Origin: Spirochaetota bacterium
Lineage (GTDB): Bacteria; Spirochaetota; UBA6919; CBDBPB01
NCBI GenBank assembly: GCA_965208615.1
Contig: CBDBPB010000001.1
Span: 224,001 to 288,000 of the forward strand
Reading direction: 5' to 3'
Length of the DNA: 64,000 nucleotides
Shown: one piece after another, positions 1-64,000 of the stretch
Layout of the letters: every line of letters starts with the position of its first letter
Numbering within the stretch: position 1 is the stretch's first letter
Notes under the pieces: model-generated
The model's input: only the letters and a program-made list of their open reading frames with translations
Database searches by the model: none
What the model was told of the DNA's origin: nothing
Translations under genes and position numbers: made by a program

Positions 1-120
1 TAGTACAGTCTCACCTGTTTTAATAAAAGATTTAACTCCGCCGTGAAGGTTAAAAACCTTTTCAGCTATATCTTTAATGCGGTAGTAGCCTTTAGTATAT
101 GTTATTCCAACATTAGTCAT
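1..120 (-). CDS. 5' end of a probable DUF362-domain protein, truncated by the window edge
   Basis: Manual translation MTNVGITYTKGYYRIKDIAEKVFNLHGGVKSFIKTGETVL resembles the GG..fi..G..Vl(lKPN) start of DUF362 proteins; AGGGTG RBS-like sequence upstream. Confidence 0.55.
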   Translation of the reverse strand, partial: MTNVGITYTKGYYRIKDIAEKVFNLHGGVKSFIKTGETVL

Positions 121-186
121 TATCACCCTATGCAATATTTCTTTATATAGCTTTAACTTTTAAACATCGACAAAATTTATTTATAC

Positions 187-215
187 TTGACACCTTTGGC
201 TTTTTACAATATAAT
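187..215 (+). promoter_or_regulatory. Consensus sigma70 promoter for flaA
   Basis: TTGACA(187-192)-17 nt-TATAAT(210-215); AAGGAG RBS upstream of ATG 266. Confidence 0.85.
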
Positions 216-265
216 TTATTATGTAACAATAAAATATTGAAGTACCACCTATAAGGAGCACTATT

Positions 266-1280
266 ATGAAAAAAACTAAGTTATTATTTTTTCTGCTTAT
301 CTTTATAAGCCTAGGGATAAGCAGTTTTTCACAGTCTGATAAGCCTGATCAACCTAAAACTAAAGATACTGGAGAACGTAATAAAGTCTTAATCGACTTC
401 ACACAATATGAACAAAAAAATAGTGAACTTGGTATTTATGCAAAAAAAAAACCCAGATGACTGGGAAAAAAATCCTACCAAATATGTAGTAACACAAAAT
501 GATATGTCCCTGGATAATTGGATAGTTACATTTAACTCATCATCTGATCTTCCAAGTAGTAGGATAATGTCTTATACTAAAAAAGTCCTAACAAAAAAAG
601 GAGAAGTTGTATTAGGCAGTAGAATACATTTTCCAATGCGAGAATCCTACTCTCACGCTACCATAAAGCCGCTTTATGAGATAATGGAATACTCTAGTAA
701 TGGTGGATTGGCTAATATTGGTAATGGTGTTGTTTCAAACGTTGATATAGTAAAAAATGTAGCTGTAGAGGTTAGTGGACGAAACTTTAGAAATAGACTT
801 TTTCTTAGATTAATTGACCAAAATAGGCGGTTTAGGGACTTCTTTATGGGATACCTAAGCTTTGTTGGATGGAGAAAACTTATTTGGAAAAATCCACATT
901 ATATAGCCAATGTAGATAAAAGAGATTTGTTTAGACCAAAACTATATCCACGAGAACTCCCCTATTATAAGTTCTACGCTTTTATTGTATCAAGACCTTA
1001 TCACGGAGTTAAGGGAGACTTTGTAGTCTATTTTAAAAAAGTCACCATGAACTATGATCTATACAACATTTATAAAGATAGTCTTAGTATAGACGATGAA
1101 AAAACATGGGGTATTAAAAAAAGAAGAAATATTATACGTCAAGCTTTCCTAAAAAAGGTAAACTCTAACCTAAGAGAACTTAGACTATACGAAGAAAGAA
1201 AAATGGGTATGAATATAGAACACCCAAATAAACCTAAAACCGATAAACCTAAGACAGATAAAACAGAAGATAAATCTTAA
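266..1280 (+). CDS. flaA: Flagellar filament outer-layer (sheath) protein FlaA, split by a +1 frameshift
   Basis: Signal peptide in ORF 266-460; FlaA motifs (LDNW, VLGSRIHFP, GNGVVSNV, GRNF, MGYLSFVGW.KL.WKNP.Y, GDFVVYFK) in ORF 408-1280; deleting one A from A7 (414-420) or A10 (442-451) fuses the two ORFs. Confidence 0.85.
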
Positions 1281-1292
1281 AAGTAGTTCTAT

Positions 1293-1322
1293 AGTTTAAT
1301 CAGCTAGTTTGCTGGTTAAACT
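1293..1322 (+). terminator. Hairpin downstream of flaA
   Basis: AGTTTAATCAGC-tagttt-GCTGGTTAAACT inverted repeat; U-tract weak. Confidence 0.5.
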
Positions 1323-1489
1323 GTATAGCAACTATTTTATTCTTACCTTTGACAGCCTTAGCAATACTTAATTAACAATATAACTATTCTTTTATAAAAT
1401 GCAGTTACCTGTTTAGCCTTTTTAGCGTTATTATTTTTTGATAAAGCTCTATATTTAATAGTATATTTTAAACTAAAAAGTATTTTTAT

Positions 1490-3274
1490 ATGCAAATAAA
1501 AATTAACCTAAAAACTATACCCAGTCTACCTGGGGTATATATAATGAAAGATCAAAATCAAAAGGTTATTTATGTAGGAAAGGCTAAAAACCTAAAAAAT
1601 CGTGTTTCGTCATACTTTTATAAGAGTGCCAAAGATAATAAAACTCAACTACTCATAAAAGATATTTATAAACTGGACTACATCATAACAAATACTGAGC
1701 TAGAGGCATTAATACTAGAGTGCAATATAATCAAAAAGAAAAAACCAAAGTATAACATTGATCTAAAGGATAATAAAACATATCCCTTTATTAAGATTAC
1801 AACAAATGAATCCTTTCCAAGGGTTTTTAAAACTAGGTATTTCAAAAGAGACGGCAATAAATACTTTGGACCATATCCCAGTATAAGCCTTATACATCAG
1901 CATATAGACCTAATACATAGACTATTCCCAATAAGAACATGTACTCAAGTTCTGCCGAATAAAAAGGACAATAAGCCCTGTCTAAACTACTTTATAGAAA
2001 GGTGTAAAGGGGTATGCTCTGGAGAACTCTCTGTTAAAGAATATCGTAAATATATTGATGAAATAGTATTATTTTTAAGTGGTAAATACTCAAAACTTAT
2101 ATCCAGGCTTACAAAGCAGATGAATAAAGCCGCTAATGAACTTAGATATGAATTAGCTTCTGTAATTAAGCTTCGGATAGAGGCTGTTAGGAGTATTAAT
2201 GAAAGACAAATTGTATACTCCACAAATCCGTGTAATATAGATGTCATTGGCTTTTTTGAGGGTGAAAAAGCTATTAGCTTCTCTATTATGCTTATTAGGG
2301 AGGGAAAGCTCCTTGGAAAGAGGATATTCGTTATTAAAGAAAATAACTTTTTAGAAAGATCAATGCTATTCGAAGAAGTATTAAAAAAATACTATCTCGA
2401 TGATAATGAAATACCTGATGAAATAGTACTACCCATCGATATAGAGGATAAAAATCTATTAGAAAGTTATTTTACTAGGCTAAAAAAGAAAAAGCTTAAA
2501 ATAACCGTTCCAAAAATTGGACTAAAAAAAGAATGGACTTTTCTTGCTTGTCAGAATGCAAAGTTTGGCTTTCTTGAAGAACAAAAAATAACTCAAAAAG
2601 AATTAGCCTTAATAGAGTTGAAAAAAGTCCTTAACTTGCCTTCTGAACCAAGATATATAGAGGGTTTTGATGTTGCTAATACCATGGGTAAGGACTCCGT
2701 TATAGCTATGGTATATTTTAAGGATGGAGTTGCCTATAAAAAGAGCTATCGTCATTTTAAGGTTAAGTCTGTGGATAAGCCTAATGATGTGGCAATGATA
2801 AAAGAGGGTATTGCAAGACGATATCAAAAATTATTAAATAATTCTTCTCCGTTACCAGATTTAATATTAATTGACGGGGGCAAGGGACAAGTTAATGGTA
2901 CTAAAAAGGTATTAGACAGCTTAGGTTTATCTATTACCGTTATAGGCCTGGCTAAAAAAGATGAGGATATTGTATTTCCAAATAAAAAAGACATTTTAAA
3001 GCTGGATAAAACTTCTATAGCTTTAAGGCTACTACAGCAGATTAGGGATGAGGCTCATCGATTCGGAAATGTATTACATAAAAAGCTACGAAAAAAAAGG
3101 ATGTTTAAGTCTTCATTCGATAATATTAGGGGTATTGGTAAAATAAGAAAAGAAGCTCTACTTATGCACTTTAAAACTGTTAGTGATATTAAAAATGCCT
3201 CAGTAGAAGAGTTATGTAAAGTAGATAAAATGGATAAGGTTAGTGCAAAAAGAGTTTTTGATTATTTTAGATGA
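1490..3274 (+). CDS. uvrC: Excinuclease ABC subunit C
   Basis: GIY-YIG (PGVY..IYVGKAKNLKNRVSSYF), RNase H-like IEGFD and PDLILIDGGKGQ, RDEAHRF, C-terminal HhH. Confidence 0.97.
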   Translation: MQIKINLKTIPSLPGVYIMKDQNQKVIYVGKAKNLKNRVSSYFYKSAKDNKTQLLIKDIYKLDYIITNTELEALILECNIIKKKKPKYNIDLKDNKTYPFIKITTNESFPRVFKTRYFKRDGNKYFGPYPSISLIHQHIDLIHRLFPIRTCTQVLPNKKDNKPCLNYFIERCKGVCSGELSVKEYRKYIDEIVLFLSGKYSKLISRLTKQMNKAANELRYELASVIKLRIEAVRSINERQIVYSTNPCNIDVIGFFEGEKAISFSIMLIREGKLLGKRIFVIKENNFLERSMLFEEVLKKYYLDDNEIPDEIVLPIDIEDKNLLESYFTRLKKKKLKITVPKIGLKKEWTFLACQNAKFGFLEEQKITQKELALIELKKVLNLPSEPRYIEGFDVANTMGKDSVIAMVYFKDGVAYKKSYRHFKVKSVDKPNDVAMIKEGIARRYQKLLNNSSPLPDLILIDGGKGQVNGTKKVLDSLGLSITVIGLAKKDEDIVFPNKKDILKLDKTSIALRLLQQIRDEAHRFGNVLHKKLRKKRMFKSSFDNIRGIGKIRKEALLMHFKTVSDIKNASVEELCKVDKMDKVSAKRVFDYFR

Positions 3275-3358
3275 CATCATTTATCAAATTAGCTTTATAC
3301 CGTTGACAATTTATAATTTTAATATATATTACCTATAAAAAGATAAACTGGATATATA

Positions 3359-5206
3359 ATGAGGCAATTAATTGTTGGAATGCCTCCTTCTACTAATAAG
3401 CACAGTAAAGAGCTCATTAGTTTTTTTACAAAATGCTTTAATAAAAATACTTTTACCATAAAGCATATTGAACAAGGTGAAGGAGATAGTCTTTTAAGTA
3501 ATAATAACATAGATATTTTAATTTCTATATACAAAACAGAGATTGAAAGACCGCTAACTGATTTACGATTTCTTTTTACTACTTTACCTAAGGCTGATAG
3601 CTTATTTACAAAGGATAAGTTTGTCATTGTATTTTTAAGAAGTCGTATTGATTTAGTTAAGTTATTCAGTTCATATTTTGGTAAGGTATGGTTTGTTGGT
3701 GCTGGGGCTGGGAATAGGGAGCTTATTACTGTAAAGGGTAAAAACATATTACAGAAGGCTGATGTTGTAATTTCCGACTACTTATTGGATCAGCAAATTT
3801 TAAAGTACTACGTCAATAAAGAGGCTGAACTTATACCTCTAACAAAGTTTGGGGAGCGTATACATAAGAATCAGGTCTCGCAAGAGATGATTAATGAGGC
3901 TATTCTTCGTTATGCTTGTATTTTTAATAAGGTTGTTCGCTTAAAGGGCGGTGATTCTTTTGTTTTTGGTAGAGGGGGTGAGGAATGTGAATATATATTA
4001 CCTTATAACATTTTGTATGAGGTTATTCCTGGTATATCCGCTCATGTTAGTGCATTATGTTATGCTGGCATACCCTTAACCCATAGGGAATATAATGCTG
4101 GGTTTTTGGTTATAACTGGCTTTCGTAAAAAGGGTGAGGATATTGATAAGTCCAATAATGATATTGCAAATAAGATTAATTTTGGCTTAAAAAGCAAGTT
4201 ATTGGTTGCTTTATTTATGTCAATGACCAACTGGAGAAACTTTGCTCATTTAATATATGATCAAGATAGTCCAGCGGCGGTTATTGAGTCTGGTGCCTAT
4301 GCCAATCAGAGGATATTTACTACTACCATAAAAAACGTTAATAATATTATTAGTGCAAAAGGGTTAAAGTCTCCCACTCTAATTGTGTTAGGGGAGAACG
4401 TCAAAACAAGACAGTGGCTTAAGTGGTACGAAAAGCTACCTTTATATGGGGTTAAGGTATTAACTTTTTCATCTGATAAGCTATCTTACGAGCTGAATGA
4501 TGCTCTTAATAGTTTAGGTGTACATTCTATTAGTCATGAGCTTTATGACCTTATCCCTGAAGACTTAAGTCTTGTGGAGTCTTACTTTAGGGCATTATCC
4601 GACTATGACTATCTGATAGTAACCAGCAGGAACGCATTTGATATATTTCTATCCAATTTAAAAGTCTTGAATATTGATATAAGGAGTTTGCCAAAGATTA
4701 TTGTTACTGGGCGTAAAACAGAACAAGAGTTTAGGAAAATAGGTATATATCCAGATGTTATACCTAAGGTATTCTCATCGGATGGTATTATTGATGAACT
4801 CTCTAATATTGATATAACTGGAAAGCGTTTTCTATTACCAATGAGCAGTCTTACTAAGGGTAATATTTCTAAGTATATCCTTAGCCAAAAGGGCATAGTT
4901 CATAGCTTTGTACTATACAAAAACAAGGCTAAACCCATAAACAGCAGTATAGCTAAGGATATTAAAGACTTTAGTCCTAACTTTATTATATTTACGTCAT
5001 CATCTTCGGTTAACTATTTTGTTGAACATATTTATAAGGCTGATATGTCCTTTATAGCCGTATCTATGGGCAGTAAGACAAGCAATACATTAAAAAGCCA
5101 TGGATTTATGGATATATTAGAACCGTCATCCTTTACTATAAACGGTATTATAAGCGTACTAAAAAACCATATCCATAAAAATAAGCTAACAGAAAACCCT
5201 AACTAA
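3359..5206 (+). CDS. cobA: Uroporphyrinogen-III C-methyltransferase / synthase fusion (CobA-HemD) with an extra ~105-aa N-terminal segment
   Basis: VWFVGAGAG..ELITVKG, VVRLKGGD.FVFGRGGEE, IPGIS, GIPLTHR; C-terminal HemD-like (WYEKLPLYG, FTSSSSV). Confidence 0.88.
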   Translation: MRQLIVGMPPSTNKHSKELISFFTKCFNKNTFTIKHIEQGEGDSLLSNNNIDILISIYKTEIERPLTDLRFLFTTLPKADSLFTKDKFVIVFLRSRIDLVKLFSSYFGKVWFVGAGAGNRELITVKGKNILQKADVVISDYLLDQQILKYYVNKEAELIPLTKFGERIHKNQVSQEMINEAILRYACIFNKVVRLKGGDSFVFGRGGEECEYILPYNILYEVIPGISAHVSALCYAGIPLTHREYNAGFLVITGFRKKGEDIDKSNNDIANKINFGLKSKLLVALFMSMTNWRNFAHLIYDQDSPAAVIESGAYANQRIFTTTIKNVNNIISAKGLKSPTLIVLGENVKTRQWLKWYEKLPLYGVKVLTFSSDKLSYELNDALNSLGVHSISHELYDLIPEDLSLVESYFRALSDYDYLIVTSRNAFDIFLSNLKVLNIDIRSLPKIIVTGRKTEQEFRKIGIYPDVIPKVFSSDGIIDELSNIDITGKRFLLPMSSLTKGNISKYILSQKGIVHSFVLYKNKAKPINSSIAKDIKDFSPNFIIFTSSSSVNYFVEHIYKADMSFIAVSMGSKTSNTLKSHGFMDILEPSSFTINGIISVLKNHIHKNKLTENPN

Positions 5207-5245
5207 ACTTATTTATCCAATAGAGCTGTGAGTTAAAGAGTTTTT

Positions 5246-6202
5246 ATGTTTAAGTTTCTGATAAAAAGGTTAAGCCAGTCGATTGTGGTATTATTTATTT
5301 TGTCTATCGTTTGGTTTATGCTACTACAGGCTATGCCCGGTGATGAGCTATCCGAGTATATTATGAAATATAATCCCACAAAAGAAGAGTTAGACAATTA
5401 CAAACGACTAAAGGGATATGATAAACCTCTTTATATTCAATATTTAACTCAGATAAAGAGGATTATAACTGGTGATTTGGGTATATCTGATCGTCATAAA
5501 ATACCTGTGACAGACTTATTAGCTATACGTATTCCTGTAACCTTATCCCTCACTGTGCCTGTATTTCTATTAACCTTGCTAATAGCAATACCCCTTGGAA
5601 TATTCACAGCTGTTTATCAGTATTCCAAGTTCGATTATATTACTAACTTTTTAATATTCATTGGTATATCAGTCCCCACTTTTTGGATAGGTCTTTTATC
5701 CATTTATGCTTTTTCGTTAAAGCTACAGATATTCCCTGCTAGCGGGATTAAGACTATTAACGTATCCTCTATTTTTGATCAGATGAGATATTTTGTATTA
5801 CCTATATTTGTATTATCAATTCATGGGATTGGTAGTTGGGTAAGGTATTTTAGGGGTAGTTTGCTTGAGGTATTACGTTTAGACTACATAAGGACAGCCA
5901 GAGCCAAAGGCCTAAGTGAGGATAGTGTTATATTCAAGCATGGGGTGCGAAATGCACTTATCCCTTTATTAACCCTAGTTGCACTGTCTATACCCTATTT
6001 ATTTAGTGGTGCATTAGTTACCGAAGAAATATTTGGTATACCTGGTATGGGTCAGCTCTTATTGGATGCAATAAAAAATAGAGATAGCAATTTGGCATTA
6101 CCTGCATTTCTTTTTTTATCATTTTTAACTATGACCTTTAACTTTTTGGCGGATATATTATATAGCATAGTAGATCCACGTATTAGAAAGTCAGAAGGTT
6201 AA
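5246..6202 (+). CDS. Peptide/nickel ABC transporter permease (OppB/DppB family)
   Basis: PGD, GDLGIS, PTFWIG, EAA loop DYIRTARAKGL, DPRIR terminus. Confidence 0.92.
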   Translation: MFKFLIKRLSQSIVVLFILSIVWFMLLQAMPGDELSEYIMKYNPTKEELDNYKRLKGYDKPLYIQYLTQIKRIITGDLGISDRHKIPVTDLLAIRIPVTLSLTVPVFLLTLLIAIPLGIFTAVYQYSKFDYITNFLIFIGISVPTFWIGLLSIYAFSLKLQIFPASGIKTINVSSIFDQMRYFVLPIFVLSIHGIGSWVRYFRGSLLEVLRLDYIRTARAKGLSEDSVIFKHGVRNALIPLLTLVALSIPYLFSGALVTEEIFGIPGMGQLLLDAIKNRDSNLALPAFLFLSFLTMTFNFLADILYSIVDPRIRKSEG

Positions 6203-6315
6203 TAGGTTTTTTTAAAATTTATACTATTTTAGGTAGGCAGATTAATAAAAGTTATTATTTATAATAAAAATAAAAGTTCTATTTAGTAAATAAAAACATA
6301 GAATAGGAGGAATTA

Positions 6316-7155
6316 ATGGATCAACAAGAGATGATAGCTGATCTTAAAAGAAAAGGAATTATTATTGGTGTACCAATATTAATTGTGATTGTATTACTTT
6401 TTGCATTTAAGCCTTGGGCTCAGATTGAAGGTGGTGAGGTAGGAGTAGTAAAAAGCTTTGGAGAAGTTCAAGAGAGTGTCTTAGATCAAGGGCTACATTT
6501 TATTATACCTGTAAAAGAAAAAGTTACTATTATGGATGTTAGAGTACAGATATCAGAAACGAGAGCAGATGCATCATCCAAAGACTTACAACAGGTAAAA
6601 TCTACTGTGGCTCTAAACTATCACATTATACCCAGTAAAGCCAATGTTATATTTAAGAATATTGGTAAAGATTTTAAAGAAAGGATAATTGATCCAGCAG
6701 TTCAAGAAGTGGTAAAAGCCGTATCAGCAAGATATACCGCAGAAGAGTTAATAACTAAACGTGCTGAAGTTAGTGATGCCATGAAAAAAGACCTTACAAC
6801 CAGACTTAAAATTAATAATATACAAGTGGATGCCTTTTCTATAGTTAACTTTAGTTTTTCTGATGCCTATCAACAAGAGGTAGAGGCAAAACAAGTTGCT
6901 GAACAAAGAGTAAAGAAGTCTAAGCTTGAACTTGATCGTATAAAAATAGAAAAGGAACAAAAAATAACCAACGCACAAGCAGAAGCAGAGGCGTTAAGGC
7001 TACAAAGACAAAATATAAGTCCAGACCTAATTAAACTACGTCAAATAGAGGCATCTCTAGAGGCTATTAAAAAATGGGATGGTCATCTACCAAGTGTAAC
7101 ATCTGGTGCAGTACCTTTTATAAGCACCGAAAGCTTTAAGGCAAGGAAAAAGTAA
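6316..7155 (+). CDS. SPFH/prohibitin family protein
   Basis: N-terminal TM, GLHFIIP, SKDLQ.V, AEELITKR, EAKQVAEQ coiled coil, KWDGHLP; GGAGG RBS. Confidence 0.92.
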   Translation: MDQQEMIADLKRKGIIIGVPILIVIVLLFAFKPWAQIEGGEVGVVKSFGEVQESVLDQGLHFIIPVKEKVTIMDVRVQISETRADASSKDLQQVKSTVALNYHIIPSKANVIFKNIGKDFKERIIDPAVQEVVKAVSARYTAEELITKRAEVSDAMKKDLTTRLKINNIQVDAFSIVNFSFSDAYQQEVEAKQVAEQRVKKSKLELDRIKIEKEQKITNAQAEAEALRLQRQNISPDLIKLRQIEASLEAIKKWDGHLPSVTSGAVPFISTESFKARKK

Positions 7156-7207
7156 ATATAATATAGATAGAAGCTTAGCTTGTACCCAAAAACAAAGGGC
7201 TAAATAG

Positions 7208-7756
7208 TTGTATCCTTATTTAAAAAGAATGAGAGGACATAAAAATAGTCCGCCAAGAAAGCCAATTAATAAAATAATATGGTCATGGCTTGGTGCGTTT
7301 TTGGGGATATACCTTGTCTCTATCTTAAATAGACTAATACAAATTGATTTTATGGATAGTCTTTTTCTTATAGGCTCATTTGGTGCATCGGCTGTTCTTA
7401 TTTATGGTGCACCTCAAGCTGAACTATCCCAACCACGTAATCTAATTGGTGGACATGTTATATCAGCCATTGTTGGGGTTACTCTTTATAAATATTTATT
7501 GATTGATCCTACAATAGTTAGTGCACTTTCTGTATCTAGTGCTATTGCTTTTATGCACCTAACCAGAACCTTACACCCTCCTGGAGGTGCAACAGCATTA
7601 ATAGCAGTAATTGGTAGTTCTAAGGTACACGAGCTTGGATACTGGTATGTACTCTCACCAGTTTTATTAGGTGCTTTTCTTATGCTTATTGTTGCATTGC
7701 TTGTAAACAATCTATCGGCTAATCCAAAGAGGCATTATCCAACCTACTGGATATAA
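7208..7756 (+). CDS. HPP family membrane protein
   Basis: GSFGASAVL.YG.P...SQPRN..GGH, HPPGGATAL. Confidence 0.93.
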   Translation: MYPYLKRMRGHKNSPPRKPINKIIWSWLGAFLGIYLVSILNRLIQIDFMDSLFLIGSFGASAVLIYGAPQAELSQPRNLIGGHVISAIVGVTLYKYLLIDPTIVSALSVSSAIAFMHLTRTLHPPGGATALIAVIGSSKVHELGYWYVLSPVLLGAFLMLIVALLVNNLSANPKRHYPTYWI

Positions 7757-7855
7757 ATAAACTCCTTTACAGTTATTAAAATTACTAAGAGTGGCTATTT
7801 TAGGGCAATCATTGGGTAATTTATCTAATATTAAAAAAATAACACATTTTTATAA

Positions 7856-10087
7856 CTAATCCACTTTATAAAGTGGAGCGTATTTTAACAGTAAAAGACG
7901 TTTTTTACCGTTAAACTTAAGGAGTACAGTTGACAAATCGCCTTTGTTTGATAGCTCAACTACAACTCCTTTACCAAAGCTTTTGTGAACAAGGGTTTGT
8001 CCTATATCCACCTCATTAATGTTAGTAACTCTATTTGCCTGGTTAGAGTCAACCTTTGTCTTACTATGCTTATCAAGCTTAGCCTTTACCTTGTCAAAAG
8101 TGTTGCTATCACCATCAAGGTGCTGGTCATCGGTGAATATATAACTATCCTTTTCAATATAGTCAGGGTGGACCTCTGATATAAAACGAGATGACTTATA
8201 TAATTTCATTTGTCCAAAGCTATAACGCTGACTCGATGAACTAAGAAAACAACGCTCTTTTGCCCTTGTTATACCCACATAAAAAAGACGTCTTTCTTCC
8301 TCCATCTCCTTATGATTGTCCAAAGCCATATAATGGGGGAATATACCCTCATCCAAACCAGATATAAAAATGTTAGAAAACTCTAATCCCTTAGAATTAT
8401 GGAGGGTCATAAGACTAACATAATTGGCTGACTCATCAAAATCATCAATATCACTTTTTAAAGAAAGCTCCATAAGATAATGATCCAATGTAGGCTCAGG
8501 CTGATCCTGCTCATATTGTAGCATAGAACGCCTAAGCTCATCAATATTATCTAAACGCTCCTCATAGTTCTCATAGTTCTGCTTTAAATAACTGTCATAG
8601 CCTGTCTTATCTAATACATAGTCTAACAAGTCTGGTACACTTTTGTCAGCCTTACCCTGCTTTAACTCGGATATAAGCTTAAAAAAGTCTACTAGCTTAT
8701 CCTTTATAGGATTACGGATCATCTTATTGTCTATACAATATAATGCAGAACCCTCAAAAGATAAACCTAACTCAGATGACATAATATCAATCTTAGTAAT
8801 AGTGGTACTACCTATCCCCCTTTTGGGTACATTAATAATACGCTTTAGAGCAAGACTATCACTCTCATTAGCCAAAATAGTAAGATATGCTAAAGTATCC
8901 TTGATCTCCATTCTGTCGTAAAACTTAACCGCACCAAAAATCTTATAAGGTATGTTAGACTGTAATAAATACTCCTCAAATATCCTCGACTGATAGTTCA
9001 TCCTATAAAAAACAGCAATGTCTTTATAGGTATTAGTACTCTCATATAAACGAACTATATTATTAATAATCCACTCACCCTCAGCCCTGTCATCACCAGC
9101 ACCATAATACTTTATACTATCCCCAGTACCCTTTGATGACCAAAGCTTTTTATCCAGCCTATTTCTATTATGGAGTACCACACTATGTGCCGCATTAAGT
9201 ATTGTATTAGTAGATCGGTAGTTCTGTTCAAGTTTAATGACTTTACAGCCTTTAAAATCCTTTTCAAAGTTTATAATGTTGGATATATCAGCCCCTCTCC
9301 ACGAGTAAATGGACTGATCATCATCACCAACAACAGAGATACATGAACGTCCATTAGCCAATATTTTTATAAGCCTATACTGACAATGATTGGTATCCTG
9401 GAACTCATCCACCATAATATACCTAAAAAGCCCTTGATAATAAGCGGCTCTATCTGGTACTTTTTCAAAAAGAACTATTGTTTTTAGCAATAGATCATCA
9501 AAGTCAAGAGCATTATTTTCAAGAAGTTGTTCTTCATAGTACTTATAAATCTGTCCGATCAGCTTGATAAATAGATTACCCTCTTCCTCACCCCGCCTTA
9601 TAACGTCATGAGGACTCTCAAAAGCATTCTTACTAAAGGATATCTGAGATGATATATTATAAAGATTATCCGTTGGACACTCTAACTTCTTAACTTTAAT
9701 AACATCCTTAATAACCTGCTTACTATCACTGCCGTCGTATATGGTAAAGTTTTTCTTATAACCAATTTTGTCTATCTCACGGCGTAATATTTTAGCACAT
9801 ACAGAGTGGAACGTGTTTACCCACAAAGAGTTAATATGATTAGCAAAGCCATCATCCTTATTAAGATCCAAAAGTTCAATAATCCTTTCTCTCATCTCGC
9901 CAGCCGCCTTATTAGTAAAGGTAACTGCTAATATACTCCATGGTGGATAGCCGTGATCTTTTATTAAATGTGCAATCTTATGAGTAATAACCCTTGTCTT
10001 ACCACTACCCGCACCAGCAAGTATTAAAACAGGTTTATTAACCTCCAAAAGAGCTTTTTCTTGTTGTGTGTTTAATTTGTTTATCAT
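7856..10087 (-). CDS. uvrD: UvrD/PcrA SF1 DNA helicase
   Basis: AGAGSGKT, TFTNKAA.EM, DEFQDTN, VGDDDQSIYSWRGA, LEQNYRST, TLH.SKGLEF, EERRLFYVGITRA, Tudor-like C-terminus. Confidence 0.96.
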   Translation of the reverse strand: MINKLNTQQEKALLEVNKPVLILAGAGSGKTRVITHKIAHLIKDHGYPPWSILAVTFTNKAAGEMRERIIELLDLNKDDGFANHINSLWVNTFHSVCAKILRREIDKIGYKKNFTIYDGSDSKQVIKDVIKVKKLECPTDNLYNISSQISFSKNAFESPHDVIRRGEEEGNLFIKLIGQIYKYYEEQLLENNALDFDDLLLKTIVLFEKVPDRAAYYQGLFRYIMVDEFQDTNHCQYRLIKILANGRSCISVVGDDDQSIYSWRGADISNIINFEKDFKGCKVIKLEQNYRSTNTILNAAHSVVLHNRNRLDKKLWSSKGTGDSIKYYGAGDDRAEGEWIINNIVRLYESTNTYKDIAVFYRMNYQSRIFEEYLLQSNIPYKIFGAVKFYDRMEIKDTLAYLTILANESDSLALKRIINVPKRGIGSTTITKIDIMSSELGLSFEGSALYCIDNKMIRNPIKDKLVDFFKLISELKQGKADKSVPDLLDYVLDKTGYDSYLKQNYENYEERLDNIDELRRSMLQYEQDQPEPTLDHYLMELSLKSDIDDFDESANYVSLMTLHNSKGLEFSNIFISGLDEGIFPHYMALDNHKEMEEERRLFYVGITRAKERCFLSSSSQRYSFGQMKLYKSSRFISEVHPDYIEKDSYIFTDDQHLDGDSNTFDKVKAKLDKHSKTKVDSNQANRVTNINEVDIGQTLVHKSFGKGVVVELSNKGDLSTVLLKFNGKKRLLLLKYAPLYKVD

Positions 10088-10322
10088 AGAGTTTATAATA
10101 GTCTGCCTTTCAATTTTAAAATTACAATATAAGATGTTATACCTAGACTTAATAAGCCAAAATAAAATATATAAAACATAAAGTAAATAATAATACTAGT
10201 AAAAATCAATGAAATTATTAAAAATGATAGGAAAACGCTTAGGTTGACTTATAAGTGTTATAAGCAGATAAAATTATATGTAATTAATAGATATTAACTA
10301 TTTTACAATATAAGGTTGTACT

Positions 10323-10360
10323 AAATAAAGAATCATGACCATTGCCATGATTCTTTATTT
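10323..10360. terminator. Strong hairpin downstream of the LRR gene
   Basis: AAATAAAGAATCATG-accattgc-CATGATTCTTTATTT, perfect 15-bp stem. Confidence 0.75.
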
Positions 10361-10376
10361 TACTTTTAAAACTAAA

Positions 10377-11831
10377 CTACCACCCTGAGGCAGGGCTTTT
10401 TTCGCTCACTATAACTCTTACTCCATGAAATTCAACTGTCTCATCATTAATTAATATTTTATTAAGATAAACTTCTAAGTTACGATTATGATCGTTTAAT
10501 TTTACTATTTGACTATTAGATAGTTGCATATTATTAAGATAAAGCTTCCTTAATTTTTCTAACTTTTTTAAGAAATTTAAACGATTAGCAATCTGGCTAT
10601 TATTGCTAAGATCCAGCACCTCTATAGTTTTATTTAGCCAAAATAAACCCAAACGACCAAGAGAAGGATTGTTACTTAAATTAAGTGATTTCAAATTGGG
10701 CATTTGCTCTAAGTGTAGTATGCTACCATTATTAATTTCCTTTCCTGATAAATCAAGATTTTCAGCTGTTAGATCAGGACTTCTACCCATTTTTTTCAAA
10801 AAGAGTATAGCACGTTCTTCATATTCATTCTTAGGGGCATATTTTGGATGATCATCAGTTGAGTCTGAAGGAGTTGGCCGTATATGATATGTTCTAAAAT
10901 CAACTCCATTTATATCAACTTTCAACTCATTAGCATTAATTTTATTATGCAAGTACCTTAGATTATCGGCATTCAGCATTGGAATATCAGTAAGACTAAG
11001 GTCTTTAAGACTATGCATATTTTTTATAAGTTTAAAAGTATTGTTACTAAATACACCCCCTATTTTAAGTTCCTTAAGATTTTCAAGATCGCCTAAAAGA
11101 GATACTTCATTAACAATCATAGGATACCCATCAACCTCATGAGTAAGAGAAGGATTTCCATCAATATGGAGTTTTTCCAGACTTGTTATACCTCTTATAT
11201 AAGTAAAAAACTCCTTTTCAAGATGGTTATTAGAAATATAAAGCTCTTTTAGATTTTTCACAGCTCTACCTATAAATAAGGCACCGCTGCCAATTATCCG
11301 GTTGTTGCTAATATCAAGCTTTATTATATTTTTCATATTGGCTATATATACCATATAGGAATCAATAAGTTGGTTATTATTTAAGTAAAGCTCCTCCACT
11401 TTGTTAGGACTTTTTATGTTTCTTAAAAAACTACCAGTCATATATTTATGATGAGAAATGTCAATCTCTTTGAGATTGGGCAAGAATTTTATATGTACTA
11501 AGTCTTCATCTTTAAAGTTGTTTGTAAGACTATCGGGGAGTAAAGAAAACTCAGTTACTTTACTAAACTGAGAAGCATTAGTTATTACTTGATTATCGTC
11601 TGTCTTTAAGCCTATTGACTTAAAAAAAGCAATAGCCTTTACCATTTCTTGTAAAATAGTTCTATGAGTTTTAGGATAGGTATTAGTAGTATCCCTCTTT
11701 TGTCTATTACTAGCTTCATTTGGGTCTGAAACAACGTTATCTGTTATATTATTACTTAGTAAACTACTATCCGTATCGTTGCAGGATATTAACATTAAAA
11801 TACATATAGAGATAAAGATTTTTACTAACAT
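10377..11831 (-). CDS. Leucine-rich-repeat lipoprotein
   Basis: Lipobox LISC; repeated LxxLxLxxN units (LKEIDISHH, VEELYLNNN, LKELYISNN, LKSLNLSNN); GAGG RBS. Confidence 0.85.
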   Translation of the reverse strand: MLVKIFISICILMLISCNDTDSSLLSNNITDNVVSDPNEASNRQKRDTTNTYPKTHRTILQEMVKAIAFFKSIGLKTDDNQVITNASQFSKVTEFSLLPDSLTNNFKDEDLVHIKFLPNLKEIDISHHKYMTGSFLRNIKSPNKVEELYLNNNQLIDSYMVYIANMKNIIKLDISNNRIIGSGALFIGRAVKNLKELYISNNHLEKEFFTYIRGITSLEKLHIDGNPSLTHEVDGYPMIVNEVSLLGDLENLKELKIGGVFSNNTFKLIKNMHSLKDLSLTDIPMLNADNLRYLHNKINANELKVDINGVDFRTYHIRPTPSDSTDDHPKYAPKNEYEERAILFLKKMGRSPDLTAENLDLSGKEINNGSILHLEQMPNLKSLNLSNNPSLGRLGLFWLNKTIEVLDLSNNSQIANRLNFLKKLEKLRKLYLNNMQLSNSQIVKLNDHNRNLEVYLNKILINDETVEFHGVRVIVSEKSPASGW

Positions 11832-11918
11832 GTGTCCTCACTTTAAATTAGATTATTTAATTAATAGTGATGTTACTATAACAAATTTCTATGGTCATGT
11901 CAATATAAATTATAAAAT

Positions 11919-12078
11919 AGTTTGATAACTTTACAGCCTTTTGGGATATATACCCCCTATCCATGAGTAAATGGACTGATCATCATCACCCATTAGGCAA
12001 TATTAAACCTATACTAACAATTATTGTCATTTTGAAACCCCATTCACCCATAATATAGCAATTTTGTCTATCTCACGG
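11919..12078 (-). pseudogene. Deletion-riddled partial duplicate of uvrD
   Basis: 11961-11990 matches 9299-9328 at 29/30; 12059-12078 is identical to 9763-9782; intermediate blocks match in collinear order. Confidence 0.85.
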
Positions 12079-12195
12079 TGGACATAATAATATTAATTAA
12101 AATAGCCTTTGTATAAGCAATGATTTATGTTATATTTTCTTTGATCAGCGTATTCCCCTTTATACCTTTGCGTAAAACCTAACTCGAGGCTAAAT

Positions 12196-12723
12196 ATGAA
12201 AAAACTATCAGAAAAAAAGCTCCTTAGCACTCCAGTGTTTAGTGTATACGAAAACTTGTATCACATGGATAAACACAATAAAGCTCACCCCTTTTATGTT
12301 ATCCACAGTAATGATTGGGTTAACACTATCCCCATAACCCCTGATGGACACATAATATTAGTAAAACAGTATAGAATAGGTATTGATAAATATTCAATAG
12401 AGATACCTGGTGGAGTAATAGAAGATAATGAATCCCCAATTAATGCCGCAATAAGAGAAACTAAGGAAGAGACAGGATATGAAGGATCTAAGGTAATAGA
12501 GATTGGCTGTGTTATACCAAATCCCGCTATCCAAAATAATAAATGCCATACCTTTTTAATAGTGGATGCTAAAAAAACATCAAATCAAAATCTTGATCAT
12601 ACAGAAGAAATTGAAGTGCTATCCCTGCCTCTAAATGATGTGTTAAACATGATTAAGACGGGTAAAATTAATCATTCCCTTGTGGTAGCGGCCTTTAACT
12701 TTTATCACCTTTATAATTCATAA
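12196..12723 (+). CDS. NUDIX hydrolase (ADP-ribose pyrophosphatase-like)
   Basis: LVKQYR, Nudix box EIPGG.IE.NESP..AAIRE.KEETGY, PNPA. Confidence 0.92.
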   Translation: MKKLSEKKLLSTPVFSVYENLYHMDKHNKAHPFYVIHSNDWVNTIPITPDGHIILVKQYRIGIDKYSIEIPGGVIEDNESPINAAIRETKEETGYEGSKVIEIGCVIPNPAIQNNKCHTFLIVDAKKTSNQNLDHTEEIEVLSLPLNDVLNMIKTGKINHSLVVAAFNFYHLYNS

Positions 12724-12786
12724 ACAATAATTTACCTTATAACATTTTTTATTATTTTAAGTATAAACAAATAACAGGAGCTTTAT

Positions 12787-13122
12787 ATGAAATTAAAAGT
12801 CATTACTATTATAAGTATATTTTTACTCCTTACAGGCTGTGAAATTACTGAAAGAACTTATTGGACCCTTCCATCTGCATCAAGAGTAACAATACCCACA
12901 GGTGAAATAGTTTATTTTAATGGTACTGTAAGTGTAAAGCTATCAGCACCACTTGATGTAATACTTGATGAAAATGTTGATGTAAGTACAACTGACTATT
13001 CTTTGTATCGCTTAGAAGAAAAAGGCTCCGCTAAGTTAACTGAGCCTATCAATATTGATACTGTAATATACAAAAAAGGCCATGTTGTAACATTACCTAA
13101 AGGAACTTTTATATATCAATAA
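12787..13122 (+). CDS. Hypothetical lipoprotein
   Basis: Lipobox LLTGC, AGGAG RBS. Confidence 0.7.
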   Translation: MKLKVITIISIFLLLTGCEITERTYWTLPSASRVTIPTGEIVYFNGTVSVKLSAPLDVILDENVDVSTTDYSLYRLEEKGSAKLTEPINIDTVIYKKGHVVTLPKGTFIYQ

Positions 13123-13201
13123 CTAATTAAACCGTATAGCCTAATAAGCTGGCTTACAAGCAAAGGTTCATAACTATGTTAAATAAACTGCTCTAAGATG
13201 T

Positions 13202-14113
13202 TTAAATTGTTATAACCTTTGCACCCTCAAAGTCCACTTCTAAAAACCTATATATAGCTTTTAAACCCTCAGCTTTGAACGTATTAACCATAGAATTGGC
13301 TATCCTCTCTCTATCCTTATTGACTAAGGCAACTAACGTTGGTCCAGAACCAGATATAAATACACCTAAAGCACCATTCTCATAAGCCATATTATAAGCT
13401 TTTCTTAAACCAGGTACCAAAGGAAATCTATAAGGCTGATGTATACTATCATCAAGTAGACTGGCTAAGTTGGATAAATCACCAGCTTCTAATGCCCTTA
13501 TTAGCCTAAATAAACAAGTCTGACTTTTAATAATTACCCCTATAGGATAAATCAAAGGCATAACCTCCCTCGCCTTATTCGTGGATACATGATATTTAGG
13601 ACTAACTGCAACTATATCAACGCTCGGGAACCTTAAAGCTATAACTTTAGGATTATTATCCGTATCACGATATGAAAAGGTAAAACCACCAAATAAGGCA
13701 GGGGTAACATTATCAGGATGTCCATCTAAATCTACAGCTAACGTCAACATTTCATCACGACTAAGTCTATTCCCTAATAAACTGTTAGCACTATAAATAC
13801 CGCTAACTATTGCACTACTAGAACTACCAAGTCCCCCCATTAAAGGTATATCATTTTTAATGTCAATATGCAAAGGTATATAAGGCTCATTAAGCTTGTC
13901 AAATACCCTTAATATAGCCCTATAAACCAAATTACCCTCATCAAGTGGGATTACACTACCACCAGACCCAGTATAACTAATATTTAAACCATCATCCGAC
14001 TTTCTTATATCAACAGTGTTATAAAGGTTTAACGCTAAACCCAATATATCAAATCCAGTACCAATATTCGCGCTGGATGCAGGTACTCTTACTCTAAGCA
14101 ATTTATTCTCCAT
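13202..14113 (-). CDS. thrB: Homoserine kinase
   Basis: VPASSANIG.GFD.LGLAL, GHMP loop PLMGGLGSSS, GHPDNV.PAL.GG, HQPYR, ISGSGPT. Confidence 0.96.
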   Translation of the reverse strand: MENKLLRVRVPASSANIGTGFDILGLALNLYNTVDIRKSDDGLNISYTGSGGSVIPLDEGNLVYRAILRVFDKLNEPYIPLHIDIKNDIPLMGGLGSSSSAIVSGIYSANSLLGNRLSRDEMLTLAVDLDGHPDNVTPALFGGFTFSYRDTDNNPKVIALRFPSVDIVAVSPKYHVSTNKAREVMPLIYPIGVIIKSQTCLFRLIRALEAGDLSNLASLLDDSIHQPYRFPLVPGLRKAYNMAYENGALGVFISGSGPTLVALVNKDRERIANSMVNTFKAEGLKAIYRFLEVDFEGAKVITI

Positions 14114-14136
14114 AAATGTTATTTGTTTTTATATAA

Positions 14137-17100
14137 CTATTCATCTATATTAAAGTTAGCGGCTTTCTGCTCAAGCTCATGGATAATAACATTAACCTCT
14201 TTCCAAAAAGGATTATCTTTCTGTTTAAGCTCACTCAAAACCTTATCCACCCTGCAAATATTAATAAACTCACAATAATTTGCACACTCCTTAGGACTAA
14301 GATGAAAACGTCCAGAGTAAATCCAGTTAAGGTATAGCTCAACATAATAACTGGATATATCTCTCAAAGTTATACTAGTACTATTAGGAATGTTCTCTTT
14401 TAAAGTAATAGTCGTTTTTTTCAGCTTCTTGGATTCCTTATCTAAAACAAAATAATAACTATAATCTTCAAAGCTTCCATAAATGTGTTCAGCTATTATA
14501 GAGTATATTAATGGTTGAAAACGTTGTCCAGCTGTAATTAGCTCGATTAATTTATCCTTAGATAAAGGCTTTCCAGTTTTATAGTCTATAATATTAAATT
14601 TATCCCCGTCATAAGAGATATCAATTCTATCAATTATCCCCTCCAGCAAAATAAAGTGATTATCCTCCTCAGTCAGGATTTTTAATGGTATACCCTCTTC
14701 TTTAGCTAATCCTATCTCAAGAGCAAAAGGTCTAAATCCTATATTCTCCAATAAATCCTTATTAATAAAAATACTAATATCCTTAATAAGCCTGTCAAGC
14801 TCTCCCACAAGGTAAAGGTCATTAATATTATATTCACTTATAACTTTATTTACTATCCCTCTAATATGATTATCCATCCACAAATGGTTTTCCACGTCAA
14901 ATCGCGATGGATCACTAATCCTACTCTGATACAACTCAAATAATACCCTATGAACAATACTACCTTTTTCATGACTTTCCCACATATCCCTTTTAGGCTT
15001 TCTTTTTTTTAGACCCAATACGTAATACAAAAAAAACCTATAAGGACACTCCCCATAAACCTCAAGATGAGAAGACGTAACTATATTAACTTTATCTTTT
15101 AGCTTTTTAGCTAATAAATCCCTATCCTCTGTCAAAAAGCCTTCATAAGACGAAAACCTAAGTGATGACCTCTTACCCTCTATTATACACTTGTCCCTAA
15201 TTAAGTTAAGCAAATTATGATCTATATCCACCATCTGGATAAGGCGATTAAGGGGAAAGCTAATTTCAGCGTCTTCGTGAGAAAAACTATATCCCAAATA
15301 ATTATACAACTCTTCTTTTGAATAGAGGTTATCATCAACAGGCACCCCTAACTCCTCTATGCTCCTGTTGAGAACACTTATAACGTCATCCAAAAAGAAT
15401 GATGGTAAACTATCCCTGTTATCCTCATCCACTTTGGGATAAGATAAATATAACTCTCTTCCAGAATGTCCCAAACAGCCTATAGCCATTAATAATAATA
15501 ACTCCTCATGCCTTGCCTGCATATCCATTGTAGCTAATATTACCTCTGGATCATTAATCAAGACTTTTTCGTATTCCCGAATAAGAATATTTACTCCAGC
15601 CTTTTTAGGAAAGCCATTCTCTACTAACCCTAGTATGAAAACTATAGTAAATGAATATGTTATCCCATAAACCTCTTGTTCAGTAAGAATATTAATACCG
15701 TAACCCCTATTAGGAACAGGATTATAATAAGAAGTATATATTATATCCTTTAATATATTATAAAACGAATACAGGGTTATTCTGCCGTCTTTTATAATAT
15801 GACTTTGAAAATAAATAAACTCATCCAATAGCTCAAAAAACTTGCTTAATATTATAGAATCCCGTTTAGCCGTATCCATATCACTATATTTATAAGTGTT
15901 ATACAAAATTGAAAAGTTATTTGTTATCATCCTTTTTAGAACATCATAGATATCATGAATACATAACTCCTTATGAGGATAAGGAAATTCATTTATCAGG
16001 TCTATTACCTTTTCTACATAAGCAATACACATATCTATTTCTTCCGAACCCTTATCAAGACTCTCCTTTACGGATGTCAAATAACGTAATATACTAACAT
16101 CGCTATTAATCCTATTATAGTATTTATCAATATACTTTATAACAGTATTGGTGTTAATACCTTTTAGGCTAACAAGATCTACGTTTAAATAGACATAATT
16201 GGACTTTATAAAAGATATTAAAAGATCATTAGGAAAGTTCTTTATTTTGAGTTCCATAATATTAAAAATGATAATAATTAGCCTTTCAGACAATAAATCC
16301 CTATTAAATAAACCGTAATAAGGTAAGTTAAATTGATTAAAAATATCATTAATATAATATTCATACTTTGCCGGATTACGAACAATAATTGCAATATCAT
16401 CCACCTTAAGGGATGGATCATTATAAAGTAACAACTTGATCCTCTTAGCTACCCTAAGAACCTCGTCATAAACATTATCCCCTTTTATCAGCCCTATACT
16501 AGGGGGATTAGATAAAGTAATATCTTTATCCACAAAGAGATTGGATAATAATTCATTAAAAATAAAATAATCCTTATCTTTTTCGGGAATACTATAATTA
16601 TCATCCTTAAACCCTAACTGATCAAGGTTTTCTTTTATAATCCTCCCATTAAAAAACTGCTCCGGCCTATCTGGATCAAAAAAGAAACTTAGTATAATTT
16701 CAATTCCGTTCTTAGAAAGAGTATCAATTAGCTCTAAGTCCAAACCAGCGGATGAGTTAAAACTTAATAAAAGAATCTTTTTAGTCCTTTTCAAAAGAGT
16801 ATGTTTAAGGTTTCTATTAAGATGGGTTAGTATAAAGTAGTCCATATCATAAGGATCAAAAAAAGCATATTCTGACTTTAGCTTTTCATAACTGCTTATA
16901 ATACCGAAAAGTTCGTCATATTTTCTATGTAATCCATTATATTTACTGGTGACTTTTTCAAATTGGAATAAAACTTTTTCTAAGTCAAAAAAGTATTTAC
17001 CGTTATTTTTGGAATAGTCCACCTTTTTTAAATCGCTAATAAACTGAAATAAATACTTTATAAACCCTCTAAACGAAGATATATTTTTAAAATAACTAAG

Positions 17101-17419
17101 GCTTTGCTCTTCTAAAGCCTTTTTCATTATGGTTATACTGCCAGAAGAAGTTATTAATATTGAATCCTTAGCATTATTCAGCCTTATGTCGTTATATATA
17201 TCCCTTTTTAGACTGGATAAATCCATAATAAACTTTGTGGATAAAGCAGAAAAGCTTTTCATAAGATGTTCTTTAAGGTAGTCTATACTAAAGCTGTTTG
17301 GCAAAACTACTATTAACTCATTATGAAAATAACTCTCATTCAGAAGAGGCTTAATATGGTTATCTATTATATAAGAGTTTTATATTATCTGGGTTATAAG
17401 AATAATAATACTTGTTCAT
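14137..17419 (-). CDS. AddB/RexB-like PD-(D/E)xK nuclease subunit; probable frameshift near the 5' end
   Basis: DIAIIVRN, LGLVENGFP, LSYP, S.LE.Y.ECPY, G..VH..L, GIIDRID, IIDYKTG, C-terminal C..YC...IC Fe-S staple. The frame is open up to 17379 and an ATG at 17419 is one base out of frame. Confidence 0.8.
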
Positions 17420-17569
17420 TAGAACGATTTACTATCTGATACTTAAATATAAATGTTTATCTATCATAAAGAAAAATATATAATAATTTATTTTTAGTCT
17501 AATAATATATTATTTTAAATAGAAAACTTGATTTACTAAGTAAGCCTTATTAGTTAGAGTTATAGTAAA

Positions 17570-18247
17570 ATGAATAAAGTTGTACTAGAGTTTTGTAATA
17601 TTGGTTTTGGCTATGATAAACCCTTATTTAATAATATTAGCTTTAAACTCCATAGCAATGAAATACTAACAATATTAGGAGGCTCTGGAAAAGGTAAAAC
17701 TACCCTTCTTAAGCTTGCTAATCGCCTAATCGATCCCACTAAAGGAAAGATATTTTATCTTAGTAAAAACATTAATATAATTTCTCCATTAAAGCTCCGA
17801 AAAGAAGTATGTTATATACCCCAAATACCGTATATGACAGAGGGTACAGTAAAAGATAACATCCTACTGCCTTTTATTAAAGACAAATCCTATAACCTCG
17901 ACAATATAGTTAACTCATTACTTTTTAAAGTAGGACTAGATAATAGTTATTCCCACAGAATAGCTAATGAACTCTCGGTAGGTGAACAACAAAGAATAGC
18001 TATATGTAGAACTATGCTAAATAAATGTAAAATATTACTGCTGGATGAGCCAAGTTCTGCATTAGATTATAATAATACCCTAATAATAGTTAAAACTCTA
18101 AAAGACTTTATTGATAAAAAACATATTTCCATAATAGCTGTAACCCATAAGCTTAGTTTTGCAAAGCTTTTAGACGGCCGTAACCTTATACTAAAAAATA
18201 ATGGTATAAGTGAGGTCAGCAACCTTGATTATAACCTTCTATATTAG
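17570..18247 (+). CDS. ABC transporter ATPase (FetA/YbbL-like)
   Basis: Walker A GGSGKGKT, LSVGEQQR signature, LLLDEP, VTH; adjacent to fetB-like permease. Confidence 0.88.
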   Translation: MNKVVLEFCNIGFGYDKPLFNNISFKLHSNEILTILGGSGKGKTTLLKLANRLIDPTKGKIFYLSKNINIISPLKLRKEVCYIPQIPYMTEGTVKDNILLPFIKDKSYNLDNIVNSLLFKVGLDNSYSHRIANELSVGEQQRIAICRTMLNKCKILLLDEPSSALDYNNTLIIVKTLKDFIDKKHISIIAVTHKLSFAKLLDGRNLILKNNGISEVSNLDYNLLY

Positions 18248-18259
18248 AGGATTAGAATA

Positions 18260-19060
18260 ATGGAAATAGTTAATATTTCATGGTTACAATTACTTTTGGG
18301 ATTTATTTTTATTATTATTCCCCTTTTCTTTTCGCTATATGAGTCTCTTAACCTTGAGAAAACTATATTAATAGGCGTTTTTAGGGCCAGTGGTCAGCTC
18401 ATATTTGTAGGATTTTTACTAAATATAATTTTTGACCTAAATAAGTGGTACTTAATTGTTTTAATAATATTTGTTATGTTAATAATCGCCTCTCAAGCAC
18501 TATTTATACGAATAAAAACTGGTATTAACAAAACTTATTACTATTCACTAATTGCAGTATCAACGGCATCCATTTTGTCTATCTTTGTGCTTTCTAACAT
18601 AATTATAAACATTGATCCGTGGTATAACCCCCAATATATTATTCCTTTATCGGGGATGATAATAGCAAACGGTATGAATGGAGCAACCCTTGCAGGGGAA
18701 CGATATAAAAATGAATTAGTTCTTCGTCTTCCCGAAATAGAAATGTTATTATCCTTAGGATATAGCTCAAAAGAGTCCTCTAAAAGAGCAAGACAAAAGG
18801 CATTAACATCTGCATTACTGCCTTCTATAAACAATATGATGGTAATGGGAATAGTTAGCCTTCCTGGTATGATGACAGGACAAATATTATCAGGTATAAA
18901 TCCAATAATAGCAATAAAATATCAGATATTAATCGTACTGGCACTCCTTGCCACTAATATAACTGCATCATGGCTATTATTGTCCTTTTTATCAACTAAA
19001 CTTTTTACAGTCCACCATCAAGTTAGATATGACATAATAAACAAAATTAGAAATACCTAA
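18260..19060 (+). CDS. fetB: FetB/YbbM (UPF0014) ABC permease
   Basis: QL..VG..L, YIIP.SGMII.NGMN, G.VSLPGMMTGQILSG..P..AIKYQ. Confidence 0.88.
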   Translation: MEIVNISWLQLLLGFIFIIIPLFFSLYESLNLEKTILIGVFRASGQLIFVGFLLNIIFDLNKWYLIVLIIFVMLIIASQALFIRIKTGINKTYYYSLIAVSTASILSIFVLSNIIINIDPWYNPQYIIPLSGMIIANGMNGATLAGERYKNELVLRLPEIEMLLSLGYSSKESSKRARQKALTSALLPSINNMMVMGIVSLPGMMTGQILSGINPIIAIKYQILIVLALLATNITASWLLLSFLSTKLFTVHHQVRYDIINKIRNT

Positions 19061-19070
19061 CTATCTACTA

Positions 19071-19763
19071 TCAACGAAAGATAGCCTCAATAACATCATC
19101 AGTACACTCAAAACTATGAAAAAAATAATCCGGCTTAGCCTGTTTTAAACTTCTTTCACTGTTTTTGTTAGTGCATACAACAATAGTCTTAACACCAAGA
19201 TGCCTACCACATTCAATATCATTAGTAGTATCCCCTATAATAACGATATCTTTACCAGTAAAACGATGTTTAGTTTTATCCAATGCACGCTTTACCGCAA
19301 TACCAGGTAGTTCATAACGATAAAAGCCATCATCTCCAAATGCCCCAAAACTAAAATAGCCTTTTATGTTAAAAGTGCTAAGCTTAATAACGGCACCCTT
19401 ATAAATATTACCAGTAAGAAGTCCAATAGCATTGCCATTAACTCTTTTAATAGCATCCAAAAGCTCTCTCACACCACTATAAATACCTACTCCCCTATCA
19501 ATAGTATAATAGCTCTTAAGATACCTAATATAACTACTAAACAACAATGGATAACTTTTATAAATCTCTTCTTTCGATAGGCTATCCTTTAACAGCTCAT
19601 ATACAATTTGCTTATCAGTCTTTCCAGCCATCCTAATAGACGAATTTATAGTCCTTTTATAAACCTCTTCAACTGCTTTTATAAGAGCTAATTTTCCATT
19701 CCCGTTGCTATATAACATTGTTCCATCAATATCAAATAGAATAAGTTTCACAAGCCTTCTCAT
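19071..19763 (-). CDS. HAD-superfamily hydrolase
   Basis: LFDIDGT, GKTD, LLTGN, GAFGDD, IIGDT.ND. Confidence 0.92.
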   Translation of the reverse strand: MRRLVKLILFDIDGTMLYSNGNGKLALIKAVEEVYKRTINSSIRMAGKTDKQIVYELLKDSLSKEEIYKSYPLLFSSYIRYLKSYYTIDRGVGIYSGVRELLDAIKRVNGNAIGLLTGNIYKGAVIKLSTFNIKGYFSFGAFGDDGFYRYELPGIAVKRALDKTKHRFTGKDIVIIGDTTNDIECGRHLGVKTIVVCTNKNSERSLKQAKPDYFFHSFECTDDVIEAIFR

Positions 19764-19843
19764 AAAAAGATTAAGATATTTATTATAAAAAAGATTTATA
19801 TAGTTTTTTGATTTTTATACAAAGTTAACAAAACAATTTTATC

Positions 19844-19872
19844 TTGACAAAGTTATAAGCATAGACTATCTT
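19844..19872 (+). promoter_or_regulatory. Probable sigma70 promoter
   Basis: TTGACA-17 nt-TATCTT. Confidence 0.55.
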
Positions 19873-19919
19873 TAAAATAAATATGCTTTATAATAAAATT
19901 ATATGGATGCTTTACTAAT

Positions 19920-20369
19920 ATGACCAACATAATAGGAAATATTTCAATATTTAAAAACTTTACCACAGAACATAAAGCTTATTTATATAAACTGCTTGAA
20001 ACTATAGACTATAAACCAAAAGATTTTATTATCCAAGAAGGCGATAGTGATAAAAACTTATATATAATCCTAAAGGGAACAGCAAGAGTTTTAAAAAAAG
20101 ATGATATGGGGGACTTTATTGATGTTTCATATATTACTCCGGGTAATTACTTTGGAGAACTATCACTAATAGATAATAAACCAAGATCAGCATACGTTCA
20201 AGCCGCAGATAACGTTACTATTTTAACCTTATCGCAACTAAACTATTCTAACCTATGTTTAAAGTTTCCCGAAGTAGAAGCACTAATGCTAAAAGAGTTT
20301 TTGTTAGATATAACACTAAAACTAAGAAATACCACAGAAGATGCCATTAATCAACGACTTTTAATATAA
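19920..20369 (+). CDS. Stand-alone cyclic-nucleotide-binding domain protein
   Basis: II.EGD...LY.IL.G, FGELSLID..PRSA.V.A; no HTH domain. Confidence 0.9.
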   Translation: MTNIIGNISIFKNFTTEHKAYLYKLLETIDYKPKDFIIQEGDSDKNLYIILKGTARVLKKDDMGDFIDVSYITPGNYFGELSLIDNKPRSAYVQAADNVTILTLSQLNYSNLCLKFPEVEALMLKEFLLDITLKLRNTTEDAINQRLLI

Positions 20370-20744
20370 CTAATCCTTTAGCATCTCACAATTACCCTCA
20401 AATGTTACTCCATCTGCAATTTTGAGTCTACCAGTTTTAATATTCCCATAGAGTTTGGCATCAGTTAACAGTTCAACTTTATTATCAACATCAATATTTC
20501 CTTTAACCGTACCTCCAATTCTTGCATTACTAACATCAATATCTGCTTCTATCTGAGCTTCTTTATCTATCCATAAAAACCCTTCACTAGAAGTAATTTT
20601 ACCTTTAAAATGCCCTTTAACTTTTAAACTCTTTTCAAAAGTAAGTTCTCCCTCAAGGTTAGTATCTTTACCAAGAATAGTTAATATCTCTATTTGATCG
20701 AAATCGACAACTTTTATTTCGTTACCTGTATTTTTTTTATTCAC
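20370..20744 (-). CDS. Bactofilin (polymer-forming cytoskeletal protein)
   Basis: T.LG..T.LEG.L.F...L.V.G.F.G.I, GTV.GNI, L.GNI.T.RL.IADG..FEG.C.M. Confidence 0.9.
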   Translation of the reverse strand: MNKKNTGNEIKVVDFDQIEILTILGKDTNLEGELTFEKSLKVKGHFKGKITSSEGFLWIDKEAQIEADIDVSNARIGGTVKGNIDVDNKVELLTDAKLYGNIKTGRLKIADGVTFEGNCEMLKD

Positions 20745-20828
20745 TTTTATCCACCACTATATTTATTTTTAATATAAAGTATTAAACATAACTTATTAGT
20801 ATAGCTATTTTTGGTTAGAAATATCAAT

Positions 20829-21056
20829 CTATTTGTTTGTCATTACAAAAACCCCATCCCAATCATCTGAAGGAGGCTCCTTAATATAAACCTGACATCG
20901 TTCAACATACAATTTGGAAGGCTCATCATCTGGCATAACCTCTAAAACCTTTTGAAAACCATCTAGAGCCTTTTTAAATTCTCTTTTTTTATAAAGCTCT
21001 AATGCCTTATTATACTTATCCAAAATACTAATTTTTATTTTATTCTTTTCCAGCAT
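20829..21056 (-). CDS. Small TPR protein resembling the C-terminal tail of class III adenylate cyclases
   Basis: Y..AL.LY..REF..A...F..VL...P.D.PS.LY.ERC.....PP..DWDGV. Confidence 0.75.
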   Translation of the reverse strand: MLEKNKIKISILDKYNKALELYKKREFKKALDGFQKVLEVMPDDEPSKLYVERCQVYIKEPPSDDWDGVFVMTNK

Positions 21057-21111
21057 ATTAGCCTATTAGAATATGCCTTTGAACAGATTCAAAAGCAATT
21101 CTTATAAGTAT

Positions 21112-21378
21112 TTATTTAACAACTACAGCAATAACATCTTCCATTTTAAGTATTAGATGTTCCTTGCCATCAATCTTAATTTGAGTTCCAGCATACTTAT
21201 CATAAATTACCTGTTCATTTTTTTTAACGGTAATTTCATCAGAAGTACCAACAGCAACTACAATACCCTCCTGAGTTTTCTCTTGAGCAGTAGGAGGTAT
21301 ATATATACCTCCAGATGACTTTTCTTCACTCATTAACACTTTAAGTAGAATACGACTTCCTAATGGCCTTATATTCAT
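21112..21378 (-). CDS. groES: Co-chaperonin GroES
   Basis: IRPLG.RIL, SGGIYIP..AQEK.Q.G.VVAVG, Y.KYAGT.IK.DG; GGAGG RBS. Confidence 0.96.
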   Translation of the reverse strand: MNIRPLGSRILLKVLMSEEKSSGGIYIPPTAQEKTQEGIVVAVGTSDEITVKKNEQVIYDKYAGTQIKIDGKEHLILKMEDVIAVVVK

Positions 21379-21560
21379 ATCCTCGTTTCCTCCATATATT
21401 TCCTATATATTACTTGTATATTACTTGTAAAGTAAAAATAATAAAAATAAATTATGAGTCAATCCAAAGGTAGTTAAGGAAGTTTAAATAAAATAATTTT
21501 TTTAATTTTATAAATAAAGTCTTTAAGAGAGTAAAGCGCTAAAGCATATTCAAAGCTAAA

Positions 21561-23405
21561 CTATCTAATATCGAGTTTCAAAGTATTTTTTTCAGTTTTA
21601 AACCTATCACTAAGCTCCTTTAACTGCAACACAACTTTTTCATTAGTGTTAGTATAATCAGATAAGCTTTCCATATTCCTTGCAATAGAGTCAGAGTGCC
21701 TTGTTTGTTCTTGAAGGGATGATGTTATACTTGTTGCATAGTCTTTAATTTTCTGAACAGCGTTTATAACTGCTTCACTTTTATCTTGACTTTTTTCTGC
21801 ATTATTTTTTATTCTAGTAGTTAGGTTAGTCAACTCATCAATAAAGCCTAGCACCTCATTAGCCTCTTCTGTAACATCTTTCATCCCAAAAGTAATTTCC
21901 TTAATATAATCAACAGTTATATTAGTATTCTCCAAAATAATATTAAGTGCATCATATGACTGACTTGACAGTTCAGCACTATCTTCTATTCTCTTAACAG
22001 TTCTCTTTATAAGGCCAATAATCTCTTTGGATGCCTCACCAGTAGTCTCTGCAAGTTTTCTAACCTCATCGGCTACAACGGCAAAGCCTTTTCCGTATTG
22101 TCCGGCATGAGCGGCCTCAATAGCGGCATTCATAGCAAGTAAATTAGTCTGTTCTGAAATACCATCAATTACGTTTATAATCTCTTGTATTTTTGAGGAG
22201 TCCTTTTGTATTTCACGAATACTTGATAGTGTGTCAGATACAGTCTTGGCGCCCCCTTTTGCTACATTTTGCAATCCAATAGCGGCTTTATCAACTTTTT
22301 CTGAGTGCTTAGCAATACCCTTAAACTGTCCAAGCATATTCTTTATAGTATATCCAGTAGTTATAATTGACGATGTTTGACTTTCAATATCCCCAGCCAT
22401 TTTCTTCATTAAATCAACCATACTAGTAGTCATATCCATAGCTTGTATTACATTATCATCTTGAGCCTCAGCACTCTTGTTAATCTCTTTAACCTTACCC
22501 ATTATATTACCAATATCATTTGAGCTTTGTTCTGTAAAGTTCAAAATACTACTACTAGAGTTCTTAACGTGAACTATACCATCTTTCAGACTGTCAACTA
22601 AGCTCTTTATCATAAAAAGAAATTTATTAAACGAAGTAGCAAGTATGCCAAAAGTATCACTAGAGCCTGTAGGAAGCTCAACAGTAAGATCTCCTTCTCC
22701 ACTAGCAATATCCTTTAGTGCCAGATCAAACCTCTTAACGCTCCTGTGTACATAAGTCAGTATAATATAAATACTAAACATAATTGCAATAGCAAGTAAT
22801 AACGAAAATATTAAAAACACAGTATTAACATTATCCTTTACCCTAATAATAGCTTTATTAAGCTGACTACTAAGTCTAAAAATAGTCTTCATAGCTATAT
22901 AACTAGCATCATGATAAAAGTGATCTATATCTATATTATTATTTAGATGACGACTTATTAATTTACGAAAGTCAGAAATCTCCATTTCTTGTTGCTTTAA
23001 TATGTTTATAGCCTTATTAAACTCATTATTAAAAATAACTTTAAAAAATAAGGACTCAACATAACCAGTTATTGGATTATAAATAACGTCTTTAGTAGTA
23101 TCAATAATATTATCCATCTCATCCAAAATCTCTAAAATACTGCCATCTCGTATAATGTCCTCATGTTTACTATAATTATGCCTATGTACTATAATTCTCT
23201 TATTTTTATATAAGTTATATTGGGTTATTTTATCTTTTAGCGACAGGATAAATGTAACGTTATTCCGCTCTAACTGTACTAAGTCTGTAGTTTTGCTTAA
23301 TATAAGAAAACCAATGGTCTCTATAATAATCAATATTATAACCATAATAGTAACTATTCTAAACTTAGTTTTTAGTTTAACCTTTTGAATGTATTTCTCA
23401 AGCAT
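21561..23405 (-). CDS. Methyl-accepting chemotaxis protein
   Basis: Two TMs, HAMP (GEGDLT), signalling tip QTNLLAMNAAIEAAHAG..GKGFAVVADEVRKLAE. Confidence 0.95.
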   Translation of the reverse strand: MLEKYIQKVKLKTKFRIVTIMVIILIIIETIGFLILSKTTDLVQLERNNVTFILSLKDKITQYNLYKNKRIIVHRHNYSKHEDIIRDGSILEILDEMDNIIDTTKDVIYNPITGYVESLFFKVIFNNEFNKAINILKQQEMEISDFRKLISRHLNNNIDIDHFYHDASYIAMKTIFRLSSQLNKAIIRVKDNVNTVFLIFSLLLAIAIMFSIYIILTYVHRSVKRFDLALKDIASGEGDLTVELPTGSSDTFGILATSFNKFLFMIKSLVDSLKDGIVHVKNSSSSILNFTEQSSNDIGNIMGKVKEINKSAEAQDDNVIQAMDMTTSMVDLMKKMAGDIESQTSSIITTGYTIKNMLGQFKGIAKHSEKVDKAAIGLQNVAKGGAKTVSDTLSSIREIQKDSSKIQEIINVIDGISEQTNLLAMNAAIEAAHAGQYGKGFAVVADEVRKLAETTGEASKEIIGLIKRTVKRIEDSAELSSQSYDALNIILENTNITVDYIKEITFGMKDVTEEANEVLGFIDELTNLTTRIKNNAEKSQDKSEAVINAVQKIKDYATSITSSLQEQTRHSDSIARNMESLSDYTNTNEKVVLQLKELSDRFKTEKNTLKLDIR

Positions 23406-23569
23406 AAAAGACTCCTACGTATAATATAACTGAAATAATACTTAAACCGAGTTAAATAATATTATAATTATTAAAAATGTTATAATTGTACTAAAAAGTT
23501 AACAAATTGCAAATATATTTTAAATCTATATAACTTTTTTAATTCCTAGTATTATAAATAGAATGCTTA

Positions 23570-23598
23570 TTGACAATATATAACTTTTTTTATATACT
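23570..23598 (+). promoter_or_regulatory. sigma70 promoter for argS
   Basis: TTGACA-17 nt-TATACT. Confidence 0.75.
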
Positions 23599-23648
23599 TA
23601 TCCCTTTAATAACAATAAGTTAACTAAAATTGGAGCTAAGAATAAACT

Positions 23649-25361
23649 GTGGAACACTATATCAAAAACGAAATTGTAAAAATCCTAAATAATAGCATAC
23701 CCCTAACAAATCAGGATATATATAACCTTATAGAAATACCTCCTAAAAAAGATATGGGGGATTATGCTTTTCCTTGTTTTCCGTTAGCAAAGGTTTTAAA
23801 GGCTCCCCCTATTAAGATTGCTAAAGAATTAGTGGAAAAGTTATCTCCATCAAGCCTTTTTAACAATATAAAATCTATAGGACCATATATTAACTTTTAC
23901 CTTGATCAGGTATCCTATACTAACTTGGTACTCAATAATGTTTTAAGCAAAGACTATAATCCAAAGAACATTGGCAAAAATAAAACCGTAGTAATAGATT
24001 TCTCATCACCTAATATTGCTAAACCTTTTTCTATAGCACATCTACGATCTACGTCTATTGGTAATTCTCTTTCAAAAATATTTAGTTATTTAGGATATAA
24101 TGTAGTTTGCATTAACCACCTTGGTGATTGGGGAACATCATTTGGTAAGCTAATCACTGCATATAAACATTGGGGCAATGATAATAACTTAATATCCATT
24201 AAGTATTTACTAAGTTTATTTGTTAAGTTCCACCGCGAGGCTGAAAATAACCCATCCTTAGATGATGAGGCAAGAAACTGGTTTAGACGTCTTGAACACA
24301 AGGATAAAGAAGCACTTATACTATGGGATAGGTTTAAAAGTATAAGCCTAGAAGAGTTTAAGCGTATGTATAAAATATTAAACGTCGACTTTGACTACTA
24401 CTGGGGAGAAAGCTATTATCAGGATAAAATTGAGGATACTATAACTAAGCTAAATAAAAAGGGATTGATCAGCAAAAGTCAAGGTGCAGAAATTATACTT
24501 TTAGATGATATGCCGCCTGTTTTATTAAAAAAGCAGGATGGTGCTACTTTATACGCCACTAGGGATATTACTGCTAGTATTTATCGCAAGGAAAGGCTTA
24601 ACTTTGATAAAATGATTTATGTTGTTGGAGCCGAACAAAACTTACATTTTAAGCAAATATTTAAGGTACTCGAGATTATGGGTAATGAGTGGGTTAAAGA
24701 TTGTCATCATGTAAGTTTCGGACTTATACAGTTTAAGCAAGGAAAAATGTCAACAAGAAAAGGACAAATAATCTTTTTAGAAGACGTAATTGATAATGCG
24801 GCAAAGCTGGCATTGGATAAAATTAATGAAAGTGATTCTGACATTAAAAGAAATAATATAACTGATGAGGAAAAAAAACAAAGAGCATTAAAAGTTGGAA
24901 TAAGTTCAGTAGTCTTTTTCGATCTAAAAAATGGACGACAAAAAGATATTATATTCGATTGGAAAGAAATACTTAATCCAAAGGGTGAAACTGGTATATA
25001 TTTACAGTATGCTCATGCGAGGTTATGCGGTATTATTAAAAACTTCGAAAAAGATATTGGAAAAGCAGATAAACATCATAGCATAAAAATTACCGAAAAT
25101 AACTCTTTTAACATTGCTAAGGTTTTATCTACGTTTAATAGCAAGGTTATGTTTGCCTCTGAGAATATGGAACCATCCATTATTGCCAGATATTTACTAG
25201 ATTTGGCCCAGGTATTTAGTTCATACTACCGCATAAATAAGGTTATCAATAAAGATGACCATCTTCTCAGCAAGGAACGGCTTATTACTGTATTAGCTGT
25301 TAAAAAGGTGTTATCCAGTGGATTAAGGTTATTGGGTATTGAGCCTTTAGAAGAAATGTAA
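23649..25361 (+). CDS. argS: Arginine--tRNA ligase
   Basis: GDYAFPCF, DFSSPNIAKP, NHLGDWG, KMSTRKG, YLQYAHAR, LLGI.P.E.M. Confidence 0.97.
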   Translation: MEHYIKNEIVKILNNSIPLTNQDIYNLIEIPPKKDMGDYAFPCFPLAKVLKAPPIKIAKELVEKLSPSSLFNNIKSIGPYINFYLDQVSYTNLVLNNVLSKDYNPKNIGKNKTVVIDFSSPNIAKPFSIAHLRSTSIGNSLSKIFSYLGYNVVCINHLGDWGTSFGKLITAYKHWGNDNNLISIKYLLSLFVKFHREAENNPSLDDEARNWFRRLEHKDKEALILWDRFKSISLEEFKRMYKILNVDFDYYWGESYYQDKIEDTITKLNKKGLISKSQGAEIILLDDMPPVLLKKQDGATLYATRDITASIYRKERLNFDKMIYVVGAEQNLHFKQIFKVLEIMGNEWVKDCHHVSFGLIQFKQGKMSTRKGQIIFLEDVIDNAAKLALDKINESDSDIKRNNITDEEKKQRALKVGISSVVFFDLKNGRQKDIIFDWKEILNPKGETGIYLQYAHARLCGIIKNFEKDIGKADKHHSIKITENNSFNIAKVLSTFNSKVMFASENMEPSIIARYLLDLAQVFSSYYRINKVINKDDHLLSKERLITVLAVKKVLSSGLRLLGIEPLEEM

Positions 25362-25492
25362 AATACATATATTATGTTAATTAATAAAGGTCTTTTGCCT
25401 TTGGATATGTGTATTATAAAAATAATTTTTTTGGTTAAATAATATACTGTTATACCGAAGTCAAAACTAAAACATACTTGAGGATTATATTT

Positions 25493-25705
25493 ATGGAGCA
25501 TGCTAATTATCTTTATTATTGCGGTGTTCTTCGCAACTTGTATAAACACAAAAACTATAACAATGATAACCTAAATCGAGCCATAAAAGCAATAAACGAG
25601 AAATTAAAAGAATTTGAAACTGCTCCAAAAAAAAACTACATTAGTAAACTTCTTCAAGAACATTATAAAAAAAACCTACCAGAGGCTATTGGCTTAAAGT
25701 TATAA
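25493..25705 (+). CDS. Small hypothetical protein
   Basis: ORF track 25478-25705; ATG 25493 follows GAGGA. Confidence 0.5.
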   Translation: MEHANYLYYCGVLRNLYKHKNYNNDNLNRAIKAINEKLKEFETAPKKNYISKLLQEHYKKNLPEAIGLKL

Positions 25706-25834
25706 CTAATTAACCAATTAAAACATAACTTAAAGCTAATAACAAGGCTTATTGAAATATAGTATAAATTTTTAGTCAGTTTTAAAGCGTTATGGGTTAT
25801 AATATATGATTCCGTAAACTATTTAGGGTATATA

Positions 25835-28800
25835 ATGTCTTATAATAATTTAGTAAGCAAAATTAAAAATAATAAAGTCATCCCCCTTAAAAAGAGAAAC
25901 CTTAAAAAAGGACATATAATTATATTTATTATCTTAATTTTATTTATCCTCATGCATATAGGTATGACGCCAGTAGAAACCAATGCCGATGACCTATATA
26001 TAGTTGCTAATGAAAACTTTAAAGAAATAATAAAAAGAACTCCCACAGAATCCACTTTTAACATGAGAAGCAATAATTTATGGGTAAACCTTGTTTATTA
26101 TAAAGAATATAAACAACATCTAAAGCAATACTTCGATATAAAAAAAGATAGAATGCCAAAACCTAAATATCCACTTATATCAAATATTCTAAAAAGTGTA
26201 TACGATAAGCAAATTCTACCCCCTATCAACCTAATAGAAATAGCTATTTTCTTACGAAAAACTCTAGGCTCTGGATTAACAATTAAAACAGAAAATAAAA
26301 AGATTGCTGAACAATTCCTTAGTAATATTAGTCACGCTAGATTAGTAAAATTAATTAATAACTATAACAGTAAGTTAAAACAGTATTTCGAGGTTATAGT
26401 AGAACTGAAAAATAAAAAAGAAAGTATAAAAAAAACTTATTATACTGACTTTAAGAGCTTTAACCTTATCATTAAAGACCTAAAAAAACTCTTATCCTAT
26501 GACTTAAAAATACATTCAATAAATATCTATAAAAATCAAGAGGTACTAAACTTCCTAAATCAAAAAAATGATCCACTTGTTTACGACGAAGAAAAAAAAA
26601 CTCATTTATATTATCTCAACCTTAAAAAAGAAAAAAATATATTTAGTCTAATAAATAAACTAAAAAGTAAACTGGCATATAATTATACCTTTGTTTTGGA
26701 AGGAAAAAACAATAATAAACTTATAAAAAAGAGGCTATTTTTCAAATTGGGCAATTATCCTTCTTTTAGTAAGAAACTAATTATAGATAAAAAACAAAAT
26801 ATATCCTTCTACAAACTATCCCTATATGAAAGTAAAATATTAAAACATAGATCAAACTCAAGGGAATTAGTTAATTTTAACCAATTACCAGATAGAATAA
26901 AAAAAGCCTTTATTTTAGTCGAAGATGATGGATTTTACTTTCAAGCAGGAGGTGTAGACCCTATCGGCTTATTAAAAGCCTCTTTTAACTATATAATATT
27001 TGACTCTAAAAAAGGAAATGCAAGTATTATAGAACAAGTATACGAAATGTATTTAGGTTCATCTAAAAAAACTCCCATAGAAAAAATTATTCAGGTTTTT
27101 GGTGCTGTCTATTATAGTTATTATGCTGAAGATCGTAGTGATTATGTTAGATTATATGCTCAGTCAATACCAGGCTCATTTTGGAGAGACCATAACTATG
27201 GTATAAAAGGAATAATTAAAAACTATATGAATAAAGATTCGTTAAAAAATATCTCCAACAGAGAACTTGCTTGGTTAACCAGAATAGCCTTATTACCAAA
27301 TACCATTGGTCAGGACTATGTTCGTTTTTATCTCATCAAAAAAAAGCTTAGTTCTAAGGGTATTGATTTATTTAATGATAAACAGTTAAAAGATTTTATA
27401 TCCAAAAATAATAGTAAAAACAAAAGCTTTATCAGATTAGCAAAAGAAAAAAAACACTCCGATTACGACGTATTACAAAAATTAAAAAAATCTTATAACT
27501 CAGCAAATATTAGAATTAATTCTGCCCTAAAAGACTTCCTAAAGGGCAATATGTTTATGAGTCCTCTTATCTCTAAAAAAGAGTATAAGACAGCATTAAA
27601 AGAAGAAATACATTTTAACTCTCCAACATTCATAAATCAATACCAAAGCTATACCGATCAAACCAAAAAAGACCTAAGTCGCTTATCCTATAAGTCAAAT
27701 ACTTATAATAAAAAAAGTACTAAGATTGACTTTCACAATACCGGAATAAATGTAGAGGTTGCTTTTAATGAACAGGCACAAAAAATATTAAATAACGAAT
27801 TAGAACATAGTACATATATTGTTTATAGATATAGATATAATCCCACTAAGCTAAAGCGATATGGTGGTGCATCTATTTTAGTTAAAACAAATAATATTAA
27901 AACTGGTAAAATTGAAAATAAGATTATTGCTATTACCTCTAAGCATACCAATAATAACTACTTTAACTGGGCAGTTGATGGACAAAGACATTTTGGCTCT
28001 ATATATAAATGGCTTGCTTTGTTGATATATCTGGATAATAATGGCACACTCTTGGATAGCTTTTATGATATACCAAGAGCTATAAAATACCAACTGCTAG
28101 ATAATAACGGCAAACCCATATTAGATGGAAATGGTAAGTTCATACATAGCCTATATACCCCAGATAACTGGAGAGTAAATAGAGATGATATCTATGGCTA
28201 TTTTACTTATACAAAACAAAATAATATATATAACTTTATACAATCCAAAAATAATACCTTTATCAAAATTGCAGAAACGGTTGGCATCAATAAAATATCC
28301 AACTTGTTGAATGAGTTAGCAGGGTTTAAATATATAAAAAATCCTAGGGTTAAATTCCAACCCAGATATCCCATTGTATTAGGCTCCCATGAAATCTCTA
28401 GTATATTGTTTGCTCAAATAAATGCTATTATAGCTAATAAGGGTATTTTTAAACCTCTGACCACCATAAATAAACTAATCCTTAATGGAATAACCTATAG
28501 CATTATATTACCAGAAAAACAAATAGTCTCCCGTGAGGCCGCCGAAGCCGCCTTTTTTTGCGGATATATTAATACCTTTCATGGTACTGCAAAGCGGTTT
28601 ATTAAAGGAGGAGTCGGTAAAACAGGCTCATCAAATACTGATGTATCCTTCCTGGCTATGACTGGTAGAACTAAGGAAGAGTATATAGAGGATAAACCTG
28701 ATCACCTTTTAAATAATAATTTGCTTTATCTTGTTAATATAGGTGTTAATGTTGGGATAATCGATGAAGGACTTTTTGGTGGCGTGTTAGGTGCCTTAAA

Positions 28801-29575
28801 TGCAAAAGAAATATTCAAAAAAATATTAGAATATCACTACGTTAATAAAAAAATAACTCCTAAATATAAAATATCTGGTGATTTTATTAAATACTTTTCC
28901 AAAGAGTTTATATTTAAAGTACCTAGGTATCCAATTAAAATTAATAATAAAATCGTAAAAGTGCCTATAACAAAAGGTAATAAGATTACTTCTGAGGCTT
29001 TTATCCCAAAAAGTAGGCTTAATAAAATTAAAAAGGAATATACAAATCGTAAAGATGCAGAAGTTGAGGAAAAAATTATTAAAGAAATGGCTAAAAATGC
29101 AGGTATACCATATTATAAGCTAAAAAGAAAAGGCTTTGCTTATAGATATGATGAATTTAAAAGAGTTGCCTCATTAAAACTAGAACAACAAAAACTGGGG
29201 TCAAGTTACTTTAGTCTTGGAGAAAGTAGTAACAGTAATGAGTCTTCACAAAACTCACTATATAAAAATAGTAGTAATAATACTAGTAACTTTATTCTTG
29301 ATACTTATGTCAATGAACTAGAAAATGAAAACCTATCTAATAACAATGATAAAAAGTCTAATAGTAATAAAAAGTCTAATAGTAATAAAAAGTCTAATAG
29401 CAATAAAAAGTCTAATAGTAATAAAAAGTCTAATAGCAATAAAAAGTCTAATAGCAATAAAAAGTCTAATAGCAATAAAAAGCCTAATAGCAATAAAAAG
29501 TCTAATAGTAATAAAAAACCTAATAGTGATAAAAAGTCTAATAGTGATAAAAAGTCTAATAGCAATAAAAAATAA
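25835..29575 (+). CDS. Large class A penicillin-binding protein (transglycosylase + transpeptidase) with a repetitive tail
   Basis: N-terminal TM; TG motif AF..VEDDGFY..GGVD; TP motifs GSIYK (SxxK), SKN (SxN), KTG. Confidence 0.82.
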   Translation: MSYNNLVSKIKNNKVIPLKKRNLKKGHIIIFIILILFILMHIGMTPVETNADDLYIVANENFKEIIKRTPTESTFNMRSNNLWVNLVYYKEYKQHLKQYFDIKKDRMPKPKYPLISNILKSVYDKQILPPINLIEIAIFLRKTLGSGLTIKTENKKIAEQFLSNISHARLVKLINNYNSKLKQYFEVIVELKNKKESIKKTYYTDFKSFNLIIKDLKKLLSYDLKIHSINIYKNQEVLNFLNQKNDPLVYDEEKKTHLYYLNLKKEKNIFSLINKLKSKLAYNYTFVLEGKNNNKLIKKRLFFKLGNYPSFSKKLIIDKKQNISFYKLSLYESKILKHRSNSRELVNFNQLPDRIKKAFILVEDDGFYFQAGGVDPIGLLKASFNYIIFDSKKGNASIIEQVYEMYLGSSKKTPIEKIIQVFGAVYYSYYAEDRSDYVRLYAQSIPGSFWRDHNYGIKGIIKNYMNKDSLKNISNRELAWLTRIALLPNTIGQDYVRFYLIKKKLSSKGIDLFNDKQLKDFISKNNSKNKSFIRLAKEKKHSDYDVLQKLKKSYNSANIRINSALKDFLKGNMFMSPLISKKEYKTALKEEIHFNSPTFINQYQSYTDQTKKDLSRLSYKSNTYNKKSTKIDFHNTGINVEVAFNEQAQKILNNELEHSTYIVYRYRYNPTKLKRYGGASILVKTNNIKTGKIENKIIAITSKHTNNNYFNWAVDGQRHFGSIYKWLALLIYLDNNGTLLDSFYDIPRAIKYQLLDNNGKPILDGNGKFIHSLYTPDNWRVNRDDIYGYFTYTKQNNIYNFIQSKNNTFIKIAETVGINKISNLLNELAGFKYIKNPRVKFQPRYPIVLGSHEISSILFAQINAIIANKGIFKPLTTINKLILNGITYSIILPEKQIVSREAAEAAFFCGYINTFHGTAKRFIKGGVGKTGSSNTDVSFLAMTGRTKEEYIEDKPDHLLNNNLLYLVNIGVNVGIIDEGLFGGVLGALNAKEIFKKILEYHYVNKKITPKYKISGDFIKYFSKEFIFKVPRYPIKINNKIVKVPITKGNKITSEAFIPKSRLNKIKKEYTNRKDAEVEEKIIKEMAKNAGIPYYKLKRKGFAYRYDEFKRVASLKLEQQKLGSSYFSLGESSNSNESSQNSLYKNSSNNTSNFILDTYVNELENENLSNNNDKKSNSNKKSNSNKKSNSNKKSNSNKKSNSNKKSNSNKKSNSNKKPNSNKKSNSNKKPNSDKKSNSDKKSNSNKK
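29351..29572 (+). repeat. 18-bp tandem repeat, about 12.3 copies, encoding KK(S/P)NS(N/D)
   Basis: AAAAAGTCTAATAG(T/C)AAT units read directly. Confidence 0.95.
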
Positions 29576-29771
29576 CTATTGTTATTTTTTATCATTCTAA
29601 TATCCTAAAAGTTAAACTTATTATATCAATATATAATTAAAGTTAAGAATTCACTATTTCCTTGTGGAATAAGAAATTATCAACTTATGTATGCACCTTG
29701 TGGATATAAAAAGAATATCAAAACATCTAATTTGACGCTAACCATAAAAAAAAATATATTAAGGAGATATC

Positions 29772-30758
29772 ATGGAAATCCATAATGTAAAAAGTATTTC
29801 AATAGTTGTTCCGTTTTATAATGAAGAGGGTAACCTATATGCAGTTTATGAGTCTATTAAAGATACCGTTGAAGCATTAAATTTAAGTTATGAGATTATT
29901 TTCGTTGATGATGGTAGTATTGATAAAACATACAAATATATGAAAGAAATATCCGAACAAGATCGTAGATTAAAAATCGTAAAACTACAATTTAACTGTG
30001 GTCAAACTGCAGCCATGCAAGCTGGATTCGATATTGCACAAAATGACGTTATTATACCTATGGATGGAGATTTACAAAACGATCCCAAGGATATTTTAAG
30101 ACTCCTTGAGAAAATAGAAGAAGGATATGACGTAGTTAGTGGATGGCGTAAAAATAGAAAAGATAAATTTATTACTAGAACTCTACCATCATTAATAGCA
30201 AATAAAGTAATATCTTATTTTGGTAAAGTTCCGCTTCACGACTACGGATGCTCCCTTAAGGCATACAGAAAAGAAATCCTAGACCACATTTCACTGTATG
30301 GAGAAATGCATAGATTTATCCCCATATATACATCAAGAGTAGGAGGTAAAGTTACTGAAATACCTGTTAATCATCGCCCTAGAACTGTAGGAAAATCAAA
30401 ATATGGTATCTCTCGCTCTATAAAAGTTATACTCGATCTAATTACTATTATGTTTTTTGGTAAGTATGCAACTAAACCTAACCATTTTTTTGGTATGATT
30501 GGTTTAGGAGCTTTTTTTATATCTTTTATATCCGTTTTTTACGTGATTTATAATCAAACTGTACATAGTAAAACTATTATTGAAAGTCCGATATTTCACT
30601 TTGCTATTATGTGTTTTTTATTAGGATGTCAATTTATCCTGATGGGCCTATTAGGAGAGATATTAATAAGAACATATCACGAATCCCAAAAGAAAAAGCC
30701 ATATATTATTTCTAGTACCATTAATTTGTCTAAGGGACAGCGTGAAGAACTCCAATAA
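29772..30758 (+). CDS. GT2 glycosyltransferase (ArnC/GtrB-like)
   Basis: SIVVP.YNEE, VDDGS.D, GQTAA..AGF, MDGDLQNDP, LYGEMHRFIP, two C-terminal TMs. Confidence 0.93.
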   Translation: MEIHNVKSISIVVPFYNEEGNLYAVYESIKDTVEALNLSYEIIFVDDGSIDKTYKYMKEISEQDRRLKIVKLQFNCGQTAAMQAGFDIAQNDVIIPMDGDLQNDPKDILRLLEKIEEGYDVVSGWRKNRKDKFITRTLPSLIANKVISYFGKVPLHDYGCSLKAYRKEILDHISLYGEMHRFIPIYTSRVGGKVTEIPVNHRPRTVGKSKYGISRSIKVILDLITIMFFGKYATKPNHFFGMIGLGAFFISFISVFYVIYNQTVHSKTIIESPIFHFAIMCFLLGCQFILMGLLGEILIRTYHESQKKKPYIISSTINLSKGQREELQ

Positions 30759-30966
30759 TAAAATTATATTAACTAACAATTACTAATAACCGTTATACTT
30801 TAAAGTTTGTTTAGTTATATTTTATATAAATTACCTTAATAAAAATAGAATTTAGTATTAAGCTTGTCGTTTTTAGTTTTTTTACTATTTTTTATCGTAT
30901 TAATTAATATTAATAGTGTTAACTAAATACTATTAACTATATTATAGCTCTTTAGTTGGGGGAACA

Positions 30967-31188
30967 ATGTCTATTCCGTTAAATAAATTAGTTGACTTAA
31001 CAGATGGTAGGTATAAAATTGCAAAAGCCGCTATGAATAAAATTGCTGATCTGACTAGTATGAACATTAATATTAGAGAAGAAACTGGAGAAAAGTTAGC
31101 TGTATATATTCTCAGACGAATGCTAGAAGGCAACTATACATTCGAACAAATTGATAATAATAACAGCAATAAACAACAAGAAGAATAA
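30967..31188 (+). CDS. rpoZ: RNA polymerase omega subunit (spirochaete-like short form)
   Basis: MSIPL.KL.....RY.IA.AA ... EK....L..ML.G pattern, 73 aa. Confidence 0.6.
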   Translation: MSIPLNKLVDLTDGRYKIAKAAMNKIADLTSMNINIREETGEKLAVYILRRMLEGNYTFEQIDNNNSNKQQEE

Positions 31189-31239
31189 ATTTATACATTT
31201 AAAATACAGATGGCTAAATAGAATTATATAAAAAAATAC

Positions 31240-31584
31240 TTATATAAACTTTGGTACTTTACTACGAGAAAGAAAATCAATGTTTTTAGCTATAATATGC
31301 ACTTTAGATCTATTCTTACCTTCATTTTGCCATCTCCATTGACTAAGAGAACCAATTATTCTAACACCTACACCTTTTCTCAACATATCCATTTTAAAGC
31401 TATTAGACTCAGACCAATAGATAATATCAAAAAAGCTTACTGGTTCTAAGTTAGTATCTTTTTTTGTACCATATCCGTTATTGGCAACAATGAATCTTAT
31501 TATTGTATTTCCATTTTTATTTTTCTTTATTTCTGGATCTTTTACTAAATTACCCTCAATTATGATTAGATTATAATTTTTCAT
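31240..31584 (-). CDS. ssb: Single-stranded DNA-binding protein (short form, no acidic tail)
   Basis: N..II.GNLV.DPE, F.VANN, FFDI..W, LRKG..V.I.GSL.Q.RW...G.NRSKV. Confidence 0.88.
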   Translation of the reverse strand: MKNYNLIIIEGNLVKDPEIKKNKNGNTIIRFIVANNGYGTKKDTNLEPVSFFDIIYWSESNSFKMDMLRKGVGVRIIGSLSQWRWQNEGKNRSKVHIIAKNIDFLSRSKVPKFI

Positions 31585-31743
31585 TTATCCCGCCCTTTTG
31601 ACTATAGTATATAACTATTGCTGATAAATATAATTAACAAATAATTTAGTCTAAATCTTAGACTTTATATAAAAAAATAAATTGACGAATTGTTTTAGAT
31701 TTAATAACTTAAGCTCAAAACAATATAAAAATGGAGACAACTT

Positions 31744-32322
31744 ATGAAAGCAATACTATTTGGTCCACCAGGAGGAGGAAAAGGTACTCAAGCAACTTTC
31801 TTAGTGGATAAATATAATATTCCACATATCTCTACTGGTGATATCCTACGTGCCGCAGTAAAAGAGGGTACAACCCTTGGTAAACAGGCTAAACTGATTA
31901 TGGATAAAGGAGAGCTTGTAAGCGATGATATTATTATAAACATAATTAAAGAGCGTATACAGCAAAATGATTGTAAAAAAGGCTTTCTTTTAGATGGCTT
32001 TCCAAGAACCATAACCCAGGGAGAAGCCTTAAACAAGATGTTAAACGAAATAAATACTAAAATCGATTACGTCATATATATAGACGTAAACGATGATAAC
32101 CTTATTCAAAGACTTTTAGGGCGTGCTCAAAAAGAGGGTAGAAGCGATGATAACGAAAATACCATTAAAAAAAGAATAAGTGTTTATAAAGATCAAACCC
32201 TACCATTAAAGGACTACTATAAACAAAAAGGAATTTTAAAAGAAATTAATGGTATTGGTACTATAAGCGATATTACCAAGAGGATAATGGATAAAATAGG
32301 CGAAGTTTCTTATAAAAAGTAG
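31744..32322 (+). CDS. adk: Adenylate kinase (short LID)
   Basis: GPPGGGKGTQA, HISTGD.LR, GFLLDGFPRT, GRSDD. Confidence 0.97.
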   Translation: MKAILFGPPGGGKGTQATFLVDKYNIPHISTGDILRAAVKEGTTLGKQAKLIMDKGELVSDDIIINIIKERIQQNDCKKGFLLDGFPRTITQGEALNKMLNEINTKIDYVIYIDVNDDNLIQRLLGRAQKEGRSDDNENTIKKRISVYKDQTLPLKDYYKQKGILKEINGIGTISDITKRIMDKIGEVSYKK

Positions 32323-32354
32323 TACCCATAAAAACTAATATAAAAGGATAATAA

Positions 32355-33230
32355 ATGGCTCACTTGAAATTAGGTATACCAAAAGGTAGCCTGCAAGATG
32401 CTACAATAGAACTGTTTAAAAAAGCTGGATACAAGATAAATATTTCTGATAGAAGTTACTATCCTCATATAGACGATGATGAGATTGAGTGTTTATTAAT
32501 TCGTGCACAGGAAATGGCACGTTATGTTGAAAAAGGTATTTTGGATGCAGCATTAACTGGATTAGATTGGATATTAGAATATGAAGCTAATGTTGAATTG
32601 GTTACAAAGCTTATTTACTCCAAACAGGGTATGGGACCTGTTAGATGGGTAGTAGCTGTTCCCAATAACTCTACTATTATGTCTGCTAAAGACTTACAAG
32701 GTAAAAGAATAGCTACTGAGGCTGTAGGACTTACAAAGCAATACCTTAATAAACACAATATAACTGCAGAAGTAGAGTTTTCATGGGGTGCCACAGAGGT
32801 TAAGCCTCCAAAGCTTGCTGATGCTATTGTAGAAGTTACAGAAACTGGCAGTTCTTTAAAGGCAAATAACCTCAGGATAGTTGATGAGGTTTTACAATCT
32901 ACCACACAGCTTATCGCAAATAAAAACTCATATAAAAAAGATATGTGGAAAAAGAATAAAATCGACCAGTTGGCAATGCTATTAAAGGCTGCATTAGCCG
33001 CTGAGAACAAGGTGGGGATATTATTAAACGTTGAACAGCCTAATATAAAAAAAGTTGAGGCTCTTTTACCATCTCTTAAAGCCCCTACTATATCCCGACT
33101 TGAGACTGAGGGCTGGTATGCCATTAATACTATTATATCAGAACCTCTGGTTAGGGATTTAATACCAAAGCTAAAACAGCTTGGTGCACAAGGAATTGTT
33201 GAGTTTCCACTAAACAAGATTGTTGAGTAA
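32355..33230 (+). CDS. hisG: ATP phosphoribosyltransferase (long form)
   Basis: [38 protein letters not shown]-terminal PTIS.L. Confidence 0.96.
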
Positions 33231-34416
33231 AACTATGTATCCAAAGGGATTTATTTTAAATGGTACATCTTGCGGTATAAAAAAGAACTCACTCCATGAT
33301 ATTGGTATAATTTATTCTAATACTCCATGTACTTATGCAGGAGTTTTTACTAAAAATACTATTCAAGCCGCTCCTGTAAAGCTTTGCAAGGAGAGACTTA
33401 CTAATACTATTCACGGACTGGTTGTTAACAGCGGATGTGCTAATTCTTTTACCGGTAAACGGGGATTAGATGATGCATACAGTATGACCAATATTATGGC
33501 TAATGAGCTTGATCATAATAGTGAGAACTTTTTATGCTTATCCACTGGGGTTATTGGTGAACATCTCCCTATGGACAATATCAAAAAAGGGATTGTCAAT
33601 CTGGCTAAGTCTGTGGGGGGTAGTATTAATGATCCTAATAGTTTTGCTCGATCTATTATGACTACTGACACTAGAGCGAAACAAAGGTCTATGAAGCTTA
33701 GTATTGGGGATAAGGTTATTAGCATTTATGGTGCTGTAAAGGGTTCTGGTATGATATTCCCCAATATGGCTACTATGCTTGCTTTTATTGTCACTGATAT
33801 TGCCATATCCGATAATATGCTAAATAGGGCTTTAGCTTATGTTGCTGATATTACTTTCAACTCTATATCCGTGGATGGAGATATGAGTACCAATGATAGT
33901 GTTATTCTGTTAGCCAATGGTGAAGCGAATAATAATATTATTGATGAAGATAATGAGGACTATTACTTATTCAGATCTATGTTAGAAAAGCTATCACTAT
34001 ATTTAGCTAAGGAGATTGTTAGGGATGGTGAGGGTGCAACTAAGTTTATAGAGATTGTTGTAAAGGGTGCCTTATCCCCTGATGATGCTTTTAAGTGTGC
34101 ATCTCATTTATCCAATTCTCTTTTGGTTAAAACTGCATTCTTTGGTGAAGATCCAAACTGGGGTAGATTTATTTATGCTATAGGGGCTTCTGGGTGTTCC
34201 TTAGTAGAAAAGAAGATCAACATCAAACTGGGGGATATTACCTTAGTCAAAAACGGAGAGAGAACTAACTTTACCGAAAAGCAGGCTTCTACGTATATGA
34301 AGAATCATGATCTTTATTTAGAGATAAATCTAAACATGGGTACTCACTCTAAAACTATGTATACTACTGATCTATCCTACGATTATATAAGGATTAACGC
34401 TGACTATAGGTCATAG
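33220..34416 (+). CDS. argJ: Glutamate N-acetyltransferase / amino-acid acetyltransferase ArgJ
   Basis: [58 protein letters not shown]. Confidence 0.97.
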
Positions 34417-34459
34417 TTTTTACGATTTAGTCGGACTTATTATTAATGGCTATTAAATT

Positions 34460-35563
34460 ATGAGACTAGTTATAACAGGTGGTGGTAGTGGAGGACATAC
34501 TATTCCCGCTATTACCATTTATGATGAGCTTGTTGAGCGTTTTAGTAAACAAAACAGGCATTTTAAATGTATTTATATTGGTAGTCATAGGGGTATTGAG
34601 CGATCTATTGCCAAGGATAAGTCAATTGACTATTTTCCTATTAGCACTGGAAAACTAAGGCGATATTTTTCACTTAGAAACTTCACTGATATATTTAGAA
34701 TATTTAAGGGTTTTATAGACTCTATAAGGGTTTTAAAGAGGTTTAATCCAAATATCGTTTTTAGTACTGGCGGATTCGTATCTGTACCTGTGGTTATCGC
34801 TGCTAGTATTCTTAAGGTACCTGTAGTTATTCATGAGCAGACTTCTAGTATAGGTTTAGCAAATAAGATATGCGGTTACTTTGCTAAAAAGATAGCTATT
34901 AGTTTTTTATCCTCAAGGGACTATTTTCCTATTCATAAAGTGGTACATACTGGTTATCCCATTAGAAAAGAATTATTCAATGGTTCTTCTGATAGGTGTT
35001 ATAAGGGATTTAACCTTGATAAGTCCTTACCTATTGTATATATTACAGGTGGTTCTAGTGGTTCTCATAAAATAAATATGGCTATTAAGGCTATCCTAGC
35101 CGATCTTTTAGGTAAATGTCATATAATTCATCAATGTGGTACTACAGATTTTGATATTCTTAAGGATTACGCTGTTCCTTCTGGACTTAGAGGCAGTTAT
35201 ATACCGAAGAGCTTCATAAAAGATGAGCTTAAGGATATATTAAATACCTGTACCTTATTAGTAGGACGTTCTGGCGCTGGTACTGTTAGTGAGGTAATAG
35301 CTTTAGGTATTCCGTCTATTTTCATACCCCTCGCAATCGCAACCAGAAATGAACAATATAAGAATGCAAAAATCCCAGAGTCAATAGGTGGAGCAGTTAT
35401 TATAAACGAAAATAGTTTAAATCCCAATAAGTTAAAAAGTACAATTTTTGATATTATTCTTAATCCACAAAGAATAAAGTCTATGACTACTGGTTTAAAG
35501 TCTTTATCAGAGGAATGTGCTACAAATAAGATCCTTAACCTACTTATTGATAACACAAAATAA
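34460..35563 (+). CDS. murG: MurG glycosyltransferase
   Basis: TGGGSGGH..P, GKLRRY, GGFVSVP, HEQ, G.PIR, GGSSG, RSGA.T, EQ.KNA. Confidence 0.95.
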   Translation: MRLVITGGGSGGHTIPAITIYDELVERFSKQNRHFKCIYIGSHRGIERSIAKDKSIDYFPISTGKLRRYFSLRNFTDIFRIFKGFIDSIRVLKRFNPNIVFSTGGFVSVPVVIAASILKVPVVIHEQTSSIGLANKICGYFAKKIAISFLSSRDYFPIHKVVHTGYPIRKELFNGSSDRCYKGFNLDKSLPIVYITGGSSGSHKINMAIKAILADLLGKCHIIHQCGTTDFDILKDYAVPSGLRGSYIPKSFIKDELKDILNTCTLLVGRSGAGTVSEVIALGIPSIFIPLAIATRNEQYKNAKIPESIGGAVIINENSLNPNKLKSTIFDIILNPQRIKSMTTGLKSLSEECATNKILNLLIDNTK

Positions 35564-35756
35564 TGAACTATTAAATAAAAGCTTATTTATATATTATTAA
35601 TAAGGGTTAGTAAAATTTACTTTTTTAACATTTTTTTTAAAAAAAGTTAAAAAAACAAAATACCTATAACAAAGCTGTAAAGTACGATTTTAAGGATATA
35701 TATTTAGTTAGGAATAAAAAAATATAGCAATTACTTGCTAAATATTGTAAAAAAAT

Positions 35757-35862
35757 TTGCCTTTTTATCATAATTTGGTATACTTAAAATTAAAGTAAAG
35801 TATTATAAAGGTTGTATTTTGCGTTCCCCTCCCAGTCTACCAAAATACAGCCTGCTTTTTTT
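35757..35862 (+). ncRNA. Candidate ~70-nt small RNA (promoter plus terminator with C-rich loop)
   Basis: TTGCCT-16 nt-TATACT with TGn extension (35757-35784); 13-bp stem 35809-35853 with loop CGTTCCCCTCCCAGTCTAC followed by T7; no ORF in between. Confidence 0.45.
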
Positions 35863-35868
35863 ATTTAA

Positions 35869-36240
35869 TTAAATGTCATACTCGTCTTGATAGAGCTGTA
35901 GGGCTTGTTCTATATGGGATAAGATAAGTTTATGAATATCTTCTGATAAAATATTAATATTTCTATCATCTTCTAAGGTTTTAACGTATTCACCTGCAAG
36001 ACTAAAGACTCTTTTTGTTTTTTTAACGTCATCCACTATTTCTTTAATGCTTGATCCTTCTTTATACATTGCGGATAAATGATTAAGTAAGCCTATTACA
36101 CTTAGATTTGATTCAATAGCCTTTAAATCTTCCAGAATATTACTAATTTTCAGTTTTTTATTTGGATAGTTTTTTTCTATATAGCTTTCGAGTTCGCTAA
36201 TTTTCATTAAAAGAAGATTATTAGCTTGTATATTATGCAT
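35869..36240 (-). CDS. Hypothetical helical protein
   Basis: ORF track 35869-36261; ATG 36240 follows GGAGG. Confidence 0.65.
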   Translation of the reverse strand: MHNIQANNLLLMKISELESYIEKNYPNKKLKISNILEDLKAIESNLSVIGLLNHLSAMYKEGSSIKEIVDDVKKTKRVFSLAGEYVKTLEDDRNINILSEDIHKLILSHIEQALQLYQDEYDI

Positions 36241-36375
36241 ATTTCCTCCGTGAAATATCAATACAACATCTATAAAATCCTTTATGAGATTGACTATTTA
36301 ATATATTTTTCGACTAAATAAGTCATAAATTGACTTTTCAGCTAAAAATAATTTTTTTATTAAAATTGTTTTTTT

Positions 36376-37008
36376 TTATAGAACTGTTACTTTATTGTCG
36401 GCTATACTAACTCTATTTTCTACGATAGCCTGTATAATAGTAGGATAAAGTTTTTTTTCAACTGCAGAAACTCTTTTTTGAAGTATCTCTATAGTATCGC
36501 CGTCCAAGACTGGAACGCATTGTTGTGCAATAATAGGGCCATTATCATATTCTTTATCCACAAAGTGTATGGTACAGCCAGTTATTTTTACTCCAGACTT
36601 TAGCACGGCTCTATGAACTCTATCTCCATAATATCCCTTACCAGAAAAGGATGGTATTAAGGCAGGATGAATATTTATAACTTTATTAATATATCTATCA
36701 TCAGGAAAGTAAGGAGACATAAACCCTCCAAATACTATTAGATCAACCGGATAGTTAAATAATTTTTTGCTAATTTCTTTACTATAGTGTTCTATATCAT
36801 TTTTATACTGTTTAAAGGGAACTACTTCATAAGGAATATTCCAATTTTCTGCTCGCTTAATACCGTAGGCATTCTCACGGCTACTAACTACCACTGATAC
36901 TGTAGCTTTTACTTTATGGCTAGCGATATATTCAAGAAGGTTTTCAAGGGTAGTACCACTACCGGACAAAAAAAAGGCTATTTTAAATGGATTATTTATT
37001 TGTTTCAT
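36376..37008 (-). CDS. purN: Phosphoribosylglycinamide formyltransferase
   Basis: SGSGT.L, INIHPALIPSF.G, G.KITGCTIHFVD.EYD.GPIIAQ. Confidence 0.96.
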   Translation of the reverse strand: MKQINNPFKIAFFLSGSGTTLENLLEYIASHKVKATVSVVVSSRENAYGIKRAENWNIPYEVVPFKQYKNDIEHYSKEISKKLFNYPVDLIVFGGFMSPYFPDDRYINKVINIHPALIPSFSGKGYYGDRVHRAVLKSGVKITGCTIHFVDKEYDNGPIIAQQCVPVLDGDTIEILQKRVSAVEKKLYPTIIQAIVENRVSIADNKVTVL

Positions 37009-37150
37009 AATTGATAGGGAACTTGGATTAGTTTATTTTATAAGACTATAAAATAACATATTTATTATTTATTGACAATTAATTTGATTTTAAAAAAAGT
37101 TTTCTTAATGTTATTATTAGGGACTATAGGGTTACGGTTATTTATTAATT

Positions 37151-37630
37151 ATGAGTAAGATATATAATGAGTTAGAAAATATTATATCGAACCTGCTAAG
37201 ATGGCGTAGAGAGTTTAGGGATAAAAAACTTAATATTTTAAAGTCTTTTTTAAAGGGTGGCGACGAAAAAGAAGTTGTTAATTATTTTATTTATAACAAG
37301 TTAAAAGATAGATTTCCTAATTTTTGTCCTTTATACCTTAAAAACCGCCTTTGTCATTCGGTTAAAGGGGATAAGCTAAACTGTTATGGATGTGATTGTC
37401 CTTATTTTGATCTATCCGCCTCTCCACATATAGACAATAACAAGGCTATTATAGGACATTGTCTAGCAAAGTCGAAAAAGAAGGAATATACAATATCAGG
37501 TTTTATAGACTATAAAGGAAAGACTATAGAATATCATATTTTGGATTGTAGTAAATGCATTATCCCCCATACCATGAGCTCTTGTAAGAAGTTTATAAAT
37601 AAAGACATAGGCAATCTAACGCCAGAGTAA
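37151..37630 (+). CDS. Cys-rich putative Zn-binding protein (zf-like small domain)
   Basis: FCPLY....CH...LNCY.C.CPYF ... C ... DCSKC.IPH. Confidence 0.65.
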   Translation: MSKIYNELENIISNLLRWRREFRDKKLNILKSFLKGGDEKEVVNYFIYNKLKDRFPNFCPLYLKNRLCHSVKGDKLNCYGCDCPYFDLSASPHIDNNKAIIGHCLAKSKKKEYTISGFIDYKGKTIEYHILDCSKCIIPHTMSSCKKFINKDIGNLTPE

Positions 37631-37740
37631 TAAGTAGAATATTATTAAAGATTTTAGTAAGTTATTATAAAGGGGCTTTAGGGGTTTACTTTTTATGTTT
37701 GTTATTTATTCATAAAGGATTACGTATACTTTCTGGAGTT

Positions 37741-37863
37741 TTACATATAAAGCCAATATATTATATTGCAATAATCCGCTCTATGCCTTTATGGAACAGT
37801 AAATTCTTTAACACTTAATAAATGTCTATAGTTCTTAGTCTCAATAAGGGATTCTTAATAGCT
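37741..37863. repeat. Dispersed repeat family A, partial copy
   Basis: Contains TAGTCTCAATAAGGGATTCTTAATAGCT, shared with ~47181-47208 and (inverted) ~57549-57576. Confidence 0.8.
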
Positions 37864-37879
37864 GTGTTATTAATTATTC

Positions 37880-38007
37880 TAGCTTTTAGATGAAAAATTA
37901 TTATAACATAATTCCTAAATAAATCTTATCTGTATTTTTTTAAGTTTAAAAAAGATAAATTACCTTAGAATACTTTTCATCTACACTAATAGAACAATTA
38001 GTAACAA
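37880..38007. repeat. Dispersed repeat family B, long copy
   Basis: 128 bp nearly identical to 47837-47964, ending CACTAATAGAACAATTAGTAAC. Confidence 0.9.
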
Positions 38008-38095
38008 TACATTAGAATAAACTTTATACCCTGATTATTAAAAACTTAAAAGTTCTAAGCCCCCTTAGAACGCTTTTATAATACCATTTTAGAAA

Positions 38096-38163
38096 GTTTT
38101 AAAAAGATAAATTACCTTAGAATACCTTTCATCTACACTAATAGAACAATTAGTAACATAACT
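38096..38163. repeat. Dispersed repeat family B, short copy
   Basis: AAAAAGATAAATTACCTTAGAATAC.TTTCATCTACACTAATAGAACAATTAGTAAC. Confidence 0.88.
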
Positions 38164-38240
38164 ATATCTACTGGTGTTTAAAAATTATAGAAATAATAAA
38201 AGTTATTCTATATAACTTTTCCCTGACAATTGGAGGTTAC

Positions 38241-39863
38241 ATGCGCAAGTTAAAAATTACTACTCAGTTATATCTTGGCTTTGGAATAACCCTGTTATTC
38301 TTGTTATCAATAGTCATTACCACATACTTATCCCTTGAAGAAAACTCTTCTTCATTAGAAGAACTTCTTGAACATGATAGAGCTGAGACCTTTTTAATTA
38401 AAAAAGAAGTTGCCTTATTAGAGGAATTACTTGATATCTCTGAAAATATTATTAGTAAAAAAAGATTGACTAAATTAAACTATAAAACAAATGCCTTTGG
38501 TAAGTGGTATTACGATAAAGAAAAACGGAAAAGCCTCCTTAGCGTTTTAAACGAAAAAGATAAAAAACTCTTTTTTAATATTGAAAGACCTTATAAAAAA
38601 CTTTATTCTATACTAAGCAAAATAAATAGTAAAATTATTGAAAGACGTAGAACTGACATAACTAATACTAACAAACTTAAAAGCCTAGATAAACAAATCT
38701 CTATGCTCTATTCAGGCGGCTTCTTAAAAAACCTTCATAAAATTGATAACACATTGGAAAAATTAGAGAAGATAATAGAAGTAGAGGCCAATGAAATTGA
38801 ACATTCAGCTATAGAATTTAATGACCTTGTAGAACTCGTTGTGCCAATCATAGGTCTTATTGTATTAATTACTAGTATAATTATTGCTTTCTTTATTACA
38901 AGGAGTCTTGTAGCTCAGCTTGGTACTGAACCATACGTTCTTTTGAATATTGCTACAAGAGTATCCAAAGGTGATCTAACATCCTTTTCTATAAAAGATC
39001 AAAACGCAAAAGATGATAAAGGGGTATTCGCTTCTATCAATAAAATGTCAGATAACCTTAAAAAAATTGTAGGCGATATTGCTGAAGTATCTGCTAACCT
39101 AGCCGCCAGTAGTGAAGAAATAAATGCTTCCGCAAACAACTTATCAGAAAATGCTCAAAACCAAGCCGCCAACGTAGAAGAAACTTCTGCTTCAACTGAA
39201 GAATTAACATCATCCATTAAACAGGTCTCCAGCCATACCAACTCTATGCAGGAAAAAAGTGAAAAAACTTTAGAAGAAGCTAAAGGCTATAAAGAAAATA
39301 TGAAACATGTTTCTGAAGAAATGGTCAACATTAGTGCAAGCACAGAAAAAATTGGCAACATAATAAAAGTCATTAATGATATTGCTGATCAAACTAACCT
39401 CTTGTCGTTAAATGCCGCAATAGAAGCCGCAAGAGCCGGAGAACATGGTAGAGGTTTTGCTGTAGTAGCTGATGCTATATCCACCCTTGCTAGTCGTAGC
39501 TCTGAATCCACTAAAGAAATTGAAAACCTTATCGAGGAAAGCGTTGAAAGAATTAATAATGGTGTAGGTTCCGTAAAAAAGTCTACTGAGGCTTTCGATG
39601 ATATAATAAAAACAATTGAAGAAAGTAATACTATGTCCATTGACATAGCTCAGGCAATGGAAGACCAAAAAAAAGGAAGTGAACAAATACAAAAAGCCAC
39701 TGAAGATGTTAATACCATTACTCAAAGCGTTAGTGCCAGCTCCGAAGAAATGGCAGGCAGTACATCAGAACTACATGGCTTGGCAGAAAAACTTAATGAA
39801 ATAGTTGCCTTTTTCACAATCGATAACAACGATAGTGCTAAAGCTCTCACTTTCCATAAGTAA
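38241..39863 (+). CDS. Methyl-accepting chemotaxis protein with a degenerate CZB-like sensor
   Basis: TM1, AFGKWYY sensor segment, TM2, [35 protein letters not shown]; GGAGG RBS. Confidence 0.95.
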
Positions 39864-40214
39864 ACTGCTATAAGATAATTTACTAAAAAGGTGTGGTAAA
39901 AGCTTAATACATTAAAAAATAGCTAAAAAAACATATAACTTAGTGGATTCGCTTTATCTAGTTTCTATATGTAAAATTATATAAACTTGAATATAGTGTT
40001 TTAATAGAAAATCTTTTTCTTTAAGGTCAATAGCAAAAATGACGATAGAACAATAAATATATGTTATATTTAGAAAGTAAAACTATTGGTATTTAATTAT
40101 ATTGTATATAAAAAGTAATTTTGTTAAAAAAATTATTTTTCCTTGACCTTATGTATTTAACAATATTATGTTTAATTAATTGATTCTAATAAAATTGTAC
40201 TAAAGGTATTTATA

Positions 40215-40733
40215 ATGAGTGAAGAATCATTATCTAGTAAAGAACTAGAGTCTTTATTAGAGGGAGCTGAAATAGTATCTGACGATACTGGTAAGTATAA
40301 AAAATCTGATAGAGAAAAAAACTATGAACTCCCCACAGAAGAAAATAGTAACTTACTAGATCAAGAAACTAGTATAAATAAATTGTCCGCTTCTGAAGAA
40401 AAAGAAAGTAAATCTAATACAAAGGATAATTCTGATAAGGTGATTGTTGGACAATTTTCATCACAGCAAAAACATAACGTTGAACTCCTACTAGATATCT
40501 ATGTTAAAATTACTGTTGAACTAGGTAGAACTAATATTAAGGTAAAAGATGTCCTTGGACTGGGTGAAGGCTCCATTATCGAACTTAATAAGCCTGCTAA
40601 TGAGCCTGTTGATTTGCTTGTTAATAATAGACTAGTAGCCAGAGGAGAGGTTGTTGTTATTGATGAAAACTTTGGAACAAGAGTTAGTAATATTGCATCC
40701 CCTAATGATTGGCTTATCTTAGAAGATACATAA
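40215..40733 (+). CDS. fliN: Flagellar motor switch protein FliN
   Basis: [49 protein letters not shown]. Confidence 0.93.
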
Positions 40734-40764
40734 AATAATCTAAATATATACTATTAACAATATC

Positions 40765-41691
40765 TTAATATTGAGGCCTAAAAGCCACTGTAGTAAAACG
40801 AGAACTACTACTTTCCTTAAGATTAGAATTAAATGTCGTTGTACCTCCACTTGTCCTTTTAAAGATAAAAGGCAACTTACTTCCCTTACTTTTTGTAGCA
40901 ACCCATTTACCATTACCATAGGCAATATCACTAAAACTATCATCAGAATTATTATTATAAATGAGATCATTAGTATGCCTAAGACTTTGTTCAAAAAACG
41001 ATACAGTATTATTTTGGTTTGCAGAAATCCAAATATTTTCATTAACATTGCTCTTCTTGCCATAAGCTATACTAATAGCATTAGCATTTTTAACTTTTTT
41101 CCATTGATCTCCCTGACTAATTTTATATATAGCACTACCAACTACCAAAACCCATAACTTATTACCATAACTAACGCCAGTACCATTACTAATAGTAGTA
41201 TTACTAAGCAAGCTGTTAGAACTATCCCAACTATTAGGATTAGAAAAGCCGTATTTATGTATTCTATTACTAGCTAAAGCAATCCACTTACCCTTGCCAT
41301 CAGTGGCCAGATCAGCAAAACTAGTACCATTTATTTTAAAATTATTTGTCCAATCAGTACCATCGTCATTTGAACTAAAAAGCTGTCCATTACTTGTCAG
41401 TGCAAGCCAATGACAGCCTTTATTTGTTGCACTTACTTTGCCGTATGCAAGACCAACAAAACTACCACCTGTAGTATTAGGTATATTTACTTCATCCCAA
41501 TTTTCAGCATCAATTGACTTATAAGCCTTATCAGCCGATAGCATAAGCCATAAATTATCACTCTTACAGTTATAATTGCCATTACCATTACCATTACCAT
41601 TACCTAAAAAGCCACTCCCAAGACTAATACCTTGAGAACCACAACTAATAAAGAGTAACAGTACTAAAAAATAAAACATCTCTTTTTTCAT
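40765..41691 (-). CDS. YGNG-repeat (beta-propeller-like) lipoprotein, array member 1
   Basis: Signal MKKEMF.FLVLLLFISC; repeated (D/G)IAYGNG.W.A blades; ends FTTVAFRPQY. Confidence 0.9.
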   Translation of the reverse strand: MKKEMFYFLVLLLFISCGSQGISLGSGFLGNGNGNGNGNYNCKSDNLWLMLSADKAYKSIDAENWDEVNIPNTTGGSFVGLAYGKVSATNKGCHWLALTSNGQLFSSNDDGTDWTNNFKINGTSFADLATDGKGKWIALASNRIHKYGFSNPNSWDSSNSLLSNTTISNGTGVSYGNKLWVLVVGSAIYKISQGDQWKKVKNANAISIAYGKKSNVNENIWISANQNNTVSFFEQSLRHTNDLIYNNNSDDSFSDIAYGNGKWVATKSKGSKLPFIFKRTSGGTTTFNSNLKESSSSRFTTVAFRPQY

Positions 41692-41718
41692 GACTAACCT
41701 TAAAATTAATGTAAAATA

Positions 41719-41747
41719 AGTATAATAAATTGATAAGATTAAGTCAA
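41719..41747 (-). promoter_or_regulatory. sigma70 promoter repeated upstream of each array member
   Basis: TTGACT-17 nt-TATACT here; TTGACT-17-TATATT at 42765-42793, 43863-43891 and 45952-45980; TATATG variant at 44921-44949; TTGATT-17-TATATT at 46945-46973. Confidence 0.7.
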
Positions 41748-41810
41748 GTTAATCTGTTATAATAGGTAGCGCCTATATAGCTTTATAGTTGAAATTAACT
41801 AATTAAAAAA

Positions 41811-42737
41811 TTAAGGCCTAAATCCCACTGTAGTAAATCTAGGAGTAGGAGTAGGAGTAGGAGTAGGAGTTGTTGGAATACCAGTAGGCTCTATAGCAGT
41901 ATATTCTACAATATCAGTATTAGTATTAGGATTAGTAACAAGAGTAGTACTAAAGGTAAAAGGCAGGGCGCTTGCACTTCTTACGGCAACCCATACACCA
42001 TTACCATAAGCTATATCAATAAAACCAGTATTATTATTAGTATCATTACTATTAATAAAAACATCAAGACCCTTTTCAAGAAACCAAAGAAAACCCTCGC
42101 TTGTCACAGCAGTCCATATATTTTTACCATAAGCTATGTTATTAGTGTGCGTTCCAACTGATATAGGACCTTCCCAGGTATTTCCATCATTACTTTTATA
42201 TATATCACCATTATTAAAAACCAAACCCCATAAACCATTACCATAACTAATACCACTAGCTTGAGTATTATTACCAGGTAACTGACTATTAGTCCAATTA
42301 TTAGGATTAGAAAAGCCGTATTTATGTATTCTATTACTAGCTAAAGCAATCCACTTACCATTGCCATCAGTGGCCAGGTCTTCAAAACTAGCATTAATTA
42401 CATTACCATTACTTACCCAGTTAGCGCCATCGTCAGTTGAACTAAAAAAATGCCCATTCCTTGTCAGTGCAAGCCAATGATAATTATTACTTTTTGTATT
42501 TTCTTTGCCGTATGCAAGGCCAACAAATCTACCACCTGTAGTACTAGTTATATTAGATGGTTTTACTTCAGACCAGCTTTCACCATTAGTTGACTTATAA
42601 GCCTTATCAGCCGATAGCATAAGCCATAAACCACCACTCTTACCATTGCCTAAAAAGCCGTTTCCAAGACTAATACCTTGAGAACCACAACTAATAAAGA
42701 GCAACAGTACTAAAAAACAAAACATCTCTTTTTTCAT
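41811..42737 (-). CDS. YGNG-repeat lipoprotein, array member 2
   Basis: Same signal peptide and blades; PT repeat before RFTTVGFRP. Confidence 0.9.
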   Translation of the reverse strand: MKKEMFCFLVLLLFISCGSQGISLGNGFLGNGKSGGLWLMLSADKAYKSTNGESWSEVKPSNITSTTGGRFVGLAYGKENTKSNNYHWLALTRNGHFFSSTDDGANWVSNGNVINASFEDLATDGNGKWIALASNRIHKYGFSNPNNWTNSQLPGNNTQASGISYGNGLWGLVFNNGDIYKSNDGNTWEGPISVGTHTNNIAYGKNIWTAVTSEGFLWFLEKGLDVFINSNDTNNNTGFIDIAYGNGVWVAVRSASALPFTFSTTLVTNPNTNTDIVEYTAIEPTGIPTTPTPTPTPTPRFTTVGFRP

Positions 42738-42857
42738 GACTAACCTTAAAATTAATGTAAAATAAATATAATAAATTTATAAGATTAAGTCAAGTTAATT
42801 TGTTACAATAGGTTAGCGCCTATATAGCTTTATAGTTGAAATTAACTAATTAAAAAA

Positions 42858-43835
42858 TTAAGGCCTAAAAGCCACTGTAGTAAATCTAGGAGTAGGAGTA
42901 GGAGTTGTTGGAATGCCAGTAGGGGTTTTAGGTTCATATGTTACAGTATTAGGATTAGTAACAAGAGTAGTACTAAAGATAATAGGCGGAGCGCTTGCAC
43001 TTCTTACGGCAACCCATTTACCATTACCATAAGCTATATCAATAAAAATAACAGTACGATTAGTACGATTATTATTAATAAAAGCCTCATTCAGCTTAAG
43101 ACCCTTTTTAAAAAACCAAAGCATACCCCCGCTTGTCACAACAGTCCATATATTTTTACCATAAACTATGCTATTAACGTCTCCAAGTCCTCCTCCAACA
43201 GATCCCCAGCTATTATTATTATTTTTAGGTTCCCAAGCTGTACCATTAACAATATTACTTTTATCTATATGACCATCAGTATTATTCTGACTAGTAAGCA
43301 AAGCCCATAAACCATTACCATAAGCAATACCCTTACCTTGAGTACCACCAGTAGGGAACTCACTATCAGTCCACTTATTAGGATTAGAAAAGCCGTATTT
43401 ATGTATTCTATTACTAGCTAAAGCAATCCAATTACCCTTGCCATCAGTGGCCAGATCTTCAAAACTACCTGTAACTACTGTACCATCACTATAAGTTACT
43501 CGACCCTTTCTTTTCCAAGTAGCACCATCGTCAGTTGAGCTAAAAAGATGACCATCATTCCTTGTCAGTGCAAGCCAATGATAATTATTACTTTTTGTAT
43601 TTTCTTTGCCGTATGCAAGGCCAACAAAATTACCAGTTGTATTAGATATATTAGATGGTTTTACTTCATACCAATTTTCAGCATTAGTTGACTTATAAGC
43701 CTTATCAGCCGATAGCATAAGCCATAAACCACCACTCTTACCATTGCCTAAAAAGCCGTTTCCAAGACTAATACCTTGAGAACCACAACTAATAAAGAGC
43801 AACAGTACTAAAAAACAAAACATCTCTTTTTTCAT
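42858..43835 (-). CDS. YGNG-repeat lipoprotein, array member 3
   Basis: Same signal peptide, blades and FTTVAFRP end. Confidence 0.9.
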   Translation of the reverse strand: MKKEMFCFLVLLLFISCGSQGISLGNGFLGNGKSGGLWLMLSADKAYKSTNAENWYEVKPSNISNTTGNFVGLAYGKENTKSNNYHWLALTRNDGHLFSSTDDGATWKRKGRVTYSDGTVVTGSFEDLATDGKGNWIALASNRIHKYGFSNPNKWTDSEFPTGGTQGKGIAYGNGLWALLTSQNNTDGHIDKSNIVNGTAWEPKNNNNSWGSVGGGLGDVNSIVYGKNIWTVVTSGGMLWFFKKGLKLNEAFINNNRTNRTVIFIDIAYGNGKWVAVRSASAPPIIFSTTLVTNPNTVTYEPKTPTGIPTTPTPTPRFTTVAFRP

Positions 43836-43955
43836 GACTAACCTTAAAATTAATGTAAAATAAATATAATAAATTTATAAGATTAAGTCAAGTTAATTTG
43901 TTACAATAGGTTAGCGCCTATATAGTTTTATAGTTGAAATTAACTAATTAAAAAA

Positions 43956-44894
43956 TTAAGGCCTAAAAGCCACTGTAGTAAATCTATGAGTAGGAGTTGT
44001 TGGAATACCAGTAGGCACTATAGCAGTATATTCTACAGTATTAGGATTAGTAACAAGAGTAGCCTTAAAGATAATAGGCGGAGTGCTTGCACTTCTTACG
44101 GCAACCCATTTACCATTACCATAAGCTATATCAGTAAAATCAGTATTATCATTAGTATCATTAGTATAATTACTATTAATAGTAGAACCAAGATCCTTGC
44201 TCAAAAACGAAAGCCCACCATTGTTTTGCACAGCAGTCCATATATCATTACCATAAGCTATGCTATTAGTGGTTCCAGGTGATATAGGACCTTCCCAGGT
44301 AGTTCCATCACTACTTTTATATATATCACCATTATTAAAAACCAAACCCCATAAACCATTACCATAACTAATACCACTAGCTCGACTAGTATTACGGGGT
44401 AACCGACTATCAGGCCAATTATTAGAATTAGAATTAGAAAAGCCGTATTTATGTATTCTATTACTAGCTAAAGCAATCCAATTACCCTTGCCATCAGTGG
44501 CCAGATCTTCAAAACTACCTGAAACTACTGTACCATCATTATTAGTTACTCGACCCTTTCTTTTCCAAGTAGCACCATCGTCAGTTGAGCTAAAAAGATA
44601 ACCATCATTCCTTGTCAGTGCAAGCCAATGATAATTATTACTTGTTGTATTTTCTTTGCCGTATGCAAGGCCAACAAAATTACCTGTAGTACTAGTTATA
44701 TCACGTATACTTGCTTCAGACCAGCTTTCACCATTAGTTGACTTATAAGCCTTATCAGCCGATAGCATAAGCCATAAACCACCACTCTTATTGCCATTTT
44801 TATTACCTAAAAAGCCACTCCCAAGACTAATACCTTGAGAACCACAACTAATAAAGAGTAACAGTACTAAAAAACAAAACATCTCTTTTTTCAT
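43956..44894 (-). CDS. YGNG-repeat lipoprotein, array member 4
   Basis: Same signal peptide, blades and FTTVAFRP end. Confidence 0.9.
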   Translation of the reverse strand: MKKEMFCFLVLLLFISCGSQGISLGSGFLGNKNGNKSGGLWLMLSADKAYKSTNGESWSEASIRDITSTTGNFVGLAYGKENTTSNNYHWLALTRNDGYLFSSTDDGATWKRKGRVTNNDGTVVSGSFEDLATDGKGNWIALASNRIHKYGFSNSNSNNWPDSRLPRNTSRASGISYGNGLWGLVFNNGDIYKSSDGTTWEGPISPGTTNSIAYGNDIWTAVQNNGGLSFLSKDLGSTINSNYTNDTNDNTDFTDIAYGNGKWVAVRSASTPPIIFKATLVTNPNTVEYTAIVPTGIPTTPTHRFTTVAFRP

Positions 44895-45007
44895 GACAAT
44901 CCCTAATTTAATGTAGAATACATATAATAAATTTATAAGATTAAGTCAAGTTAACTTATTATGATAGATTATTGTTTATATAGCTTTAAAATTAACTAAT
45001 TAAAAAA

Positions 45008-45925
45008 TTAAGGCCTAAATCCCACTACAACAAGATTATTACTATTACTATATTGGACTTCTTTAATAAAACTTAAATTATTACTATAGTCAATAGTAAA
45101 TCCAATAACCTTAGTACTTCTATTGTCATTATCACGAAAAATAGCAACCCATATACCATTACCATAAACAATATTAAGAAGCAAGCCCACATTTTCTACA
45201 ATATTTATTTTTTTACCCTGAGTATCCAAATTATTAAATATGAGTATACCAGTTTTATTTTGGATACTATTAGAATTAACTATAGCAACCCATTTACTAT
45301 TACCATAAGCCATCTTAGTAACCCTAGAAGAAAATACTCTATGATCATTCCAGCTATCTCCATTATGACTTGTATATAATAAATAATTAGTATTATTAGT
45401 AAGCAAAGCCCATAAACCATTACCATAAGCAATACCAGTAACTTCAGTACCATTAAAAATAACACCATCAAGGTAGTTCCATTCACTACCAAAAGAGTAT
45501 TTGTATAGCCTACTATCAAAAGTTACAGCAATCCAATTACCCTTGCCATCAGTGGCCAGATCAGTAAAATTATTAATATTATTAGCTATTTGACCCTTAC
45601 TTGTCCAAGTAGCACCATCGTCAGTTGAGCTAAAAAGCTGTCCATTCCTTGTCAGTGCAAGCCAATGATAGTTATTACTTGTTGTATTTACTTTGCCGTA
45701 TGCAAGACCAACAAATCTACCACCTGTAGTACTAGATATATTAAGCATGCTTACTTCAGACCAGCTTTCAGCATTAGTTAACTTATAAGCCTTATCAGCC
45801 GATAGCATAAGCCATAAACCACCACTCTTACCATTGCCTAAAAAGCCGTTTCCAAGACTAATACCTTGAGAACCACAACTAATAAAGAGTAACAGTACTA
45901 AAAAACAAAACATCTCTTTTTTCAT
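45008..45925 (-). CDS. YGNG-repeat lipoprotein, array member 5 (divergent C-terminal half)
   Basis: Same signal peptide; ends VVVGFRP. Confidence 0.9.
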   Translation of the reverse strand: MKKEMFCFLVLLLFISCGSQGISLGNGFLGNGKSGGLWLMLSADKAYKLTNAESWSEVSMLNISSTTGGRFVGLAYGKVNTTSNNYHWLALTRNGQLFSSTDDGATWTSKGQIANNINNFTDLATDGKGNWIAVTFDSRLYKYSFGSEWNYLDGVIFNGTEVTGIAYGNGLWALLTNNTNYLLYTSHNGDSWNDHRVFSSRVTKMAYGNSKWVAIVNSNSIQNKTGILIFNNLDTQGKKINIVENVGLLLNIVYGNGIWVAIFRDNDNRSTKVIGFTIDYSNNLSFIKEVQYSNSNNLVVVGFRP

Positions 45926-46044
45926 GACAATCCCTAATTTAATGTAAAATAAATATAATAAATTTATAAGATTAAGTCAAGTTAATTTGTTATAATAGGT
46001 TAGCGCCTATATAGTTTTATAGTTGAAATTAACTAATTAAAAAA

Positions 46045-46918
46045 TTAAGGCCTAAATCCCACTGTAGTAAATCTAGGAGTTGTTGGAATGCCAGTTATAG
46101 TCTTATAATCTATTTTAACTGTAGTAATAGTATTAAAGCTAACCGGTAGTGACGCTTTAGTTCTTACGACAACCCATTTACCATTACCATAAGCTATATC
46201 AATAAAATTAGCATTATTAGTATTATTACTATTAATAATAGCATCAAGACCATTTTTAAGAAACCAAAGAGTACCACCGCTTGTCACAGCAGTCCATATA
46301 TCATTGCCATAAGCTATGTTAGTATAGCCACTTCCTGCAGGATTGCCCCAGTTATTTCCATTACTACTTTTATATATACCACCACCAGATATCAAAGCCC
46401 ATAAACCATTACCATAACTAATACCCTTAACTAATACCCTTACCTTGAGTATTATTACCAGGTAACTTACTATTAGTCCAATTATTAGGATTAGAAAAGC
46501 CGTATTTATGTATTCTATTACTAGCTAAAGCAATCCACTTACCATTGCCATCAGTGGCCAGATCAGTAAAATTATTAATATTATTAGCTATTCGACCCTT
46601 ACTTGTCCAATCAGTACCATCGTCAGTTGAGCTAAAAAGCTGTCCATTCCTTGTCAGTACAAGCCAATGATAGTTATTACTTGTTGTATTTACTTTGCCG
46701 TATGCAAGACCAACAAATTTAGTACTAGATATATTAAGCATGCTTACTTCAGACCAGCTTTCAGCATTAGTTAACTTATAAGCCTTATCAGCCGATAGCA
46801 TAAGCCATAAACCATCACTCTTACCATTGCCTAAAAAGCCGTTTCCAAGACTAATACCTTGAGAACCACAACTAATAAAGAGTAACAGTACTAAAAAACA
46901 AAACATCTCTTTTTTCAT
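46045..46918 (-). pseudogene. YGNG-repeat lipoprotein, array member 6, disrupted by a 13-bp tandem duplication
   Basis: TAACTAATACCCT occurs twice (46415-46427, 46428-46440); removing one copy joins ORFs 46427-46918 and 46045-46395 in frame. Confidence 0.9.
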
Positions 46919-47009
46919 AACAATCCTTAGTTTAAAATGATGTCAATATAATATATTTAGAGTATTAAATCAAATTATTTACTATGAAAGGAGTTATAAG
47001 ATGTTATAG

Positions 47010-47413
47010 TAGGTTATTATAAAGAGGTTCTAGACTTATTAATTTTTATAGATATAAACTGTTCTATTATTTTAATTCCCATAGAAAGCATATAATGTCA
47101 ACATAGAATATTCTAATAATCCGCCCTATCCTTTTATAGAACGGCAAATCAGTTATCACTTCGTAAAGGTCTATAATTCCTAGTCTCAATAAGGGATTCT
47201 TAATAGCTCTCGAAGTGATGACTACTTGCATAAAAAGTGATATTTTGTGTTCATTGCTAAGGCATTTAAGCAGTACTTAAAGAGCATAAAGGGATAACCT
47301 GCTTGATACAAGAAAATAACTTTTCCATGAATATTTTAACTTTCCTGTTTCACAAAGAAATCTAAAATCTATCTACCTTTACGTTATATGTCTTCTTTTT
47401 GCCTTGTATGACT
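47010..47413. repeat. Dispersed repeat family A, long copy (possible decayed mobile element)
   Basis: Inverted homologue of ~57296-57751; 47182-47251 vs 57506-57575 match at 69/70. Confidence 0.88.
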
Positions 47414-47568
47414 CGTCATAACTCTATCATAAAATGATAACTAAATTATTAAACAATATCACTCTAAATAAACTAAATTATTATTAAAAAAAAATACCTT
47501 CTTATTACGTTTGATAGAACATCTGCTAACTTATCACACCTCTTTAACAACCTTTCTATAACTTGATA

Positions 47569-47646
47569 ATCTGTATTTTTTAAGTTTTAGATATATAAAC
47601 TAGCTTAGAATACTTTTGGTTTACACTAATAGAACAATTAGTAACA
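47569..47646. repeat. Dispersed repeat family B, diverged copy
   Basis: CTTAGAATACTTTT...TACACTAATAGAACAATTAGTAAC. Confidence 0.82.
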
Positions 47647-47836
47647 CAAAGTCTAAACGTAAATGTTTATATTTATCCCCATTGTCAATAACCTCAACTT
47701 GATGAACTGACTGTTATCCTTTAGTTATAAGCATTATAAATAGCCCCCGCTTTCTTACTTTTTCCTCTTTAAAACTGTCAGCAATGCTTTTCTTAAAAAT
47801 TACCGTATTATCTAAAATCTAGCTTGCTATTAACTA

Positions 47837-47964
47837 TAGCTTTTAGATGAAAAATTATTATAACATAATTCCTAAATAAATCTTATCTGTATTTTTTTAA
47901 GTTTAAAAAAGATAAATTACCTTAGAATACTTTTGATCTGCACTAATAGAACTATTAGTAACAA
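47837..47964. repeat. Dispersed repeat family B, long copy
   Basis: Near-identical to 37880-38007; directly abuts the conserved array intergenic sequence GGTTAGCGCCTATATAG. Confidence 0.9.
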
Positions 47965-48011
47965 GGTTAGCGCCTATATAGCTTTATAGTTGAAATTAAC
48001 TAATTAAAAAA

Positions 48012-48853
48012 TTAAGGCCTAAATCCCACTGTAGTAAAATGATTACTAGTAAACTGAAATTGAGCATTATTACTCTGTATCTGATTGATCTAGCATCAAC
48101 AGTAAAGCTAAAAAGCGATCCATTGTCTCCAACAGCAACCCATTTACCATTACCATAAGCTATATCATTAAAACCAGAATAACCAGTATGTCGAATATGA
48201 CTTCCTGTGGCAATATCCGTGAATACCATTATATTACCCCCGCCTACACCAACCCACTTGCCATCACCATAAGCTATATTATCCAAATCAGTAATTCTTA
48301 CACTATATGTCCAATTAGCCCCATTATCAATACTTGTATATATATCCCCATTATCACGAACCAAAACCCACATACTACTACCATAAGAAACCCCAAGAAA
48401 CCTAGCACCTGGTATTGGAGCAATAGGATTCCAACCACCCCCAGAGTTTACATATACACTATTACTATCACCAACCGCAATCCATGTATTATTAGCATAA
48501 CCCATATCATTAAAGACGGCACTTGTTATTGCACTAGTATATGTCCAACTAGAGCCGTTGTCAGTTGACTTAAGAAGTTCACCAGAACTGCTTACTACAA
48601 GCCAATGAGATTGTCCATATGCTAAACCAGAAAAAACAATATTATTACTATCAGATCGATAATACCATTTTATACCATCTTCTGAGGTATAAACATCCCT
48701 ATTCCCTGTTAGAGCTATCCAATGTACGTTACTATTATCTATACCATTGCCTAAAAAACCAGTCCCAAAACTAATGCCTTTAGGTCCACAATTAATAAAA
48801 ATTAAAAGTATTAGTATTATTAATATTAAAATCTTAAATAGTCTTCTTTTCAT
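48012..48853 (-). CDS. Divergent YGNG-repeat lipoprotein, array member 7, frameshifted near the C-terminus
   Basis: Lipobox FINC, GISFG.GFLGNG, YG.G.W blades; the conserved end ..HFTTVGFRP* (stop 48012-48014) is in a different frame from ORF 47996-48853. Confidence 0.82.
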
Positions 48854-48962
48854 AAATAAACTCTCTATAACTATACTCTATTTCTAGTATAATAAGTATA
48901 GCTAACTATAGCAATATAAACTTTTCTGACTGCCTATTATAAAAACATATATTTATAAAATA

Positions 48963-49860
48963 CTAAGGTTTAAAAGCTACTGTAGTAAAATTATCAGCCG
49001 TAGAAGTATTGATAATTTTTGAATCTATAACGCTACCCTTAAAAGTAAAAGAAACTATAGCTCCACTATTACCTACAGCAACCCATTTACCATTACCATA
49101 AGCAATATCATTTAAATCGTTATTACTAATAGTTTTATAAGCAACTCTAGTAGTGCTACTAGGCTTATCAAGCTTATAAATAAAACCTTTACTCCCTGAA
49201 GCAATCCATAAATTGTTACCACTAGCAATACTTTTTACATCTTTTAAAAAAATTATTATTACGAACTCCCACCTTTCCAGTCTCATATATAATGCCATCG
49301 CCAACTGCAACCAATTTACTGCTACTATATGTAAGCCCAGTAAATATTCTTTTGTCAAAAAGCCTTTTATGGATAGTTCTCCAGCTACCTTTTATATAAC
49401 TCGATACTCTTATAGTTACATCATCACCTGCTATAGCCCACCTATTATTACCATAGGCAATATCTCTAACTCCTTTTCCAGTCAGTTTACGAATGTATGT
49501 CCAACTTTTACCGTTTAAAGATGAAAAAAAACTACTTTCATTAGTTACCACAACCCATCTATAACCATTACTAGTTAAACCATATGCCACACCAGCAAAA
49601 TCATTGTTAATTATATTACCGCTATCATCCTTCATAGTGCCCTTGTCATCCCAAGCTATCCCATCAACTGAGGTATAAATATTACCTTTTTTCGTTAATG
49701 CTAACCAGTTAAAACTACTTTCATCATAATTAGCTTTACTACTAAGAAAACCCATCTCACAATCATTTGAACCACTACTAGCACAAAGACCTTTACTTTG
49801 ACAAGAGAACAAAACAAAAACTAAAATCAATAATGAAAAACTAAATATTTGCCTATACAT
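48963..49860 (-). CDS. Divergent YGNG-repeat lipoprotein, array member 8, split by a +1 frameshift
   Basis: Lipobox LFSC, blades, FTTVAFKP end; removing one base from the 7-nt run at 49246-49252 joins ORFs 49222-49860 and 48963-49358. Confidence 0.82.
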
Positions 49861-50106
49861 AATAAATACCTCTATATTTAACTTAAGATGTTCAAACTAT
49901 TTATACTCATATTATTAAACTTATACGTTACCTTCATACAAATCCCTCTACTTATATTATATAGCTAAATGATTTAAAATCTATAATAGTTTATAGCATT
50001 CTTAATTGTCTTAGTCACCCTAAAAAACAAAATAAAAATAAAATCCTGACTCATAATGTCTTGAGATTAACCGATTATTATTAAATCACATATACAAGGT
50101 AAAATA

Positions 50107-51612
50107 ATGACCCTACACAAAATGTTTTTAAAATCAGCACTAAAACATAAAAATATTATAGCTATATACGATCAAGCAACAGGCAAAAATATAACCTATA
50201 AAAAACTTATACTCCTATCAATCATATTCGCAGACAAAATTAAACACTACAAAAATCAAAACATCGGTATAATGATCCCAACATCAGCAGGGGCAATTAT
50301 ATCCACATTGGCAACCCTAATAACAGGTAAAACTCCAGTTATGATAAACTATTCAATGAGTGCAATAAAAAGCTCTGTCTATGCACAAAATAAGTGTCAA
50401 TTTAATACAATATTAACCTCCAAAAAATTACTGGATAAGCTTTCTATTAAACCCATTAAAGATATGGTATTCCTAGAGGATATCGTAGCTAACCTTAGTA
50501 TAATAGACAAAATAAAAGGACTTATTAAATCTATATTCCCCCATACTATCTACAACAAAGGCAATGAAAATGATAACGCCGTAATACTCTTTACCTCAGG
50601 TAGTGAGAAAGACCCTAAGGCTGTCCCCCTTAGTCATAAAAATATTATCCACAACATAAACGGCATAAATATGGTGTTTGACTTTAAAAATAATGAAATC
50701 TTTATGTCTATTTTACCTCTCTTCCACATATTCGGACTGACAACCTCCTTCTGGCTACCCATAACTAAGGGATATAGCTTAATAGCTCAACCTAATCCCC
50801 TTGAATATCAACATGTATCCGATAATATAAAAAACTATAATGCCACCTGTATAACCGCTACACCAACGTTTTTTAGGGGTTATCTTAAAAAATCACACAA
50901 AGATGACTTTAAATCCCTTAGAATAGCAATATCAGGAGGAGATAAGTTACCAAAAGCCCTTGTAGACGAGTTCTTTGAAAAGCATAACGTTATGATCTAT
51001 GAAGGATACGGTACCACAGAGACTAGTCCGGTTATATCAAGTAATACAGCCCATTATAATAAACCAGGTAGTATAGGTAAGCCTTTACCAAACGTTAAAG
51101 TCAAAATAGTAAACGTAGATAATAATAATGAACTATCCACAAATAAAATTGGTAAAATCATAGTAAAAGGCGATTTAGTCATGAGGGGGTATATAGATGA
51201 ACCAAATATAACGATAAAAGACGGCTGGTACGATACAGGGGATATGGGACTAATAGACGAAGACGGCTTTTTATGGCACAAAGGTAGACTAAAACGATTC
51301 GTAAAAATAGGCGGCGAAAGAGTATCCCTTATGGCTGTCGAAGAAGAAGCTATAAAAGTAATGCCAGATAACTCATTATGCTGTGCAGTAGAAATACCAA
51401 ACAAAGCTAAGGGTGCTGAAATAATATTAGCCATAACTAAAAAAGTAGACCAAAAACAAATAATAAAAACTATAAAAAACGCCATAGGATCAATAGCCAT
51501 ACCCAAAAAGTTTATATATTTAGACGAACTGCCAATAATGAGTAATGGAAAAATCGACTTTAGACTAACTACTAAAATATGTCATGAAAAACTCTATGAA
51601 AAAGCTAAATAA
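50107..51612 (+). CDS. AMP-binding enzyme resembling the acyl-ACP synthetase domain of Aas
   Basis: ILFTSGSEK.PK.V.LSH.N, LP.FH.FGL, EGYG.TETSP, WYDTGD.G, GRLKRF.KIGGE, GK.D. Confidence 0.9.
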   Translation: MTLHKMFLKSALKHKNIIAIYDQATGKNITYKKLILLSIIFADKIKHYKNQNIGIMIPTSAGAIISTLATLITGKTPVMINYSMSAIKSSVYAQNKCQFNTILTSKKLLDKLSIKPIKDMVFLEDIVANLSIIDKIKGLIKSIFPHTIYNKGNENDNAVILFTSGSEKDPKAVPLSHKNIIHNINGINMVFDFKNNEIFMSILPLFHIFGLTTSFWLPITKGYSLIAQPNPLEYQHVSDNIKNYNATCITATPTFFRGYLKKSHKDDFKSLRIAISGGDKLPKALVDEFFEKHNVMIYEGYGTTETSPVISSNTAHYNKPGSIGKPLPNVKVKIVNVDNNNELSTNKIGKIIVKGDLVMRGYIDEPNITIKDGWYDTGDMGLIDEDGFLWHKGRLKRFVKIGGERVSLMAVEEEAIKVMPDNSLCCAVEIPNKAKGAEIILAITKKVDQKQIIKTIKNAIGSIAIPKKFIYLDELPIMSNGKIDFRLTTKICHEKLYEKAK

Positions 51613-51745
51613 CTAAGAAAATATATTATTAATTATCAACCCATCAAGTATATTAACAATAATATAAAATTACCTTGACTATGATAGCAAATAAATATAA
51701 ATTTGATGTTCTAATCATATATAACATTAATTAAAGGATATTATT

Positions 51746-51946
51746 ATGAAAAAGAAAATAGATCGCTCAATTGTTAAAGTCAAAAAGAAGCATGGACTAA
51801 GACAAGGTAGAGGGTTTAGTATAAAAGAACTATCCGAAGCAGGTATTACTCCATATCACGCTAAGATTAGTGGAATAGCCATAGATAAAAGACGTAAGTC
51901 TAATAATCCTTCTAATGTTGAGGAAATTAAAAAGCTTAAAAAATAA
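51746..51946 (+). CDS. Ribosomal protein eL13 (L13e)-like protein
   Basis: R.GRGFS..EL..AGI....A...GI.IDKRRKS....NVE.IKK matches the archaeal/eukaryotic L13e core; AAAGGA RBS; TTGACT-17-TAAATT at 51675-51703. Confidence 0.8.
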   Translation: MKKKIDRSIVKVKKKHGLRQGRGFSIKELSEAGITPYHAKISGIAIDKRRKSNNPSNVEEIKKLKK

Positions 51947-51999
51947 GCTAAGTTCATACATTTATACGCAATCTAAAACAAATATTGAAATACTATATG

Positions 52000-52153
52000 A
52001 AAACTATATTGCTCCAAAAACTCCTAATATGACTGGTAAGAGCAAAGGTAAAACTTATAGAGGTTGACGATAGACCCTTAGTATTCAAAGTTAAGGTGTT
52101 TGACAGTGTAGAGCTTATTAGTTAAGGGTATGCACGAAAGATTTATAATTTAA
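52000..52153 (+). pseudogene. Remnant of a FlK-type (fluoroacetyl-CoA) hot-dog thioesterase
   Basis: From 52036: VRAKVKLIEVDDRPLVFKVKVFDSVELIS*G, then MHERFII* after a frameshift; resembles the FlK C-terminus. Confidence 0.7.
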
Positions 52154-52708
52154 TTATAGGGTAGGCAAGTCTCTCTTACCATCATAACAAGGTATACCAC
52201 CATTAACATAGGCAATCCACGTTTTTCTATACTTATCAGCCATATTACTAATACCGCTAATCTCTTTATCACTAAGGCTACGCTTAACAATAGCCGGTGA
52301 ACCCATAATAAGAGAGTTAGGTTCAAAAGTCTTACCCATCGGTATAATAGAACCAGCCGCAATAATAGAGTTATCAGATATAACCGATCCATCCATAATA
52401 ATACTCCCCATGCCTATTAAACAATTATCCCCAATACGACAGGCGTGTATAACTACACTATGTCCAACAGTAACATTATTACCAACAACAGTACTATAGT
52501 TATCAGCAACGTGGATCACCGTATTATCCTGGATATTAGTATTTTCACCAATGGTAATGTCGTTAATATCCCCACGTAAAACAGCGTTGTACCATATACT
52601 AACACCCTTTTTTAAAATCACTCTTCCAATAACCTTTGCACCATTAGCAATAAAGCTATCCTCGTGTATGGATGGTACTCTATTAGTAAAATCCATAATA
52701 ACTCCCAT
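52154..52708 (-). CDS. Gamma carbonic anhydrase family (YrdA/PaaY-like)
   Basis: IG.V......SIW..AVLRGD.N.I.IG..TNIQD..VIH, VTVGH...HAC, LIGMGS. Confidence 0.93.
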   Translation of the reverse strand: MGVIMDFTNRVPSIHEDSFIANGAKVIGRVILKKGVSIWYNAVLRGDINDITIGENTNIQDNTVIHVADNYSTVVGNNVTVGHSVVIHACRIGDNCLIGMGSIIMDGSVISDNSIIAAGSIIPMGKTFEPNSLIMGSPAIVKRSLSDKEISGISNMADKYRKTWIAYVNGGIPCYDGKRDLPTL

Positions 52709-52738
52709 TAAGAATTAATAGTACGCCATATAAACAGC

Positions 52739-55168
52739 CTAGTTAGGATTATCCTCCTTTTCTGTACTGGATACAGCTACAACAAAATCATTATCCTTAA
52801 CATTAACAAGCCTAACACCAGATGCAGTCCTACCAAAACTTGATATACCCTTTACAGCAGTCTTAATAACCATACCCTGTGAAGTTATAATAACAACTTC
52901 TTCGTCAAGAGTAACGGCATGTACAGTAGCCACATCACCAGTTTTTTTATTTACACCAAGATATATTTGTCCAGCAGTACCCCTACCGTGAGCCTGTAAA
53001 GTACTAAACCTAGTTAATTTACCATAACCGTTTTTACTAACAATAAGTAAACGCTTATTACTAGATACACGCTCCATACCAATAACCTCATTACCTTTTT
53101 TCATACGTATACCAATAACTCCCCTTGCGGCCCTACCCATTTCTCTAATATCATTTTCCCTAAGCCTAAGGGCAAGACCCTTTTTAGTACAAAGAACTAT
53201 ATCAGATTTTCCATTACTAAGAACTGCAGATATAAGTAAATCGCCCTCATCAAGATTCATAGCCTTAATACCCCTTGTACGAGCATTAACAAAATCCCTA
53301 ATAACGCATCTTTTTATAATACCGTTTTTAGTAACTAATATAATAGGCCTATTTTCATTATAGTCCTTAACGGGTACATAAGCCTTAACAACCTCACCCT
53401 CATTAAGCTGTAATAATATTTTAATACTCCTGCCTCTTGTTGTACGACCACTTTCTGGTATTTCGTGTACTTTAATATAAAAAGTACGACCATAATTAGT
53501 GAAAAACATTATATAGTCGTGAGTGGATGCCACAAGTAAATGTTCAATATAGTCATCCTGTTTTACGTTTGCACCGGATACACCCACACCACCACGTTTT
53601 TGCTTTTTATACGTGCTAACAGGTAATCGCTTTATATAACCACCAATGGATATGGTTACAACATTATCCTCTTTAACAATTAAGTCCTCAGTCTCAAATG
53701 AGTCTAATGATGGAACAATTTTAGTACATCTTTTAGTTTTATATTTTGACTTCATTTCTAAAAGTTCATCTTTCATAATGCGGTATTGAATGTCATCACT
53801 ATCTAGAATGGCCTTTAGCTCTTTTATTAGCATTAACAGCTTATCATATTCCTCTTGGATTTTACCATGCTCTAATGCAGTTAAACGCTGTAAACGCATA
53901 TCAAGGATAGCCTGAGCCTGTATTTCAGTAAGGCTAAAATTATTAATAAGTCCGTTACGAGCAATATTAGCATTATCACTAGCCCTAATAAGTGCTATTA
54001 TTTTATCAATATTGGCTAAAGCAATAAGAAGGCCTTCTAATATATGGGCACGTTTTTCAGCTTTATTAAGGTCAAAGTTAGTTCTGCGTATTATTACTTC
54101 TTTTCTATGAGCAACATAATTAGTTATAACTTCTTTTAAATTGAGAACTTTTGGCTGATTGTCCACAAGAGCAAGCATAATAATACCAAATACACTTTGT
54201 AAGCTAGTATGAGAGTATAACAGATTTAATATTATTTTTGTATTAGCTCCTTTTTTAATCTCTATAACAATACGCATACCGGTTCTGTCGGACTCATCTC
54301 TTATATCACTGATCCCCTCTATTTTTTTATCCTTAACCAAGGATGCAATTTTAATAATCAAATCAGCCTTATTGACCTGATAAGGTATCTCAGTAATGAT
54401 TAAAGCTTCTCTATCGTTTTTAAAGATCTCCACATCCACTTTAGCTCTAACAGTTACCTTCCCTCTTCCAGTTAGGTATGCAGAAGAAATACCTTCCTTT
54501 CCATAAATTATACCATAAGTAGGAAAGTCAGGTCCCTTAATATAAGTCATAAGTTTTTCAACGAGAATATCCTTATCATCAATGACAGCACAAACACCAT
54601 CAATAACCTCAGCCAAGTTATGGGGAGGTATATTAGTAGCCATTCCCACAGCAATTCCAGTACTACCATTAACTAATAAGTTAGGCACTCCAGCAGGCAG
54701 TACAACAGGCTCATGCAAGCTATCATCAAAGTTTAACTGGGTGTTTACAGTTTCTTTTTCTATGTCCCTTAGGAGTTCCATAGAGTAGTTGGTCATTCGA
54801 GCTTCAGTATACCTCATAGCGGCAGGCATATCACCGTCTACAGAGCCGTAATTACCCTGTCCATCTATTAATAAGCTTCTCATAGAAAAGGTTTGTCCCA
54901 TTCTAACAAGAGCATTATATACAGCCGCATCACCATGAGGATGAAATTTACCTAAAACTTCTCCGACTATTCTAGCCGATTTTTTATAAGCTTTACTTGG
55001 TATAATGCCCATTTCATTCATTGCATATAGTATACGTCGGTGTACAGGTTTTAAGCCGTCTCTAACATCAGGCAAAGCTCTACTTATTATGACGCTCATG
55101 GCATAAGTTATATAAGAGTCTTTCATTTCGACTTCAATTGGTATTAGTATTACATTTCCGTTAGACAA
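52739..55168 (-). CDS. gyrA: DNA gyrase subunit A
   Basis: [34 protein letters not shown], GyrA-box QKRGGVG, C-terminal beta-pinwheel. Confidence 0.97.
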
Positions 55169-55318
55169 TATTTTACTCCAATTTATATAAGTTACAAAGG
55201 GTAGAAGTTAATAGAGATAAATATAATTAAATTAGACTAAACTGAAAATAAATTAATGTTTTTGATATTGATGTTATAAAGGTATTTCGATGTAGACCTT
55301 GTATAGGCATTTATATAA

Positions 55319-55390
55319 GTTATGTTACTGGTTGTTCTAATAGTGTATATCAAAAAGACTTTAGGGAACTTATATATCTAAAAACTAAAA
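55319..55390. repeat. Dispersed repeat family B, inverted diverged copy
   Basis: Reverse complement reads ..TTTTTAGATATATAA...CTTTTTGATATACACTATTAGAACAACCAGTAACATAAC. Confidence 0.7.
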
Positions 55391-55494
55391 TAATTAGTAA
55401 GACCCCAGCCCAATGCTTTTTATAAAATGTAAATAAGAAATTGCAGTATGGAATGAATACTAAATTCTTAAAAGGTATGTCTATTTTTATCGAA

Positions 55495-55728
55495 TTATTT
55501 TATTATATCCCTTACTACTAACATTAGTATACCAACTAGTATGCTCGTTATCATTGCAACTATTATTTTCATCATACCTTTTAGTTCTGATATATCTTGC
55601 TTTAACTCAAGCTTGACATCCTTAATCTCGTTTTTAAGCTTCTCTACTTTGACATCAGTAATCTCAGCTTCGTGTATCTGGCTAGTAACTTCTCTTTTTA
55701 TCTCTTGCTTTAACTCTTCACTTATCAT
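55495..55728 (-). CDS. Small coiled-coil protein with C-terminal TM anchor (Bdr/DUF1640-like architecture), copy 1
   Basis: EIKDVKLELKQDISELKG heptads followed by a hydrophobic tail; GAGG RBS. Confidence 0.7.
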   Translation of the reverse strand: MISEELKQEIKREVTSQIHEAEITDVKVEKLKNEIKDVKLELKQDISELKGMMKIIVAMITSILVGILMLVVRDIIK

Positions 55729-55787
55729 CTTTGCCTCTTCTGGAAATGAATACTAAATTCTTAAGAGGTATATCTATTTTTATCGAA

Positions 55788-56075
55788 TTATTTTATTATA
55801 TCCCTTACTACTAACATTAATATACCAATTAGTATGCTTGTTATCATTGCAATTATTATTTTCATCATACCTTTTAGTTCTGATACGTCTTGCTTAACAC
55901 TTGATATTTTATTGTCGAGCTTATTTTCTATTGCTTTTAATTCTACTCTTAGTCTTGATTCAACTCCAGTTATCTCATTTTTAAGCTTTTCTACTTTAAT
56001 GTCAGTGATCTCAGCTTCGTGGATTTGGTTAGTAACTTCTCTTTTTATCTCTTGCTTTAACTCTTCACTTATTAT
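55788..56075 (-). CDS. Tandem copy 2 of the coiled-coil/TM protein (95 codons; ATA where copy 1 has ATG)
   Basis: Manual translation IISEELKQEIKREVTNQIHEAEITDIKVEKLKNEITGVESRLRVELKAIENKLDNKISSVKQDVSELKGMMKIIIAMITSILIGILMLVVRDIIK*; 18 codons longer than copy 1. Confidence 0.65.
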   Translation of the reverse strand: MISEELKQEIKREVTNQIHEAEITDIKVEKLKNEITGVESRLRVELKAIENKLDNKISSVKQDVSELKGMMKIIIAMITSILIGILMLVVRDIIK

Positions 56076-56235
56076 CTTTGCCTCTTCTGAAAATGCTTGC
56101 GGCTTTATAGTGAGAGTGTAGATACTCTTCTATTGCAAGCTTGATTAGCATTTAATGAATTCTTCCTTTTTGAGTTTATTTATGAAGTATAACATAAGTT
56201 GCCTTGTGTCTTTATCGATTACGACTATCTTTTAT
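56065..56235 (-). pseudogene. Possible decayed ribbon-helix-helix regulator gene
   Basis: KIVVIDKDTRQLMLYFINKLKKEEFIK, then after a frameshift MLIKLAIEEYLHSH; GAGGTG RBS-like site near 56255-56260 and TTGACT-17-TATATT at 56282-56310. Confidence 0.4.
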
Positions 56236-56323
56236 TTGTCTATTTTGTTAATTACACCTCTAACTTAATTACTATATTGTAAATATAGTATAATCTGTTA
56301 ATTTAGTCAATTCTATGTTATTA

Positions 56324-56819
56324 ATTGTTCTAGTAGTTAGGTACGGTTGAAACAAAGATATAAAAATATAATTTATTGGCCCCACAGCTAGTTTCAATTC
56401 CTTATAGGTACGGTTAAAACAACCAGCCTAAAAATCTATGACGCTTTTGAATCTTGTGTTTCAATTCCTTATAGGTACGGTTAAAACTACAAGCATATAG
56501 AGATAGATTAAGGTATAGATATTCGTTTCAATTCCTTATAGGTACGGTTAAAACCCAGTTTCTTTAATTGTAATGCCCATGTTGAAAATCTGTTTCAATT
56601 CCTTATAGGTACGGTTAAAACCATTATCGATTTTTGAGATCAGTGATTCTATTCTACGTTTCAATTCCTTATAGGTACGGTTAAAACTTGATTGCATTCG
56701 CATTCACATTCATCATCATCGTTAGTTTCAATTCCTTATAGGTACGGTTAAAACGAGTTAGTCACCGCCGTTATAACTAGCTAGCCTCTGTTTCAATTCC
56801 TTATAGGTACGGTTAAAAC
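56324..56819 (-). CRISPR. CRISPR array: 7 identical 30-bp repeats, 1 partial terminal repeat, 7 spacers of 35-37 bp
   Basis: GTTTCAATTCCTTATAGGTACGGTTAAAAC at 56391, 56458, 56525, 56592, 56658, 56725 and 56790; partial repeat ending 56353. The minus strand reads GTTTTAACCGTACCTATAAGGAATTGAAAC (ATTGAAAC handle typical of class 1, often I-B/III). Confidence 0.98.
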
Positions 56820-56964
56820 CCATTTACAACTTATAATATAACAATAAGTTATAATATACATTTCTTAAATTTATTCCCAAACCTCCGATAGTGTATTTTA
56901 AATAATTAATAACAAATAATAGCTAACACCATAGGTTTAAATAAAACTATTTTTTAAAAAAAAA
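56820..56964 (-). promoter_or_regulatory. CRISPR leader
   Basis: AT-rich non-coding stretch next to the intact terminal repeat, opposite the degenerate end. Confidence 0.7.
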
Positions 56965-56965
56965 G

Positions 56966-57086
56966 CTTTCAATTCCTTAACGGTTAATACCACTCCTTTA
57001 GAAGTTTTCCCTAAAAGAAGAACTTTCAATGCTCACTTGTCCTGAATGTGCATTTATAATATAACATTAGGGGTGTAAAAAAGCAA
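56966..57086 (-). ncRNA. Candidate crRNA-like RNA (pseudo-repeat / 32-nt spacer / pseudo-repeat) with its own promoter
   Basis: Minus strand: TTGCTT-17 nt-TATATT with TGn (57086-57058), ..ATTGAAAG (57030-57023), spacer 57022-56991, GTATTAACCGTTAAGGAATTGAAAG (56990-56966). Confidence 0.65.
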
Positions 57087-57295
57087 ACCCTTTATAAAAA
57101 ATAATGGAGCGGGGAGTACAAACAGATTTTCTTTTGATTTCTCTTATCTTATTATATTATAACTATTTAAGACCTATAAAACCATAAGCCTTAGCATTTT
57201 TCTTTCATCCAAGTTTTGTCAGACTTAATTTGCGAAATTATAAACGAGTATTTTAAATACTTTACTTTATATTTACTTTTTGCGTTTACCATTTT

Positions 57296-57861
57296 TCGTA
57301 CAGGGCAAAGATGCAAGATGACATTTTATGATAATTTAATGGCTAAGAAGCTTCATATAAACGATGACATATAACGTAAAGTAGATATATTTTAGATGCC
57401 TTTGTAGAACAAGAAAGTTAAAATATTGATGAGAAAGTTATTTCCTTGTATCAAGCAGGTTATCCTTGCATACTCTTTAAGTGCTGTCTATTTGAGTTAG
57501 CAATTAACACAAAATATCACTTTTTATGCAAGTAGTCATCACTTCGAGAGCTATTAAGAATCCCTTACTGAGACTAAGAATTATACACCTTTATTAAGTG
57601 TTAAGGAATTTGCTGTTCCATAAAGACTTAAAAGGGATTATTAGAATATTATATATTGACTTTATATGTAACTTTCTATGGAAATTAAAAATAATAAAAC
57701 AGTTTATACCTATAAAAATTCATAAGCTTAGAACCTCTCTACAATAACCTAATAAAAACTTTGATAACAACATAAACTTCCCCTTTAAATAATAGCCCTT
57801 TAACACTCTCATCTCTCTTTAAAAGTTATATTGACTTTACTATTCCTTTTGCCTTGTACGA
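57296..57861. mobile_element. Repeat family A inverted copy bounded by a 14-bp imperfect inverted repeat; possible non-autonomous or decayed element
   Basis: TCGTACAGGGCAAA (57296-57309) vs TTTGCCTTGTACGA (57848-57861), 13/14; interior homologous to 47010-47413. Confidence 0.5.
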
Positions 57862-57964
57862 CTAAAAATAAGTGAATTATGATCCAAATTTCTTAATATA
57901 TTAATCTTGCTATATAAACTTTTGTTACTCTTTTTCTATAACCTATGCTATATTTTAAAAAAAC

Positions 57965-58336
57965 ATGAGGCAATTTATGAAAAATGAAAAAAATAAACAA
58001 GAAAATCATAGACCATGGGGCTATTACGAAATCCTTTCCTCAAAAGAGGATCACAAGGTTAAAAGAATTATTGTCAAACCCAATAAACGTCTAAGCCTAC
58101 AAAAACATAAATACAGATCAGAACATTGGTACATCGTTAAAGGTAATGCCGTCGTTACCCTCAATAATAATAATATACCACTAAAAATCGGCAATGCAAT
58201 AGATATTCCAAAAGGTGCCGCTCATAGAATTAGTAACCACGATAATGAAAATCTTGTTTTTATCGAAATACAAACCGGAACCTACTTCGGTGAAGACGAT
58301 ATTGAACGTCTGGAAGACGACTTTGGACGTAATTAA
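57965..58336 (+). CDS. Stand-alone mannose-6-phosphate isomerase type II C-terminal cupin
   Basis: RPWG.Y, KVKRI.V.P..RLSLQ.H..RSEHW..V.G, IEIQTG.YFGEDDI.RLEDDFGR. Confidence 0.93.
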   Translation: MRQFMKNEKNKQENHRPWGYYEILSSKEDHKVKRIIVKPNKRLSLQKHKYRSEHWYIVKGNAVVTLNNNNIPLKIGNAIDIPKGAAHRISNHDNENLVFIEIQTGTYFGEDDIERLEDDFGRN

Positions 58337-58483
58337 TTCATAAAACCTTTTATCCATAATAAAATAACTTTAATAAATTAACTTTTATAACTTTTTTAAG
58401 TTTTTTTTTAGCCACAAAAGCGTTATATTTACTACTAAGATTTTTTATTAACTATTAAGATAGCTTTTAACGGAGGGATCCCA

Positions 58484-60028
58484 ATGAGTTATATAGAATC
58501 CCTTCTTTCTTTAACTTCTCTATTAGTGATAATTACCGGTCTTGCTGTAGGTTATATAGTTCGGTTTTTAATAGAAGCAAAAACGATTAAAAGTGCCAAA
58601 AATCGAGCACGTCAACTTATTAGTAACGCTAAAAAAGGAATAGAAGTAAAAAAACGGGAGGCCATACTAGAAGGAAAAGACCAAATTATCCAAGAAAAAA
58701 AAGAATTCGAAAAAGAAAATAAAGAACGTCGTAATGAAATTCAAAAACTAGAACAGAGGATATTAAGGAAAGAAGAAAATCTTGAAAAAAGAATAGACTC
58801 AATAGAAAAAAAAGAAAAACACTTTGAACAAAAAAAACAAGAAATAATTTCAAAAGAAAAAAACTTAAATAAAAAAAAGGAGCATATTCAAAAACAACTT
58901 GAAACTATTGCTGAGCTTTCAAAAGATCAAGCTAAAGAAGTTATCATTGACCAAATAAGAGATGATACAGAAAAAGATGCTCAAAAACTAATTAGCAAAA
59001 TTGAACAAGATGCCAAAATAACCGCTGATAAAAAAGCTAAGGATATTATTATAACTTCTATACAAAGAATAGCTCCTGAAATCACTCAAGAAGCTAGTAT
59101 ATCATCGGTCTCTTTGCCAAATGACGAAATGAAAGGTAGAATAATTGGACGTGAAGGAAGAAATATTAGAGCTCTAGAAGTTACTACAGGAGTAGACATT
59201 ATTATTGATGATACTCCAGAAGCTATTATACTATCTTGCTTTGACCCAGTAAGACGAGAAAAAGCAAGAATTGCTATTGAACGCTTAATCTCTGATGGAA
59301 GAATACATCCCGCTCGAATCGAAGAAGTGGTCAAGAAGGTTAGCGACGAAATAGAAAATACAATATACGAAGAAGGAGAAAAAGCTTGCTTTGATCTCAA
59401 TATACGAGGTATATCTTATGAGCTACAAAAGTGCATTGGAAGACTTAAATACAGATATAGTTATGGACAAAATATTTTAAATCACTCAAAAGAAGTGGCT
59501 AGACTGTGTAGTCTTATGGCTTCTCAGATGAACGCTAATGTTGATAAATGCGTTAGAGGAGGACTCTTGCACGATATAGGAAAAGGTGTGGTAAATGGAG
59601 AGGGTGAACATGCTCGAATTGGTGCTGAAATCGCTCAAAAGTATGGAGAGGACAAAGTTGTGATTAATGCTATTATATCACATCATTTTGATATAGAACC
59701 TGCTTATATTGAATCCATAATCGTTCAAACAGGTGATGCTATATCCGCTTCAAGACCAGGTGCAAGGCGAGAATCCTTCGATGACTATATTAAACGGTTA
59801 ACTAATCTAGAAAATATTGCTAATGATTTTCCAGGTGTAGAAAAGGCCTTTGCCATACAAGCTGGACGAGAACTAAGAATAATTGTTAATAATGATATTG
59901 TAAATGATATAGAGGCTAAAAAAACTGCTAAAAACATTGCAAAAAGAATAGAAGATGAAATGAGATATCCAGGACAAGTTAAAGTAGCTCTCATTAGAGA
60001 AACTAGGGTTATTGAATATGCAAGGTAG
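58484..60028 (+). CDS. rny: Ribonuclease Y
   Basis: N-terminal TM, coiled coil, KH domain MKGRIIGREGRNIRA, HD domain LLHDIGK, AIQAGRELR. Confidence 0.97.
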   Translation: MSYIESLLSLTSLLVIITGLAVGYIVRFLIEAKTIKSAKNRARQLISNAKKGIEVKKREAILEGKDQIIQEKKEFEKENKERRNEIQKLEQRILRKEENLEKRIDSIEKKEKHFEQKKQEIISKEKNLNKKKEHIQKQLETIAELSKDQAKEVIIDQIRDDTEKDAQKLISKIEQDAKITADKKAKDIIITSIQRIAPEITQEASISSVSLPNDEMKGRIIGREGRNIRALEVTTGVDIIIDDTPEAIILSCFDPVRREKARIAIERLISDGRIHPARIEEVVKKVSDEIENTIYEEGEKACFDLNIRGISYELQKCIGRLKYRYSYGQNILNHSKEVARLCSLMASQMNANVDKCVRGGLLHDIGKGVVNGEGEHARIGAEIAQKYGEDKVVINAIISHHFDIEPAYIESIIVQTGDAISASRPGARRESFDDYIKRLTNLENIANDFPGVEKAFAIQAGRELRIIVNNDIVNDIEAKKTAKNIAKRIEDEMRYPGQVKVALIRETRVIEYAR

Positions 60029-60050
60029 ATTTTTATTAAAGGGGAATTAG

Positions 60051-60686
60051 TTGAAAGATTTTTATAAGGGTGATGCATGGCGAGTTTTTAGGATTATGGC
60101 TGAGTTCGTTGAAGGCTTTGAAGAGTTAAGCAGAATAAAGCCAGCTATTACTATATTTGGTTCATCTAGAACCACTACAAATAGTATATATTATAAAAAT
60201 ACCATAGAACTAGCTAAAAAACTAGCTAAAAAAGGATTCTCTATTATTACTGGTGCTGGGGCTGGTATTATGGAAGCCGCTAATAAAGGCGCTAAAGAGG
60301 CTAAGGGAAGATCTATAGGCTTAAACATACAATTGCCCCTTCAACAAAAGGCTAACTCATATATAACCGACTTAATAGAGTTTAGGCATTTTTTTGTTAG
60401 AAAAGTTATGTTTTTAAGATATGCGACTGCTACTGTCTTTGTACCTGGGGGATACGGTACTATGGATGAGCTTTTTGAAACGCTAACCTTAATACAAACT
60501 GAACGAATTGAACCTATACCTATATATGTCCTTGGAAAAGACTATTGGAACGGCCTTTTTAAGTGGATTAATGATTTTATGGTAGGTGATGGTTGTATTG
60601 ATCACAGAGATATAGAGCTTTTGACTATAACTGATGATATAAATCTAATTGTTAACGATATTTATAACCACTACAAAAGTAATTAG
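60051..60686 (+). CDS. LOG family (TIGR00730) nucleotide phosphoribohydrolase
   Basis: WRVFRIMAEFVEGFE, IFGSSR, GIMEAANKGA, FFVRKVMF, PGGYGTMDELFE. Confidence 0.93.
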   Translation: MKDFYKGDAWRVFRIMAEFVEGFEELSRIKPAITIFGSSRTTTNSIYYKNTIELAKKLAKKGFSIITGAGAGIMEAANKGAKEAKGRSIGLNIQLPLQQKANSYITDLIEFRHFFVRKVMFLRYATATVFVPGGYGTMDELFETLTLIQTERIEPIPIYVLGKDYWNGLFKWINDFMVGDGCIDHRDIELLTITDDINLIVNDIYNHYKSN

Positions 60687-60711
60687 TTTAATTTAATAAA
60701 AGGAGATAATT

Positions 60712-61038
60712 ATGACTCGTGCTAAAAAGGTAAATCGTTTTTTACTGGGAGGCAGTTTATTAGTTGGAGGTATACTTACCTTTATTGCAGGACCAATATT
60801 AAAATATATAATCGGAGGTATACTTATATTATTCGGTGTTATATCCTTATCTGACCGTAGTAATAGGATGCCTGCTATGATAAGCCTTGTATTAGGGGCT
60901 TTATTTATATCTGCTAATTTGGGAATACCTATATTGGGCGGTCTTGCTAGTAGTTCTATTTCACTTCTTGGGATATTATCTATAGCCAGTGGAGGATATA
61001 TAAGTTATAGTGCTTATAAAAAAATAAACTCTTATTAA
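60712..61038 (+). CDS. Small multi-pass membrane protein
   Basis: About four Gly-rich hydrophobic segments; AAGGAG RBS. Confidence 0.75.
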   Translation: MTRAKKVNRFLLGGSLLVGGILTFIAGPILKYIIGGILILFGVISLSDRSNRMPAMISLVLGALFISANLGIPILGGLASSSISLLGILSIASGGYISYSAYKKINSY

Positions 61039-61101
61039 GTATATTGGCCTTTTATTAAGTATTAGTAGTAATGAAAGGTAAAAAAACTATTTTTAAGAAA
61101 G

Positions 61102-62103
61102 ATGGAGGTTAGAATTATGTTTAAATACTGTTTTTTAGTCATCTCTTTTATTTTGGTGACTTTTGGTTGTGATAAGGGTACTTTTATTAGCATTGGAACA
61201 GGAGGACAAACTGGTGTTTACTATCCTGTTGGACAAAATATCTCTAAGTTAGTTAATGCTAAAGAAAGTGATTATAAGGTTAAGGCAACGGCGGAGTCTA
61301 CTGCTGGTTCTGTTTATAATATAAACACGGTTTTAAGTGGTGGTTTTCATTTTGGTATTGCTCAGTCAGACATTCAATATTTAGCTTATGAGGGACTTGG
61401 TGATTGGAAAAAAAAGGGCAAGCAAAAAGATTTAAGATCACTTTTTTCTCTTCACTCAGAGGCTCTAACATTGGTTGCATCTGTAGACAGCAAAGTAGAA
61501 AATGCTCTTGACCTAAAAGGTAAAAAAGTTAATATTGGTTTACCTGGTACTGGACATAGACGTAATGTTCAAGACCTATTAACAGCTGTTGGTCTATCAG
61601 TAAAAGATATTAATGAAAAGTCGGTTAAGCCTATAAGTTCTTCGAGGTTAGTTCAAGATGAAAGACTCGATGCTTTCTTTTATACAGTGGGACATCCTAA
61701 TGGTAGTATTAAAGAAGCAACATCAGGTAGAATAAAGGTAAAACTTATCTCTCTTGACGACTTGGTTATTAAGGCTCTAACAGATAAATATTCTTACTAT
61801 ACCAAAACTAGTATACCCAAGTCTCTATATCCAAATAGTGCCAACACTGGTGATATTAATACCATTGGTGTTAGGGCAACTTTAGTTAGCTCTAAAAAAG
61901 TTAGTGATAACCTTGCTTATATAGTTACCAAAGAGGTTTTTGAAAACTTTGATAAAGTTAAAAACTTCCACCCATCATATAAGCTATTAAAAAAGGAAGA
62001 CCTTCTTCAAGGCTTATCAGCTCCTATTCACAAGGGTGCTTTAAAGTACTATAAAGAAGCTGGTCTACTAAGTAAGATTGATAAAAAGCTAATTATAAAA
62101 TAG
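61102..62103 (+). CDS. TAXI family TRAP transporter solute-binding lipoprotein
   Basis: IGTGG.TGVYYP.G, ST.GSV.NI, AQSD, DLKGK.V.IG.PG.G, GHPNG, P.H.GA.KYYKE; true start probably ATG 61117. Confidence 0.94.
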   Translation: MEVRIMFKYCFLVISFILVTFGCDKGTFISIGTGGQTGVYYPVGQNISKLVNAKESDYKVKATAESTAGSVYNINTVLSGGFHFGIAQSDIQYLAYEGLGDWKKKGKQKDLRSLFSLHSEALTLVASVDSKVENALDLKGKKVNIGLPGTGHRRNVQDLLTAVGLSVKDINEKSVKPISSSRLVQDERLDAFFYTVGHPNGSIKEATSGRIKVKLISLDDLVIKALTDKYSYYTKTSIPKSLYPNSANTGDINTIGVRATLVSSKKVSDNLAYIVTKEVFENFDKVKNFHPSYKLLKKEDLLQGLSAPIHKGALKYYKEAGLLSKIDKKLIIK

Positions 62104-62148
62104 TATAGCTCTTCTTTATTCATTAACTGATTGGCAAATGAGGGTGTA

Positions 62149-64000
62149 TTGGCTAAAAAAGACATTTCTATAGACAATAACAAAAACTCAACTTCTATAA
62201 AGCCTTATGGCAGTAATGCACTTTTCATAATAGGCTTAGTATGGGCTATTTTCCAGCTCTTTATAGATAGGTTATTTATAATAGATGAGATTTATATTCG
62301 CTCAATACACCTTAGTTTTGCTATGACGTTTGTATTTGTGTATACTTCCGTTAATAAGCAGTCTAACTCAAGGCTAAGGCATTTTATTAACTATGCTTTA
62401 GCCTTAATTGCTGGTATAAGTGCACTATACATAACATTAGACTGGCCTGAGGTTAGCAAGAGGAGTAGTGATCCCCTAATACTAGACCTAATATCTGGTT
62501 CAGTATTAGTTTTACTTTTGTTAGAGGGCACAAGACGATCAGTAGGAGCGGCACTACCCATTATAGCCATAGTATTTTCTGTATATGCGTTTATAGCACC
62601 ATATTTACCTGGTGTTTTTAGTCATAATGGGGTTGATTTTAATAAGTATCTATCCCAGACTTCATTATCCGCAGAGGGAATTTATGGTATTCCTCTTGAT
62701 GTATCTGCATCCATAGTATATTTATTTGTATTATTCGGCTCTATTATGGATAAGAGCGGAGCAGGTAAGTTTTTTATTGACCTATCCCTATCTCTTTTGG
62801 GACGGTTTAGAGGTGGACCTGCAAAAGCGGCTGTAGTATCCAGTGGACTAACTGGTATGATATCTGGATCAAGTATAGCTAATATTGTTACCACAGGTAC
62901 TTTTACTATACCTCTCATGAAAAAGATTGGTTATCCAGCAAAGAAAGCAGCTGCAACAGAGGTAGCAGCTAGTACTGATGGTCAACTTATGCCTCCTATT
63001 ATGGGTGCTGCTGCTTTTATAATAGCTGAATATGTTAATGTGAGTTATATTGAGGTGGTAAAAGCGGCTATTATCCCTGCATTGGTATCCTATTTTGCTT
63101 TATTTTACATTACCCATTTAGAGGCTCTAAAACTTGGGATGAGAGGTTTAACAAAAGAAGACCTACGTTCTATTGTTGATGTTTTAAAAGAGGGGTTTTA
63201 TTATTTAATCCCTATTGGACTAATGGTTTATGAGCTAATCATTTTAAGGCATTCACCTCAGAATGCTGCATTTTTATCCATACTTTGTCTTATGGGTGTA
63301 ATCCTTATTAGAGAAGTAATAAAACAGTTTATAAGTGTGGGACAACTAAATATACATACTATTACTAGAGGGCTAAAAGAGGGCTTTTTAATTATTATAA
63401 GTGGTATGGTGGATGGTTCTAAAAAAATGGTACCTGTTGCATTGGCTACTGCCGCAGCTGGTATTATAGTTGGTATTGTGGGAATTGGTATTGGAACAAT
63501 TATAAACAATGTAGTTATTATGCTTTCTGCTGGGAATATTGTTTTACTTTTACTGGTTACTGCCATAGCCTGTCTTGTACTGGGTATGGGCTTACCAACT
63601 ACTGCTACTTATATTGTTATGGCGGTTATAACTGCTCCTATTATTACTGGTATTGGGGCAGACTATGGGCTATATATACCTTTAATGGCTGCTCATTTAT
63701 TTTGTTTTTATTTTGGTATTTTAGCTGATGATACTCCTCCTGTTGGTTTAGCGGCTTATACTGCTGCTGCCATTGCTCAATCTGATCCCATTAGAACCGG
63801 TATACAAGGTTTTATTTACGACCTGAGAACTGCTGTAATACCCTTTATGTTTATTTTTAACACAGAGTTAATACTTTATGGCATTAATAGTTGGCTTTCA
63901 GGTATTTTAGTTTTTGCTATGGCGGTTATAGGTTCTTTTGCTTTTACCAGTGCTCTTCAGGGATGGTATGTCACTAAAAATAAGTGGTATGAGATACCTT
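62149..64000 (+). CDS. TRAP transporter fused permease (4TM/12TM), truncated by the window edge
   Basis: Manual translation from TTG 62149: RSIHL.FA, LEG.RR..G.AL, EGIYGIPL, GGPAKAAV..SG..G.ISGSS.AN..TTGTFTIPLMK, LGMGLPTTA.YI, DDTPPVGLAA. Confidence 0.93.
   Translation, partial: MAKKDISIDNNKNSTSIKPYGSNALFIIGLVWAIFQLFIDRLFIIDEIYIRSIHLSFAMTFVFVYTSVNKQSNSRLRHFINYALALIAGISALYITLDWPEVSKRSSDPLILDLISGSVLVLLLLEGTRRSVGAALPIIAIVFSVYAFIAPYLPGVFSHNGVDFNKYLSQTSLSAEGIYGIPLDVSASIVYLFVLFGSIMDKSGAGKFFIDLSLSLLGRFRGGPAKAAVVSSGLTGMISGSSIANIVTTGTFTIPLMKKIGYPAKKAAATEVAASTDGQLMPPIMGAAAFIIAEYVNVSYIEVVKAAIIPALVSYFALFYITHLEALKLGMRGLTKEDLRSIVDVLKEGFYYLIPIGLMVYELIILRHSPQNAAFLSILCLMGVILIREVIKQFISVGQLNIHTITRGLKEGFLIIISGMVDGSKKMVPVALATAAAGIIVGIVGIGIGTIINNVVIMLSAGNIVLLLLVTAIACLVLGMGLPTTATYIVMAVITAPIITGIGADYGLYIPLMAAHLFCFYFGILADDTPPVGLAAYTAAAIAQSDPIRTGIQGFIYDLRTAVIPFMFIFNTELILYGINSWLSGILVFAMAVIGSFAFTSALQGWYVTKNKWYEIP

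What the first reader, a model, noticed from the sequence alone, without database searches (positions are those of the whole stretch)
51675..51946. Archaeal/eukaryotic ribosomal protein eL13 (L13e) homologue in a bacterial chromosome
Seen: a 66-aa basic protein with R.GRGFS..EL..AGI, GI.IDKRRKS and NVE.IKK, its own promoter-like sequence and RBS, host-like AT content, and clearly bacterial neighbours (aas-like gene, gamma-CA, gyrA). Established: eL13 is a eukaryote/archaea-type large-subunit protein and not part of the canonical bacterial ribosome; its length here matches the short archaeal form. Inference: an inter-domain transfer, ameliorated and retained, serving either as a lineage-specific ribosomal component or as a repurposed RNA-binding protein.
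Basis: partly seen in the sequence, partly recalled or inferred. Interest (0 to 1): 0.85.

Follow-up and report, generated by a model that had tools for sequence, protein, structure and literature searches.

The report
Archaeal-type L13e gene in a spirochaete
A small gene in this spirochaete genome encodes a true relative of ribosomal protein L13e, a family otherwise typical of archaea and eukaryotes; it was probably borrowed from an archaeon, and whether it sits on the bacterial ribosome is still unknown.

Summary
Window 51746-51946 (+) is a 66-aa, basic ORF (pI 10.6) that scores above Pfam's cut-off for Ribosomal_L13e (45.8 bits against 24.9). It keeps all family-invariant residues. Its AlphaFold model (pLDDT 80.5) matches eL13 chains of solved ribosomes (TM 0.6-0.75).

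It is not contamination. It lies in a 449-kb contig among bacterial genes (AMP-binding enzyme, hexapeptide protein, gyrA). An independently built contig spans all of them without a difference. Its G+C (31.3%) equals the genome's.

The host is a Spirochaetota MAG. The gene was found in 3 of 401 sampled genomes of the phylum, and all 3 belong to one order. About a dozen further metagenomic clusters exist, and the named ones are Spirochaetota, already auto-labelled 'ribosomal protein L13e'. The nearest other relatives are short archaeal eL13 proteins.

An archaeon-to-bacterium transfer that was then retained is well supported; the donor is unresolved. The function is open. I favour an rRNA-binding, ribosome-associated accessory protein (about 0.4). 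No translation-gene context, replaced bacterial protein or expression data supports that. My four searches of the paper library turned up no paper on bacterial L13e.

The parts
51746..51946 (+). 66-aa ORF (stop included) encoding a minimal L13e-family protein
   Evidence: ORF list. PF01294 at 45.8 bits against a 24.9 cut-off. NF008914 at 57.2 bits, below its 96 cut-off. Invariant residues R19 G21 R22 G23 F24 S25 E28 A32 A39 D47 R49 R50 S52 N57 shared with archaeal L13e. Model with beta-hairpin 11-20 and helices 26-32, 36-42 and 55-65, pLDDT 80.5. Foldseek hits to eL13 chains.
51733..51738 (+). Shine-Dalgarno-like AAAGGA, 7 nt before the ATG
   Evidence: Read directly from the sequence; not tested statistically.
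51675..51703 (+). sigma-70-like TTGACT / 17 nt / TAAATT, a possible promoter
   Evidence: 9 of 12 consensus positions. The region's count of such sites (8) is within the shuffled expectation (5.5 +/- 2.4), so this is only a candidate.
51947..52153 (.). 207-nt spacer to the convergent hexapeptide-protein gene
   Evidence: ORF list. No terminator-like site found. No Rfam match in 45000-58000 apart from the CRISPR repeats.

Best explanation
The ORF is a real, retained gene for a minimal member of the L13e (eL13) family.

Origin: an ancestor of one order of Spirochaetota acquired it from an archaeon that had a short (about 65-85 aa) eL13. Its composition has since become host-like, and it was inherited within that order.

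Parts kept: the protein keeps only the conserved core of eL13, namely a basic N-terminal arm, a beta-hairpin ending in the GRGFS turn, two short helices, the D-x-RR-K/R-S loop and a C-terminal helix. In human eL13 the matching stretch (about residues 67-117) holds the beta-hairpin and helices H2-H3, which bind 28S rRNA.

Most likely mechanism (inferred, not shown): the protein binds structured RNA through that same surface, and its most probable target is the large-subunit rRNA. That would make it a lineage-specific accessory ribosome-associated protein that is added to the normal bacterial protein set and replaces nothing.

My odds: genuine L13e homologue gained by transfer, about 0.9. Ribosome or rRNA association, about 0.4. 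The overall figure below refers to the full statement including the mechanism.
For: Family membership:
- PF01294 above its cut-off.
- All 14 columns invariant in a 15-sequence alignment with archaeal L13e are kept, as are 6 invariant and 6 nearly invariant columns in an 82-sequence alignment.
- The model has pLDDT 80.5. Its 50 best listed Foldseek matches are all ribosome entries with TMq 0.57-0.75, and 17 of those 50 chain ids are chains named eL13/L13.
- The protein-atlas first three clusters are archaeal eL13, scores 0.92-0.93.

Real and native:
- The gene lies at 275.7 kb of a 449-kb contig in a 99.4%-complete genome.
- A Logan contig of 6263 nt covers window 49247-55509 with 0 differences.
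- ORF G+C is 31.3% and genome G+C is 31.26%.

Restricted distribution:
- 3 of 401 phylum genomes with PF01294, and the same 3 of 401 with a profile of the spirochaete-type proteins.
- All 3 are the 3 searched genomes of one order. The 2 same-class genomes and the other 396 phylum genomes gave 0.

Retention:
- The three genomes' proteins are only 50-53% identical to each other, yet they keep the family's invariant residues.
- In two lineages (G001 and contig L012) the gene sits tail-to-tail with the same mobA-moaE-moaD-moaA cluster, which indicates vertical descent.
- A single origin of the 16 spirochaete-type sequences is not rejected (AU p 0.521), and the constrained tree is 0.83 lnL better than the free one.

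RNA-binding role of the retained part: passages of PMC10665555 state that the N-terminal region (H1, the beta-hairpin, H2, H3) extensively binds 28S rRNA and that the RNA binding is mediated by H1, beta-hairpin B1 and H7. The query aligns to human residues 68-117.
Against: Nothing links the gene to translation.
- Its neighbours differ in the three genomes and are metabolic or DNA genes.
- Codon adaptation to the ribosomal-protein cluster is ordinary: 0.632, the 62nd percentile of 2183 ORF proxies, against a cluster mean of 0.692.
- It evolves faster than the four bona fide bacterial large-subunit proteins compared in the same genome pairs: 50-53% identity against 58% (bL21), 66-71% (bL28), 75-79% (bL35) and 74-79% (bL20).
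- All seven bacterial large-subunit proteins tested (bL20, bL21, bL35, bL25, bL28, bL9, uL30) are present in all three carriers. No vacated site is evident.
- It falls below NCBI's equivalog cut-off for archaeal L13e (57.2 against 96 bits).
- It lacks the H1 and H7 RNA-binding elements of eukaryotic eL13.
- L13e-like domains also occur at the C-terminus of large uncharacterised bacterial proteins, so the fold is used outside a stand-alone ribosomal protein.
- Direction and donor of the transfer are inferred from distribution only; the trees are unresolved.
Confidence: 0.4

Rival explanations
1. Repurposed nucleic-acid binder. The L13e core was acquired by transfer but no longer (or never) sits on the ribosome. 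It acts instead as a small basic RNA- or DNA-binding protein, for example an RNA chaperone, a regulator of particular transcripts or a nucleoid-associated protein.
For: There is no translation-related gene context in any of the three genomes or in L012. It diverges faster than four true ribosomal proteins. Its codon adaptation is ordinary. No bacterial large-subunit protein among the seven tested is missing. The same domain is fused to the C-terminus of 599-967-aa bacterial proteins, one of them from Limisphaerales/Verrucomicrobia, and to helix-hairpin-helix domains in archaea. Passages of PMC10665555 propose extra-ribosomal RNA binding for human eL13.
Against: Every family-invariant residue, shaped in archaea and eukaryotes by one conserved rRNA site, is retained across an order-level divergence. 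No alternative target is suggested by context or by any library: PADLOC and PHROGs gave 0 hits for the protein.
Confidence: 0.35
2. Several independent transfers. The spirochaete-type genes entered different families of the order separately from archaea, rather than once in a common ancestor.
For: Identity among the spirochaete proteins (50-58%) is no higher than their identity to some archaeal L13e (50-62%). The free trees split the 16 sequences into 3 groups. Gene context differs between the window, G001 and G002.
Against: All share an N-terminal K-x-x-L/I-D-R-S-x-V-x-V-K-K signature and a shorter hairpin region than the Nitrososphaerota forms. A profile of them separates 12 clusters (98-120 bits) from all others (89 bits or less). 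Monophyly is not rejected and is marginally better in likelihood. All three searched genomes of the order carry exactly one copy.
Confidence: 0.12
3. Ancient vertical inheritance. L13e was present in an early bacterial ancestor and was lost everywhere except in this order.
For: None beyond the gene's host-like composition.
Against: It would need losses in all other sampled Spirochaetota (0 of 398 outside the order) and in the 10 bacterial control genomes. Core identity to archaeal proteins is up to 62%, as high as within the order.
Confidence: 0.03
4. Artefact. The ORF is archaeal contamination, an assembly chimera, a chance ORF, or a spurious match driven by repeat-like composition (DotG/IcmE decapeptide repeats).
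For: The genome is a metagenome assembly of modest depth (word depth about 4). The best PDB E-value formally belongs to DotG/IcmE (9.5e-10).
Against: An independent contig bridges the gene to bacterial genes on both sides with 0 differences. Homologues lie in two other genomes of the same order and in further Spirochaetota contigs. Composition equals the genome's. The DotG score is a sum of 14 weak repeat matches, none significant alone (best i-Evalue 130). PF25296 scores 14.2 against a cut-off of 45.
Confidence: 0.02

Closest known systems
Short archaeal eL13 (L13e) of Thermoproteota, Bathyarchaeota and Nitrososphaerota, about 64-85 aa
   Same: Same Pfam family and the same invariant residues. 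Similar length. 50-62% identity over 45-65 aligned residues. These are the nearest atlas clusters.
   Different: The host is a bacterium. The spirochaete forms have their own N-terminal signature (K-x-x-L/I-D-R-S-x-V-x-V-K-K) and lack about 4-5 residues before the R-x-GRGFS motif that many archaeal forms have. They score below NCBI's equivalog cut-off. Ribosomal location is known for the archaeal proteins (PDB 9e6q chain named eL13) and unknown here.
Eukaryotic eL13 (RPL13), about 200 aa
   Same: The core of beta-hairpin, H2, H3 and the start of H4 aligns (query 16-64 to human 68-117). Foldseek TMq is 0.6-0.75 with 30-39% identity.
   Different: The N-terminal helix H1, the long variable loop and the C-terminal helix H7, which contact ES7L, ES9L and 5.8S rRNA in humans (passages of PMC10665555), are absent.
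Bacterial members of the L7Ae family (YbxF/YlxQ of Bacillus); this comparison is recalled, not tested here
   Same: A precedent for a protein family best known as an archaeal/eukaryotic ribosomal protein that has small stand-alone bacterial homologues with RNA-binding or ribosome-associated roles.
   Different: A different fold and family. Those proteins are widespread in Firmicutes, whereas the L13e-type gene was found in only one spirochaete order among the genomes searched.
DotG/IcmE decapeptide-repeat region (PF25296)
   Same: The words G-F-S-x-K-E-L-K-x-A-G resemble one and a half repeats, which gives additive phmmer scores.
   Different: No single repeat match is significant. PF25296 scores 14.2 bits against a cut-off of 45. 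The match does not extend to the hairpin, the RRKS loop or the C-terminal helix. I treat it as compositional resemblance.

Membership tests
Ribosomal_L13e (Pfam PF01294) | Score above the family's curated gathering cut-off | tested here: met
   45.8 bits against 24.9, E 8.1e-12, residues 13-57 on profile positions 57-101 of 180.
Ribosomal_L13e (Pfam PF01294) | Conserved core residues (R-x-G-R-G-F-S, E-L-x-x-A, D-x-R-R-x-S, N-V) | tested here: met
   All 14 invariant columns of alignment A1. The 6 invariant and 6 nearly invariant columns of the 82-sequence alignment A4 are kept.
Ribosomal_L13e (Pfam PF01294) | Fold of the eL13 core (beta-hairpin plus helices) | tested here: met
   The model has pLDDT 80.5 and pTM 0.60. 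Foldseek against PDB gave 33 matches at E <= 1e-3, and the 50 best listed are all ribosome entries, 17 of them chains named eL13/L13. This is a predicted structure, not a solved one.
Ribosomal_L13e (Pfam PF01294) | Stable component of the large ribosomal subunit | not testable with these tools
   No proteomic or structural data. No RNA run listed. Context, codon use and the r-protein complement are uninformative or neutral.
Archaeal 50S ribosomal protein L13e, NCBIfam NF008914 (equivalog) | Score above the equivalog cut-off | tested here: not met
   57.2 bits against a cut-off of 96 (E 9.7e-16, residues 13-65 on positions 23-75 of 83). It is homologous but does not qualify as a functional equivalog by NCBI's rule.
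Decapeptide repeat region (PF25296, DotG/IcmE type) | Score above the cut-off; several tandem repeats | tested here: not met
   14.2 bits against 45, one stretch at residues 23-43.

The most novel reading that the evidence does not exclude
One order of spirochaetes builds a bacterial 70S ribosome that carries an archaeal/eukaryotic-type protein (eL13), bound to the 23S rRNA at the site homologous to its archaeal site. That would be, to my knowledge, the first bacterial ribosome with an acquired 'e'-class structural protein. It would show that domain-specific ribosomal proteins can cross domains and be fixed. The unusual 239-nt insertion in helix 45 of this genome's 23S rRNA gene might or might not be connected.
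Probability: 0.3. Interest if true: 0.85.

Novelty: new member of a known kind. Interest (0 to 1): 0.6.

Why it matters
Ribosomal proteins specific to archaea and eukaryotes are textbook markers of the domain divide, and they are regarded as among the least transferable genes.

A short eL13 gene fixed and kept intact in a whole bacterial order is a clean natural test. It asks whether such a protein can be adopted by a foreign ribosome, or what else the conserved eL13 core can do. Either answer says something about how ribosomes gain proteins.

It also has a practical side. Annotation pipelines already name these bacterial proteins 'ribosomal protein L13e' without evidence that they are ribosomal.

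Tried and rejected
- Expression: the run search listed no RNA holder. One run of unrecorded kind holds the stretch and is possibly the source sample, so there is no evidence either way.
- Donor lineage: trees of 250 rows on 73 columns and 103 rows on 67 columns (the careful search did not finish and the quick tree was used) left most forks open. No sister group can be named.
- Replacement hypothesis: seven bacterial large-subunit protein families (bL20, bL21, bL35, bL25, bL28, bL9, uL30) were all found in G000, G001 and G002. The other bacteria-specific proteins were not tested.
- rRNA signature: only the window's genome has an assembled 23S gene. G001 and G002 gave no match, so co-occurrence of L13e with rRNA features could not be tested. 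I could not map the eL13 core's rRNA contacts with the tools or from the papers opened.
- Codon adaptation was uninformative.
- dN/dS was not attempted, because no pair of spirochaete-type genes with DNA at hand is close enough.
- PADLOC and PHROGs gave 0 hits for the protein.
- The first pattern scan with alignment A2 failed for lack of a conserved stretch. The scan with A3 found only 1 locus in the species-representative genomes because its patterns were narrow, so it says little about other phyla.
- A relatives-wide 23S search failed on the server and was replaced by a five-genome search.
- Literature: the searches 'L13e + bacteria + horizontal gene transfer' (6 papers), 'eL13 + Spirochaetes' (2 papers, both about strain names), 'L13e/spirochaet/spirochete/bacterial homolog' (none of the 15 papers listed, out of 3,383 matching at least two terms, held L13e) and 'eL13 + bL21' turned up no paper on bacterial L13e. 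Supplements were not opened.

Full report
THE OBSERVATION

Window 51746-51946 (+) is an ATG-initiated ORF of 66 codons. It is strongly basic, with 20 K+R against 6 D+E and pI 10.6. An AAAGGA word lies 7 nt before the ATG.

The region holds 8 such matches against 5.5 +/- 2.4 in shuffles, so it is only a candidate. No terminator-like site and no Rfam family was found around the gene.

The neighbours are bacterial: an AMP-binding enzyme (50107-51612, +), a hexapeptide/gamma-CA-like protein (52154-52708, -) and gyrA (52739-55168, -).

IS IT AN L13e?

Yes, by sequence and by predicted fold.
- Pfam Ribosomal_L13e scores 45.8 bits (cut-off 24.9, E 8.1e-12) over residues 13-57.
- phmmer against PDB sequences finds eL13 of yeasts, animals, plants, protists and one archaeal entry (9e6q) at E 5e-8 to 1e-4.
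- In an alignment with 11 archaeal and 3 further bacterial homologues, 14 columns are invariant (R19 G21 R22 G23 F24 S25 E28 A32 A39 D47 R49 R50 S52 N57) and the window protein has all of them. An 82-sequence alignment gives the same picture.
- AlphaFold2 with that alignment gives pLDDT 80.5 and pTM 0.60, with a beta-hairpin (11-20) and helices 26-32, 36-42 and 55-65.
- Foldseek against the PDB returns 33 matches at E <= 1e-3. The 50 best listed are all ribosome entries (TMq 0.57-0.75, 29-39% identity), and 17 of those 50 chain ids are chains named eL13/L13.
- The protein atlas puts archaeal eL13 clusters first, with scores of 0.92-0.93.

Two qualifications apply.
- The protein stays below NCBI's equivalog cut-off for archaeal L13e (57.2 against 96 bits).
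- The formally best PDB E-value belongs to DotG/IcmE. That is the sum of 14 individually insignificant matches to decapeptide repeats (best single i-Evalue 130), and PF25296 scores 14.2 against 45. I reject that resemblance as compositional.

IS IT REALLY IN A BACTERIUM?

The window is G000:C1:224001-288000, in a genome of 2.46 Mb in 9 contigs, 99.4% complete and 0.5% contaminated. The contig is 449,428 bases long.

One public run holds the stretch. Its independently built contig of 6263 nt covers window 49247-55509 with no difference, so it bridges the AMP-binding gene, the L13e-like gene, the hexapeptide gene and gyrA. That run may be the source sample, so this argues against a mis-join by the assembler and not against every artefact.

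The ORF's G+C is 31.3% (GC3 21%), against 31.26% for the genome.

Named relatives identify the phylum:
- 'MAG: ribosomal protein L13e [Spirochaetota bacterium]' (P0171; P0178).
- 'hypothetical protein [Spirochaetes bacterium]' (P0283).
- 'Spirochaetia bacterium UBA6919' (L004).

DISTRIBUTION

With PF01294, 3 of 41 relatives and 3 of 401 genomes sampled from the phylum have a match. A profile of ten spirochaete-type proteins gives the same 3 of 401, at E 1e-31 to 1e-33.

The three are the window's genome and both searched genomes of the second family of its order. The two same-class genomes (88% and 91% complete) and the other 396 genomes gave nothing. Each carrier has one copy.

A caveat on sensitivity: the PF01294 genome search rang in none of the 14 control genomes, although Sulfolobus acidocaldarius is among them. 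That search may therefore miss divergent short forms. The profile search is the better control within the phylum.

In the 5.8-billion-protein collection, a profile search lists 1028 proteins at E <= 1e-3. Twelve clusters (98-120 bits) form the spirochaete type, followed by a gap to 89 bits or less, where archaeal proteins begin. An exhaustive phmmer over 1.84 billion representatives gave 176 hits at E <= 1e-3.

All named members of the spirochaete type are Spirochaetota (3 named: P0171, P0178, P0283).

Outside that type, the named relatives are archaeal (Nitrososphaerota/Thaumarchaeota, Desulfurococcales, Acidianus, Bathyarchaeota and a 'Euryarchaeota archaeon'). A few metagenomic loci look eukaryotic.

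ORIGIN

The family's known range in the papers I opened is archaea (mainly the TACK groups) and eukaryotes. This comes from passages of Yutin et al. 2012 (PMC3353972) and of Galperin et al. 2021 (bioRxiv 10.1101/2021.01.31.429008). Neither mentions bacteria in the passages shown.

Presence in one order out of a whole phylum, with core identity to archaeal proteins of 50-62%, makes acquisition from an archaeon the economical reading.

The spirochaete proteins share an N-terminal K-x-x-L/I-D-R-S-x-V-x-V-K-K signature and a shorter hairpin region than many archaeal forms. The free trees do not recover them as one clade (3 changes needed). But the best tree with the 16 sequences held together is 0.83 log-likelihood units better than the free tree, with AU p 0.521. 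One origin is therefore compatible with the data and not proven.

Identity within the group (50-58%) is no higher than identity to archaea, so several transfers cannot be excluded.

In G001 and in contig L012 the gene lies tail-to-tail with a MobA-like/MoaE/MoaD/MoaA cluster. That argues for vertical descent at least within that family. In G002 it precedes a 4Fe-4S ferredoxin-like gene.

FUNCTION

What is shown: the core of eL13 is intact and has been kept through an order-level divergence. The query aligns to human eL13 residues 68-117. Passages of PMC10665555 describe the human N-terminal region (residues 1-100: H1, a short beta-hairpin, H2, H3) as binding 28S rRNA extensively, with binding mediated by H1, beta-hairpin B1 and H7. 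The bacterial protein, like the short archaeal forms, has the hairpin, H2, H3 and a following helix, and lacks H1 and H7.

What is inferred: it binds structured RNA with that surface, and the large-subunit rRNA is the most probable ligand.

I looked for independent support and found none.
- No translation-related context.
- Codon adaptation 0.632, at the 62nd percentile. The ribosomal-protein cluster mean is 0.692, and the genome mean is 0.609 with sd 0.062.
- Faster divergence than bL20, bL21, bL28 and bL35 in the same genome pairs.
- All seven bacterial large-subunit proteins tested are present in all three carriers, so the protein would be an addition and not a replacement.
- No RNA run is available.

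The domain also occurs at the C-terminus of 599-967-aa bacterial proteins that have no other Pfam domain, one of them from Limisphaerales. In archaea it is fused to helix-hairpin-helix domains. So it is a portable module.

I therefore put ribosome or rRNA association at about 0.4 and a repurposed nucleic-acid binder at about 0.35. The rest goes to several transfers, other variants or artefact.

THE 23S rRNA

The genome's single detected 23S gene (G000:C6:173100-176237) is 3138 nt long.

Against E. coli and another spirochaete it has one large difference, a 239-nt insertion at E. coli position about 1162, and a 12-nt surplus near position 550. By my recollection, position 1162 is helix 45, a classic site of bacterial intervening sequences and of eukaryotic ES15L.

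The insertion folds into a long stem with a 16-bp perfect base (MFE -57.6 kcal/mol, z -3.18), like an RNase III-processed intervening sequence. The two other carriers have no assembled 23S, so no link to L13e can be tested.

NOVELTY AND VERDICT

The thing is a member of a known family in an unexpected domain of life. Public pipelines have already labelled the Spirochaetota homologues 'ribosomal protein L13e'. My four literature searches turned up no paper on a bacterial L13e. Supplements were not opened, and subscription journals are not in the library.

It is a solid, moderately surprising case of inter-domain transfer of a domain-specific ribosomal-protein gene. It would become highly interesting if the protein is shown on the bacterial ribosome.

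Noticed in passing
G000:C6:173100-176237 (L005:1501-4638); insertion at about L005:2724-2962: The genome's 23S rRNA gene is 3138 nt long. It carries a 239-nt AT-rich insertion at E. coli position about 1162 (helix 45 by my recollection), which is absent from E. coli and from another spirochaete. The insertion folds into a long stem with a 16-bp perfect base (z -3.18), so it looks like an intervening sequence. There is also a 12-nt surplus near E. coli position 550.
   Followed up: partly
window 56391-56819: A CRISPR array of 7 repeats (Rfam CRISPR-DR2, 45 bits each; period about 67). No Cas domain turned up among the six ORFs scanned downstream, 57965-63999, which are a cupin/mannose-6-P isomerase, RNase Y, a LOG-like protein, an ORF without a Pfam hit and TRAP transporter parts.
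   Followed up: partly
proteins P0042, P0086, P0103, P0150, P0155 (not in the window): Large proteins of 599-967 aa whose only Pfam match is an L13e-like domain at the extreme C-terminus. Three of the five score above the cut-off. P0086, P0103, P0150 and P0155 share a conserved central region of unknown function; P0042 looks less alike.
   Followed up: partly
proteins P0026, P0179-P0186, P0191, P0193, P0203 (not in the window): Proteins of 130-146 aa that fuse an N-terminal L13e core to a C-terminal helix-hairpin-helix domain (HHH_5). The only named one is from a 'Euryarchaeota archaeon'. They are the best-scoring relatives after the spirochaete type.
   Followed up: no
L002:861-1686 (G001) and L012:2483-4918: In two Spirochaetota lineages the L13e-like gene lies tail-to-tail with a MobA-like/MoaE/MoaD/MoaA molybdenum-cofactor cluster. 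This is shared synteny that the window's genome and G002 do not have.
   Followed up: yes
window 55495-56121: Two similar short ORF pairs sit in a locally repeated stretch. Contigs of run X1 show alternative joints there (one skips 301 bases, 55600 to 55902; one goes back 347) and higher summed depth (9.8-12.7 against 4.1). This suggests copy-number or strain variation just upstream of the CRISPR array.
   Followed up: no
window 51737: One further contig of run X1 matches the window from 51737 onward, just before the L13e start codon, and continues upstream with unlike sequence. It may be a second strain or relative carrying the gene in another context (table 7).
   Followed up: no
window 47996-49860: Two or three paralogous putative lipoproteins (285, 212 and 131 aa). 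The two longer ones begin with a signal-peptide-like stretch containing a Cys, and all share repeated Y-G-N-G-K-W-V-A-V-G-like motifs. The 285-aa and 212-aa proteins had no Pfam match; the 131-aa one was not scanned.
   Followed up: no
The genome search control set: The PF01294 whole-genome search rang in 0 of 14 control genomes, although Sulfolobus acidocaldarius, an archaeon expected to encode L13e (recalled), is one of the controls. This is a sensitivity caveat for family-based absence calls.
   Followed up: partly

Follow-up and report, generated by a model that had tools for sequence, protein, structure and literature searches.

A degenerate mini-CRISPR upstream of a type I-B array leader in a Spirochaetota bacterium: a candidate crRNA-like RNA encoded away from the cas genes

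The locus between gyrA and the RNase Y gene

The window analysed here is a stretch of 64,000 nt from a Spirochaetota bacterium, and all coordinates refer to it unless they are preceded by the name of a contig (C1, of which the window is a part, or C2). Between gyrA and the gene for RNase Y, in a chromosomal neighbourhood whose flanking genes are gyrA, a hexapeptide transferase, a cupin, RNase Y and a LOG-like gene, the minus strand carries a CRISPR array (array 1; 56324..56819). Its seven repeats (56391-56819) are all identical and 30 nt long, its seven spacers measure 35-37 nt, and it closes with a degenerate terminal repeat (56353-56324). A conserved leader of about 93 nt precedes it on the same strand (56820..56912), with 94% identity to the leader of array 2 and 84% identity to that of array 3. 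The leaders of these three arrays are conserved only over those ~93 nt. A consensus promoter scan places a promoter-like site, TTGGGA-16-TATATT (56880-56853), within the leader of array 1.

Upstream of this leader, 146 nt from the first repeat of array 1 and outside the array, two repeat-derived sequences flank a stretch of spacer length (56966..57086, minus strand). This arrangement, which we call the mini-unit, has no leader of its own. Read directly from the minus strand, it opens with a -35-like hexamer, TTGCTT (57081..57086; 3/6 to consensus), and, 17 nt beyond it, with an extended -10 element, TGt TATATT (57058..57066). From these elements a transcription start can be predicted near 57051-57053, which is the first base of the 30-nt repeat-equivalent of the mini-unit (57052-57023) and lies 21 nt upstream of the handle. 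The initial 22 nt of the first pseudo-repeat (57031..57052) agree with the array repeat at 5/22 positions, so that no repeat identity is left in them, and its final 8 nt (57023..57030) are the handle ATTGAAAG, which matches the handle of array 1 at 7/8 positions. There follow a 32-nt spacer-like stretch (56991..57022), shorter than the 35-37 nt of the array spacers, and a second pseudo-repeat of 25 nt (56966..56990). A single C then separates the second pseudo-repeat from a run of nine T (T9; 56956..56964), which is followed by six A. Aligned with the array repeat, the second pseudo-repeat shows the substitutions T3>A and C30>G and the deletion of ACCTA, and 23/25 of its aligned bases are kept (10/11 among the first 11 nt and 13/14 among the last 14 nt). 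An earlier note on this DNA had described this sequence as a repeat with a 5-nt deletion and two substitutions, and had seen in the whole the layout of CreA and CreR; both descriptions hold, the latter in the handle-only first repeat, the spacer-like stretch, the better-kept second repeat, the promoter-like site and the T run, and every letter of the mini-unit that it quoted is present on the minus strand.

Folding of the predicted RNA gave no G+C-rich hairpin or stable terminator stem ahead of T9, and the molecule as a whole folds no better (-15.4 kcal/mol) than its shuffled versions (-17.2 +/- 2.8 kcal/mol). The 32-nt stretch could form an 11-bp hairpin of -8.0 kcal/mol, with 27 of 200 shuffles folding equally well. 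A frame of 30 codons that runs across the mini-unit was considered as a small protein and rejected, having no ribosome-binding site. The 230 nt upstream of the mini-unit hold only a hydrophobic ORF of 27 codons, also with no visible ribosome-binding site, and beyond them lies a copy of a dispersed repeat. Within this upstream DNA, 31 nt from the -35 of the mini-unit, we found the motif TGTTTGTA (57117..57124, minus strand), which recurs at three more sites, one of them upstream of array 2 and the other two ahead of cas8b. This makes 4 matches, against 0.15 expected, in 3,000 nt of CRISPR-associated noncoding DNA, for a motif that was chosen post hoc. The sequencing runs listed for 56250-57350 include no RNA run and one DNA sample, whose contigs match the window exactly over 56883-57531; this sample is probably the source of the genome, and the match is thus uninformative on variation.

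The cas systems of the genome

Searches with the Cas1, Cas6, Cas3 C-terminal domain (strong matches only), Cas7 and DevR families gave no match in the window, whereas the same kind of search in the whole genome gave one Cas1, two Cas6, two strong Cas3 C-terminal domains, one Cas_Cas7 and one DevR. The claim of the earlier note that the mini-unit sits at a cas-less array and would act in trans is sound locally and can now be made concrete, as the genome harbours one system 59.7 kb away from the mini-unit (system A) and another on contig C2 (system B).

System A, of type I-B, occupies ~340.8-348.5 kb of contig C1, the same contig as the mini-unit, its cas6 being 59,686 nt away. The order of its parts is cas6 (minus strand), array 2, cas8b, cas7, cas5 and cas3, where cas8b belongs to the family Cas_TM1802 (3.3e-111) and the repeat of array 2 is the repeat of array 1 less one T. 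The cas6, cas8b, cas7 and cas5 genes are intact open reading frames with strong family matches. There is no cas1, cas2 or cas4 in system A, and its cas3 is split at a T4/A5 run, at ~347.1 kb of C1, into two frames. At the end of the first frame the intact Cas3 of system B goes on, and the second frame picks up the sequence 45 residues further on. This frameshift may be a true break or an assembly error, and the system as a whole may be decaying. System B is a complete I-B system (contig C2, ~25.7-34.0 kb) in the order cas6-cas8b-cas7-cas5-cas3-cas4-cas1-cas2; the array behind these genes has a repeat of another sequence, ending in ATTTAAAG.

In Clostridium thermocellum and Methanococcus maripaludis, the crRNAs of type I-B systems have a 5′ tag of 8 nt. 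The handle ATTGAAAG of the mini-unit is one change away from the handle of system A and one change away from that of system B (7/8 in each case). The pseudo-repeats are of the system A kind, in the 30-nt form of array 1.

Parts that are rare in the genome and in the order of a transcription unit

The anatomy of the mini-unit is not random. The local alignment of the second pseudo-repeat with the array repeat scores 36, against a median of 20, a 95th percentile of 25 and a maximum of 29 in shuffles of the 1.17-kb region (n=200). In a whole-genome scan it is the best repeat-like match outside the arrays, the others scoring 28-32 and the top one of these (32) lying inside a gene, and the mini-unit is unique in the genome in this respect. 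The remaining parts are also infrequent. The motif ATTGAAA[CG] occurs 210 times in 4.9 million positions, which gives P ~4.7e-4 for one occurrence at the distance of a spacer; T9 occurs 434 times, with P ~5.3e-4 for a run within 5 nt after the repeat copy; and the promoter pattern TTGnnn-16..18-TGnTATAWT occurs only 53 times, with P ~3.3e-4 for one at the right place. These P values use genome-wide rates and would rise several-fold in A+T-rich intergenic DNA, a correction that is not enough to make the combination of parts a product of chance.

Two tools missed parts of the mini-unit. The consensus promoter scan does not list the promoter-like site of the mini-unit because its -35 matches at only 3/6 positions, and Rfam (E <= 1) reports the 7 repeats of array 1 and not the deleted repeat copy. 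Further decayed repeats were also sought upstream, where the best candidate (57868-57824) scores 23 and was rejected as falling within the range of the shuffles.

The decay of the two pseudo-repeats

The degenerate terminal repeat of array 1 offers a local example of passive decay, in which the first 16 nt are kept at 15/16 positions and the last 14 nt at 3/14. The first pseudo-repeat of the mini-unit shows the reverse pattern, since its last 8 nt are kept at 7/8 positions and its first 22 nt at 5/22, which is the random level. Except for the handle, it is thus more diverged (handle 7/8, remainder 5/22) than the second pseudo-repeat (23/25).

In the accessible portion of the work on CreA, the initial part of the repeat, which corresponds to the first 11 nt of the second pseudo-repeat, is the part bound by Cas6, and the middle of the haloarchaeal repeat carries motifs needed only for adaptation (PMC9458426). 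As described there by Cheng et al., the first pseudo-repeat of CreA conserves the 8 nt bound by Cas5 and loses the Cas6-binding bases and the adaptation motifs, and the second has diverged less from the repeat (PMC9458426). The asymmetry of the mini-unit is of this same pattern. The second pseudo-repeat keeps 10/11 of its initial nucleotides, and the 5 nt that are gone lay in the middle of the repeat, between the Cas6-binding part and the cleavage site. Two traits do not fit that description of CreA as far as it goes (PMC9458426): the second pseudo-repeat retains its last 8 nt (7/8), which are absent from the mature RNA, and the first has no Cas6-binding base at all, none of its first 12 nt being retained.

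The guide-like stretch and its possible targets

Every position of the genome was scored against the 32-nt stretch, positions 6 and 12 being ignored. Among the first 15 nt, 27 non-self sites show at least 12/13 paired positions, and 25 of these 27 are found inside open frames of 90 codons or more. The seed of the mini-unit is T-rich, and weak seed matches are for this reason common. One site, C1:342054, lies inside spacer 3 of array 2, where positions 1-5, 7-12, 14 and 15 match and the flank is CTG. Another, C1:330694, precedes a molybdopterin oxidoreductase operon by 323 nt and matches 17/19 of the initial nucleotides and 23/32 overall. It was considered as a target, but the mismatch at position 3 and a fragment of the dispersed repeat right next to the site led us to treat it as a chance match. 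Both sites that are not in such open frames are near system A, where ~0.2 would be expected in 19 kb; this comparison was made post hoc, and the enrichment of seed sites near system A is suggestive at best.

The earlier note had proposed a search for the seed in promoters of the genome, above all that of the cas operon. This line of search proved weak: none of the cas or array promoters contains a clean seed with 10/10 positions, and the longest exact match in six CRISPR-associated intergenic regions is 8 nt. In the 230 nt upstream of the mini-unit, which include the 27-codon ORF, the best match of the guide reaches 8/10 seed positions. The promoter of the mini-unit itself was considered as a target and rejected, with 8/10 seed positions and nothing beyond them. 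The dispersed repeat family was set aside likewise, its best match being 11/13 with no enrichment, and so was the idea that the guide part is an ordinary spacer, which found no match in viral contigs or in phage and plasmid collections. A PAM could not be derived from the array spacers, none of which is matched again in the genome or in phage records, and two of which have no exact match in viral contigs.

A second mini-array and the search for relatives

A scan of the genome with both repeats revealed a second mini-array, located between cas3 and cas4 of system B (C2:32125-32260). Its first pseudo-repeat keeps the last 15/15 nt, its second pseudo-repeat 27/29, and a 37-nt spacer-like stretch stands between them. 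On either side of the unit stands a 13-nt direct repeat, a duplication of the junction between the cas3 stop and the cas4 start. This second mini-array is a clearer case than the unit at array 1, and shows that crRNA-like units occur in this genome in their classical place. Its presence raises the odds that the mini-unit of array 1 is of the same kind.

The dispersed repeat is found upstream of housekeeping genes, and many of its copies contain a promoter-like module to which the seed of the second mini-array fits.

Relatives of the mini-unit were sought at several levels. A DNA search of 40 relatives, the nearest of which belong only to the same order, gave only short A+T-rich matches, with none over the mini-unit (0/40). 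A scan of species genomes with the Cas8b protein found nothing, and the exact core of the repeat occurs in the genome of no other species. Three metagenome contigs contain the deleted form of the repeat and were rejected, since all three are coding sequence (genes encoding LTVKELK). Relatives of Cas8b are present in 10 of 400 other genomes of the phylum, the best with 34% identity. In 3 of these 10 Cas8b-bearing genomes we looked for a mini-array scoring at least 30 within 20 kb and found it in none (0/3); in these three distant I-B systems, whose Cas8b is ~34% identical, the arrays come directly after cas2 or cas4.

Possible function and alternative explanations

The reading that we favour, and to which we give an even chance, is that the mini-unit is a degenerate mini-CRISPR that yields a crRNA-like RNA, which would be loaded on the Cascade of system A and act in trans. 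The interpretation given in the earlier note, a regulatory guide RNA acting in trans, is supported in part: the layout and the local absence of cas genes bear it out, and the regulatory role is putative. The origin of the mini-unit is most likely a duplication of the leader-proximal unit of array 1, as the second pseudo-repeat has the 30-nt form of the repeat. Read from the letters, the transcription, processing, loading and targeting of such an RNA could proceed as follows. The mini-unit would be a small transcription unit of its own, with a minus-strand start near 57051 and a partial end at T9, giving an RNA of ~95 nt. This RNA would carry the 8-nt handle ATTGAAAG, a guide-like part of 32 nt and a 3′ repeat part with the bases bound by Cas6. 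The Cas6 and Cascade of system A, encoded 59.7 kb away, could take it up like a crRNA, and the loaded Cascade may then bind DNA by partial pairing and without cleavage, as with CreR and CreA RNAs. An alternative outcome would be competition with the 14 array crRNAs for Cascade.

In favour of a function, the promoter-like site, the handle, the repeat copy and the T run are each rare, and they stand in the order of a transcription unit. The same side gains from a predicted start on the first base of the repeat-equivalent, a decay pattern reverse to the passive one, intact cognate cas6, cas8b, cas7 and cas5, the second mini-array of the genome and the recurrence of TGTTTGTA upstream of array 2 and cas8b. 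Against it, the searches gave no convincing seed match in a promoter, the mini-unit is neither in nor beside a cas locus, its -35 is weak, it has no terminator stem, the cognate cas3 is split and the cognate system has no cas1, cas2 or cas4; the kept last 8 nt of the second pseudo-repeat (7/8) fit a young relic just as well. The weakest link in the proposed chain appears to be the freeing of the 5′ handle, with no Cas6-binding bases upstream of it and a 5′ extension of 21 nt to be removed.

The main alternative, less likely in our view though by no means negligible, is that the locus is an inert remnant of array rearrangement and that any transcription of it is incidental. It could be, for instance, a first unit that was duplicated or displaced and that lost its upstream repeat through a deletion or an insertion. 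The absence of an identified target and of a PAM-flanked seed match in the promoters searched is what such debris would predict, and type III mini-arrays near arrays, unconserved and target-less, were judged to be degraded repeats in the portion of the survey by Shmakov et al. at hand (10.1101/2023.03.03.530964). A single breakpoint located 0-2 nt from the boundary of the handle is sufficient to produce the first pseudo-repeat, with a chance of ~1 in 10 for any break that falls within a 30-nt repeat. Debris would also account for the retention of the last 8 nt of the second pseudo-repeat, none of which is needed by a mature guide, and it agrees with a cognate system that has no adaptation genes and a split cas3, and with the 0/3 distant I-B relatives that have such a unit. 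However, an inert remnant requires that an extended -10 motif present 53 times in the genome places a start on the first base of the repeat-equivalent by coincidence, that T9 stands one base beyond the second pseudo-repeat by a further coincidence, and that the pattern of decay came to be opposite to that of the terminal repeat of array 1.

An unlikely reading is that the site at 57086-57058 acts as a second, upstream promoter of array 1, which would read through a weak T run and add pre-crRNA, the pseudo-repeats being mere passengers in the 5′ leader. The site is indeed on the strand of the array, ~240 nt upstream of its first repeat, termination at a T9 with no stable stem may be leaky, and the conservation of the leaders over only ~93 nt implies that each array has its own upstream control region; in array 2, the corresponding position holds another promoter-like element. 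Yet the conserved leader already contains a promoter-like site of its own, the retention of the handle and of the Cas6-binding part of the second pseudo-repeat is left unexplained, and read-through would give the same crRNA-like RNA if Cas6 cuts the transcript. RNA anti-CRISPRs (Racr), which are encoded by phages and plasmids, are repeat-derived small RNAs that occupy Cas proteins. A host-encoded decoy of this sort, binding Cas6 or Cascade without guiding it and thereby damping interference by the array crRNAs, seems to us very improbable. Such a role has been proposed for solitary repeat units as well as for RNA anti-CRISPRs, no target was found for the guide, the handle differs by one change from those of two I-B systems and might enter both, and the available part of the CreR study describes how CreR and crRNAs compete for Cas proteins (10.1101/2023.03.10.532045). 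But the mini-unit belongs to the chromosome, where it stands between gyrA and the RNase Y gene, and to no phage or plasmid; a single small RNA would compete only weakly with 14 to 18 array crRNAs; and no host-encoded example appears in the literature cited here.

Implications

Regulatory crRNA-like RNAs have so far been found inside cas loci, through their match to a neighbouring promoter. If the mini-unit works as a crRNA-like RNA, such regulators would be detachable from the cas loci and may control other genes, and surveys limited to these loci would undercount them. A Cascade without adaptation genes and with an apparently broken cas3 is the expected setting for a purely regulatory use of CRISPR. 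A bolder extension, which we consider improbable, is that both I-B effectors have been wired into host gene control through two crRNA-like RNAs and a dispersed, promoter-bearing repeat, the unit of array 1, 230 nt from one copy of this repeat and with a handle one change from those of both systems, serving as a trans-acting guide for a Cascade with a broken cas3 and no adaptation genes. It would then be a natural device for CRISPR interference that has become detached from its cas locus. If the mini-unit is instead a relic, it would be a clean example of how a mini-array originates beside a leader, that is, of the raw material for such regulators.

Comparison with known crRNA-like RNAs

The closest parallels are provided by CreA, the RNA antitoxin of CreTA modules, and by CreR. 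In the portions of the CreTA reports that we drew on (PMC8501985, PMC9458426), the first pseudo-repeat of CreA is the more diverged of the two, with the 8 nt bound by Cas5 conserved, as in the mini-unit, and CreA likewise has no adaptation leader, its divergent repeats resisting recombination. In other respects the two differ (PMC8501985, PMC9458426): CreTA has an adjacent CreT toxin, whereas the mini-unit has no recognisable CreT-like gene next to it, only the ORF of 27 codons; the first pseudo-repeats of CreA show 11-16 of 30 mutual identity and are cut by Cas6, whereas that of the mini-unit has nothing beyond the handle; and the second pseudo-repeats of CreA lose the last 8 nt, which the mini-unit retains.

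The CreR RNAs of types I-B, I-E and V-A, as far as the accessible part of their description goes (10.1101/2023.03.10.532045), also have a spacer-like stretch enclosed by a pair of degenerate repeats, of which the first keeps the 8-nt 5′ handle and the second the part that belongs to the 3′ handle, and the mini-unit is built likewise. In that description CreR acts through Cascade binding by partial pairing and without cleavage, and through competition with crRNAs (10.1101/2023.03.10.532045). The CreR genes reported there belong to the cas operon or adjoin it, and over 11-15 nt next to a PAM they match the promoter of that operon, whereas the mini-unit is beside the leader of an array 59.7 kb from the cas genes and no such match was found for it (10.1101/2023.03.10.532045).

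Mini-arrays are far from exceptional in I-B systems, and the accessible text of Shmakov et al. counts them in ~19% of bacterial I-B loci, nearly all of those described there being in or beside the cas locus (10.1101/2023.03.03.530964). Like the mini-unit, the I-B cases in this text have two repeat-like sequences, one of them degraded, at 15-60 bp from each other and outside an array, and an array-proximal position is among the type I-B architectures that it mentions (10.1101/2023.03.03.530964). Unlike the mini-unit, they are mostly found around cas6 and target the cas6 promoter with a typical PAM, and their better-kept repeat is the upstream one, not the downstream one as here (10.1101/2023.03.03.530964). 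As the survey lists I-B mini-arrays near arrays, cases similar to ours may already be included in it (10.1101/2023.03.03.530964).

Two other kinds of RNA are comparable to the mini-unit in part. The s479 RNA of Haloferax volcanii is, in the available part of its report (10.1101/2021.02.19.431937), a CRISPR-like RNA with a gene next to an array and with non-cas genes as its targets in trans; this archaeal RNA is encoded between the CRISPR locus and the cas cluster, whereas the mini-unit is bacterial and remote from cas genes (10.1101/2021.02.19.431937). Viral solitary repeat units and Cracr RNAs are, in the portion of the report used here, repeat-derived small RNAs that occupy Cas proteins (10.1101/2024.10.29.618823). 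As presented there, the solitary repeat units reside on phages and plasmids, in contrast to a mini-unit that stands between chromosomal housekeeping genes (10.1101/2024.10.29.618823).

Taking its parts together, the mini-unit is built like a CreR/CreA-type RNA and is a candidate new member of this group. We do not file it as a CreR or a CreA because it does not occupy a position at a cas locus and because no cas or toxin promoter was found to match the PAM-proximal part of its guide. What sets it apart from these relatives is its position beside the leader of a remote array.

A crRNA-like unit in the complete CRISPR system

A second mini-array is present in the genome of this bacterium (G000), between cas3 and cas4 of its complete type I-B system (contig C2:32125-32260, included in the extracted stretches L019 and L041), and it is clearer than the degenerate mini-unit of the window. 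In the first pseudo-repeat the final 15 nt of the repeat are intact (15/15); then come a spacer-like stretch of 37 nt (C2:32195-32231) and a second pseudo-repeat that matches at 27 of 29 positions. The 13-nt direct repeat GAGATTATATAGT, a duplicate of the junction between the cas3 stop and the cas4 start, occurs on both sides of the unit, which thus looks as if it had been inserted at the cas3/cas4 junction.

Over its first 15 nt, position 6 excepted, the spacer-like stretch matches TTATTTAAAGTGATA, a sequence flanked by TTAGG and located in a promoter-like module upstream of copies of a dispersed repeat (for example C3:160990, 161155 and 161321 on the plus strand, and C1:11150 on the minus strand). 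Genome-wide, this candidate seed has four sites at 13/13 and about 18 more at 12/13; a 13/13 match in the repeat-associated regions was reached by only 7 of 1000 composition-preserving permutations, the hypothesis being a post hoc one.

The dispersed repeat has a core of about 306 nt, with copies 80-88% identical to each other and no match in Rfam. At least 40 full copies occur on contigs C1-C4 and C6-C8, most of them on the same strand as an unrelated housekeeping ORF that lies 100-500 nt downstream, and the element-associated regions total 55. Tandem modules of about 165 nt precede some of the copies. One copy lies in the window (57315-57770, plus strand; core 57366-57671), where most of the seemingly empty stretch of 870 nt upstream of the mini-unit consists of this copy.

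Surroundings of the window mini-unit

The 8-nt motif TGTTTGTA, which was picked post hoc, is found upstream of the promoter-like site of the mini-unit (window 57117-57124, minus strand) and at three positions of the cas1-less type I-B system (C1:341744, 342438 and 342513, plus strand). With a genome total of 126, only 0.15 occurrences would be expected in the 3,000 nt of noncoding DNA associated with CRISPR where these four were counted, and each has the same orientation as the unit next to it. An element of some 40 nt (GTGTGATATTTATAAAC.TTTGTTTGTAT) that contains two of these sites is duplicated, with copies upstream of the leader of array 2, the array of the cas1-less system, and upstream of cas8b. 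The motif TGTTTGTA may be a regulator site that these units have in common.

Divergent from the promoter-like site of the mini-unit, a 27-codon ORF (57104-57187, plus strand) encodes the hydrophobic peptide MERGVQTDFLLISLILLYYNYLRPIKP, and no ribosome-binding site was seen for it. Two tandem diverged copies of a small gene (55452-56121; DNA 91-95% identical) adjoin the trailer end of array 1, the window array; their 77-residue product, with a coiled coil and a C-terminal membrane helix, had no match in Pfam.

Arrays and cas genes

In the cas1-less system, cas3 (L010:5052-7495, that is, C1:346052-348495) is broken at a T4/A5 run, which leaves two frames, 350 and 464 codons long. Both halves align, one on each side of the break, with the unbroken Cas3 encoded by the complete system. 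Such a split marks a true pseudogene or else stems from a homopolymer error.

A GAATGC hexamer repeat is common, in opposite orientations, to spacer 2 of array 1 (window 56688-56724) and spacer 4 of array 2 (C1:342106-342141), and both spacers may come from one invader bearing a tandem repeat.

All three arrays have in common a leader of about 93 nt (window 56820-56912; C1:341787-341879; C2:34034-34122; identity 94% and 84%), despite the different repeats of the two systems. This common leader, together with the single copy of cas1 in the genome, suggests that one adaptation module serves the three arrays.
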